Shown here: positions 1 through 32,000 of the stretch, one piece after another
Layout of the letters: each line of letters begins with the position of its first letter
How positions within the stretch are numbered: the stretch's first letter is position 1
Source of the DNA: Delftia acidovorans NBRC 14950
GTDB taxonomy: Bacteria > Pseudomonadota > Gammaproteobacteria > Burkholderiales > Burkholderiaceae_C
DNA length: 32,000 nt
Assembly (NCBI RefSeq): GCF_001598795.1
Contig: NZ_BCZP01000002.1
Location: 360,001-392,000 of the forward strand
Direction: 5' to 3'
Notes under the pieces: model-generated
Told to the model about the DNA's origin: nothing
What the model saw: only the letters and a program-made list of their open reading frames with translations
The model's database searches: none
Position numbers and translations under genes: made by a program

Positions 1-453
1 TTTGCAGGCGACGGCGGGGCCTATGTCTGGGGGCTGGCGATTGCCCTGGCCAGCATTGCCTTGGTGCAGCGCAATTCCGCAGTCTCGCCATGGTTTCCCA
101 TGCTGCTGCTGATCTATCCGGTCTGGGAGACGGTGTTCTCCATCTACCGCAAGCTGATGCGCGGCATGTCGCCGGGCATGGCGGATGCCCTGCATTTCCA
201 CCAGTTGATCTACCGGCGCATCGTGCGCGGTGTGTTCGACGACGATCTGGCACGGCGCATGCTGCGCCGCAATAACCGGACTTCACCCTACCTGTGGGCC
301 TTCACGCTGCTGACCGTGGTGCCGGCATTGCTGTTTTGGAGCAACACGCCCGTTCTGGTGGGTTTTTGCCTTCTGTTCGTGGTCAGCTATGTGATCGCCT
401 ATCTGGCCATCGTGCGCTTCAAGCTGCCGGGCTGGATGCAGAACAATGGATGA
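1..453 (+). CDS. 3' part of a polytopic membrane glycosyl-phosphate transferase (GT4, MraY/WecA-like); the 5' end lies outside the window
   Basis: Frame 1 is open from nt 1 (FAGDGGAYVWGLAIALASIAL...) to TGA 451-453. It has several hydrophobic helices separated by basic loops (YRKLMRGMSPG, IYRRIVRG). The family call is from memory only. Confidence 0.45.
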   Translation, partial: FAGDGGAYVWGLAIALASIALVQRNSAVSPWFPMLLLIYPVWETVFSIYRKLMRGMSPGMADALHFHQLIYRRIVRGVFDDDLARRMLRRNNRTSPYLWAFTLLTVVPALLFWSNTPVLVGFCLLFVVSYVIAYLAIVRFKLPGWMQNNG

Positions 454-563
454 TGGCCGGGCGCCAGTGGGCGTTCCGTCATCCGGGCATGCAACACTGC
501 CGCGCAGTTGCGGCACAATGCCCGCCTTGTTGTTGACTACTTCCACGCCCCAGGGCTAGCACC

Positions 564-1454
564 ATGAACGATATCCTCTCGATTGCCCCCCGCGACAAGG
601 CCGAAATCCTCGCCCAGGCCCTGCCCTATATCCGCAAGTTCCATGGCAAGACCATGGTCATCAAGTATGGCGGCAACGCCATGACCGATCCGGCCCTGCA
701 GGCCGACTTCGCGGAAGACGTGGTGCTGCTGAAGTTGGTGGGCATGAATCCGGTGGTGGTGCATGGCGGCGGGCCGCAAATCGAGACGGCTCTCAACCGC
801 CTGGGCAAGAAGGGCGAGTTCATCCAGGGCATGCGCGTGACCGACGCGGAAACCATGGAAGTCGTGGAATGGGTGCTGGCCGGCGAGGTGCAGCAGGACA
901 TCGTGGGCCTGATCCACCAGGCCGGTGGCAAGGCCGTGGGCCTGACAGGGCGCGATGGTGGCCTGATCCGCGCACGCAAGCTCAAGATGGTCGACAACAA
1001 GGATCCGAACATCGAGTACGACGTGGGCCAGGTGGGCGACATCGTCTCCATCGACCCCAGCGTGGTACGCGCGCTGCAGGATGACGCCTTCATCCCCGTG
1101 ATCAGCCCCATCGGCTTTGGCGAGGAAAACGAGAGCTACAACATCAACGCCGACGTGGTCGCCAGCAAGCTGGCCACCGTGCTGCAGGCCGAAAAGCTGG
1201 TGCTGCTGACCAACACTCCCGGCGTGCTGGACAAGGCCGGCAGCCTGCTGACCGACCTCACGGCACGCGAGATCGACGCCCTGTTCGCCGACGGCACCAT
1301 CTCGGGCGGCATGCTGCCCAAGATCAGCGGCGCCCTGGATGCCGCCAAGGCGGGAGTCAACGCCGTGCACATCATCGACGGCCGCGTGCCGCATGCCATG
1401 CTGCTGGAAATCCTGACCGACCAGGCCTACGGCACCATGATCCGCAGCCATTGA
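564..1454 (+). CDS. argB: acetylglutamate kinase
   Basis: The 296-aa product carries hallmark ArgB motifs: [28 protein letters not shown] and YNINAD. Confidence 0.95.
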
Positions 1455-1537
1455 GGCCCGATGGCGCGGACTTTGCGGTTCGCGTTACCATCGCGCATGG
1501 CCCGGGCGTGGTCTGACGGCCTGGGCCGGTTTGCTGC

Positions 1538-1566
1538 AAGCCGCCTTTGGGCGGCTTTTGTTTTTT
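1538..1566 (+). terminator. rho-independent terminator after argB
   Basis: Stem AAGCCGCC (1538-1545), loop TTTG, stem GGCGGCTT (1550-1557), then TTGTTTTTT. Confidence 0.7.
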
Positions 1567-1575
1567 AGGTTTGAT

Positions 1576-2295
1576 ATGCGTTTGCTTCTTGTGGAAGACG
1601 ATGTGATGGTGGCCAGCGGCATCAAGCTGGGGCTGTCCGATGCGGGCTATGCCGTGGACTGGGTCGGCAGTGCCGAGCGCGCCCTGGAGGTGCTGGCCCA
1701 GGAAGCCTTCGACCTGGCCGTGATCGACATCGGCCTGCCCGGTATCGATGGGCTGGAGCTCACGCGCCGCCTGCGCAGCAGCGCGGTGGAGAGCTCGGCC
1801 ATGCCCGTGCTGATCCTGACGGCGCGCGATGCGCTGCAGGACCGCGTGCAGGGCCTGGATCAGGGCGCCGACGACTACATGGTCAAGCCCTTCGAGCTTC
1901 CTGAGCTGCTCGCCCGGCTGCGTGCGCTGCTGCGCCGCTCGCAGGCAGCCACATCGGCCGTCCTGAGCTTTGGCCCCATCGAGCTGGACACGGCAGGCCG
2001 CCGCGCCGGCGCACGCCAGCCTGCGCAAGACGATGAGAGCGAGGGAAAACTGCTGCCCATCGACCTGGGTCCGCGCGAATGGACCGTGCTGGAATACCTG
2101 CTGATCCACGCGCCCAAGCCCGCCAGCAAGGACAAGCTGCTGCAGGCGCTCACGGGCTGGGACCGCGAGATCACGCCCAATGCGGTCGAGGTCTATGTCT
2201 CTCGCCTGCGCAGCAAGCTGGAGCCGCATGGCGTGGCGCTTCGTTCCATCCGAGGCTTCGGCTATCGGCTGGAACTCTCGCATACCGCAGCCTGA
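1576..2295 (+). CDS. OmpR/PhoB-family two-component response regulator
   Basis: The product starts MRLLLVEDD, has a receiver domain (DLAVIDIGLPGIDG, KPF) and a C-terminal winged helix (VEVYVSRLRSKL, IRGFGYRL). I chose the ATG at 1576 rather than the upstream ORF-track start, which overlaps the argB terminator. Confidence 0.9.
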   Translation: MRLLLVEDDVMVASGIKLGLSDAGYAVDWVGSAERALEVLAQEAFDLAVIDIGLPGIDGLELTRRLRSSAVESSAMPVLILTARDALQDRVQGLDQGADDYMVKPFELPELLARLRALLRRSQAATSAVLSFGPIELDTAGRRAGARQPAQDDESEGKLLPIDLGPREWTVLEYLLIHAPKPASKDKLLQALTGWDREITPNAVEVYVSRLRSKLEPHGVALRSIRGFGYRLELSHTAA

Positions 2296-2332
2296 TGCGG
2301 ACATGGCGCATGGCCCCAGGCGCTGACCGCCC

Positions 2333-3820
2333 ATGACAGCCAATCTGCGCCTTCGCCTGCTGGTGCTGCTGGTGGTGCCGCTGACGCTGCTGGCACTGAT
2401 GGGCGGCTGGTTCGGCTATCGCTCGGCAGACGAGGCCTCCACCCAGCATGACCAGCGCCTTCTGCGCCTGCTGCCTGCGCTGGCCGATTCGGTGCTGGCG
2501 CCGTCGATCGCCGAGGGAACGCCGCCCCTGGTGGCGCTGACGCCCGCCATCGAGGACGTCTTGCGCCAGCGCGGCGACGACGTCGGATATGCCATAGGTG
2601 ACCTGCAGGGCCATGTCGTTGCCGGCGATACCTGGATCCGCTTCGACGTGCCTTCCACGCCGCTGGCCGAGTTCCACAGCCAGGAGCATGACGGCCTGAC
2701 CTACCGCGTGGCCGTCATGCGCGCCGAGACCTATGGTGCCGGTGAAATGGTGCTAGTGCTGGCCGACGGTGGCGATGTGCGCCAGCAATGGGTGCGCCAG
2801 TTGCTGCTGCATGTGCTGCTGCCCAGCGTGCTGCTGATTGCGGGTGCCGGCATCGCCATCTACTGGTCGGTCAGCCGGGCTTTCCGGCCGCTTCTGACCC
2901 TGACCCAGGCGGTGGAACGGCGCTCGCCGCGCGACCTCAGTCCCATCTCGGAGCACAGCTCGCCGGCCGAAGTCCGTCCGCTGGTGCGCTCGCTCAACCG
3001 ATTGTTTGCACTGGTCAACGCCCAGGCCGAAGGCCAGCGGCGCTTTGTGGCCGATGCGGCCCATCAACTGCGCACGCCGCTGGCGGCCTTGCAGGCCCAG
3101 GTCGAGGCCTGGGCACTGAGCGCGCAGGCTGCCCAGGCCGAGGCGAGGCGCAAGGGCACCGAGGCCCAGGTGGTGCTCAGCGTGACGCAGATCGAGCAGT
3201 TGCGCGACGCCACGCGGCGCACCTCGCAGCTGGCCCGCCAGTTGCTGGCGCTGTCACGTGCCGACGCCCGCAATGCCGAAGTCCAGCCGCTGCAGAAGGT
3301 GGACCTCAAGGACCTGTGCGAAAGCATGCTGGAAATGTTTTTCGACCAGGCCAGCGCCAAGGGGCTGGACTTCGGCCTTGACGTGGCGGCCGCCAGTGTC
3401 TGGGGCCACAGCTGGCTGCTGCGCGAACTGGTTTCCAACCTCGTGGACAACGCCATCAAGTACACGCCGCCCGGCGGCAGCGTCACGCTGCGCTGCGGCA
3501 TGTACCATGGCGCGGCACAGTCTGCGGATGAGCCGCAAGGCTGGGCCTTCCTGGAGATCGAGGACGACGGCCCCGGCGTGCCCGAGGCCGAGCGCTCGCA
3601 GATCACGCAGCGCTTTTACCGCGCGCAGGGCGCGGCCGGTGACGGCACCGGGCTGGGATTGGCCATTGCCGAAGAAATCGCCCTGCTGCACCAGGGCACT
3701 CTGGCCTTTGGCGCCGCAGCGCAAGGCAAGGGCCTGCTGGTACGCTTGGAGCTTCCATTGCAAATGCCGGCCATGCTCTCGGAAACAATAGCAGCGCAAG
3801 CAACAGGCAAGCGATCCTGA
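2333..3820 (+). CDS. sensor histidine kinase, partner of the upstream regulator
   Basis: Two hydrophobic segments flank a periplasmic-type region. H-box FVADAAHQLRTPL, N-box NLVDNAIKYTP and G-box GTGLGLAIA are all present. Confidence 0.9.
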   Translation: MTANLRLRLLVLLVVPLTLLALMGGWFGYRSADEASTQHDQRLLRLLPALADSVLAPSIAEGTPPLVALTPAIEDVLRQRGDDVGYAIGDLQGHVVAGDTWIRFDVPSTPLAEFHSQEHDGLTYRVAVMRAETYGAGEMVLVLADGGDVRQQWVRQLLLHVLLPSVLLIAGAGIAIYWSVSRAFRPLLTLTQAVERRSPRDLSPISEHSSPAEVRPLVRSLNRLFALVNAQAEGQRRFVADAAHQLRTPLAALQAQVEAWALSAQAAQAEARRKGTEAQVVLSVTQIEQLRDATRRTSQLARQLLALSRADARNAEVQPLQKVDLKDLCESMLEMFFDQASAKGLDFGLDVAAASVWGHSWLLRELVSNLVDNAIKYTPPGGSVTLRCGMYHGAAQSADEPQGWAFLEIEDDGPGVPEAERSQITQRFYRAQGAAGDGTGLGLAIAEEIALLHQGTLAFGAAAQGKGLLVRLELPLQMPAMLSETIAAQATGKRS

Positions 3821-3902
3821 CGGTTGCGCTCATGGGGACAGCTTTGTGCGGAGTTGCCGCCGAGGGCTGTGAGAGAATTACTTACAAATAGTTGATCTGC
3901 TT

Positions 3903-4598
3903 ATGTCCGAGTCTGAAGTCCTGTCGCCTTTATCCGCTCCTGGCGCTGATGTCGTTTCCGACGAAGCCGCCTCCGCTTCCGCCCCTACGCCTGCGCGCAA
4001 ACGCCCCAAACCCGGGGAGCGGCGCGAGCAGATCCTGCAGGCGCTTGCGGCCATGCTGGAGAAGCCGGGCGCAGAACGCATCACCACGGCAGCGCTGGCA
4101 GCCCATCTGGGCGTCAGCGAGGCAGCCCTGTACCGCCACTTCGCCAGCAAGGCCCAGATGTTCGAAGGACTGATCGAGTTCATCGAGCAATCCGTCTTCA
4201 CGCTCGTGCAGCAGATCGTCGGGCGGGACGTGCCGGAGGAAGAGCGGCCCGCAGTGGATGGAATGCGCCAGGCCAGCCGCGTGATCTCCCTGGTGTTGCA
4301 GTTCGGCGAGCGCAACCCCGGCATGGTGCGCGTCATGGTGGGCGATGCTATCGTCTTCGAGCACGAGCGCCTGCAGGCCCGTATGAACCAGTTCTTCGAC
4401 CGCATCGAATCCACGCTGCGCCAGTGCCTGCGCCCCGCCGCCGGTGCGCTGGGCTCTTCCGCCCCGACGGTCGATGCACAGGTGGCCGCCAGCGTGCTGA
4501 CATCGTTCGCGCTGGGCCGCCTGCAGCGCTACGCGCGCTCGGGTTTCCGCCGCCTGCCGACCGAGCATCTGGAAGCCAGCCTGGCCTTGATGGTCTGA
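3903..4598 (+). CDS. slmA: nucleoid occlusion factor SlmA (TetR fold)
   Basis: Long colinear similarity to my recollection of E. coli SlmA: REQILQALAAMLE, RITTAALAAHLGVSEAALYRHF, MFEGLIEFIE, FGERNPG. Confidence 0.85.
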   Translation: MSESEVLSPLSAPGADVVSDEAASASAPTPARKRPKPGERREQILQALAAMLEKPGAERITTAALAAHLGVSEAALYRHFASKAQMFEGLIEFIEQSVFTLVQQIVGRDVPEEERPAVDGMRQASRVISLVLQFGERNPGMVRVMVGDAIVFEHERLQARMNQFFDRIESTLRQCLRPAAGALGSSAPTVDAQVAASVLTSFALGRLQRYARSGFRRLPTEHLEASLALMV

Positions 4599-4636
4599 AC
4601 ATGGCCCAGCGGACCCCAGGGTCCGCTTTGCAGCAA

Positions 4637-4666
4637 AGCCACCCGCTTGCGCCGGTGGCTTTTTTT
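4637..4666. terminator. rho-independent, possibly bidirectional, terminator between slmA and the Mor-like gene
   Basis: Stem AGCCACC (4637-4643), 10-nt loop, stem GGTGGCT (4654-4660), then a T-run to 4666. A second hairpin (GCGGACC/GGTCCGC) lies at 4609-4626. Confidence 0.7.
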
Positions 4667-4701
4667 GCGACCAGGGCCTTGCTTCGTCGCGGTGGCTGTG
4701 C

Positions 4702-5214
4702 TCAGCCCACGAGATTGCGCCGTCGCCTGGCCGGTGCTGTCACGCCCAGCGCCGCAACGATGCGCCCCACCTGGCCTTCCGTAATCCCATGCTCGGCAGC
4801 CAGTTGCCGGGCCGTTTTGTCCGTGGCGTAGTCTGCAGCGATGCGCTGGTTGCGCAGTGCCTGCAGTGCACGCGCTGCCCTGGGCAGCTGGAAGTGGGGC
4901 AGGCCGCCATACTCACGGGCGAGCTGGAGCAAGGCTGGCACGCCGATGGTGGCCGCATAGGGATGCTCGGCTGTGACCTTGTCCGGTGTGGGAATGTAGA
5001 TGCGCAGTCCACCCCAGCGTTGCACCAGGGCCATCGTGGACTGCAGCCCGATCAGGCGCTCGAAGTCCTGCAGCAGGGGCGGAAGCAGATCGCTGCAAGT
5101 GCCATGATGCGGGTCCGAGGCAGCTGCCACGGGCGTGTGCATGCCGATGGTGGGGGGCAGGGCAGCAGGCCGAAAGCCCTGGAAGACAGGTGCCGGATGG
5201 TGTTCGGAATGCAT
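4702..5214 (-). CDS. Mor-family (phage Mu middle-operon-regulator-like) transcriptional activator
   Basis: The C-terminal half resembles Mu Mor. WGGLRIYIPT parallels Mor GGGQVYIPR, followed by RNQRIAADY and an HTH (ARQLAAEHGITEGQVGRIV). I chose the ATG at 5214 because the longer ORF-track start at 5310 would overlap the operators and the repressor start. Confidence 0.6.
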   Translation of the reverse strand: MHSEHHPAPVFQGFRPAALPPTIGMHTPVAAASDPHHGTCSDLLPPLLQDFERLIGLQSTMALVQRWGGLRIYIPTPDKVTAEHPYAATIGVPALLQLAREYGGLPHFQLPRAARALQALRNQRIAADYATDKTARQLAAEHGITEGQVGRIVAALGVTAPARRRRNLVG

Positions 5215-5231
5215 TTTGGCTGTACGCTCTT

Positions 5232-5286
5232 GGTTCAAAAGGAAACGGTTCAATTTGAACCATATTCTTGGTCCATAACGAACCAA
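5232..5286. promoter_or_regulatory. operator cluster of the divergent switch
   Basis: GGTTCAA occurs at 5232-5238. A perfect 7-1-7 palindrome GGTTCAATTTGAACC lies at 5247-5261. An imperfect 7-5-7 inverted repeat TTGGTCC-ATAAC-GAACCAA lies at 5268-5286. That gives five GGTTC/GAACC-type cores in 55 bp of an AT-richer gap. Confidence 0.55.
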
Positions 5287-5975
5287 TGTCAAGATTCGCC
5301 ATGCCTGCAAAACCTGTGACTGATGCGCTTACATCCAACGTTGATGAGGTACTGGCGCGCATGGCTGAAGCCTTGGGACCCGACTGGATGGCGGGCATGG
5401 AGGTTCAGCCTGAAACGGTGCGGACCTGGCGCAAGCGCGGGGAAGTGCCAGCACGGCAACTGCTGCGGGCCTCGCAGCGAGCGGGCCGGCCGCTGGAGTA
5501 TTTCAACGGCACGGGTGCAGCGAAGCCTGGGGCCCGGCATGGTGGGGCGGCCGAGGACGAGTTCACGCAGATCGAGATGCTCGATGCGCACGTCAGCGCA
5601 GGGCATGGGGCCGTCAACGGCCCCGACGAGGTGATAGGTCGCTTCGCCTTCCGTTCGTCCTGGCTGCAGTCCAAAGGACTGGGCAGGCACAACGCCAAGA
5701 TCGTGCGTGCCCGTGGAAGATCCATGGCGGACCGCATCAACGATGGCGACATCCTGCTGGTCAACACCTCGGTCGATACGCTGACCCAGGATGGTGTCTA
5801 TGTGATCGAGCTGGAGGGTGAGAACTACGTCAAGCTGCTGGAGCGCGACTTCAGCACGGGCGGTGTGCGTATCGTCAGCTACAACCCCGCCTATCCGCCC
5901 CAGGTTCTGGAAGGCGAAGCGGCCAACCGGCTGCGCATCTGCGGCCGGGTCCTCTGGCACGGCGGAGAACTCTAG
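5286..5975 (+). CDS. phage CI-type repressor with a LexA-like S24 autopeptidase domain
   Basis: The N-terminus has a CI-repressor-type motif (VRTWRKRGEVPARQLL). A candidate Ala-Gly cleavage site lies in VSAGHG. The catalytic Ser is in GRSMADR and the Lys in NYVKLLER. The start is uncertain: TTG 5268, ATG 5286 or ATG 5301. Confidence 0.85.
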   Translation: MSRFAMPAKPVTDALTSNVDEVLARMAEALGPDWMAGMEVQPETVRTWRKRGEVPARQLLRASQRAGRPLEYFNGTGAAKPGARHGGAAEDEFTQIEMLDAHVSAGHGAVNGPDEVIGRFAFRSSWLQSKGLGRHNAKIVRARGRSMADRINDGDILLVNTSVDTLTQDGVYVIELEGENYVKLLERDFSTGGVRIVSYNPAYPPQVLEGEAANRLRICGRVLWHGGEL

Positions 5976-6214
5976 CCCCCGGGCCGCGCCGCCCAGCATC
6001 GCTCCAAAGACTTTGCCGCAGGCCTGAGGCCAGCTTGCGCGCTTCCGTCTTCTCCCAGCCTTTCTCGTCCTCCTCTTTCGTGCGTCCGTGCCTGCCCGAG
6101 CGGCAGGACGTTTGCGCTTGCCTGGCCGTTGGGGTGTGTCGGGCCAAGGCACATGTGCCTGGCATCCAGATCCGCTGCGCCTGAGAAGGCGCGCTCCTGT
6201 GGACGCTGAAATCG

Positions 6215-6245
6215 GGCCTGCATATGCAGGCCTTATTCATTTTTG
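6215..6245 (+). terminator. perfect 18-bp palindrome followed by a T-rich tract; terminator-like or a protein-binding site
   Basis: GGCCTGCATATGCAGGCC (6215-6232) is followed by TTATTCATTTTT. Confidence 0.35.
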
Positions 6246-6311
6246 CCTGCCTCGGCACAGTCACTCCATCGCAACGACGCATCTTTTTCTGCGTCCCCCA
6301 CGGAGTGACCC

Positions 6312-6419
6312 ATGTACGCCATCGCACAACTGTTCCTGCTCTTTGCCGCTCATCTGCGGCCCATCGTGGCCGAGGCTGCGGCGAGCGTGGCGGCGGCCTT
6401 TCCGGTGCTGCGCTCATGA
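6312..6419 (+). CDS. 35-aa hydrophobic micro-ORF, first cistron of the tail operon (hypothetical)
   Basis: GGAG at 6302-6305 lies 6 nt upstream of ATG 6312. The product is MYAIAQLFLLFAAHLRPIVAEAAASVAAAFPVLRS. Its TGA (6417-6419) overlaps the next ATG (6416-6418). It falls below the ORF-track length cutoff. Confidence 0.3.
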   Translation: MYAIAQLFLLFAAHLRPIVAEAAASVAAAFPVLRS

Positions 6420-6901
6420 ATGCACTGGCCCAGCATCGCAACGCCATCGTGTCCGTCCTGGCCTCGGTGCCGCAGATCGGCGTTGTGCAGGACCGCGAAC
6501 GCCATGCCGCCAGCGATGCAGAGCTGGCCGCCCTGTTCACGTACACGCCGCCTGCAGCAGGCACGGCCCATGTCCGCGGTTGGTGGCTGCGCAGAAGCAG
6601 CACGGCCGAGCACGGCAGCAGCACGGCCCGCACGGTGAGCGTGCACCAGTGGACGCTGCATGGCTACCTGGCCATCGCCGACACCCAGGCCGGCGAACTG
6701 CTGCTGGACGACCTGGTCGAGCAGTTCCGCGCCCTGGTGCGAGCCGATCCGACCCTGGGCGGCGCGTGCCAGCCCGGTCCCCTGGCAGGCAGCGACGACA
6801 GCACCGATGGCGTGCAGGTCGTGCGAGCCGAGCCTGTGGATTTCGCGGGAGTGCGTTGCCACTCCGTTGTCCTGCAACTCAGAACCTGGAGCTACCTGTG
6901 A
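6416..6901 (+). CDS. putative tail terminator / tail completion protein (gpU-position protein)
   Basis: A 161-aa ORF sits immediately upstream of the tube gene. Its size and position match siphovirus tail terminators. The function is assigned from gene order only, with no motif I can name. I preferred ATG 6416 over the 6224 start. Confidence 0.45.
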   Translation: MNALAQHRNAIVSVLASVPQIGVVQDRERHAASDAELAALFTYTPPAAGTAHVRGWWLRRSSTAEHGSSTARTVSVHQWTLHGYLAIADTQAGELLLDDLVEQFRALVRADPTLGGACQPGPLAGSDDSTDGVQVVRAEPVDFAGVRCHSVVLQLRTWSYL

Positions 6902-7031
6902 CCTGCACACCACCAAACCGGGCCTAGACCGGACACCTCGCACCTTTCCCGCAACCACTGTGGCCCGCGGCGCTGGAGAACGGCGCCCAAGGCCGCGAAA
7001 CCTCTCCTCATCTCTTCAAAGGATTTTCCAA

Positions 7032-7958
7032 ATGGCAGCAAAGATCATGCGCAAGATGGCCCTCCTGGCCCTGGTTGAAACCGTTGTCGGCACGGCCGTC
7101 GTACCGCTGGCGGCCAATGCCATGCTGGTCAGCGACGTGACCCTCACCCCCATCGAGGGCGACGTGGTCGAGCGCAACAACATCCGTCCCTTCTTCGGCT
7201 CCAGCGGCAGCACCCTGGTCACCGAATACCAGAAGGTGGCGTTCTCCGTGGAATTCGCGGGTGTGGCCGCGGCAGGCGAGCGTCCCGGCGTGACCGACCT
7301 GTTGCGTGCGTGTGCCGCCAGCGCCAGCACCGAGACTGGCGTGAAGACGGTCTTCGCTCCCGTGACCGACGGCATCCAGAGCGTGACCATCTACGGCAAC
7401 GTGGACGGCACCCTCTACAAGATGCATGGCGCACGCGGCGAGGTGGAGTTCAGCACCGATGCCAAGGCCATTCCCAAGTGGAAGTTCGAGTTCACGGGCT
7501 CCTTTGTCCCCGCAGTGGATGAGGCCCTGCCGGCTGTGGACTACAGCGACTTCGTCGCTCCCCTGGGCGTCAACAAGACCAACACCCAACTGACCCTCGA
7601 CGGCCTGGCGGTGGCCTGCAGCGCCTTCAGCTTCAAGTGCGGCAACCAGGTGGTCAAGCGCGATCTGATGAACGTGGACACCGTGGAAATCACGGACCGC
7701 AAGTCCACGGGCAGCGTCACCTTCGAGAACACCAGCGTGGCCACCAAGGACTGGATCGGCCTGGCGCGTGCCAGCGCCATCGTGCCCGTCACGCTCAAGC
7801 ACGGCCCGGGCGCCACCAACACCGTCAGTTTCAAGAGCGCGCGCGCCCAGATCGGCAAGCCGACCTACAGCGACAGCGATGGCGTGCAGATGATCACCAT
7901 CCCCCTGTCGTTCATTCCCTCCGACGCGGGCAACGACGAGTGGTCCATCGAGATCTGA
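7032..7958 (+). CDS. major tail (tube) protein
   Basis: A 308-aa beta-rich protein sits directly upstream of the G/GT chaperone pair, with AAGGA upstream of ATG 7032. The ORF-track start at 6660 overlaps the previous gene and gives an Arg/Pro-rich extension, so I rejected it. Confidence 0.7.
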   Translation: MAAKIMRKMALLALVETVVGTAVVPLAANAMLVSDVTLTPIEGDVVERNNIRPFFGSSGSTLVTEYQKVAFSVEFAGVAAAGERPGVTDLLRACAASASTETGVKTVFAPVTDGIQSVTIYGNVDGTLYKMHGARGEVEFSTDAKAIPKWKFEFTGSFVPAVDEALPAVDYSDFVAPLGVNKTNTQLTLDGLAVACSAFSFKCGNQVVKRDLMNVDTVEITDRKSTGSVTFENTSVATKDWIGLARASAIVPVTLKHGPGATNTVSFKSARAQIGKPTYSDSDGVQMITIPLSFIPSDAGNDEWSIEI

Positions 7959-8001
7959 CGCCTCACCTCCCTGCCTGACAACTACACATCCAAGGATCAC
8001 C

Positions 8002-8457
8002 ATGGCCGTCAAGATTTCCGGGCTCAAGCCCACCATCTCCGTTCCCGCAACGCTGTACCTGCCCGTCGATGAGGGCAGGTTCGGAGCCCATCACTTTGCC
8101 GTCGTGTTCAAGCGCCTGGGCAAGGCGCGGCGTGACGAGATCAATGAACTCATCGTCGTCGGCAAGCCCGCCACGCAGCCCGATGGCTCGCAGGAGGTAC
8201 GGCGCATGACCATCCCTGAACTGCTCGACGAAGTGGTTGTGGGCTGGGAGGGGATGCTGGGCGACGAAGGAACACCTGTGCCCTACAGCCGCGACGAGCG
8301 CCTGGCGGCCGAGGAGTCCTACCCGGGACTGGAGCAGGCCATGGCCGTGGCCTGGTTCGACGGACTCAACGTGCACCAGCGGGATGCCGCCACAAAAAAC
8401 TCCGTGGCGCTGTCCGGCATCACCTCGGCCTCGACGGCGCAGACCGCTATCTCGTAG
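8002..8457 (+). CDS. tail assembly chaperone (gpG analogue)
   Basis: A 151-aa acidic protein lies between the tube and tape-measure genes. It contains an in-frame X_XXY_YYZ slippery heptamer near its 3' end. Confidence 0.75.
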   Translation: MAVKISGLKPTISVPATLYLPVDEGRFGAHHFAVVFKRLGKARRDEINELIVVGKPATQPDGSQEVRRMTIPELLDEVVVGWEGMLGDEGTPVPYSRDERLAAEESYPGLEQAMAVAWFDGLNVHQRDAATKNSVALSGITSASTAQTAIS

Positions 8458-8777
8458 ACGACGAGCTGCGCGCCCAGTGCGCGCAGATGGGGATCGACCC
8501 CGACCGGATGGTGCCCGGCGATCTGCAACGCCAGCACCCCGAGGACTACGAACTGTGGCCGGAGCATGCGATGGCCTGGAGCGTGTACCTCGGCTGCTCC
8601 ACCCAGTGGCGCAGGACGGCCACGCCCTGGGGCCATTGGCACTGGGACGGGCTGGACTACGCCGGGGCCGAGATCGTGATGCGCCGCTACGCGGTGCCCG
8701 CCGCGCAGCGCGGCGAGGTCTTCGCGCAGTTGCAGGTACTGGAGGCGCAGGCGCTGCGCCAGCTCAACCGGGGCTGA
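8002..8777 (+). CDS. tail assembly chaperone G-T fusion produced by programmed -1 frameshifting
   Basis: A -1 slip at 8394-8400 enters the frame of ORF 8487-8777. I translated that frame by hand from 8400 to 8487 and found no stop. The T part (WPEHAMAWSVYLGCSTQW...) resembles gpT-type segments; I recall the family as DUF1799 but have not verified this. Confidence 0.65.
8394..8400 (+). promoter_or_regulatory. -1 programmed ribosomal frameshift slippery heptamer A_AAA_AAC
   Basis: The zero-frame codons are ACA AAA AAC (T K N), so the heptamer fits X_XXY_YYZ exactly. Confidence 0.65.
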
Positions 8778-8847
8778 GGCATAGGGGCCTCGGCTCCGGC
8801 CTTTCAAGACAAACACAAGCGGTCAAGCATACCGAACAGAGATCAGC

Positions 8848-11800
8848 ATGAGTACAGCGGTCAAAAGCATAGGCATCGCCGAGACGCCCAGCCTGAGCGA
8901 GCTGCGTGCGCAGAATGCCCAGTTCTCCCAGGAGCTCGACAAACTCCACGGCAAGCTGCAGCAGGCGTATGCCGGCATGTCGCAGTTCGCAGGTGCCTCA
9001 ACGGACACGGCACTTGTGTCGGCGCGTGCCAGCGTCGATATCGAGAGCCTGTCTACTTCCATGGGCAAGATTGCCGGCCGCGCCAATGCCCTGCTGGAGG
9101 TGGCGGGTTCGGCGGCCAAGGTGGGAGAGGCCCTCTACACGGCCAGTGCCCAGACAGAGAATCTGCGTACGCGGCTGGACCTTGCCACCGGCGGCAAGGG
9201 CGCGCAGGAACTGGCCTATGTCACGGCCCTGGCCGATCGGCTGGGCCTGCAGCTCAATGCCACCGGCCAGGCCTACGCCGACTTCGCCACCAAGGCGCGT
9301 GGTACGGCGCTGGAAGGTGCGCAGGTGCAGACCATCTTCACGGGGATTGCCTCGGCCAACGCGGCCATGGGCCTTTCCGTGGAGCAGGGCAATGCCTCGT
9401 TGGCAGCCGTACTCGACCTGATGGGCAAGGGGACGATAGGCGCGTCGGACTTCAGCGACAAACTGGGACATATCCCGGATGCGGCGCTGGTCGGCGCTCA
9501 GGCACTGGGTGTGACACAGGAGCGGTTCTCCCAGATGCTGCAGACCGGCGAGGTCGTGACGCAGGACTTTCTACCCCGTTTCTCGCAGGCGCTGCAAAGC
9601 TCCCTGGGAGAGGGGACGGACAAGGCGGCGGACAGGCTGGATGCCGGCACCCAACGCATGGCCAACGCCTGGGACAAGCTCAAGTCCGCCGTGGGAGATT
9701 CCGGCATTAGCCAGATGATCTCCTTTGGCATGAACACAGCGGCCAACGACATGAACGCCTTTTCGGAGTCCATGTCGCGCGCGCGTGACAACGGGTCGGG
9801 CTTCCTGGGCCAGATCAGCAGCGGGCTGGGAAACATCGCCGGGCGCGCGGTGGGCTTGCAATATGTCAGCACGGCCTTCCAGTCGAATGCGGAAAAGGCA
9901 GCCTATCTGGCCAAGGAGCTTCCGCGCGCCAGGGCTGAATTGGAGATGCTGCAGGCCAAGGGGGCAGCGACATCGCGCAATGTGTGGGTGCGCACGGCCC
10001 ATGACGATGCCCAGCGCCTGGTCGAAAAATTGCAGCAGGTGCAGCGCGAATTGATGGCGGCACAGGGTCAGCGCAATGCAGGCGGCGGCCGCGGGTTCAT
10101 CAACCCGCCGCTGGTGGGACAGCCACAGCCGCAGGAGCAAAGCAAGAAAACCGACGCGCCTGCGCAGAAGAAAGAGCCGCCTGCGGTACCCCGCACCGTC
10201 AGCTACGCGCCACCGGCCGTGCCAGCCAGAACGCAGCAGGACAATGAGGAGCTCAAGCGCGATCAGGAACTGCAGAAAAGGCAGCAGGAGGTGGCGCAGC
10301 TCGTCAAGGAACACCAGACCAAGGCCGAACTGGCAGAAAAGAACCTGGACCTCGCCCGGCAGGAGACCCTCGCGATCGGTCTGACTGGCGATGCGTTGGG
10401 ACAGCTGCGGCAGGAGCAGGTCGAAAAGACCATCGCGGAACTGCAAGACAACGCAGCCAAGCAAGAGAGCGTCCGATGCTCGAAGGACGTCGCCGAGGCC
10501 GTGGGCAAAGAGGCCGATGCCACGCGCGAACTCGCCAGGGTCAAAGGCTATAACGACTCGGCACGCATGGTGGCCGAGTACGCGCAAAGCGTGAAGGAGG
10601 CCAACGAGGCGACCCAGTTCGAGCAGTCCCTGGCCGCTATGTCGCAGCGCGATCGGGAGATTGCCCTGGCGCAGTACAGGATCGAGATAGATCTCCAGAA
10701 AAAGCTGCAGGACATCGCGGCCAAGAATCCCTCGGATGCCGCTGCCGCCCAGAAGCTCAAGGAAGATGCCACGGCCGCTGCGAACCAGGCCAAGGCCAAT
10801 GTCGCCGAGCGCACCCGCATGCAGGAAACCCAGAAGTCCGTTGACCAGATGGACGAGATGTTCCGCAAGGGCTTCACGGACATGCTGGCCAACGGTACGG
10901 AAGGCTGGCGCACGTTCACCAAGAACCTGAGCGCGACGTTCAAGGCCACGGTCGCCGACGAGATGTACAAGGCGTTCGCACGGCCATTCCTTGTTCCTGT
11001 GATTGCTCAGTTGCAAGGATTCATCGGCAACCTCTTCGGTAAAACAGGGGCTCCGGGAACTTCTGGACCTAGTGGCTCGACAGATGCGGGCTTGGGGGGG
11101 GGACTGACGGACTGGTCAACCTGGGGTAGCTCAGCTCAAGAGTTCCTCAGTGACTCCGCATTCAAACTCGTCGTGAACGGCTGGGACAAGGCCGGTGGAG
11201 CGATGCTTGACCTGAGCCGGACCGTGGGTAGGTTTGACTCTTGGTTGAAAGACATCCCTGGATTTAAAGGTGGGCTGGGGTCTGCCGCAGGCTATTTGGG
11301 AAGTCTCTATAGCCTGTCTCAGGGGCAATATGGCGCAGCTGTCGGCCAAGCCGTGGGGACGTGGATTCTTCCCGGAATCGGAACGATGGTCGGCAGCTTT
11401 CTGGGTGGAGCTCTGGACAAGGCCTTCGGCTCCCGCGGCCCCAACCACGGCGGCGCCGCCTACAGCACCGCTGGCGTCGGCAACGACAAGGCCGCCGAAC
11501 AGCTGTTCGGCCGTGCGGCCGGAGACTGGTATGACGATCTGACGCAGCGCCACAGCGATGCCGTCGAAAAGCAGCTCAAGACCAGCCTGGACGGCCTGGC
11601 CTCGGTCTATGGGTCCCTCAGCAAATACGCGACGGGTAGCGCGCGCGGCATCGACCTGGTCGGCGGCTTTGCCGTCAACGGCCGGTACAGCGACGAGGAC
11701 GCCTACGGCTACGCCAAGATCATCGACAAGACGACCGGCATGATCCTGGCCGGCTTCGAAAACCGCTCGCTGGGCAACAACCCGGAAGAGGCCTACAAGG

Positions 11801-13839
11801 CCTTCCTGGGCCAGACCGGTTCCCTGCTGGTGTCCGAACTCAAGAAGGCGGACCTGCCCAGCTGGATGCGCACCACGCTGGACTCGCTGGGCGAAGCACC
11901 CAATGTCGAGGCGTTGCAGGCCGCCTTCCAGACCATCGACCTGATCGGCCGCTCCTTCGAGGAACTGGGCAAGAAGATCACGGGCTTTGCCGACCTGACC
12001 GACCTGGCCTTCGAGTCCCTGATCAAGGCTTCGGGCGGCATCGAGGCGCTGAATGCCAACGCGGGCAGCTTCTACCAGAACTTCTACAGCGAGGATGAGC
12101 GTAAGACCATCGCCAAGCGCGAGGTGGGCAGCAAGCTCAAGGACCTGGGCGTGGACATCGACCTGGATGCCGACGACGCCCAGGCCCGGTTCCGCAAGCT
12201 GGTGGAGGACAAGCTCAAGGCAGCCAACTCCGAGGAGGCAAATGCCAAGGTATTGAAGGACGCCATCTCCAAGGTCCAGGGCACGCAAGGCCTCAAGGAC
12301 ATGGCCAAGACTGGCGCTTTCAAGGACTGGGCCAGCACCACCCTGGGAGAAGGTTCGGGCGATATCGGAAAACTCGCGGCCGATCTCGAGAACCTGGCGA
12401 ACACCAGCACGTCGCTGGCCGACTTCACTGCCGGTATGGACAAGCTGATCGGCAATATCGGCGGCACCGGCAAGTCTTCGGCCGAGACCGCTGCCGAGCT
12501 GCTCAAGCTCAACGACACGTTCAAGGCCGTTACCAAGACATCCGAGGATGCTGCGGCGGCTTCGGCCAAACAGGCCGAGGAAGCCAAGCGCAAGCAGGAG
12601 GAGCAGGCGCAAGAGGCGAAGAAGAAGAACGAGGCCGATACGGATGCGGCGTGGAGCCTGCTGCAGCGTTCCGTCGATGCGGAGCGCACCCTGGCTCAGG
12701 CGCGTCTGGATGCCGCCCGCGAGCAGGTCGAGCTTGCACGTGGCGTGGTGGACCTGGCGCGCGGTGCCGCACGTGATCTCTGGGGTGAGGTCGATACGGT
12801 TGCCGCAATGGATGCATCGTTGGCCGGACGGTTCATCCAGGATGCAGTCTCGGCTGTCCGCAATACCGGCTACCTGCCAGAGCAAAAAGCACTTGACGAA
12901 GCCATCACTGCGGCGCGCGATGGCCTTTCGCGCACGGCCTACGCCAGTCGTATCGATGAGGAGCGGGCAAGGCGAGCGCTGGCCGCAGATCTGGAACAAC
13001 TCGGTGAGAAGGGGCAGGAGCAGTTGTCAGTGGCCGAACAGCAATTGGCGGCCGAAGAGACTTCCTTGGCGCGGTTGGATGAACTGATCCTTTCCTCCAA
13101 GCAGCAACTGGACGCTGCTCGTGGCATAGACATCAGCGTGCGCAGCGTCGATGAAGCGGTGCGTGATTTCCAGGCAAAGCTGCTGGCGGAGAAGAGCGGC
13201 GGAAAGTCCGGCCCTGGGGGAGGCGATGTGGCCGTACTGGGGCCTGGGGGGGCGCCTTCGCCTGGAGCGGGCCAGGATGCGCGTTACCGCCGTGCACGCA
13301 CGGATGGTTCGGGTGGCACCTGGTATGAGCCAGTCACTGACAAGGATCGTGTAGCGCATCTGGACAAGTACAACGATGGCTATCACGCCTTCGACGGAAC
13401 CGGGGACGCCAGCGGACTGAACCAATGGATCAAGGACAACAAGCTGACCGCCGCAGATCTGGCGGAGCTTTCCGGTCTTTATGAATCCGATTGGCGCAGG
13501 TGGTTCGAAGGCGCTGGCATTCCGGCCTTCGCGAAAGGTGGCCTGCACGGTGGTGGCTTGCGCATGGTGGGTGAAAGTGGTTGGGAGATCGAAGCCACCG
13601 GACCCGCGCGCCTTTGGAACCAGAGCCAACTGGGACAGGCGCTGATCGGTGGTGCGGATGCTGCTGGCACTCCCTTGCTTTTGGCCATCGAGCGCCTGAT
13701 TCGCGCTATCGAACAGCAGGATCCTGCCTTGCAGGACATCAAACAGCATGTGCGCGATACGGCCGAGGTGCTGTTGCGTGTAACGCGTGGCGGCGTGGCC
13801 ATGCAATCGGCTGGCGGCAGCGCCGTATTGGAGCTCTGA
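8848..13839 (+). CDS. tail tape measure protein (1663 aa)
   Basis: The N-terminal region resembles a tape-measure domain (LELAYVTALADRLGL..., GASDFSDKLGHIP). It has long coiled-coil Ala/Glu/Lys/Gln segments and a Gly-rich hydrophobic patch. The C-terminal motif FAKGGLHGGGLRMVGESGWEIE is typical of tape measures. Confidence 0.9.
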   Translation: MSTAVKSIGIAETPSLSELRAQNAQFSQELDKLHGKLQQAYAGMSQFAGASTDTALVSARASVDIESLSTSMGKIAGRANALLEVAGSAAKVGEALYTASAQTENLRTRLDLATGGKGAQELAYVTALADRLGLQLNATGQAYADFATKARGTALEGAQVQTIFTGIASANAAMGLSVEQGNASLAAVLDLMGKGTIGASDFSDKLGHIPDAALVGAQALGVTQERFSQMLQTGEVVTQDFLPRFSQALQSSLGEGTDKAADRLDAGTQRMANAWDKLKSAVGDSGISQMISFGMNTAANDMNAFSESMSRARDNGSGFLGQISSGLGNIAGRAVGLQYVSTAFQSNAEKAAYLAKELPRARAELEMLQAKGAATSRNVWVRTAHDDAQRLVEKLQQVQRELMAAQGQRNAGGGRGFINPPLVGQPQPQEQSKKTDAPAQKKEPPAVPRTVSYAPPAVPARTQQDNEELKRDQELQKRQQEVAQLVKEHQTKAELAEKNLDLARQETLAIGLTGDALGQLRQEQVEKTIAELQDNAAKQESVRCSKDVAEAVGKEADATRELARVKGYNDSARMVAEYAQSVKEANEATQFEQSLAAMSQRDREIALAQYRIEIDLQKKLQDIAAKNPSDAAAAQKLKEDATAAANQAKANVAERTRMQETQKSVDQMDEMFRKGFTDMLANGTEGWRTFTKNLSATFKATVADEMYKAFARPFLVPVIAQLQGFIGNLFGKTGAPGTSGPSGSTDAGLGGGLTDWSTWGSSAQEFLSDSAFKLVVNGWDKAGGAMLDLSRTVGRFDSWLKDIPGFKGGLGSAAGYLGSLYSLSQGQYGAAVGQAVGTWILPGIGTMVGSFLGGALDKAFGSRGPNHGGAAYSTAGVGNDKAAEQLFGRAAGDWYDDLTQRHSDAVEKQLKTSLDGLASVYGSLSKYATGSARGIDLVGGFAVNGRYSDEDAYGYAKIIDKTTGMILAGFENRSLGNNPEEAYKAFLGQTGSLLVSELKKADLPSWMRTTLDSLGEAPNVEALQAAFQTIDLIGRSFEELGKKITGFADLTDLAFESLIKASGGIEALNANAGSFYQNFYSEDERKTIAKREVGSKLKDLGVDIDLDADDAQARFRKLVEDKLKAANSEEANAKVLKDAISKVQGTQGLKDMAKTGAFKDWASTTLGEGSGDIGKLAADLENLANTSTSLADFTAGMDKLIGNIGGTGKSSAETAAELLKLNDTFKAVTKTSEDAAAASAKQAEEAKRKQEEQAQEAKKKNEADTDAAWSLLQRSVDAERTLAQARLDAAREQVELARGVVDLARGAARDLWGEVDTVAAMDASLAGRFIQDAVSAVRNTGYLPEQKALDEAITAARDGLSRTAYASRIDEERARRALAADLEQLGEKGQEQLSVAEQQLAAEETSLARLDELILSSKQQLDAARGIDISVRSVDEAVRDFQAKLLAEKSGGKSGPGGGDVAVLGPGGAPSPGAGQDARYRRARTDGSGGTWYEPVTDKDRVAHLDKYNDGYHAFDGTGDASGLNQWIKDNKLTAADLAELSGLYESDWRRWFEGAGIPAFAKGGLHGGGLRMVGESGWEIEATGPARLWNQSQLGQALIGGADAAGTPLLLAIERLIRAIEQQDPALQDIKQHVRDTAEVLLRVTRGGVAMQSAGGSAVLEL

Positions 13840-14546
13840 TGCCAACGATCGATCAACTCGAGCAGGCGGCATCGTTGATGCCGGGCGACCTGACACTGCT
13901 GCGCCGGACGGGCCGCACGTATGCCATCGCTGCGGCGGCCATCGCCGGCCCGCAGGGACCGAAGGGTGATCCGGGCGCTGCGGGAGCAACAGGTCCGCGT
14001 GGGGCGACAGGTCCTCAAGGCGAGGCCGGCGTGCAAGGCCTGCAGGGGCAGCAAGGACTTCAGGGACCTGCCGGGCCCAAGGGGGATGTGGGTGCTCAGG
14101 GACTGCAGGGGCCGCAGGGAGCAACAGGACCCCAAGGTCTACCGGGCACGGCAGGTGCCAAGGGAGATGCCGGCGTTCCCGGACCCCAGGGCCCGGTGGC
14201 CATTCCAACCCTGGCGTGGGGTCGCGAATTGGCAAGAGCCGGCTATCTGCGCGAGGCCAATGGTGGCGTGCTTCAGCTCGGGGGGCGCTATGCCATCTGG
14301 ACGGGTGGCGGCGCGATCACCATGCATCTGCCCAAGAAGAGCGAAGTTGCGCTCGGCGATTTCGTCGAGTTCACGAATCTTCACCTCACCTGGCCTGCGT
14401 CCGCGCAGTTCACTGTTGCCCGGCAGGAGTCGGGCACCTACATCCATGGCCACGACAGCCATCTCGTCTGCGACGTGGCCGTGGGTGGCTTTCGGCTGGT
14501 GTGCGTCTGGAAGGACGGCACCAACATCTGGTGGAACATCGTTTGA
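13839..14546 (+). CDS. collagen-like tail fibre / tip protein
   Basis: ATG 13839 overlaps the tape-measure TGA (13837-13839). The protein has a 36-aa N-terminal head, 28 uninterrupted Gly-X-Y triplets and an approximately 115-aa globular C-terminus. Confidence 0.85.
   Translation: MPTIDQLEQAASLMPGDLTLLRRTGRTYAIAAAAIAGPQGPKGDPGAAGATGPRGATGPQGEAGVQGLQGQQGLQGPAGPKGDVGAQGLQGPQGATGPQGLPGTAGAKGDAGVPGPQGPVAIPTLAWGRELARAGYLREANGGVLQLGGRYAIWTGGGAITMHLPKKSEVALGDFVEFTNLHLTWPASAQFTVARQESGTYIHGHDSHLVCDVAVGGFRLVCVWKDGTNIWWNIV
13947..14198 (+). repeat. collagen triple-helix-type Gly-X-Y repeat (28 triplets)
   Basis: GPQGPKGDPGAAGATGPRGATGPQGEAGVQGLQGQQGLQGPAGPKGDVGAQGLQGPQGATGPQGLPGTAGAKGDAGVPGPQGPV, counted by hand. 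Confidence 0.9.
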
Positions 14547-14553
14547 GGAAACC

Positions 14554-15471
14554 ATGATAGTTGTCCCCCCCATGCCCATCACGGCGACTGGCCTGATCGA
14601 CTGCAGTGTTCCGGAGGTGGATGCCTCTGCAGGCGAGAAAGTGTGGTCGCCAACAACCCACTATGAACGTGGCGCGCAGGTTCTGCGGCTGGAGACGCAG
14701 ATGCGCTATGAGAACAGCATTGCGGGAGTCGATGCGACGCCTCCCGAGCAGGACTCCAGGCGCTGGATGCCCCTGCGTCCCAGCAATCGCTGGGCCATGT
14801 TCCGCCATCTCACGAACGATGCCACCGAAGCCCCTGCGACGTTGAGCTTCACCCTGCGCCCAGGCAAGCGCTTCGACACCCTGTTCATGCGGGGGGTACA
14901 GGCCGACAAGGTGGTGATGCAGGTCAAGTCCGCGGGCGTCGTCGTCGCCCAACGCGAGCGCAAGCTGAACGCGCGCGCCACGCGCACTTGGTCAGGCTAT
15001 TTCTTTGGCGAATTTCCGCTGATTCCCACGGTTCTGATATCGGACCTGCCTCCATTCACCGGAGCGGAAATCGTGGTCACGCTGGTGCGTGCAGGTGGCC
15101 GCCCGGTACGTGTGGAGCATGCGGCACTAGGCATGAAGAGCTGGATTGGCGATGCGGAATGGGCGCCGCGCAATGACGCGCTGAATTTCTCGGTGGTCGA
15201 TCGCGACAAGTACGGCGGCATCAAGTTGCAGCCTGTGCGTAGCGTTCCCACGCTCTCGGTCAAGGTCCGCATCCCCAAGGACAACGTCGATACCGCACTG
15301 CGCCTGCGCAGGGAACTGGATGCGGCCCCGGCACTGTGGGCTGCACTGGATGACGACACCACCGATGGATATGCCGAAGCCGCGTCGATCTTCGGCCCTT
15401 ACCGGCGTTTTCCCATCGACCTCAACAACGCGAAAGACTCGTACAGCCAGATTGATTTGGAGTCCATGTAA
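14554..15471 (+). CDS. distal tail / baseplate-position protein of unknown family
   Basis: GAGGAA lies upstream of ATG 14554, and the ORF encodes 305 aa. The N-terminal motif is WSPTTHYERGAQV...Y...PPEQDSRRWMPLRPSNRWAMF. It is coding-like and translationally coupled to the next ORF. The function is inferred from position only. Confidence 0.55.
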   Translation: MIVVPPMPITATGLIDCSVPEVDASAGEKVWSPTTHYERGAQVLRLETQMRYENSIAGVDATPPEQDSRRWMPLRPSNRWAMFRHLTNDATEAPATLSFTLRPGKRFDTLFMRGVQADKVVMQVKSAGVVVAQRERKLNARATRTWSGYFFGEFPLIPTVLISDLPPFTGAEIVVTLVRAGGRPVRVEHAALGMKSWIGDAEWAPRNDALNFSVVDRDKYGGIKLQPVRSVPTLSVKVRIPKDNVDTALRLRRELDAAPALWAALDDDTTDGYAEAASIFGPYRRFPIDLNNAKDSYSQIDLESM

Positions 15472-16151
15472 TGCCTATTGTCAAACCACCTCTGATTGCA
15501 CAACTTCCCGTCGCTCCCTATGTCGGAGATCCCGATTTCGACGCGCATGCCGATGCCCTGCTGGGGCAGCTCGAATCGCATCGCCAGCAAATCAACGCCA
15601 CGAACGATGCGACCTACACCAACGCCTTGCATGTGGAGGAGCGAGCCGGATCAGCCGAGGGCGCTGCGCGCGGTGCCTCGCAGTCCGAGGCCGCCGCCGC
15701 GCAAAGCGCCATAGCTGCTGCGGCAGCCGCTGGTGCCGTGAAATGGACTGCGGGTACAGCCTATGCGGAGGGCGCCGTGGTCTGGAGTCCGGCCAATGGC
15801 CTCAACTACCGCCGCAAGCTTGCCGGCAGCGGTGGCAATGACCCCAGCTCCGACGCCGCCAACTGGTGGGTGATGGGGGCGCCCATGTCGGCCCCCATCC
15901 AACGCATCAGCTCCGATACGCTGGCGCAGACACGCATGCATTACGTGATCGAAGCGGCACTCACGCTCACTTTGCCGGCAGCGCCGGCACTGAGCGATGT
16001 GGTCCAGATCACGGATCTGTCCGATTCGATGGCCGTGGCCATCCATCCCAACGGCGCCCTCATTCGCGGAGCGAGCGGCGTGATGACTCTCGATGTTCTG
16101 CGGGCAGCCGGCTCGCTTGTGTATTCCGGCTCAGCGAAAGGATGGGTGTAA
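15471..16151 (+). CDS. tail fibre-like protein
   Basis: ATG 15471 overlaps the preceding TAA (TAATG). It has an Ala-rich helical stretch (EAAAAQSAIAAAAAAG) and a W-x-x-G-T-x-Y-x-x-G motif. Its C-terminal domain is similar to that of the collagen-like protein. Confidence 0.55.
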   Translation: MPIVKPPLIAQLPVAPYVGDPDFDAHADALLGQLESHRQQINATNDATYTNALHVEERAGSAEGAARGASQSEAAAAQSAIAAAAAAGAVKWTAGTAYAEGAVVWSPANGLNYRRKLAGSGGNDPSSDAANWWVMGAPMSAPIQRISSDTLAQTRMHYVIEAALTLTLPAAPALSDVVQITDLSDSMAVAIHPNGALIRGASGVMTLDVLRAAGSLVYSGSAKGWV

Positions 16152-16154
16152 GAA

Positions 16155-16457
16155 ATGCCGAATTTTTCTCAGCTTTTTGGGGGTGGGAGTGTGGTCAAAG
16201 GTGTTCAGCGAGGGGTTACAGAATCGCAGTCTGGTGCTTATGCAAATTACACAATAAAGGTGCCTATTTCTGCTGTTAATCCAGCAAAGACATTAGTAAA
16301 TATATTGACTCAGTACAGCAGTGGTGCAGAGGGATGGGAAACAACAATTTCGGCACGGCTTCTAAATGCGACAACCTTGGAGATATACGCTATACGGTCG
16401 AGTCCAGGTGGCATGTTTGGTCCCGCTATCTCGTGGGAGGTTATCGAGTTTGGTTAA
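16155..16457 (+). CDS. hypothetical 100-aa protein, last gene of the tail operon, on a low-GC cassette
   Basis: The ATG lies 3 nt after the previous stop. The product is MPNFSQLFGGGSVVKGVQRG...ISWEVIEFG. The segment is markedly AT-richer than the rest of the operon. Confidence 0.5.
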   Translation: MPNFSQLFGGGSVVKGVQRGVTESQSGAYANYTIKVPISAVNPAKTLVNILTQYSSGAEGWETTISARLLNATTLEIYAIRSSPGGMFGPAISWEVIEFG

Positions 16458-16514
16458 CAAGGTATGCTAATGAATTAAAGCGTGCATATTGGAATAAATG
16501 GCATTGGATATCTG

Positions 16515-16555
16515 ATGCGGCAGGCCTTTGAAAACATTGAACTGCCGCATATAAT
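16515..16555 (+). promoter_or_regulatory. near-consensus sigma70 promoter (TTGAAA-N16-TATAAT) bracketed by a 9-bp inverted repeat
   Basis: The -35 element TTGAAA is at 16528-16533 and the -10 element TATAAT at 16550-16555. The inverted repeat is ATGCGGCAG (16515-16523) and CTGCCGCAT (16542-16550). The same hairpin could instead end the tail operon, or a minus-strand ORF that stops at 16555. Confidence 0.35.
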
Positions 16556-16740
16556 CATTCGTCAGGCATATCATGAGATTGAACGGTATAGCGTTTGGAT
16601 GTTATCGGGTTCGGGGTCTTTGAGACTGCACCGAAGAACCCGAGATCATCATCACCAGCTTCACAGTAGATCGTGAGGCTTTGTGAATACACCCACTTCA
16701 CCGATTCGACGGTGCCTGTGGGTGCCACGCTGGTCCTATC

Positions 16741-16809
16741 TGCCGAACTGCCGAACTGCCGAACTGCCGAACTGCCGAACTGCCGAACTGCCGAACTGCC
16801 GAACTGCCG
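16741..16809. repeat. perfect tandem octanucleotide repeat (TGCCGAAC) x 8 plus a partial copy
   Basis: Counted by hand: eight complete TGCCGAAC units span 16741-16804, followed by TGCCG. Confidence 0.95.
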
Positions 16810-17010
16810 GCAGGCGCGCAGGTCTTGGCGAAGGAGGGCGGCTTCCGACTGCCCCTCCGGTTGTGCGATGGCTGCGAGCGCGTGGTGCTGGCCTCCATTG
16901 CCGAGGTCTCTGTCCACTTCGAGGACAGTCGGGTCTGGGAAGTGACCGAAACCATGGTCAATTCCTGCGCTTCAAGGGCTTCAAGATATTTGCCGTGGGA
17001 CTTGTCCTGA
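16810..17010 (+). other. coding-like segment without its own start codon (frame 1, stop TGA 17008-17010)
   Basis: My hand count over 50 codons (16810-16959) gives GC1 about 70%, GC2 about 44% and GC3 about 84%. That is the pattern of real genes in this genome. This frame is open back to 16687 but has no ATG, GTG or TTG before the repeat. Confidence 0.3.
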
Positions 17011-17026
17011 GGCGTGACATACAACC

Positions 17027-17050
17027 AAGCCGGCTCCTGCCGGCTTTTTT
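17027..17050 (+). terminator. rho-independent terminator
   Basis: Stem AAGCCGGC (17027-17034), loop TCCT, stem GCCGGCTT (17039-17046), with the T-run extending to 17050. Confidence 0.75.
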
Positions 17051-17120
17051 GCGCCTGCCCGCTGGCTAGGTGTTTTCCCCCGCATGTCTTCGCCGCGACA
17101 AGCTTTCCATGCAAAATAGC

Positions 17121-17132
17121 ACGAACGTTCGT
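17121..17132. promoter_or_regulatory. probable TetR operator (perfect 12-bp palindrome ACGAACGTTCGT)
   Basis: It lies 18 nt upstream of the TetR start codon, in an AT-richer promoter region. Confidence 0.45.
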
Positions 17133-17149
17133 TTTAACAAGAATTTCGC

Positions 17150-17857
17150 ATGTCCAGCGTTTCCGCCCCACGCCGCACCACCCGTTTGACCGCTGACGCC
17201 ACGGCCGATCCCAAGGCGGGCTCTTCCGTGCACGAAGCCGCTGCGCCCGCGCCGCGCCGCGCGCTGCACAAGGGGCAGCAGACCAAGGCCACCATTGTGG
17301 AGGCTGCCCTCAACCTGGCCACGCACATCGGGCTTGAGGGCCTGTCCATCGGCGCTCTGGCCGAGCTGACGGGCATGAGCAAGTCGGGCGTGTTCGCGCA
17401 TTTTGGCTCGCGCGAGGAGCTGCAGATTTCCGTGGTGCATGAGTACCACGACCGTTTCGAGCAGGAAGTGTTCTTTCCCGCGCTTCAGGCGCCGCGCGGC
17501 GTGGCGCGTCTGCGGGCGCTGTTCGACAACTGGATGAAGCGCACGTCGATCGAGCTGGACTCGGGCTGCATCTATATCAGCGGCGCCGTGGAGTTTGACG
17601 ACCGCACGGGGCCGGTGCGCGATGCGCTGACGGCCTCGGTCCAGACTTGGCACGCAGCCATGCGCCGCACCATCGTGCAGTGCCGCGAAAGCGGCGACCT
17701 GCGTGCCGACCTGGACGAGAACCAGCTGCTGTTCGAGATCCACGGCCTGATCCTGGCCCTGCATTACGAGGCGCGCTTCCTGCGCAATGAAGGCTCGATG
17801 CAGCGCGCCATCGACGGCTTCGAGAGCATTCTGGCGCGCTACGCCAGCCCGACCTGA
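17150..17857 (+). CDS. TetR-family transcriptional regulator, likely of the downstream fatty-acid degradation genes
   Basis: TetR HTH: IVEAALNLATHIGLEGLSIGALAELTGMSKSGVFAHFGSREEL. Confidence 0.85.
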   Translation: MSSVSAPRRTTRLTADATADPKAGSSVHEAAAPAPRRALHKGQQTKATIVEAALNLATHIGLEGLSIGALAELTGMSKSGVFAHFGSREELQISVVHEYHDRFEQEVFFPALQAPRGVARLRALFDNWMKRTSIELDSGCIYISGAVEFDDRTGPVRDALTASVQTWHAAMRRTIVQCRESGDLRADLDENQLLFEIHGLILALHYEARFLRNEGSMQRAIDGFESILARYASPT

Positions 17858-17919
17858 TTTTTCAGTTTCACCGTTTCCACCGCATCCACTGCAAACCCCG
17901 CCAACACAGGAGAAGACAA

Positions 17920-19725
17920 ATGCCCAGCTACAACCCGCCCCTGCGCGACATGCAATTCCTCATGCACGAGGTGTTCAAGGTCACGGACGACTACCAGCAG
18001 ATGACGGCGCATGCCGAGGTCGATGCCGACACCATCAATGCCGTGCTCGAAGAGGCGGGCAAGTTCGCGGCCAACGTGACGTTTCCGCTGAACATCAGCG
18101 GCGATGCAGAGGGCTGCGTGCTGAACAAGGAAACCCACGAGGTCACCACGCCCAAGGGCTTCAAGGAGGCCTACCAGAAGTATGTGGAAGGCGGCTGGCC
18201 TTCGCTGTCCTGCGATACGGCCTACGGCGGCCAGGGCCTGCCCTTTGCGGTGAACTCGGCGGTGTACGAGATGCTCAACAGCGCCAACCAGGCCTGGACC
18301 ATGTACCCGGGCCTGTCGCACGGCGCCTATGAAGCCCTGCATGTGCACGGCACGGAAGAGCAAAAGAAGCTGTACTTGCCCAAGCTGACCAGCGGCGAGT
18401 GGACCGGCACCATGTGCCTGACCGAGCCCCATTGCGGCACCGACCTGGGCCTGCTGCGCACCAAGGCCGAGCCCGTGGCCGGCGCGCCCGAGGGCACCTA
18501 CAAGATCACCGGCAACAAGATCTTCATCAGCGCGGGCGAGCACGATTTCACCGACAACATCGTCCACCTGGTGCTGGCCAGACTGCCCGATGCGCCGGTA
18601 GGCTCCAAGGGCATCAGCCTGTTCGTGGTGCCCAAGTTCGTGGTCAAGGCAGATGGTTCGCTGGGCGAGCGCAACCCCATCTTCTGCGGTGCGCTGGAGC
18701 ACAAGATGGGCATCCATGGCAATGCCACGGCACAGATCAATATCGACGGCGCCATCGGCACCCTGGTGGGCCAGCCGAACAAGGGTCTGCAGGCCATGTT
18801 CGTGATGATGAATGCCGCCCGCCTGGGCGTGGGCAACCAGTCGCTGGGCCTGACCGAGGTGGCCTACCAGAACGCCCTGGCCTATGCCAAGGACCGCCTG
18901 CAGATGCGCAGCCTGTCGGGCACCAAGGCCAAGGACAAGCCGGCCGATCCCATCATCGTCCACCCCGACGTGCGCCGCATGCTGCTGACGGCCAAGGCCT
19001 ATGCCGAAGGCGGCCGTGCGCTGGTCACCTACTGCGCCTTCCTGATCGACAAGGAGTTCAACCACCCCGACGAGAAGGTGCGCAAGGACAGTGCCGAGCT
19101 GGTGGCGCTGCTGACGCCCATCGTCAAGGCCTTCATCACCGACAACGGCTGGACGGCCACCACCATGAGCCAGCAGGTCTATGGCGGCCATGGCTTCATC
19201 ACCGAATGGGGCATGGAGCAGTTCGTGCGCGATGCGCGCATCAACATGATCTATGAAGGCACGAACGGCATTCAGGCGCTGGACCTGCTGGGCCGCAAGG
19301 TGCTGGGCAACCAGGGCGCATCGCTCAAGAAGTTCGGCAAGCTGGTGGCGCAACTGGTGGAGGAAGAGGGCGTCAACGAGAAGATGGCCGAGTTCATCAA
19401 CCCCATCGCCTACCTGGGCGACCAGATGACCAAGTTCACCACCGAGATCGGCTTCAAGGGCATGCAAAACCCCGACGAGGTGGGTGCCGCGTCCGTGGAC
19501 TACCTGCGTGTGGCGGGCCACCTGGTGTTCGGCTACTTCTTCGCCCGCATGGCCCAGGTGGCATTGCGCGAAATCGCCAAGGGCAATACCGACCCGTTCT
19601 ACCAGGCCAAGCTGCAGACCGCGCGCTTCTACTTCGCCAAGCTGCTGCCCGAGACCGCCACGCTCATGCGCACGGCCCGCGCAGGCAGCAAGTCGCTGAT
19701 GGACACGGACGCAGCGCTGGCCTGA
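17920..19725 (+). CDS. long-type acyl-CoA dehydrogenase (601 aa)
   Basis: ACAD motifs are present (MCLTEPHCGTDL, GHGFITEWGMEQFVRDARI, IYEGTNGIQA) together with an extended C-terminal domain. Confidence 0.9.
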   Translation: MPSYNPPLRDMQFLMHEVFKVTDDYQQMTAHAEVDADTINAVLEEAGKFAANVTFPLNISGDAEGCVLNKETHEVTTPKGFKEAYQKYVEGGWPSLSCDTAYGGQGLPFAVNSAVYEMLNSANQAWTMYPGLSHGAYEALHVHGTEEQKKLYLPKLTSGEWTGTMCLTEPHCGTDLGLLRTKAEPVAGAPEGTYKITGNKIFISAGEHDFTDNIVHLVLARLPDAPVGSKGISLFVVPKFVVKADGSLGERNPIFCGALEHKMGIHGNATAQINIDGAIGTLVGQPNKGLQAMFVMMNAARLGVGNQSLGLTEVAYQNALAYAKDRLQMRSLSGTKAKDKPADPIIVHPDVRRMLLTAKAYAEGGRALVTYCAFLIDKEFNHPDEKVRKDSAELVALLTPIVKAFITDNGWTATTMSQQVYGGHGFITEWGMEQFVRDARINMIYEGTNGIQALDLLGRKVLGNQGASLKKFGKLVAQLVEEEGVNEKMAEFINPIAYLGDQMTKFTTEIGFKGMQNPDEVGAASVDYLRVAGHLVFGYFFARMAQVALREIAKGNTDPFYQAKLQTARFYFAKLLPETATLMRTARAGSKSLMDTDAALA

Positions 19726-19805
19726 ACGGCTTCACTCCAACATGGGAGCGCGGGCTGTGCGCATCAGCGTGGCCTGCGCGCCTTTCTAGGCGAAAGGGGT
19801 TTGAA

Positions 19806-20246
19806 ATGAAGGCATATCAAGCACTGGCAGCAATGGTCCTGGGCCTCACGGCTGCCGCAGCGCAGGCGCAGATGACGCCCGTGGGCCTGTGGAAGAGCGT
19901 CGACGACAAGAGCGGCGAGGCCAAGTCCGAGATCCGCGTGGCCGAGAACGACGGCGTGGTCACGGGCCGCATCGAGCAGATCCTGCGAAAGGGCGCCGAT
20001 CCGGCCGCCACCTGCACCGAATGCTCGGACGACCGCAAGGGCCAGCCGCTCAAGGGGCTGGAGATCATCCGCGGCGCCAAGAAGGCCGAGGGCAAGGACG
20101 TCTGGGAAGGCGGCAAGATCCTCGACCCCGAAAACGGCAAGACCTACACGCTGCGCCTGACGCCCATCGAAGGCGGCGCCAAGCTCGAGGTGCGCGGCTC
20201 CATCGGCCCCTTCGGCCGCACCCAGACCTGGGTGCGCGTGCAGTAA
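19806..20246 (+). CDS. secreted DUF2147-family protein
   Basis: A signal peptide (MKAYQALAAMVLGLTAAAAQA) is followed by GLWKSVDD...CTECSDDRKGQPLKGLEII...ILDPENGKTY...TW. Confidence 0.75.
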   Translation: MKAYQALAAMVLGLTAAAAQAQMTPVGLWKSVDDKSGEAKSEIRVAENDGVVTGRIEQILRKGADPAATCTECSDDRKGQPLKGLEIIRGAKKAEGKDVWEGGKILDPENGKTYTLRLTPIEGGAKLEVRGSIGPFGRTQTWVRVQ

Positions 20247-20300
20247 ACCATTCCGGAGGGCGGCCGCAGCGGCCGCCTTCCTCCCACTTGTGGAACATCC

Positions 20301-22703
20301 ATGTCCCGATTCAATGTGAAGAAAGTCGCCGTGCTCGGCGCTGGCGTGATGGGAGCGCAGATCGCGGCCCATCTGGTCAATGTCAAGGTGCCCGTGGTGC
20401 TGTTCGACCTGCCCGCCAAGGAAGGCCCGAAAAGCGGTATTGCCGAGCGCGCCATCGCCAACCTCAAGAAGCTCAAGCCTTCGCCCATCGGCGTGGCCGA
20501 GGACGCGGACCTGATCCAGCCCGCCAACTACGAGGAGCACCTCAAGCTGCTCAAGGGCTGCGACCTGATCATCGAGGCCATTGCCGAGCGAATGGACTGG
20601 AAGCTCGACCTGTACACCAAGATCGCGCCCCATGTGGCCAAGCACGCCATCGTGGCGTCCAACACCTCGGGCCTGTCCATCACCAAGCTGTCCGAGGCGC
20701 TGCCCGACGCGATCAAGCCGCGCTTTTGCGGCATCCACTTCTTCAACCCGCCGCGCTACATGCCGCTGGTGGAGCTGATCGCCACGCCGACCACGCAGCC
20801 CGTGGTGCTGGACCAGCTCGAAGCCTTCGTCACCAGCGGCCTGGGCAAGGGCGTGGTGCGCGCCAAGGACACGCCCAACTTCATCGCCAACCGCATCGGC
20901 ATCGCCGGCATGCTGGCCACGATGAAAGAGGTCGAGAACTTCGGCCTGACTTTCGACGTGGTCGATGACCTCACCGGCAAGAAGCTGGGCCGCGCATCCA
21001 GCGGCACCTTCCGCACGGCCGACGTGGTGGGCCTGGACACCATGGCCCATGTGATCAAGACGTTGCAGGACAACCTCAGCGCCGAGACCGATCCCTTCTA
21101 CGGCAGCTTCGGCACGCCGCCCGTGCTGGCCAAGCTGATCGAGCTTGGCAACCTGGGCCAGAAGGCGAAGAAGGGCTTCTACAAGAAGGTCGGCCGCGAC
21201 ATCCTGCAGTTCGAGCTGGACAGCGAGGACTACGTGCCCGCCGGCGGCAAGGCCGACGAGGTCTATGGCCGCATGCTCAAGAAGCCCGCTGCCGAGCGCC
21301 TGAAGCTGCTGCGCAATGCCGAGGGCGCGCAGGGCCGCTTCCTGTGGGCCATCCTGCGCAACAGCTTCCACTACGCGGCCATCCACCTGGAGAGCATTGC
21401 CGAGTCCGCACGCGACGTGGACCAGGCCATGCGCTGGGGCTTCGGCATGAAGCAGGGCCCGTTCGAGCTGTGGCAGGAAGCCGGCTGGCTGGAAGTGGCG
21501 AAGATGGTCCAGGAGGACATCGATGCCGGCAAGGCATTGAGCAAGGCGCCTCTGCCCAAGTGGGTCTTCGAAGGCCCGGTGGCCGAGGCTGGCGGCGTGC
21601 ACACGGCGCAGGGCTCGTGGAGCCCTGCCAAGGGCCAATTCGTGCCCCGCCGCGTGCTGCCCGTCTACGAACGCCAGATATTCCCCGAGAAGCTGCTGGG
21701 CGAAGACAGCCTGCCCGACTGGAAGACGGCTGGCACCACGATCGCCGAATCCAAGGCGCTGCGCACCTGGACGCTGGACGGCCAGATCCTGATCGCCAGC
21801 ATCAAGAACAAGATGCACGCCATCAGCCCCGAGGTCATGGAAGCGCTGATGGAAGCCGTGGACGTGGCCGAGACCGACTTCCAGGGCATGGTCATCTGGT
21901 CGGGCGATGCGCCGTTCAGCGTGGGCGCCGACCTGGAAGCCACCATGCCGGCCTTCGTGATCGGCGGCGCAGACGCCATCGAAAGCGTGGAGCAGGAGCT
22001 GCAAAACCTGATGCTGCGCATCCGCTACGCCCAGGTGCCCGTGGTTGCGGCCATCCATGGCATGGCGCTGGGCGGCGGCTGCGAGCTGGCCGTCTACAGC
22101 GCGCGCCGCGTGGCGCATATGGAAAGCTACATCGGCCTGGTGGAAGTCGGCGTGGGCCTGGTGCCCGGCGCGGGCGGCCTGACCTATATCGCGCGCCGCG
22201 CGGCAGAGAACGCCGCCACCAGCACGGGCAAGGACCTGCTGCCCTTCCTGACCGAAGGCTTCACGGCCGCGGCCATGGCCAAGGTGGGCACCAGTGCCAT
22301 CGAGTCGCGCAAGCTGGGCTACCTGCTGGACAGCGACCTCATCGTGCCGCACAAGGACGAGCTGCTCTTCGTCGCCATCAACGAGGCCAAGTCCATGGCC
22401 GCAGGCGGCTGGCGCGCGCCGCTGCCGCGCAGCTTCCCCGTGGCGGGACGCAGCGGCGTGGCCACCATCAAGGGCTCGCTGGTCAACATGCGTGACGGCG
22501 GCTTCATCAGCGAGTTCGACCAGCATGTGGCCAGCCTGATCGCCAACGTGGTCTGCGGCGGCGACGTGGATGCGGGCACCCTGGTGGACGAGGCCTATCT
22601 GATGAAGCTCGAACGCAAGGCGTTCTGCCACCTGATCGGCCATCCGAAGACCCATGAACGCATTCTCGGAATGCTGAACACCGGCAAACCCGTCCGCAAT
22701 TGA
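20301..22703 (+). CDS. bifunctional 3-hydroxyacyl-CoA dehydrogenase / enoyl-CoA hydratase (FadB-like, dehydrogenase domain first)
   Basis: The N-terminus has an NAD-binding motif (VAVLGAGVMGAQIA) and IHFFNPPRYM. The C-terminus has a crotonase fold (AAIHGMALGGGCELA). Confidence 0.9.
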   Translation: MSRFNVKKVAVLGAGVMGAQIAAHLVNVKVPVVLFDLPAKEGPKSGIAERAIANLKKLKPSPIGVAEDADLIQPANYEEHLKLLKGCDLIIEAIAERMDWKLDLYTKIAPHVAKHAIVASNTSGLSITKLSEALPDAIKPRFCGIHFFNPPRYMPLVELIATPTTQPVVLDQLEAFVTSGLGKGVVRAKDTPNFIANRIGIAGMLATMKEVENFGLTFDVVDDLTGKKLGRASSGTFRTADVVGLDTMAHVIKTLQDNLSAETDPFYGSFGTPPVLAKLIELGNLGQKAKKGFYKKVGRDILQFELDSEDYVPAGGKADEVYGRMLKKPAAERLKLLRNAEGAQGRFLWAILRNSFHYAAIHLESIAESARDVDQAMRWGFGMKQGPFELWQEAGWLEVAKMVQEDIDAGKALSKAPLPKWVFEGPVAEAGGVHTAQGSWSPAKGQFVPRRVLPVYERQIFPEKLLGEDSLPDWKTAGTTIAESKALRTWTLDGQILIASIKNKMHAISPEVMEALMEAVDVAETDFQGMVIWSGDAPFSVGADLEATMPAFVIGGADAIESVEQELQNLMLRIRYAQVPVVAAIHGMALGGGCELAVYSARRVAHMESYIGLVEVGVGLVPGAGGLTYIARRAAENAATSTGKDLLPFLTEGFTAAAMAKVGTSAIESRKLGYLLDSDLIVPHKDELLFVAINEAKSMAAGGWRAPLPRSFPVAGRSGVATIKGSLVNMRDGGFISEFDQHVASLIANVVCGGDVDAGTLVDEAYLMKLERKAFCHLIGHPKTHERILGMLNTGKPVRN

Positions 22704-22726
22704 GGCAGATCGAGGAGAGACAAGAC

Positions 22727-23923
22727 ATGAAACAAATCCAAGACGCCTACATCGTCGCCGCCACGCGCACGCCCATCGGCAAGTCGCACAAGGGCTTTTT
22801 CCGCAACTACCGTCCCGACGACCTGCTGGCGACCACGCTGAAGGCCGCGCTGGCCCAGGTGCCGGGGCTGGACCCGGCTGCTATCGAGGACATCATCTGC
22901 GGCTGCGCCATCCCCGAGGCCCAGCAGGGCCTGAACGTGGCGCGCATCAGCGCCGTGCTGGCGGGCCTGCCCACCAGCGTGGGCGGCATCACCGTGAACC
23001 GCTTCTGCGCCTCGGGCCTGTCGGCCGTGGCCATGGCGGCGGACCGCATCCGCGTGGGCGAGGCCGACGTGATGATCGCGGCCGGTGTCGAGAGCATGAG
23101 CATGGTGCCCATGATGGGCAACGCGCCCTCGCTGTCGCCGTCCATCTTCGAGCGTGATGGCGACGTGGGCATTGCCTACGGCATGGGCCTGACGGCCGAG
23201 AAGGTGGCCCAGCAGTGGAAGGTCTCGCGCGATGCGCAGGACGCCTTTGCGCTGGAGTCGCACCGCCGTGCCCTGGCCGCGCAGCAGGCCGGTGAGTTCA
23301 AGGACGAGATCACGCCCATCGAGGTCACCGACCGGGGCCTGGACCTGGCCAAGGGCGAGCCCGTGGTGCGCACGCGCACCGTGGAGCTGGACGAGGGCGC
23401 ACGCCCCGACACCAGCCTGGAAGGCCTGGGCAAGCTGCGCACCGTGTTCGCGGCGCGCGGCTCGGTGACGGCTGGCAACAGCTCGCAGACCAGCGATGGC
23501 GCAGGCGCGCTGATCCTGGCCAGCGGCGCCGCCGTGCAGCGCTTCGGCCTCACGCCGCTGGCGCGCTTCGTGAGCTATGCCAGCAAGGGCGTGCCGCCGG
23601 CCATCATGGGCATCGGCCCCATCGAGGCTATCCCGGCGGCACTGCGCTATGCGGGCCTCAAGCAGGACGACATCGACTGGTTCGAGCTCAACGAAGCCTT
23701 TGCCGCCCAGTCGCTGGCCGTGGTCAACACGCTGGGTCTGGACCCCGCCAAGGTCAATCCCATGGGCGGCGCGATTGCCCTGGGCCACCCGCTGGGTGCC
23801 ACGGGCGCCATCCGCTCGGCCACCGTGGTGCATGCGCTGCGCCGCAAGCAATTGCGCTACGGCATGGTGACGATGTGCGTCGGAATGGGCCAGGGCGCCG
23901 CCGGCATCTTCGAGCGGGTTTGA
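22727..23923 (+). CDS. acetyl-CoA C-acyltransferase (3-ketoacyl-CoA thiolase)
   Basis: Thiolase motifs VNRFCASGL, NEAFAAQ and GGAIALGHPLGATG are present. GAGGAGAGA lies upstream of ATG 22727. Confidence 0.92.
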   Translation: MKQIQDAYIVAATRTPIGKSHKGFFRNYRPDDLLATTLKAALAQVPGLDPAAIEDIICGCAIPEAQQGLNVARISAVLAGLPTSVGGITVNRFCASGLSAVAMAADRIRVGEADVMIAAGVESMSMVPMMGNAPSLSPSIFERDGDVGIAYGMGLTAEKVAQQWKVSRDAQDAFALESHRRALAAQQAGEFKDEITPIEVTDRGLDLAKGEPVVRTRTVELDEGARPDTSLEGLGKLRTVFAARGSVTAGNSSQTSDGAGALILASGAAVQRFGLTPLARFVSYASKGVPPAIMGIGPIEAIPAALRYAGLKQDDIDWFELNEAFAAQSLAVVNTLGLDPAKVNPMGGAIALGHPLGATGAIRSATVVHALRRKQLRYGMVTMCVGMGQGAAGIFERV

Positions 23924-23932
23924 CCGTTGCTC

Positions 23933-23962
23933 AAAGCCCCGTTCGCGGGGCTTTGTCTTTTT
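23933..23962 (+). terminator. rho-independent terminator after the thiolase gene
   Basis: Stem AAAGCCCCG (23933-23941), loop TTCG, stem CGGGGCTTT (23946-23954), then GTCTTTTT. Confidence 0.75.
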
Positions 23963-24027
23963 CGCTCATCCCATCCTTTCCCATCCATGCGAGCCGGCAC
24001 AGAAACGGCACCGACCAGGAGACAGCC

Positions 24028-24930
24028 ATGGAACAACACCAACTCAGCAGCGATGGCGCCACGCTGGCGCTGCGCGTCTACACGCCCGCTGGCCCGCCGC
24101 GTGCCAGCGTGGTCATCGGCGGGGCCATGGGGGTGCGCCAGGCCTTCTACGAGGCCTTTGCCACCTGGCTTGCGGGCCAGGGCTATCGGGTGACCAGCTT
24201 TGACTACCGGGGCCATGGCGATTCCCTGCAAGGGTCTTTGCGCGAGGTGCGTGCCGACCTGTGCGACTGGGCGCGCGACTACGAGACCGTGATCGCCCAT
24301 GCCAAGGCGCAGCTGCCGGACCAGCCGCTGTTCCTGATCGGCCACAGCCTGGGCGCCCAGCTGCCGGGCCTGCTGCGCTCCCCGCAGCTGGTGGACGGCC
24401 TTTTGAGCATTGCGGCCGGCAGCGGCTACTGGCGTGACAATGCGCCTCGCCTCAAGCGCATGGTTCCCTATTTCTGGCATGTGCTGGTGCCCGTGGCCAC
24501 GCGCCTGTGCGGCTACTTTCCGGGCCGGCGCCTGCGCAAGGTGGGCGACCTGCCGGCCGGCGTCATGCTGCAGTGGCGCCGCTGGTGCCTGAATCCGCGC
24601 TACAGCGTGGGTGCCGAGGGCGAGGCCGCCGCGCGCAGCTACGCCGCCGTGCGCTTTCCGGTGATGGCGCTGTCCATGAGCGACGACGAACTCATGACCT
24701 GGCGCGGCACCGAGCACCTGTTCGCGCTCTATGCCAATGCCCCCAGCCGCATCGAGCGCATCGAGCCCAAGGCGCTGCAGTTGCGGCGCATAGGACATTT
24801 CGGCTTCTTCCGCGCCGATATGCGCGACGCGCTCTGGGGCCGGGCCGTGGACGTGTTCTCGGGCTGGACCAAGGCGCCGGCCGCCGCGGCCCACCCGCGC
24901 TTTCCCTCACCCGCAGAGTCGCCGGCTTGA
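24028..24930 (+). CDS. alpha/beta-fold hydrolase
   Basis: It has the nucleophile elbow GHSLGAQ and the early motif FDYRGHGDS. I chose ATG 24028 within the longer ORF. Confidence 0.75.
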   Translation: MEQHQLSSDGATLALRVYTPAGPPRASVVIGGAMGVRQAFYEAFATWLAGQGYRVTSFDYRGHGDSLQGSLREVRADLCDWARDYETVIAHAKAQLPDQPLFLIGHSLGAQLPGLLRSPQLVDGLLSIAAGSGYWRDNAPRLKRMVPYFWHVLVPVATRLCGYFPGRRLRKVGDLPAGVMLQWRRWCLNPRYSVGAEGEAAARSYAAVRFPVMALSMSDDELMTWRGTEHLFALYANAPSRIERIEPKALQLRRIGHFGFFRADMRDALWGRAVDVFSGWTKAPAAAAHPRFPSPAESPA

Positions 24931-24967
24931 CGGACGCGGGCCCCGCTTGCCATCACACTCGTTTGCC

Positions 24968-25798
24968 ATGAGCACAGACATCCATCCTCTCGACCAGGCC
25001 GTGGCGCTCACGCCCACCGGCGCCGTGGGCCACTACCAGGGCCAGACCACGCAGGACTACTGGAACATGGTGGGCCCGTACGGCGGCATCACCGCCGCCG
25101 CGCTGGTGCAGGCCATCCAGCAGCATCCGCTGTGCCTGGGCGATCCGCTGTCCATCACCGTCAACTACGCAGCTGCGCTGGGCGCGGGGCGCTTCGATAT
25201 CGAAGCCCGCCCCGTGCGCACCAACCGCTCCACACAGCACTGGCTGCTGACCATCACCCAGCCCGACCAGGACGGCGATGCCCAGGTCGTCACCACGGCC
25301 ACGGCCGTCACGGCCGTGCGGCGCAGCACCTGGGGCGGCACCGACCTGGCCATGCCCGAGGTGCCTGCGCCCGCCACCGTGCCGCGCGTGCCGCCTCTGG
25401 GGGGCGTGGAGTGGCTCAACCGCTACGACATGCGCTTTCTCGACGGCATCATTCCCCAGACCTGGGATGGCCGCGAGATCGACAGCCTCACGCGCCTGTG
25501 GGTGCGCGACGAGCCGCCGCGCGCACTGGATTTTTGCGCGCTGGCCGGCCTGGCTGACGTATTCTTCCCGCGCGTGTGGCTGCGCCGCGCACAGCGCACC
25601 CCGGCGGGCACGGTGTCCATCACCGTCTACTTCCATGCGGGGCGCGAGGAACTGGCCGCCGCAGGCACGGGCCACCTGCTGGCCCAGGCGCGCGGCCAGG
25701 AATTTCGCAACGGCTTCTTCGACCAGAGCGCCCAGCTGTGGAGCGAGGCCGGCGTGATGCTGGCGAGCAGCCACCAGATCGTGTATTTCAAGGAATAA
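24968..25798 (+). CDS. acyl-CoA thioesterase (TesB-like double hot-dog family)
   Basis: A 276-aa protein with YWNMVGPYGGITAAALV and a C-terminal QLWSEAGVMLASSHQIVYF, typical of thioesterase-II-like proteins. From memory. Confidence 0.6.
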   Translation: MSTDIHPLDQAVALTPTGAVGHYQGQTTQDYWNMVGPYGGITAAALVQAIQQHPLCLGDPLSITVNYAAALGAGRFDIEARPVRTNRSTQHWLLTITQPDQDGDAQVVTTATAVTAVRRSTWGGTDLAMPEVPAPATVPRVPPLGGVEWLNRYDMRFLDGIIPQTWDGREIDSLTRLWVRDEPPRALDFCALAGLADVFFPRVWLRRAQRTPAGTVSITVYFHAGREELAAAGTGHLLAQARGQEFRNGFFDQSAQLWSEAGVMLASSHQIVYFKE

Positions 25799-25814
25799 GC
25801 AAGGCAAGACCATC

Positions 25815-26609
25815 ATGAGCGAAACCACCCAGGACATCCGCGTGCACACCGAAGCCGGTGTCTGCACCATCACCTTCAACCGCGCAGACAAGAAGAACTC
25901 CATCACCGAGGCCATGTACGCCAGCATGGCCGATGCGCTGGCCCAGGCCGGCGAAGACGCCGCCGTGCGCTGCGTGGTCTTCCAGGGCGACATGGCCATC
26001 TTCAGCGCGGGCAACGACATTGCCGACTTCCTCAAGCAGTCGGCCGGCGGCGCCGCCAGGCCGGAAGGCGAGCAGCGCCCCGTCTGGCGCTTCCTGCACA
26101 ACATCGCCGCCTTTCCCAAGCCCGTGATCGCCGCCGTCTGCGGCCCGGCCGTGGGCATCGGCACCACCTTGCTGCTGCACTGCGACCTGGTCTATGCAGG
26201 CGACAACGCGGCCTTCTCGCTGCCCTTCGTGAACCTGGGCCTGTGCCCCGAAGCGGCCTCCAGCCTGCTGCTGCCCCAGATGCTCGGCTACCACCGCGCG
26301 GCCGAGGCCCTGCTGCTGGGCGAGCCCTTCCTGGCCGAAGCCGCCCTGGAAGTGGGCCTGGTCAACCGCGTCGTGCCGCCCAGCGAATGCAATGCGCTGG
26401 CCCAGGCCCAGGCCAGGAAGCTGGCGGCCAAGCCGCTTTCGGCCCTGATCGAGACCAAGCGCCTCATGAAGGCCGGCCAGTCCGGCCTGGTGCGCGAGCG
26501 CATGGCCGAGGAGGGAGCGAGCTTCGGCAAGCTGATGGGCGGGCCTGCTGCCAAGGAGGCGTTCACCGCGTTCATGGAGAAGCGCAAGCCGGACTTCAGC
26601 CAGTGCTGA
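25815..26609 (+). CDS. enoyl-CoA hydratase/isomerase family protein
   Basis: Crotonase motifs: FSAGNDIADF, KPVIAAVCGPAVGIGTTLLLHCD and FVNLGLCPEAASS. Confidence 0.88.
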   Translation: MSETTQDIRVHTEAGVCTITFNRADKKNSITEAMYASMADALAQAGEDAAVRCVVFQGDMAIFSAGNDIADFLKQSAGGAARPEGEQRPVWRFLHNIAAFPKPVIAAVCGPAVGIGTTLLLHCDLVYAGDNAAFSLPFVNLGLCPEAASSLLLPQMLGYHRAAEALLLGEPFLAEAALEVGLVNRVVPPSECNALAQAQARKLAAKPLSALIETKRLMKAGQSGLVRERMAEEGASFGKLMGGPAAKEAFTAFMEKRKPDFSQC

Positions 26610-27103
26610 AATCCACGAAGGTCTCCGAGGCCTCCGAGGCGTCCGTGCAGTTCGAGCCCGAGTTCATCGCCGGGCTGCGCGAAGTGTTCGAGCGCCAGAT
26701 CGCCTTCAACCAGGTGCTGGGCCTGCGCATCACCGAAGTGCTGCCCGAGCGGGTTGAAGGCCGCATCACCATGCGGCCCGAGCTCATCGGCCACGCCGCC
26801 TACCAGCGCATCCACGGCGGCGTGATCAGCGCCGGTCTGGACTCCATGGGCGGCCTGGCCGTCATGGCGGCCATCGGTGCCAAGCACATGGACGATGCGC
26901 CCCTGCAGCGCCTGCACCGCTTCTCGCGCCTGGGCACCATCGACCTGCGCGTGGACTACCTGCGCCCCGGCATAGGCAGCGAATTCATCCTGCGCGCCGA
27001 GGTGCTGCGGCTGGGCTCGCGCGTGGCCAATACGCGCATGGAATTCCTGGGGGCCGATGGCAGCTTGCTGTCCACGGGGACGGCGGCGTACATCGTTTCT
27101 TGA
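26603..27103 (+). CDS. PaaI/YigI-type hot-dog thioesterase
   Basis: The HGGVISAGLDSMGG motif is present. The start is uncertain: GTG 26603 overlaps the hydratase stop, and no in-frame ATG lies nearby. Confidence 0.65.
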   Translation: MLKSTKVSEASEASVQFEPEFIAGLREVFERQIAFNQVLGLRITEVLPERVEGRITMRPELIGHAAYQRIHGGVISAGLDSMGGLAVMAAIGAKHMDDAPLQRLHRFSRLGTIDLRVDYLRPGIGSEFILRAEVLRLGSRVANTRMEFLGADGSLLSTGTAAYIVS

Positions 27104-27108
27104 AGCAT

Positions 27109-27136
27109 GGCCCGCTGACTGCGGGCCTTCTTTTTG
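27109..27136. terminator. terminator between the convergent thioesterase and MATE genes
   Basis: Stem GGCCCGC (27109-27115), loop TGACT, stem GCGGGCC (27121-27127), then TTCTTTTTG. Confidence 0.7.
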
Positions 27137-27143
27137 CGTTTCT

Positions 27144-28523
27144 TCACCCCCAGCGCGCGCGCCACACGGCCCAGGCCGTGCCTGCGCCATAGGCGGCCAT
27201 GGCCACGGCGACCAGGATGAACAGCGACTGGGCACTGCCCAGGCCGCTGGACATGAGCCAGCCGCCGCCCACCACCACGATCAGCAGGCGCACCGTGCCG
27301 GCCAGCACGGGTGCCCAGACGCGGCCTGCGCCCAGGGAGGCGAAGTACAGCACCAGTCCCAGGCCGAACAGCCCGAAGGCCGGGCCCACGGTGCGCAGGT
27401 AGAGGTCGGCGTAGGCGCGCACGGCCGGGTCGCCGGTGAAGATGCCTGACCACAGCTGCGGCCAGACCATGACCACCAGCCCCAGCACGCCCAGCAGGGC
27501 CGCGGCCATGGCGCCGCCCGACCAGGCCACGCGGCGCGCGCGTGCCACCTGGCCTGCGCCCATGGCCATGCCCACCATGGGCACGGCGGCCATGCCCACG
27601 CCGAAGGCCATGGGGATCAGCAGGAACTCCAGCCGCTGGCCTATGCCGTAGCCGGCCAGGGCCAGCGGGCCCAGGCGGGCGACCATGCCTGTCAGCAGCA
27701 GCGCGGCCAGCGCCGTTTGCACGGGGGACAGGCAGGCCAGGGCACCCACGCGCAGGATGTCGCGGAACATGGGCCAGGCCAGGCGCGGCGTGCGCCAGTC
27801 CAGCTGCAGGCGCTGCTGGCCCCACTGCAGGTAGGCCAGGAAGGCCGCCACGGCCAGCACCATGGCCACGATGTTGCCCACGGCCACGCCCGGCATGCCC
27901 CAGCGCGGCATGGGGCCCAGGCCCAGCCCCAGCGTGCCGCCCACCACGATCTGCACCAGCGAGGCCGCAAAGATCACGGCCGACGGCATGCGCATATTGC
28001 CCGTGCCCCGCACCACCGATGCCAGCGTATTGCACAGCCACACCAGGATGGCGCCGCTGAACAGCACGGCGCCAAAGCCCGTGGCCGCTGCCAGCACCTC
28101 GCCGCGCCCGCCCAGCCAGCTGTAGAAGGTGGCGCCGCAGAGCACGAAGATGAGCGAGTACAGCAGGCCTGCGATGGCGCCGATCACGATGGCGTGCAGG
28201 GCCAGTGCCGAGGCACGCGCGCCGTCGCCCGCGCCCAGCGCGCGGCTGATGGCCGAGGACACGCCGCTGCCCATGGCGCCGTTGCTCATCATCTGCGTGA
28301 GCATGGCCAGCGGAAATACCAGGGCCATGGCCGCCAGCGATACGGTTCCCAGCTGCCCTACGTAGTAGGTCTCGGCCACGGCGACCAGCACCGACATGCT
28401 CAGCGCCACCATGTTGGGCACGGCCAGGCGCATCAGGGTGGAGGCGATGGGGCCGCTGACCAACGGATGCGCGGACCCGCTGGCCGCAGCGCCCGGGGCT
28501 GCGGAGGACAGGGCGGCGCTCAT
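27144..28523 (-). CDS. MATE-family multidrug efflux transporter
   Basis: A 459-aa protein with about 12 hydrophobic segments and a typical MATE N-terminus (IASTLMRLAVPNMVALSMSVLVAVAETYYVGQLG). ATG 28523 overlaps the marR stop (ATGA). Confidence 0.85.
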   Translation of the reverse strand: MSAALSSAAPGAAASGSAHPLVSGPIASTLMRLAVPNMVALSMSVLVAVAETYYVGQLGTVSLAAMALVFPLAMLTQMMSNGAMGSGVSSAISRALGAGDGARASALALHAIVIGAIAGLLYSLIFVLCGATFYSWLGGRGEVLAAATGFGAVLFSGAILVWLCNTLASVVRGTGNMRMPSAVIFAASLVQIVVGGTLGLGLGPMPRWGMPGVAVGNIVAMVLAVAAFLAYLQWGQQRLQLDWRTPRLAWPMFRDILRVGALACLSPVQTALAALLLTGMVARLGPLALAGYGIGQRLEFLLIPMAFGVGMAAVPMVGMAMGAGQVARARRVAWSGGAMAAALLGVLGLVVMVWPQLWSGIFTGDPAVRAYADLYLRTVGPAFGLFGLGLVLYFASLGAGRVWAPVLAGTVRLLIVVVGGGWLMSSGLGSAQSLFILVAVAMAAYGAGTAWAVWRARWG

Positions 28524-28984
28524 TCCGCGCTCTCCTGCGTGGCGGTTTCCAGCACGGGCAGCATGCCCAGCACCAGGCTTTCGAGCGCGCCGATCTGCTC
28601 GCTGCCGCACAGCTCGCGCACGCGCTGCTGGGCCTGGCGCCACAGGGCGGCAGCCTCGCGGATGCGGGCGCGGCCTTCGGGCGTGACCACCACGCAGCGG
28701 CTGCGCGCATCCGCGCCGGGAACCAGGTCGATGAAGCCGGCCTGCTGCAGCGTGCGCAGATTGCGCGTCATCGTCGTGCGGTCGGTGTGCAACTGCTCGG
28801 CCAGGGCCGAGACCGTGGGCGGGCCGTCGGGCGCATTGCGTGCCTGCACCAGCAGGCTGAACTGCGTGCCGCGCAGGCCGCTGGGCGCCAGCGTGTCGTC
28901 ATAGAGCTGCGAGATCTTGCGCGACAGGCTGCGCACCATGAAGCAGGTGCAGACCGGACTGGCGCTTGAGGTGGAGGAGGTCAT
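28520..28984 (-). CDS. MarR-family transcriptional regulator
   Basis: A winged HTH is present (LRGTQFSLLVQA...TVSALAEQLHTDRTTMTRNLRTLQQAGFI). I chose ATG 28984 inside the longer ORF. Confidence 0.85.
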   Translation of the reverse strand: MTSSTSSASPVCTCFMVRSLSRKISQLYDDTLAPSGLRGTQFSLLVQARNAPDGPPTVSALAEQLHTDRTTMTRNLRTLQQAGFIDLVPGADARSRCVVVTPEGRARIREAAALWRQAQQRVRELCGSEQIGALESLVLGMLPVLETATQESAE

Positions 28985-29202
28985 GGGGCGTGGGGCAGGT
29001 GGCCTGGAATGGAAATGAGTGTAGATGCACCTATTGATTTGCGCATGTCCGCTGCGCGACCTGCGCATGCGCGGTGTGTGATCGAGAAAGGCTTGCAAGC
29101 ACATGAAACGGGAGAACCATCTCGTTACCGTTCTTGCGAGATGCCGGCATTTGTTGCCAGTTCGTGTGCGTAGCATCGGATTTTTCCGAAGGAGACCCAC
29201 CC

Positions 29203-29868
29203 ATGGCTGTTCAGAACCCGTTCTTTGGCAAGCGCGACAACGATGCTTTCACCTCCCGCAACACCCTGGGCAGCGGCACAGGCGCCGCCAGCACGGGCGG
29301 CAGCCCTTCGGGAGCCGTCATGCCCAGCTCCAGCGTGAGCAGCCCGGCATCCACCCAGCGCCAGGCCTCGCCTGTGTCGCAGGACTCTCCGGGCAGCAAG
29401 CTCACCGTGGGCCCCAACATCAAGCTCAAGGGCGTGGAGATCACCGACTGCGACACGCTGGTCGTCGAAGGCACGGTGGAGGCCACCATGGACTCGCGCG
29501 TGATCCAGATCGCCGAGCAGGGTGCCTTCCATGGCACGGCCGAGATCGACATCGCCGAGATCCATGGCGTGTTCGACGGCACGCTGACCGTGCGCGAAAA
29601 GCTGGTCATCTACGGCACGGGCAAGGTCAGCGGCAAGATCCGCTACGGCAAGGTGGTGATCGAAGAGGGCGGCGAGCTCACGGGCCAGATCGAGGCCGGT
29701 TCCTCGCCGCGTTCATCCTCGGGTTCGGCCGTGGCATCCAGCGCCTCCAGCCTGTCCTCTTCCTCGTCGGCCGCCTCCAGCGACAGTGCCGCCAGCAGTT
29801 CCGCTGCCCTGGCTGCGGCCACCGCAGCGGCCTCGCTGCAGCCGCGCGTCACTCCCTCTCTGGCCTGA
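29203..29868 (+). CDS. bactofilin (polymer-forming cytoskeletal protein) with a Ser/Ala-rich C-terminal tail
   Basis: The beta-helical core has the repeated pattern G-x-h-x-h (IKLKGVEITDCDTLVVEGTVEA...VSGKIRYGKVVIEEGGELTGQIE). GAAGGAGA lies upstream of ATG 29203. Confidence 0.8.
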   Translation: MAVQNPFFGKRDNDAFTSRNTLGSGTGAASTGGSPSGAVMPSSSVSSPASTQRQASPVSQDSPGSKLTVGPNIKLKGVEITDCDTLVVEGTVEATMDSRVIQIAEQGAFHGTAEIDIAEIHGVFDGTLTVREKLVIYGTGKVSGKIRYGKVVIEEGGELTGQIEAGSSPRSSSGSAVASSASSLSSSSSAASSDSAASSSAALAAATAAASLQPRVTPSLA

Positions 29869-29889
29869 GCCCTTCCTGCACCGGAAATG

Positions 29890-29918
29890 AAAAAGCGACC
29901 TGCGAAGGTCGCTTTTTT
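29890..29918. terminator. bidirectional rho-independent terminator
   Basis: AAAAAGCGACC (29890-29900), loop TGCGAA, GGTCGCTTTTT (29907-29917). It lies between convergent genes. Confidence 0.8.
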
Positions 29919-29942
29919 CATGGCTGCAGAGGCGGGGCGGGT

Positions 29943-30425
29943 TCAGCCGGCCTGCTGCTGCTTGCGTTCTGCATTGCGCTCGGCCGCTGCGCGCCAGGAA
30001 CGCACCTGGTCGTTGTCCGGCAGTGACTGGGGCTTGCCCTGGCCGTCGATGGCCACGTAGGTCAGCAGGGCTTCGGTTACCTTGACGAAGCGGCCCTGGT
30101 CCGCAAAGCGCTCGGCATAGACCTCGACATCGACCGTGACCGAGGTGCGGCCCACGCGTTGCACGCTGGAGTAGAACGACAGGATGTCGCCCACGCGCAC
30201 GGGCTGCTTGAAGATGAACTCGTTCACGGCCACGGTGACCATGCGGCTCTGGCCCAGGCGCGAGGGCAGCACGGAACCTGCCAGGTCGACCTGCGCCATG
30301 ACCCAGCCGCCGAAGATGTCGCCATTGGCGTTGACATCGGCGGGCATGGGAATGACCTTGAGAACCAGCTCCTTGTCTGCGGGCAAGGGATGGGGCGGGA
30401 GGTCTGGGCGGGGTGGCATGGGCAC
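29943..30425 (-). CDS. acyl-CoA thioesterase (YciA-like hot-dog)
   Basis: DVNANGDIFGGWVMAQVDLAG and VTVAVNEFIFKQPVRVGD match YciA-type thioesterases. Confidence 0.85.
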   Translation of the reverse strand: MPMPPRPDLPPHPLPADKELVLKVIPMPADVNANGDIFGGWVMAQVDLAGSVLPSRLGQSRMVTVAVNEFIFKQPVRVGDILSFYSSVQRVGRTSVTVDVEVYAERFADQGRFVKVTEALLTYVAIDGQGKPQSLPDNDQVRSWRAAAERNAERKQQQAG

Positions 30426-30460
30426 AATCGGGTCAATATAACAACCGAGAATTGTCTTTC

Positions 30461-32000
30461 ATGCGACGCGAGAGCGCTCCCCATCCGGATTTACCCTTAG
30501 TCCCAACCCCGGCACCGTCGCGGGACTGGAACGCGCTGCGGCGCCTGCTGCCCTACCTGTGGCAATACAAGTGGCGCGTGCTGGCGGCGCTGGGCTTCAT
30601 GATCGGGGCCAAGCTCGCCAATGTGGGCGTGCCGGTGCTGCTCAAGCACCTGGTCGATGCGCTGGATCTGAAGGCCGGCGACGCCCGCGCGGTGCTCGTC
30701 GTGCCCGTGGCCCTGCTGCTGGCCTACGGGCTGCTGCGCTTTTCCAGTTCGCTGTTCACCGAGCTGCGCGACCTGGTCTTTGCCAAGGCCACGCAGGGCG
30801 CCTCGCGGGCGATTGCGCTGTCCACCTTCGAGCACCTGCATGCGCTGAGCCTGCGCTTTCACCTGGAGCGCCAGACCGGCGGCATGACGCGCGACATCGA
30901 GCGCGGCGTGCGCAGCACCGAGTCGCTGATCTCGTATTCGCTCTACAGCATCCTGCCCACCTTCATCGAGATGGCGCTGGTGCTGGGGATCCTGGCGCTG
31001 CGCTTCGACATCTGGTTCGCGGTCATCACGCTGGCGGCGCTGGTGTTCTACATCACGTTCACCGTCACGGTGACCGAGTGGCGCACGCGCTTTCGGCGCG
31101 AGGCCAATGCCCAGGAGTCGGCGGCGCACACCAAGGCCATCGACTCGCTGCTGAACTACGAGACCGTCAAGTACTTCGGCAACGAGGGCTTCGAGGCGCG
31201 GCGCTATGACGAGAACCTGGAGGCGCTGCGCCGCGTGCGCCTCAAGAGCCAGACCACGCTGAGCATGCTCAACTGCGGGCAGCAGCTGATCATCGCCACG
31301 GCCCTGGTCGCCATCCTCTGGCGCGCCACGCAGGGTGTGGTGGACGGGCGGCTGTCGCTGGGCGACCTGGTCATGGTTAATGCCTTCATGATCCAGCTCT
31401 ACATCCCGCTGGGCTTTCTGGGCGTGATCTACCGCGAGATCAAGCAGAGCCTGACCGACCTGGAGCGCATGTTCACCCTCATGGACAAGGAGCGCGAGGT
31501 GGCCGATGCGCCCGGCGCCCGGCCCCTGCCTGCCGACGGCGTGCCGCCCGAGCTGCGCTTCGAGCATGTGGACTTTGCCTATGACCCCGAGCGGCCCATC
31601 CTCAAGGACGTGAGCTTCACCATTCCGGCCGGCAAGACCGTGGCCGTGGTCGGCCCTTCGGGCTCGGGCAAGAGCACGCTGGCGCGGCTGATCTTCCGCT
31701 TCTACGACGTGCAGTCCGGCCATGTGCGCATCGCCGGGCACGACCTGCGCGAGCTGACCCAGGACAGCGTGCGCGGCGCCGTGGGCATCGTGCCGCAGGA
31801 CACGGTGCTCTTCAACGACACGGTGGAATACAACATCGCCTACGGCCGCCCCGGCGCCAGCCGCGACCAGGTGGTGGCCGCCGCGCGCGCCGCGCGCATC
31901 CACGACTTCATCGAGGCCACGCCCCAGGGCTATGCCACGCGCGTGGGCGAGCGCGGCCTCAAGCTGTCGGGCGGCGAAAAGCAGCGGGTGGCGATTGCGC
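30461..32000 (+). CDS. ABC transporter permease/ATPase fusion (ATM1/HMT1-like exporter); 3' end outside the window
   Basis: It is not in the ORF track because no stop occurs in the window. Frame 2 from ATG 30461 gives MRRESAPHP...LLPYLWQYKWRVLAAL, six TM-type segments, Walker A GPSGSGKST (from 31652) and the signature LSGGEKQRVAIA at the window end. Confidence 0.88.
   Translation, partial: MRRESAPHPDLPLVPTPAPSRDWNALRRLLPYLWQYKWRVLAALGFMIGAKLANVGVPVLLKHLVDALDLKAGDARAVLVVPVALLLAYGLLRFSSSLFTELRDLVFAKATQGASRAIALSTFEHLHALSLRFHLERQTGGMTRDIERGVRSTESLISYSLYSILPTFIEMALVLGILALRFDIWFAVITLAALVFYITFTVTVTEWRTRFRREANAQESAAHTKAIDSLLNYETVKYFGNEGFEARRYDENLEALRRVRLKSQTTLSMLNCGQQLIIATALVAILWRATQGVVDGRLSLGDLVMVNAFMIQLYIPLGFLGVIYREIKQSLTDLERMFTLMDKEREVADAPGARPLPADGVPPELRFEHVDFAYDPERPILKDVSFTIPAGKTVAVVGPSGSGKSTLARLIFRFYDVQSGHVRIAGHDLRELTQDSVRGAVGIVPQDTVLFNDTVEYNIAYGRPGASRDQVVAAARAARIHDFIEATPQGYATRVGERGLKLSGGEKQRVAIA

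Follow-up and report, generated by a model that had tools for sequence, protein, structure and literature searches.

We found that the window analyzed here, a 32,000-nucleotide stretch of the Delftia acidovorans NBRC 14950 genome, carries a 12.4-kb chromosomal island (window positions 4666-17064) which, as judged from sequence comparison, is derived from a Mu-like transposable siphophage family of Comamonadaceae. The explanation that we favor, with somewhat better than even confidence, is that this remnant has been domesticated into an inducible factory of free flexible tails, an F-type tailocin-like system that is probably SOS-inducible. Since selection has kept the head-less, lysis-less gene set intact across relatives, the set is probably a phage-tail weapon, of a kind so far undescribed; our literature search turned up no paper that describes such particles from Delftia, Variovorax or Comamonadaceae.

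Limits and gene content of the island

The features of the island and its left border, by window position, are as follows.

4643-4665, + strand: slmA terminator, a terminator-like hairpin (4643-4658) with a T-run
4702-5214, - strand: Mor-family late activator, 170 aa (Pfam PF08765, E=1.4e-9; phrog_836, 'late transcriptional activator', E=6e-23)
5215-5360, no strand: divergent control region (promoter scan and direct reading of the sequence)
5286-5975, + strand: CI-type repressor with a C-terminal S24 self-cleaving domain (PF00717, E=9e-20; phrog_4, phrog_6201)
6215-6268, + strand: late-operon control module, flagged as terminator-like by the scan
6312-6419, + strand: leader ORF p35, 35 codons, N-terminal remnant of head-operon gene p82 (deletion scar)
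6416-6901, + strand: predicted tail terminator protein g161 (AF2 model, pLDDT 88.5; Foldseek against the PDB)
7032-7958, + strand: tail tube protein (PF18906, phrog_290)
8002-8777, + strand: tail assembly chaperones G (8002-8457) and GT (to 8777) (phrog_569, phrog_313)
8848-13839, + strand: tape measure protein, 1663 aa (TMP_3, phrog_25966)
13839-14546, + strand: collagen-like tail fiber (PF01391 and many tail-fiber PHROGs)
14554-15471, + strand: distal tail protein p305 (phrog_6278, E=2e-42)
15471-16151, + strand: distal tail protein p226 (weak PHROG matches)
16155-16457, + strand: p100, variable low-GC distal ORF (GC 0.42-0.46)
16458-17064, no strand: variable right-end segment with an 8-bp repeat and a bidirectional terminator, ending at the island limit

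The limits are exact and come from comparison with empty alleles, whose homology stops at 4665, where the slmA terminator ends, and picks up again at 17065. Only 36 bp separate the Mor stop codon from the left limit. The right-end segment holds 8.8 copies of the repeat CTGCCGAA (16740-16809) and the bidirectional terminator (17027-17056, with a terminator-like hairpin at 17027-17046); in the related locus L002 this segment is replaced, and p100 is just 50% identical. The remaining window consists of host genes, namely an argB-like kinase, a two-component system, a SlmA-like TetR, and a TetR with a beta-oxidation operon. The tube-protein cluster is present on about 440 contigs named Delftia.

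Profile searches with Pfam and PHROGs gave no match in the island to head, packaging, integrase, replication, transposase or lysis families, which bears out an earlier note on this DNA that had described a head-less, lysis-less tail cluster. Holin, endolysin and spanin were absent from every Delftia-type copy in such searches, no match to known defense families was obtained for the island, and neither a distal tail protein (Dit) nor a tail hub (Tal) was recognized in the cluster. The coordinates, terminator-like hairpins and start/stop overlaps in that note (ATGA at 6416-6419, TGATG at 13837-13841 and TAATG at 15469-15473) were all reproduced, apart from the tube start that it implied, which is one base off; the ATG lies at 7032. 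The family matches and the fold of g161 also agree with its view that an S24 repressor and a Mor activator control what looks like a complete siphovirus tail module.

The g161 protein, the first structural gene product kept in every head-less relative, had no sequence family match, and Foldseek searches with its model returned lambda gpU (3fzb; E=1e-4, TM 0.5-0.66), T5 p142, the R2 pyocin collar and Listeria LmaB from the PDB. Its predicted fold thus matches lambda gpU and other tail terminators. The tube protein is 36% identical to the product of the RcapMu gene at the tube position (annotated 'hypothetical'), and the RcWaterboi homologue is annotated 'tail tube protein'. In the chaperone genes, a slippery heptamer, A AAA AAC, lies at 8394-8400, and the -1 frame is open to 8777, yielding a 258-aa GT product. 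The heptamer is conserved in all 13 related loci checked, and the frameshift signal is intact, as had been proposed; the T part of the relatives carries DUF1799. Tail length follows a rule of thumb of about 0.15 nm per tape-measure residue, so the 1663-aa tape measure predicts a tail of about 250 nm.

Among the distal genes, the collagen-like fiber contains 28 G-X-Y triplets (residues 37-120) followed by a 115-aa C-terminal domain. A homologue of p305 directly follows the tape-measure gene in Caulobacter phage DMCA, in Synechococcus phages and in the head-bearing prophage L022, and also in L016, L018 and L019, three loci in which no head genes were detected; the AF2 model of p305 was poor (pLDDT 56) and gave weak carbohydrate-binding-like matches only. 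Homologues of p226 come after p305 in related prophages. No family match was obtained for p100 in profile searches.

Descent from Mu-like siphophages and the fused control elements

In intact relatives, Mor is the last gene of a divergent early operon read from Ner through MuA and MuB, and the opposite arm runs CI, Lys, Rz, p89, DUF1804, TerL, portal, MuF, p82, capsid, h224, h166, terminator and tube. RcapMu, related Mu-like siphophages and the intact Comamonadaceae prophages L024, L036, L037 and L042 share with the island homologous Mor, CI, terminator, tube, G/GT and tape-measure genes, the late-promoter module and the slip site. Unlike the island, they have their own MuA/MuB transposase, lysis cassette, terminase, portal and MuF, as well as a capsid-protease fusion, neck genes and a small ORF that separates the terminator gene from the tube gene. 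An intact Delftia prophage has a tube 90% identical and a terminator 68% identical to the island proteins, and the Mor proteins are 66-76% identical. CI is already co-oriented just 5' of the late genes in these phages; the arrangement of the switch is therefore not novel, and CI adjoins the tail genes because two deletions took out everything between.

Both deletions left scars, and both are function-preserving. At the first, the Ner start codon was joined to Mor under the early promoter: in intact phages, the homologue of positions 5201-5214 is the beginning of the Ner-like gene and that of 4732-5095 is Mor, so that the island gene comprises the start codons of Ner followed by a 35-aa linker and a Mor core (residues 42-170). 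The frame is open in all copies, with dN/dS of 0.16 in the core and 0.65 in the N-terminal extension. At the second, the leader p35 links the late promoter, together with the Shine-Dalgarno sequence and start that p82 has in intact phages, to the terminator gene; the p35 stop overlaps the terminator start in the ATGA. The p35 segment IVAEAAASV matches LTAAEAAKRV of intact-phage p82; L008, L003 and Variovorax likewise retain an ORF that overlaps at ATGA, but its peptide sequence is not conserved. Domestication had been set against a recent deletion from an intact phage: relatives do join these tail genes to head genes and scars exist, but the scars are old rather than recent, being common to separate lineages at dS of about 0.5.

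The early control region (5215-5360) contains a minus-strand promoter-like site (-35 TTGACA at 5292-5287, -10 AAGAAT at 5269-5264; promoter scan score 10/12) and two palindromes, GGTTCAATTTGAACC at 5247-5261 and TTGGTCCATAACGAACCAA at 5268-5286, which are candidate operators. Sequence identity over this region is 99% in all Delftia copies, and it falls to 94% in L008 and to 87% in the intact phages L036, L037 and L039. CI, which has a possible alternative start at 5361, carries Ala105-Gly106, Ser146 and Lys183 and shows a dN/dS of 0.05-0.14. The late module, whose Mor dependence is putative, combines a hairpin/dyad, GGCCTGCATATGCAGGCC (6215-6232), with a T-rich tract and a -10-like hexamer, CACAGT (6256-6261); transcription is predicted to start near 6268. 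The module recurs at fixed spacing in 22 divergent copies, which align over 57 nt without a single indel. Of the stem positions, 95.5% are paired, with compensatory changes at two pairs, and neither the A nor the T of the hexamer varies. Elsewhere the module precedes p82 (the small gene that opens the head operon) and the lysozyme gene; in Variovorax and L021 it also precedes the tape-measure gene. Its inner dyad bases differ between the Delftia cluster and intact phages.

Selection, exchange and alternative explanations

The reduced layout, with all ORFs intact including the 5-kb tape-measure gene, was found in 16/17 Delftia-type loci; in the exception, L008 from a metagenome genome, G and the C-terminus of the tube protein have been lost. 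In the 16 unbroken copies the tape measure is intact at 1553-1671 aa. Compared with L008, which has the same site and reduced layout (dS 0.24-0.90, about 0.5), the tail genes have dN/dS of 0.07-0.28 and the flanking host genes 0.04-0.10. For tube and p226, dN/dS ranges of 0.02-0.19 and 0.08-0.10 were obtained. From Mor to the T part of GT, the scaffold is 94-100% identical across copies, and on it the tape-measure C-terminus and distal genes alternate among three unrelated types. Each type also occurs in related prophages of the same Mu-like family, of which L022 and L024 were confirmed to have head genes. As this exchange shows recombination, import from functional phages could account for part of the low dN/dS. 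Across relatives the slmA-TetR interval, to which the earlier note had looked for conservation, keeps the reduced layout at low dN/dS, but slmA-tetR2 is empty in strains whose flanks differ by less than 1%, and the island is therefore accessory and dispensable.

A helper-dependent role is unlikely in our view, although several of these results fit it. Here, upon induction of a related intact Mu-like prophage or infection by such a phage, the Mor of this helper would activate the late promoter and its lysis genes would free the products; the resident tails could serve as bacteriocins at the helper's expense, join helper heads and change host range, or spoil helper assembly as a defense. The cluster lacks lysis genes, intact relatives with a lysis cassette are present in Delftia, head-less clusters and intact phages have the late module in common, their Mor, tube and terminator proteins are similar to the degree given above, and distal sets have been swapped between them. 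However, the island has kept its own CI and Mor under purifying selection, needless if a helper always activates, the differing inner dyad bases make cross-activation uncertain, and no known defense family was matched.

Less probable still is an ordinary cryptic prophage remnant, formed by successive deletions, with slowly decaying, functionless tail genes and kept, if at all, for superinfection immunity through CI: the clear scars, the loss of the left phage end just past Mor, relatives at the same locus in different stages of reduction (L003 with transposase and lysis genes, L004 with capsid genes in an inverted block, and L008), the presence/absence polymorphism and the missing lysis genes fit it, yet neutral decay at this dS would have broken 10 kb of ORFs repeatedly, every tail gene has low dN/dS, both deletions left promoters fused precisely to genes and kept translational coupling, the slip site has been conserved, the distal genes diversify through exchange as specificity genes do, and Variovorax reached the same end state. 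Together, these results support a locus that, on comparative evidence, is maintained and domesticated rather than freshly decaying, in line with the original proposal.

Proposed operation and relation to known tail particles

For the inducible tail factory that we favor, CI bound at the palindromes of 5215-5360 would keep the early promoter silent. Upon DNA damage, active RecA would lead to CI self-cleavage through its S24 domain at Ala105-Gly106, and the early promoter, directly fused to Mor, would fire. Mor would then switch on the sole retained late promoter (6215-6268), directly 3' of a hairpin predicted to stop read-through from cI. A single transcript would provide the leader ORF, terminator, tube, G/GT, tape measure, collagen fiber, p305, p226 and p100, whose products may assemble into non-contractile tails of about 250 nm, with the exchangeable distal genes setting the range of targets that they would kill. 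No release mechanism is visible in the cluster, and particle release would have to rely on lysis functions encoded elsewhere; published criteria for pyocin loci regard lysis genes (holin, endolysin, spanin) as essential for release (PMC13624779).

Like F-type pyocins of Pseudomonas aeruginosa, the island is a siphovirus-type tail cluster that lacks head genes and occupies a fixed position in the chromosome, with an S24-type self-cleaving repressor and a dedicated activator, a conserved scaffold with variable specificity genes, and carriage that differs among strains. Unlike these lambda-like systems, it has Mu-like transposable ancestry (RcapMu-type tube, PF18906), a Mor-family activator instead of PrtN, no holin, endolysin or M-L-K-I-J tip, and an slmA-tetR site instead of trpE-trpG (PMC13624779). 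Monocins, the F-type tailocins of Listeria monocytogenes, are non-contractile tail-only particles, as is predicted for the Delftia cluster. LmaB, whose gene presumably lies in the lma/monocin locus, is among the matches to the predicted terminator fold. Monocins differ in their Gram-positive host and TP901-1-like phage origin and have no sequence relationship to the Delftia cluster. The monocin locus has its own regulators and lysis genes.

The R-type syringacin of Pseudomonas syringae is encoded at the tailocin site of Pseudomonas, accompanied by the usual regulators and lysis genes. It was co-opted from a Mu-like phage (PMC4542187), an independent case in which the tail of such a phage was domesticated as a head-less cluster, but its particle is contractile (myovirus type).

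The Variovorax head-less cluster (L009-L014 and L026) lies at a single host locus in six species, and its dN/dS is 0.06-0.44. It shares with Delftia the Mor(-)/CI(+) switch, the late promoter and ATGA-coupled leader before the terminator gene, the lack of head genes, a fixed locus and purifying selection. In contrast to Delftia, it retains a lysis cassette, with lysozyme, a 216-aa protein and p89 kept, as well as three small early genes. Its tape measure is 700 aa long and has a promoter module of its own, and its tip is lambda-like (Phage_Tail_Tip, DUF6950). The Variovorax tube is just 68% identical to that of Delftia, and the tube tree places the two clusters on separate branches, which points to repeated reduction to the same layout.

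Gene content of the island

The island at window positions 4666-17064 holds every gene that an earlier note had listed for it, a phage regulator pair and siphovirus tail genes.

Features of the island, in window positions
4702-5214, minus strand: Mor family activator (PF08765, 38.4 bits against a cutoff of 24.9)
5286-5975: S24 CI-type repressor (PF00717, 71 bits), with Ala105-Gly106, Ser146 in GRSM and Lys183 in YVKLL
6416-6901: 161-aa protein g161, tail terminator by its AlphaFold model (pLDDT 88.5)
7032-7958: tube protein (Phage_tube_2)
8394-8400: slip site A AAA AAC of the G and GT chaperones
Tape measure, 1663 aa
Collagen-like fibre and three further distal ORFs (p305, p226 and p100)

In agreement with that note, scans of 4666-17064 with Pfam, PHROGs and NCBIfam found no capsid, terminase, portal, packaging, transposase, integrase, replication or lysis family, and tblastn of the relatives' MuA, MuB, Ner, TerL, portal, MuF and capsid against the window gave no match. 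Neither the window nor 16 Delftia-type copies of the cluster showed a holin, endolysin or spanin, and a PADLOC scan for defence systems gave no match.

The g161 protein belongs to no sequence family, and sequence and profile searches of g161 and p305 against solved structures gave no match. The AlphaFold model of g161 matches lambda gpU, T5 p142, the R2-pyocin collar and Listeria LmaB, matches that identify it as a tail terminator. The A AAA AAC heptamer stands at the identical position in 13 of 13 related loci. The repressor has the S24 Ser-Lys dyad and the Ala-Gly cleavage site of self-cleaving LexA/CI repressors, so that its cleavage is predicted. Its N-terminus (5286-5500) gives a sub-threshold match to the NCBIfam family carph-isopro (33.3 bits against a cutoff of 38) and not to a classical HTH_3, unlike the CI of a related Variovorax cluster, which carries HTH_3. 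No Dit or Tal hub and no receptor-binding protein was recognised among the four distal proteins by sequence and profile searches or by a fold search with p305. A role for p305 could not be taken from its AF2 fold; the model was poor (9 sequences, pLDDT 56) and matched only generic carbohydrate-binding-like sandwiches.

Descent from a Mu-like siphophage

About 60 related loci came out of two viral-contig scans and one scan that covered a single genome per species. The cultured relatives of the tube protein, at 25-39% identity, are Mu-like transposable siphophages, among them RcapMu and RcWaterboi, together with Ralstonia and cyanobacterial siphophages, and the tube of one intact prophage, carried by a Delftia acidovorans chromosome, shares 90% identity with that of the window. 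In intact Comamonadaceae prophages, the early side runs divergently from CI through Ner, MuA, MuB, a DNA-binding protein and further genes to Mor. On the other side, CI is followed by lysozyme, an Rz-like gene, p89, DUF1804, TerL, portal and MuF, then by p82, a capsid/protease fusion, h224, h166, the terminator and a small ORF, and finally by tube, G/GT, tape measure and distal genes. This order means that CI is natively co-oriented with the late genes and that Mor natively ends a divergent early operon. The regulator pair, which the earlier note had called the cluster's own switch, is thus what is left of the switch that the ancestral phage natively had. An inversion of a Mu early region, an idea taken from RcapMu and a Comamonas metagenome locus (L003), was discarded as the source of the Mor(-)/CI(+) layout; the divergent layout is native in intact relatives from the viral collections.

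The island is this phage genome less two blocks, one from Ner to the genes before Mor and the other from lysozyme to h166. Both deletions have left scars, which are old. At the first junction, 5201-5214 corresponds by homology to the opening codons of a Ner-like gene (MHSEH; MHPEQ in intact phages) and 4732-5095 to Mor, with 105 intervening bp that have no counterpart. Translation of Mor therefore begins at the Ner start codon, which comes immediately after the early promoter. A scan predicts this promoter at 5292-5264 of the minus strand (TTGACA-17-AAGAAT), where two palindromes overlap it. The dN/dS of the Mor core is 0.16 and that of the 41-residue extension 0.65, yet the frame is open in every copy. 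At the second junction lies a 35-codon leader ORF (6312-6419). Its promoter, Shine-Dalgarno sequence and start codon are those of p82, a small gene that opens the head operon in intact phages, and part of the p82 sequence can still be recognised in it. The leader stop codon and the start of the terminator gene overlap at ATGA. The same overlap, with a different peptide, occurs in the leader ORFs of L003, of the Variovorax cluster and of a Burkholderiaceae metagenome genome (L008), which suggests selection for translational coupling rather than for the peptide.

All intact relatives have, in the gap from terminator to tube, a small ORF of 60-105 aa that every head-less cluster lacks; its product may act in head-tail joining. 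Its conserved motif is H-x-G-x-GGLY...R.L.ERT (L024, 9672-9989; also in L005, L006, L007, L021, L022, L023 and L004). The terminator-tube gap measures 64-146 bp in head-less clusters against 210-360 bp in relatives with the small ORF.

A 57-nt module precedes the leader. A hairpin or dyad, GGCCTGCATATGCAGGCC, occupies 6215-6232; after it come a T-rich tract and, at 6256-6261, the hexamer CACAGT, which ends exactly 29 nt past the dyad. The module recurs in 22 divergent copies with zero indels, before p82 in intact phages, before the terminator gene in head-less clusters, before the lysozyme gene, and before the tape-measure gene in Variovorax and L021. In the stem, 95.5% of cells pair, two pairs with compensatory changes and some as G-U, and within the hexamer A and T never vary. 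The hairpin may serve as a terminator, so that transcription from upstream, in the window from cI, would not run into each late unit, and the stretch after it may be an activator-dependent promoter. In the 22 modules, about 44-45 bp separate the dyad centre from the predicted start downstream. Activators of the Mor/C family combine a Mor domain with a C-terminal helix-turn-helix; the promoters of Mu that they switch on have their dyad near -44 and a -35 that is weak, a geometry that we infer for the module. Mor, the sole candidate present, would be the activator, and its binding is putative. At lysozyme and tape-measure promoters of relatives, a -10-like hexamer has its end exactly 6 nt ahead of the ATG (L042 ~2817(-), L037 ~2018(-), L003 7323, L026 7761 and 11727, L009-L014 ~11720). 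This spacing places the predicted transcription start at the A of the start codon and implies leaderless late mRNAs in these relatives. With these predicted transcripts, the conserved hairpin-promoter module would be a regulatory element in its own right.

Other loci look like different stages of reduction. A head-less version at the same slmA site in L003 (1500-9400) has kept Ner, MuA, MuB, lysozyme, the Rz-like gene and p89, and is a plausible intermediate between intact phage and Delftia cluster. An Acidovorax metagenome locus (L004, 2800-9200) shows the same tetR/acyl-CoA dehydrogenase flank. The phage right-end genes p182 and Dam methylase come next to it, and beyond them the late promoter, p82, capsid and tail genes form an inverted block that lacks TerL, portal and MuF; it is a differently rearranged relic at apparently the same locus. 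That L003 and L004 look like other stages at one locus counts as a caution. A second head-less cluster (L009-L014, L026/L027, ~5000-20900) lies between the same host genes (PBP1C/phytase-like) in six Variovorax species, with the same switch and promoter-leader fusion. It keeps lysozyme, a 216-aa protein and p89. Its tip is lambda-like (Phage_Tail_Tip of 1392 aa, DUF6950), and a dN/dS of 0.06-0.44 indicates purifying selection. Ner remnants occur in L012 and L014. A single origin of all head-less clusters was rejected as the simplest reading, given that the Delftia and Variovorax clusters stand apart in the tube tree and that their deletion junctions differ, with recombination possible.

Maintenance and possible roles

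Alignment with empty-site alleles shows that the island (12.4 kb) stands in place of a 30-bp filler, which has the slmA terminator on one side and, on the other, the region upstream of a TetR gene that precedes a beta-oxidation operon. The slmA-tetR interval is the site in all copies, and in D. tsuruhatensis NBRC 16741 (L002) the same locus is 97% identical. An identical SlmA protein occurs in 10 contexts, half of them empty (slmA, 183 bp, tetR), and occupied and empty alleles coexist within a clade at a flank difference of <1.4%. The island is therefore accessory. The filler reads CATGGGCACGCGGTGGAGGGGCTTCGGGTTG in the empty alleles L047, L048, L052, L053 and L054 (10696-10879). L008 retains a related filler left of its island and the occupied Delftia alleles do not; an empty allele is therefore no simple deletion of a present occupied one. 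Neither a target-site duplication nor Mu-type ends were found at the island borders, the ends of intact relatives not being definable from their loci. Beyond the Mor stop, only 36 bp remain to the island edge.

L008 has the same reduced layout at the same site, at a synonymous divergence from the window of 0.24-0.90. Between the two, dN/dS is 0.07-0.28 for tail genes and 0.04-0.10 for flanking host genes. Across the 16 Delftia-type copies every ORF is intact, with tape-measure genes of 1553-1671 codons (intact copies: window, L002, L028-L035, L046, L049, L050, L051 and L055; L033 is cut off inside this gene). L008 is the only damaged copy; a 700-bp deletion takes the tube C-terminus and G. This deletion, at L008 7064-7067 (window 7713-8416), fuses tube codon ~252 with the T portion of GT; it is possibly an assembly artefact of a metagenome-assembled genome. 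Variants of the tube protein's 90%-identity cluster occur on ~440 contigs named Delftia.

Over the stretch that runs from Mor to the T portion of GT, identity among the copies is 94-100%. For the tape-measure C-terminus and the distal genes, three sets exist that are unrelated to one another.

Distal gene sets of Delftia-type copies
Type A: collagen fibre, p305, p226, p100
Type B: p311, p233, fibre of ~370 aa, p180
Type C: 313-aa protein, 289-aa protein

Every set is shared with related prophages. Upstream head genes were confirmed in L022 (types A/B), which the homologues of the window's distal genes serve, and in L024 (type C); they were not detected in L016, L018 and L019, which also carry window-type distal-gene homologues. 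This exchange shows recombination with functional phages, which could explain part of the low dN/dS.

Repeated reduction to the same minimal architecture and long maintenance are what domestication predicts, unlike neutral decay. This part of the earlier interpretation, a domesticated cluster rather than a decaying prophage, thus has strong comparative support, although two points of it need correcting, the origin of the switch and the presence of old scars. We consider it probable that the Delftia cluster makes functional free tails. Since the cluster contains no release function, 'tailocin' remains a candidate label only. Of the two main rival readings, a tail module that depends on a helper is an unlikely one for this lysis-less operon, and a functionless remnant a still more doubtful one beside intact ORFs and low dN/dS. 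We also regard as improbable, taken as a whole, a lysis-less 'tail satellite', in which the tail operon would run on a minimal cascade from CI through Mor to the late promoter and could also be switched in trans by related Mu-like phages. Release would come from a helper phage or from an unlinked Mor-controlled lysis gene, and this dependence would weaponise helper induction or disturb helper tail assembly. In a weaker version, one Mu-like phage family may have been cut down to this architecture several times within Comamonadaceae, which would make it a previously unrecognised F-type tailocin lineage.

Pseudomonas F-pyocins are recognised by TattleTail from prtN and prtR, the trpE-trpG site, and holin and endolysin, the latter two being treated as essential for pyocin release (PMC13624779). 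Functionally, the Delftia cluster would stand nearest to these pyocins, which are head-less flexible tails; like them it combines an S24 repressor (as PrtR) and an activator with a fixed site and variable specificity genes. It departs from them in activator family (Mor), site (slmA/tetR flanks), tip type and the absence of lysis genes, and is an analogue of the Pseudomonas F-pyocin locus, not a member. With F-type tailocins in general it shares the lack of head, integrase and replication genes and a conserved, selected locus with variable specificity genes, but it has no linked lysis cassette, whereas L003 and the Variovorax cluster have one. The absence of MuA/MuB transposase, phage ends and head genes places it outside functional Mu-like prophages. 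A Mu-like origin is known for the contractile tailocin of Pseudomonas syringae (PMC4542187). Our literature searches found no report of a non-contractile tailocin of Mu-like origin, and no relevant work on tail particles or tailocins in Delftia, Variovorax, Acidovorax or Comamonadaceae, or on Mor-controlled F-type tailocins.

To our knowledge, the F-type tailocins studied come from few lineages only, lambda-like pyocins and TP901-like monocins. If our reading is true, they gain a lineage from a Mu-like transposable siphophage, with a different regulatory logic in which CI represses an early promoter fused directly to Mor and Mor drives a single late promoter. Lysis genes kept in Variovorax and absent from the Delftia cluster would provide a natural comparison on how particles leave cells, and intact phages, intermediates, minimal cluster and empty alleles would form a readable series of a phage stripped stepwise to a tail factory. 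The three interchangeable distal sets predict strain-specific killing spectra, which could serve targeted control of Delftia, an opportunistic pathogen.

Right end of the island and accessory elements

Remnants of the phage right-end genes p182 and Dam were sought in the window and not found. A low-GC patch at 16155-16700 (0.42-0.50 against ~0.65 elsewhere) spans p100 and a downstream non-coding stretch with a near-consensus promoter-like TTGAAA-16-TATAAT (16528-16555). The p100 identity to its L002 counterpart is no more than 50%, and the patch looks like a recent foreign insertion. At 16740-16809 lies a perfect 8-bp tandem repeat, CTGCCGAA x8.8, with a unit that is not a multiple of three, in a variable right-end segment that is replaced in L002.

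Among intact prophages, L036 (2200-2900) and L037 (1940-2900) have accessory ORFs (morons) that are AT-rich and stand after cI, ahead of the lysis promoter, a position analogous to that of rexAB in lambda. The intact Delftia acidovorans prophage L024 carries an IS element of the Transposase_mut family (19924-20927) right behind two distal tail genes.

Follow-up and report, generated by a model that had tools for sequence, protein, structure and literature searches.

How a siphophage-type tail could be completed by only four small proteins is the question raised by a tail gene cluster of Delftia acidovorans NBRC 14950. According to reviews, a Dit-Tal or M-L-K-I-J core is near-universal in long non-contractile tails. 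In the window analyzed here, a 32,000-nt stretch whose first letter is position 1 for all coordinates below, the tape measure gene is followed by four tightly coupled genes encoding proteins of 235, 305, 226, and 100 aa (g1 to g4), just as the first-pass annotation had listed them. That annotation offered two readings, a novel compact tip or a structure that cannot be completed because its hub genes are lost, and only the first has held. The four-gene set is a real, widespread, and uncharacterized type of phage tail tip that Delftia retains in a tail-only cluster without head genes, and it is not the product of hub-gene loss.

The tail-only cluster occupies 12 kb of the window (about 4.7-17.05 kb) and is flanked by host genes on both sides; Pfam and PHROGs searches identified no capsid, portal, terminase, or lysis genes anywhere in the window. 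The cluster begins with two divergent regulatory genes. The first, on the minus strand (4702..5310), encodes a small, weakly Mor-like regulator (weak Pfam Mor match, with a C-terminal HTH visible in the translation), has a sigma-70-like site at 5292-5264 on the same strand, and is conserved in loci L015 (94%) and L016 (74%). The second, on the plus strand like all genes described below, encodes a CI/PrtR-like S24-peptidase repressor (5361..5975; Pfam Peptidase_S24, E 9e-20; PHROG 4 transcriptional repressor, E 2e-35), and its placement upstream of the tail genes resembles the PrtR logic of F-pyocins. An assignment of this gene as the host LexA was rejected, as no LexA equivalog was matched in NCBIfam. 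A terminator-like hairpin (6214..6243, plus strand) lies between the repressor gene and the tail operon, which is headed by two ORFs of unknown function encoding 35 and 161 aa (6312..6901; gene calls in L003). These ORFs occupy the position of the tail terminator or completion gene of a related prophage, L009; the 161-aa ORF is 88-97% conserved in L015 and L016, and it has neither a family match nor similarity to the L009 terminator. They are followed by a 308-aa tail tube protein of the RcapMu type (7032..7958; Pfam Phage_tube_2), a tail assembly chaperone pair (8002..8777; Pfam DUF1799, E 2e-26; PHROG 680 and 569), and a 1663-aa tape measure protein (8848..13839; Pfam TMP_3, E 2e-19; PHROG 25966, E 1e-81) whose C-terminal ~460 residues have no Pfam assignment. 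Within the chaperone pair, the frame of the T-like DUF1799 gene (8487-8777) is open from 8220, in the -1 frame, and overlaps the G-like gene (8002-8457).

The first tip gene, g1 (13839..14546), begins on the tape measure stop codon, its ATG sharing an A with the TGA (cTGATGcc). Its product matches Pfam Collagen (E 1.6e-15) and PHROG tail-fibre families (E 1e-22), and consists of a 36-aa N-terminus, exactly the 28 uninterrupted G-X-Y triplets counted previously (residues 37-120), and a 115-aa C-terminal globular domain with no PDB or Pfam match. A long G-X-Y run with non-collagen flanks, encoded within a tail operon, marks g1 as a collagen-like phage tail fibre. Homologues occupy the same position in L009 (54%), L012 (43%), and L017, and are absent from phages DMCA and CGphi29 and from the Vibrio phages. 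The collagen-like protein directly after the tape measure, which the first-pass annotation made part of its novel architecture, is an insertion of a sub-lineage, and g2 is the core.

The g2 gene (14554..15471) encodes a 305-aa protein that matches phrog_6278 over its full length (residues 1-303 against positions 1-303 of 306; E 1.9e-42). Its start was placed at 14554 because the N-terminus MIVVPP is conserved; a longer ORF in the same frame (13921-15471, 516 aa) was considered as a gene and rejected as merely an upstream extension. An exhaustive search returned 5,402 family representatives (clusters at 50% identity), a distribution at odds with an architecture new to this locus. Family members are either standalone proteins, as in the cultured phages of Caulobacter (DMCA), Salicola (CGphi29), Vibrio, Synechococcus, and Limnohabitans, or N-terminal modules of 700-2800-aa fibre proteins. 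Homologues lie directly after the tape measure in DMCA, CGphi29, Vibrio 1.119.O, Limnohabitans DC31, L021, L022, and L024; in the window, g1 stands between the two. In L021, L022, and L024 the homologue forms the extreme N-terminus of proteins of 1317-1925 aa. No large tail gene separates this fusion from the lysis genes in L021 (a DUF4376 gene and two small ORFs, then a GH108 endolysin) or in L024 (five small ORFs of 64-149 aa, then a muramidase), and L022 has a 605-aa gene of unknown function further downstream.

The AlphaFold2 model of g2 (pLDDT 81.7) predicts a CBM5/12-like knob, a jelly-roll, and a C-terminal beta/alpha domain, the last with modest confidence (pLDDT 57-80). Foldseek matched this model to only CBM32, F5-8C, and SUN jelly-rolls in the PDB, and to homologues labelled 'Tail protein' in BFVD.

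The g3 gene (15471..16151) encodes a 226-aa protein that, judging from its model (pLDDT 87.6), is a coiled-coil adaptor with a predicted domain like that of T4 gp10 and the CBA120 TSP4 N-terminus. The model comprises a conserved N-terminal anchor, a long helix (residues 23-87), a CBM5/12-like knob (88-136), and a C-terminal domain whose resemblance to T4 gp10 and TSP4-N was also detected by a profile search against the PDB (E 1.4e-7). Foldseek matched 7RFV, 7REJ, and 7RFO at E 1e-6, along with T4 gp10 and KP1 baseplate chains. The resemblance extends over 146-154 aligned columns to the N-terminal region of TSP4 (residues about 96-173) or to gp10. TSP4 and gp10 are components of myovirus baseplates with large tailspike or fibre bodies attached, whereas g3 has 226 aa, a coiled coil, and a CBM5/12-like knob, and belongs to a siphovirus-type tail. 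The N-terminal 60-90 aa of g3 recur in the gene after g2 in DC31, DMCA, CGphi29, and Xenophilus, where the C-termini differ.

The first-pass annotation ended the module at 16457, with g4, but the remains of a fifth tip gene follow (g5; 16482 to approximately 17020; tblastn and three-frame comparison with L015 e173 and L009 e175), and the operon probably ends at a hairpin with a T-run (AGCCGGC-TCCT-GCCGGCT; 17026..17050, plus strand). Encoded by 16155..16457, g4 (100 aa) has homologues in L009, L012, and L017; its middle is variable, its two ends (MPNFSQLFGGG and WEVIEF) are conserved. Its gene has a GC content of 0.46 and is 50% identical to the type-strain allele, although the DNA on either side is 95-97% identical; L016 has in its place a gene for a 274-aa Gly-rich protein with the same N-terminus. 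The whole g4-g5 region is AT-rich and is replaced between strains that are otherwise 97% identical, and g4 is the first half of this exchangeable cassette. Where intact, g5 encodes 173-179 aa. The copy in NBRC 14950 is frameshifted: its reading frame changes at least four times, and it contains an 8-bp tandem repeat. The decayed element of this strain is a fifth small gene, not a hub.

In agreement with the first-pass annotation, none of the four proteins matched Dit/Tal or lambda tip families in Pfam, PHROGs, or NCBIfam. Dit families (Sipho_tail, Phage_min_tail, and similar) were not matched by g1-g4 in Pfam, the PHROGs tail categories, or NCBIfam; the Tal/hub domains HDI-HDIV were absent from the results of all libraries and from Foldseek searches with g2 (PDB, BFVD) and g3 (PDB); and the lambda-type set of an NlpC/P60 gpK, an Fe-S gpL, and a gpJ of >1000 aa with FNIII domains is absent from the window. 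Structure prediction and Foldseek, which the annotation had proposed as a check, found no Dit, Tal, gpJ, gpM, or gpL fold: for g2 none occurs among the 50 best PDB or BFVD matches, and for g3 neither these nor a hub protein was matched in the PDB. Profile searches with g2, fragments included, produced no Dit, Tal, or hub match at E<=5, and PDB sequence and profile searches with g2, g3, g4, and the C-terminal domain of g1 produced no Dit, Tal, or lambda tip match. Because no relationship to Dit, Tal, gpM, gpL, gpK, gpI, or gpJ was found, the compact layout represents a genuine non-canonical tip.

Comparison with relatives speaks against lost hub genes. A complete Mu-like prophage (L009/L011) contains the same compact set of tip genes in the same order (36-58% identity) plus the fifth gene, and cultured phages place a g2 homologue right after the tape measure without a large J gene. 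The L009-type prophage encodes a terminator, gp36, and a Mu gpT capsid, extends no further than the fifth tip gene, and shares gene order and 36-61% identity with the window across the tail genes. Other loci carry homologues of g1-g4 in matching order, and dN/dS values against a second species are 0.07-0.13 for g2, g3, and the C-terminal part of g1, indicating that g1-g4 are real genes rather than chance ORFs.

The same type of tube also occurs in more distant relatives. The window tube is 61% identical to that of L009 and 36% identical to the 308-aa Phage_tube_2 proteins RcapMu48 and RcWaterboi gp46, from transposable siphophages whose Mu-like genomes carry the tail genes at the right end. 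RcapMu also shares the DUF1799 chaperone pair followed by the tape measure, and a -1 frameshift is annotated there at the same place. Unlike the window, its tape measure is followed by two small tail genes with no Pfam match (140 and 175 aa, the latter annotated as a minor tail protein), a gpK-like NlpC/P60 gene, a 1142-aa central fibre J (FNIII-A_GpJ, E 1e-19), and further tail proteins. The RcapMu tip and g1-g5 are different, non-homologous modules. A large J-like gene does exist in relatives, but the suggestion that it was deleted here fails: since RcapMu carries its J-type fibre at the tip position, the history is one of module swapping.

The phrog_6278 proteins of cultured phages (DMCA gp17, CGphi29 gp36, Synechococcus Ssp-JY42, Vibrio 1.119.O gp37, and Limnohabitans DC31) are among the closest known parallels, with full-length homology to g2 at 25-35% identity, BFVD TM values of 0.67-0.85, and a next gene that shares the g3 N-terminal anchor. 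They differ from the window in having no collagen gene before g2 and in their downstream receptor-binding genes; all are annotated as hypothetical, with no PDB match. The F-type pyocin of P. aeruginosa offers another comparison: in the chromosome, genes for the tube, the G/T chaperones, the tape measure, and the tip are grouped without head genes, as in the Delftia cluster, a tailocin candidate. The F-pyocin tip is of the lambda type, with a DTP hexamer, a BHP1/BHP2 hub, TAP, and a central fibre (PMC13455828), and Pfam, PHROGs, and Foldseek detected no counterpart of these components in the window. Like an F-type tailocin, the Delftia cluster is tail-only, has no capsid or packaging genes, occupies the same place in the chromosome of different strains and species, and is under purifying selection in one species pair, though with lesions in two lineages. 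Neither its own lysis cassette nor a recognizable tail terminator was found in the cluster, features that are not strictly defining because the terminator and Alp lysis operon of the F-pyocin lie outside its main cluster (PMC13455828).

We consider it probable that the four ORFs and the decayed fifth constitute the normal distal-tip and adsorption module of a Mu-like siphophage lineage with an RcapMu-type tube, in which a tip built around g2 replaces Dit/Tal or M-L-K-I-J, and that the cluster is a domesticated flexible tail. In such a tip, g2 would be the tube-proximal element, binding the last tube ring and the tape measure C-terminus and filling the role played elsewhere by Dit and the hub or by the J N-terminus. 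By its conserved anchor g3 would dock on g2, projecting a coiled coil with a sugar-binding CBM5/12-like knob and a gp10/TSP4-N-like branching domain, which might hold the small, variable g4 and possibly also the collagen-like fibre g1; g4 and g5 would form an exchangeable specificity cassette. We infer these contacts among the tip proteins, as well as killing or any other function of the particle. The exclusive resemblance of the g2 model to carbohydrate-binding jelly-rolls counts against this scheme, and tube closure by g2 is a proposal.

A somewhat unlikely alternative is that g2, by itself or in combination with g4, represents a Dit or Tal that has diverged strongly (an 'evolved Dit') and whose belt or hub domain is masked by CBM and jelly-roll insertions, leaving a tip canonical in architecture and unrecognizable in sequence. 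In most relatives g2 does hold the Dit position directly after the tape measure; its residues 200-303 are predicted to form four strands, a 14-residue helix, and four strands, with the low pLDDT expected of a ring-forming domain; and a weak belt-domain match could be hidden, because Foldseek ranks whole-model matches by their best domain. Against this stand the structural and profile searches described above, and the long relatives, which have a single g2-led polypeptide and no separate Dit or hub gene, unlike the two-gene pattern of Dit plus Tal. The third possibility, that the hub acts in trans from another prophage or is supplied by the long tape measure C-terminal part, with the four proteins serving as fibres only, seems very improbable. 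The fibre- or adaptor-like nature of all four (collagen, coiled coil, CBM-like knobs, gp10-like domain) and the length of the tape measure with its unassigned C-terminus are consistent with it, but cultured 40-54 kb phages of the same layout have no Dit/Tal annotation near their tail genes, the g2-fusion protein is the sole large tail gene between tape measure and lysis genes in L021 and L024, and g2 shows the strongest conservation within the module (dN/dS 0.07), unlike a peripheral fibre.

Doubtful, too, is a broad form of the first-pass annotation's second reading, in which the cluster is a decaying prophage remnant without present function, its tip minimal since the element is incomplete. 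Head, lysis, and terminator genes are absent, g5 is a multi-frameshift pseudogene here, a MAG carries a 703-bp deletion that fuses the tube to the end of G, and close g2 homologues were detected in only 4 GTDB species representatives. Nevertheless, a complete prophage has the same set of tip genes, which means that no hub has been lost. In the one species pair that provides the selection signal, element genes have dS values of 0.24-0.85, similar to those of the flanking host genes (0.29-0.47), and dN/dS of 0.07-0.28 (0.19 for the 161-aa ORF), and the ORFs, including that of the 5-kb tape measure, stay open at a dS of about 0.5. Many Delftia genomes carry the g2 cluster; the head-less layout recurs, at an identical chromosomal position, in the D. 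tsuruhatensis type strain (NBRC 16741), whose copy is fully intact with g5 included, and in a second species, and the regulators are retained. Vertical inheritance in Delftia under purifying selection thus favors the domesticated flexible tail, an F-type tailocin candidate. The lack of a recognizable terminator or lysis cassette, together with inactivating lesions in two of three lineages, weighs against that assignment.

A broader reading, which we regard as rather unlikely, is that tips of the g2 type close and arm siphophage tails independently of Dit and Tal, with one module, either standing alone or joined to the central fibre, doing the work of Dit plus hub, and that Delftia has domesticated a Mu-like tail bearing such a tip as a new class of flexible tailocin under an S24 repressor and a Mor-like activator. 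Several thousand protein clusters, some of them from cultured phages (Caulobacter, Vibrio, Synechococcus, Salicola, and Limnohabitans), place a different, structurally unsolved protein directly after the tape measure, and in some cases no further large tail gene precedes the lysis genes. Solving a single g2-type tip would reveal whether the Dit/hub fold is indeed universal or is one of two solutions. The cluster in Delftia, which is compact, possibly SOS-controlled, and furnished with its exchangeable cassette of g4 and g5, is a candidate flexible tailocin of a new, easily engineered kind. Within that cassette, the tandem repeat in the g5 remains is perfect (CTGCCGAA x 8.8; 16740..16809), and the remains are identical in independent assemblies up to the repeat.

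The four small ORFs that follow the tape measure (g1 to g4) are as the first-pass annotation described them: downstream of a 1663-aa tape measure (8848-13839; TMP_3, E 2e-19; PHROG 25966, E 1e-81) come proteins of 235 aa (g1, 13839-14546, collagen-like), 305 aa (g2, 14554-15471, phrog_6278), 226 aa (g3, 15471-16151), and 100 aa (g4, 16155-16457), separated by 1-base overlaps or 3-7-base gaps. The g1 start shares one base with the tape-measure stop codon, and its run of uninterrupted G-X-Y triplets counts exactly 28. Because all four ORFs have syntenic homologues at other loci, they are real genes. Beyond g4 lie the remains of a fifth tip gene, g5 (16482 to about 17020), broken up by at least four changes of reading frame, and a hairpin with a T-run 3' of the tip genes (17026-17050). 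The annotation had interpreted the set either as a novel compact tip or as one that had lost its hub genes (Dit/Tal or M-L-K-I-J), and this interpretation is partly supported: the tip is neither an oddity unique to the locus nor a gene-loss artefact, and represents an uncharacterised but widespread type, here within a candidate flexible tailocin.

Hub loss is argued against by a complete Mu-like prophage recovered from metagenomes (L009/L011), which carries the same compact tip order. In order, this prophage encodes Mu gpT capsid, gp36, a tail terminator, a 315-aa tube, chaperones, and a 1758-aa tape measure, which is followed by proteins of 237, 303, 218, 96, and 175 aa, a Dam methylase, and then host genes. 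The L009 and window proteins are 61% identical for the tube, 54% for g1, 58% for g2, 57% for g3, and 36% for g4, and the fifth gene is the single difference between the two tip sets. Since the gene order is also the same in a further lineage (L012) and in Paenacidovorax caeni (L017), comparison of the loci points to the compact tip as the native state of this phage lineage. It is very probable that the tip set is complete by design and not through hub loss.

The first-pass annotation also held that its proposal would be refuted if syntenic relatives carried a large J-like gene at this position that is deleted here, a criterion that more distant relatives formally touch. The closest cultured relatives of the tube, RcapMu and RcWaterboi (36% identity), likewise have a 308-aa Phage_tube_2 tube and a DUF1799 chaperone, but downstream of their tape measure lie genes for two small tail proteins (140 and 175 aa, without a Pfam match), an NlpC/P60 (gpK-like) protein, and a J protein of 1142 aa with a GpJ FNIII-A domain. 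Because tube and chaperone are alike and the tip is different, the same tail chassis occurs with either tip. Since the compact tip is found in the complete relative that stands nearer, the difference is a module swap rather than a deletion in Delftia. A literature search on Delftia tailocins, Dit-less phages, and ValSw3-3 or CGphi29 proteomics found nothing relevant, and the tip described in the Avs-1 paper is lambda-like and unrelated.

The tip is non-canonical, as had been proposed, but its novelty does not extend to being confined to this locus, because the g2 family is widespread. An exhaustive profile search recovered 5,402 representatives at E<=1e-3; a genome scan with an alignment of nine closer g2 sequences returned only four loci. 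Over its whole length g2 matches phrog_6278, a PHROG of unknown function (E 2e-42). Homologues immediately follow the tape-measure gene in Caulobacter phage DMCA, Salicola phage CGphi29, Vibrio phage 1.119.O, and Limnohabitans phage DC31, and are also present in Synechococcus phages Ssp-JY42 and Yong-M4-211 and further Vibrio phages. Among the best 147 of the 5,402 representatives, 53 stand alone at about 300 aa and 88 have lengths of 700-2800 aa; in 87 of these 88 long forms the g2 module begins within the first 20 residues. Within the module g2 is also the most conserved protein, with a dN/dS of 0.07 against the metagenome-assembled genome (MAG) Fux382_bin36. Because of its position, its conservation, and its N-terminal placement in fibre proteins, we infer that g2 would be the tube-proximal core of the tip, a functional analogue of Dit plus hub or of the J N-terminus.

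In the AlphaFold2 model of g2 (pLDDT 81.7), a small CBM5/12-like knob is accompanied by a jelly-roll and by a C-terminal beta/alpha domain predicted with less confidence. Foldseek retrieved only carbohydrate-binding jelly-rolls from the PDB (CBM32, F5/8C, SUN, IFT25; E about 1e-3), and from BFVD the protein's own homologues (TM up to 0.85, one named 'Tail protein') together with unnamed viral proteins of about 270 aa; a profile search against the PDB gave weak chitin-binding-domain matches only. Likeness to Dit, Tal, gpM, gpL, or gpJ, the comparison proposed in the first-pass annotation, was absent from the matches listed for both the PDB and BFVD. A very diverged tube-like domain may nevertheless be hidden in the C-terminal part of g2.

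The three long forms placed in their genomic context, all in prophages, lie directly after the tape measure. L021 (8001-12921) encodes a 1453-aa g2-fusion protein with a DUF4376 gene, two small ORFs, and lysis genes behind it; L024 (2429-8206) a 1925-aa fusion, then five small ORFs and a muramidase; and L022 (8001-11954) a 1317-aa fusion, then small ORFs and, at a greater distance, a 605-aa gene of unknown function. With no other large tail gene between the fusion protein and the lysis genes in L021 and L024, these three tips are even more minimal than that of the window. When four long forms were scanned against PHROGs, one (P0065) matched tail-fibre and host-specificity families and another (P0094) the tail-protein family phrog_38396, its tblastn match in Pectobacterium phage My1 being annotated 'putative tail protein pb4'. 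Beyond the g2 module, the remaining two matched only families of unknown function or virion-structural families.

Downstream of g2, g3 shows the familiar combination of a conserved anchor and a variable distal part. Its first 60-90 residues are found again at the opening of the post-g2 gene in DC31, DMCA, CGphi29, and a Xenophilus prophage, beyond which these genes differ. The model of g3 (AlphaFold2, pLDDT 87.6) contains a helix of 65 residues and a CBM5/12-like knob, and its C-terminal domain matches T4 gp10 and KP1 baseplate chains as well as the anchor/branching region at the N-terminus of CBA120 tailspike 4 (Foldseek E 1e-6; profile E 1.4e-7). The knob is common to g2 (residues 28-75; 14635-14780) and g3 (residues 88-136; 15732-15878), whose mutual sequence similarity is detectable in the motif W..Y..G..V......Y......P......W. 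It is duplicated in some long g2-fusion proteins. Derivation of g3 as a split-off piece of such proteins was considered, but simple gene fission is unsupported because the knob is all that they share. The collagen-like g1 is present only in a Comamonadaceae-associated sub-lineage and absent where g2 directly follows the tape measure, and is therefore an accessory fibre rather than the core. Relaxed Pfam searches (E<=5) with g2 fragments, the g1 C-terminal domain, g4, g5, the tape-measure C-terminus, and a 161-aa ORF upstream of the tube returned nothing useful, and PDB sequence searches gave no match for the tube, the g1 C-terminal domain, or g4.

The window is high-GC chromosomal DNA in which the element lies between argB, a two-component pair, and an SlmA-like TetR gene upstream, all host genes, and a TetR gene with fatty-acid oxidation genes beyond the 17026-17050 hairpin. 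Because no capsid, portal, terminase, or lysis gene occurs within the window, the element reads as a tail-only cluster of 12 kb. On the minus strand, a weakly Mor-like HTH gene (4702-5310) diverges from an S24-peptidase repressor gene (5361-5975) across a gap of about 50 bp. With a terminator-like hairpin (6214-6243) between the repressor gene and the tail operon, the arrangement recalls PrtR/PrtN control of pyocins. Two ORFs of 35 and 161 aa without assigned function precede the 308-aa tube gene (7032-7958, Phage_tube_2), whose start is backed by homologues and gene callers; read from an ATG at 6660, the tube frame stays open for 432 codons (6660-7958) and overlaps the 161-aa ORF. A G/T chaperone pair (DUF1799; the T frame overlaps in -1) lies between tube and tape measure. 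An alternative reading of the S24 gene and the 161-aa ORF as a host lexA-sulA pair beside a psrA-like TetR gene was rejected because the former has no LexA equivalog match in NCBIfam and the latter no match to SulA or any other family. Comparison of the 161-aa ORF, a candidate tail terminator, with the terminator of L009 and with protein families revealed no resemblance.

A head-less cluster with this layout, flanked by the same host genes, is also found in the D. tsuruhatensis type strain (L015), where it is fully intact, and in the MAG, which represents a second species (L016). Against the MAG, element genes have dS of 0.24-0.85 and dN/dS of 0.07-0.28, compared with 0.29-0.47 and 0.04-0.07 for flanking host genes, and in neither genome is the 5-kb tape-measure ORF interrupted. 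The shared site, these values, and the open ORF argue for vertical inheritance and purifying selection after head-gene loss, which, with the repressor/activator pair, resembles tailocin domestication. As to function as a tailocin today, we lean slightly against it. No lysis or terminator gene is recognisable in the cluster; F-pyocins, too, have their terminator and a lysis operon encoded elsewhere than in the cluster (PMC13455828). Also against it, g5 is dead in the window strain, and in the MAG (L016 3111-3830) a 703-bp deletion joins residue 228 of the tube in frame to the final 11 codons of G. Every other element ORF of the MAG is intact, and the deletion may be either recent or an error of assembly.

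Window and type-strain DNA are 95-97% identical up to 16310 and again from 16966, whereas the intervening stretch (L015 11742-12379) is unalignable, the cassette having been replaced between strains. Its GC is about 0.45-0.48 against about 0.65 in the rest of the element. The AT-rich g4 (GC 0.46) has conserved termini and a variable middle and is only 50% identical to its type-strain counterpart; in L016 it is replaced by a 274-aa glycine-rich protein that shares the N-terminal MPNFSQLFGGGG with g4. Divergence between near-identical flanks and the replacement in L016 suggest that g4-g5 behaves as an exchangeable specificity cassette. In the type strain g5 is intact (173-179 aa), whereas the dead window copy contains a perfect 8-bp tandem repeat, CTGCCGAA x 8.8 (16740-16809), within which two independent short-read assemblies (L004, L007) both end exactly. 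Phase variation was considered, since loss of one CTGCCGAA unit rejoins two frames, yet at least three other breaks would remain, and g5 in the window strain is thus a pseudogene rather than a switch. A second unalignable stretch lies within the tape measure (11038-11422, residues about 731-842), which is otherwise 95-97% identical to that of the type strain and measures 1663 aa in the window and 1647 aa in the type strain.
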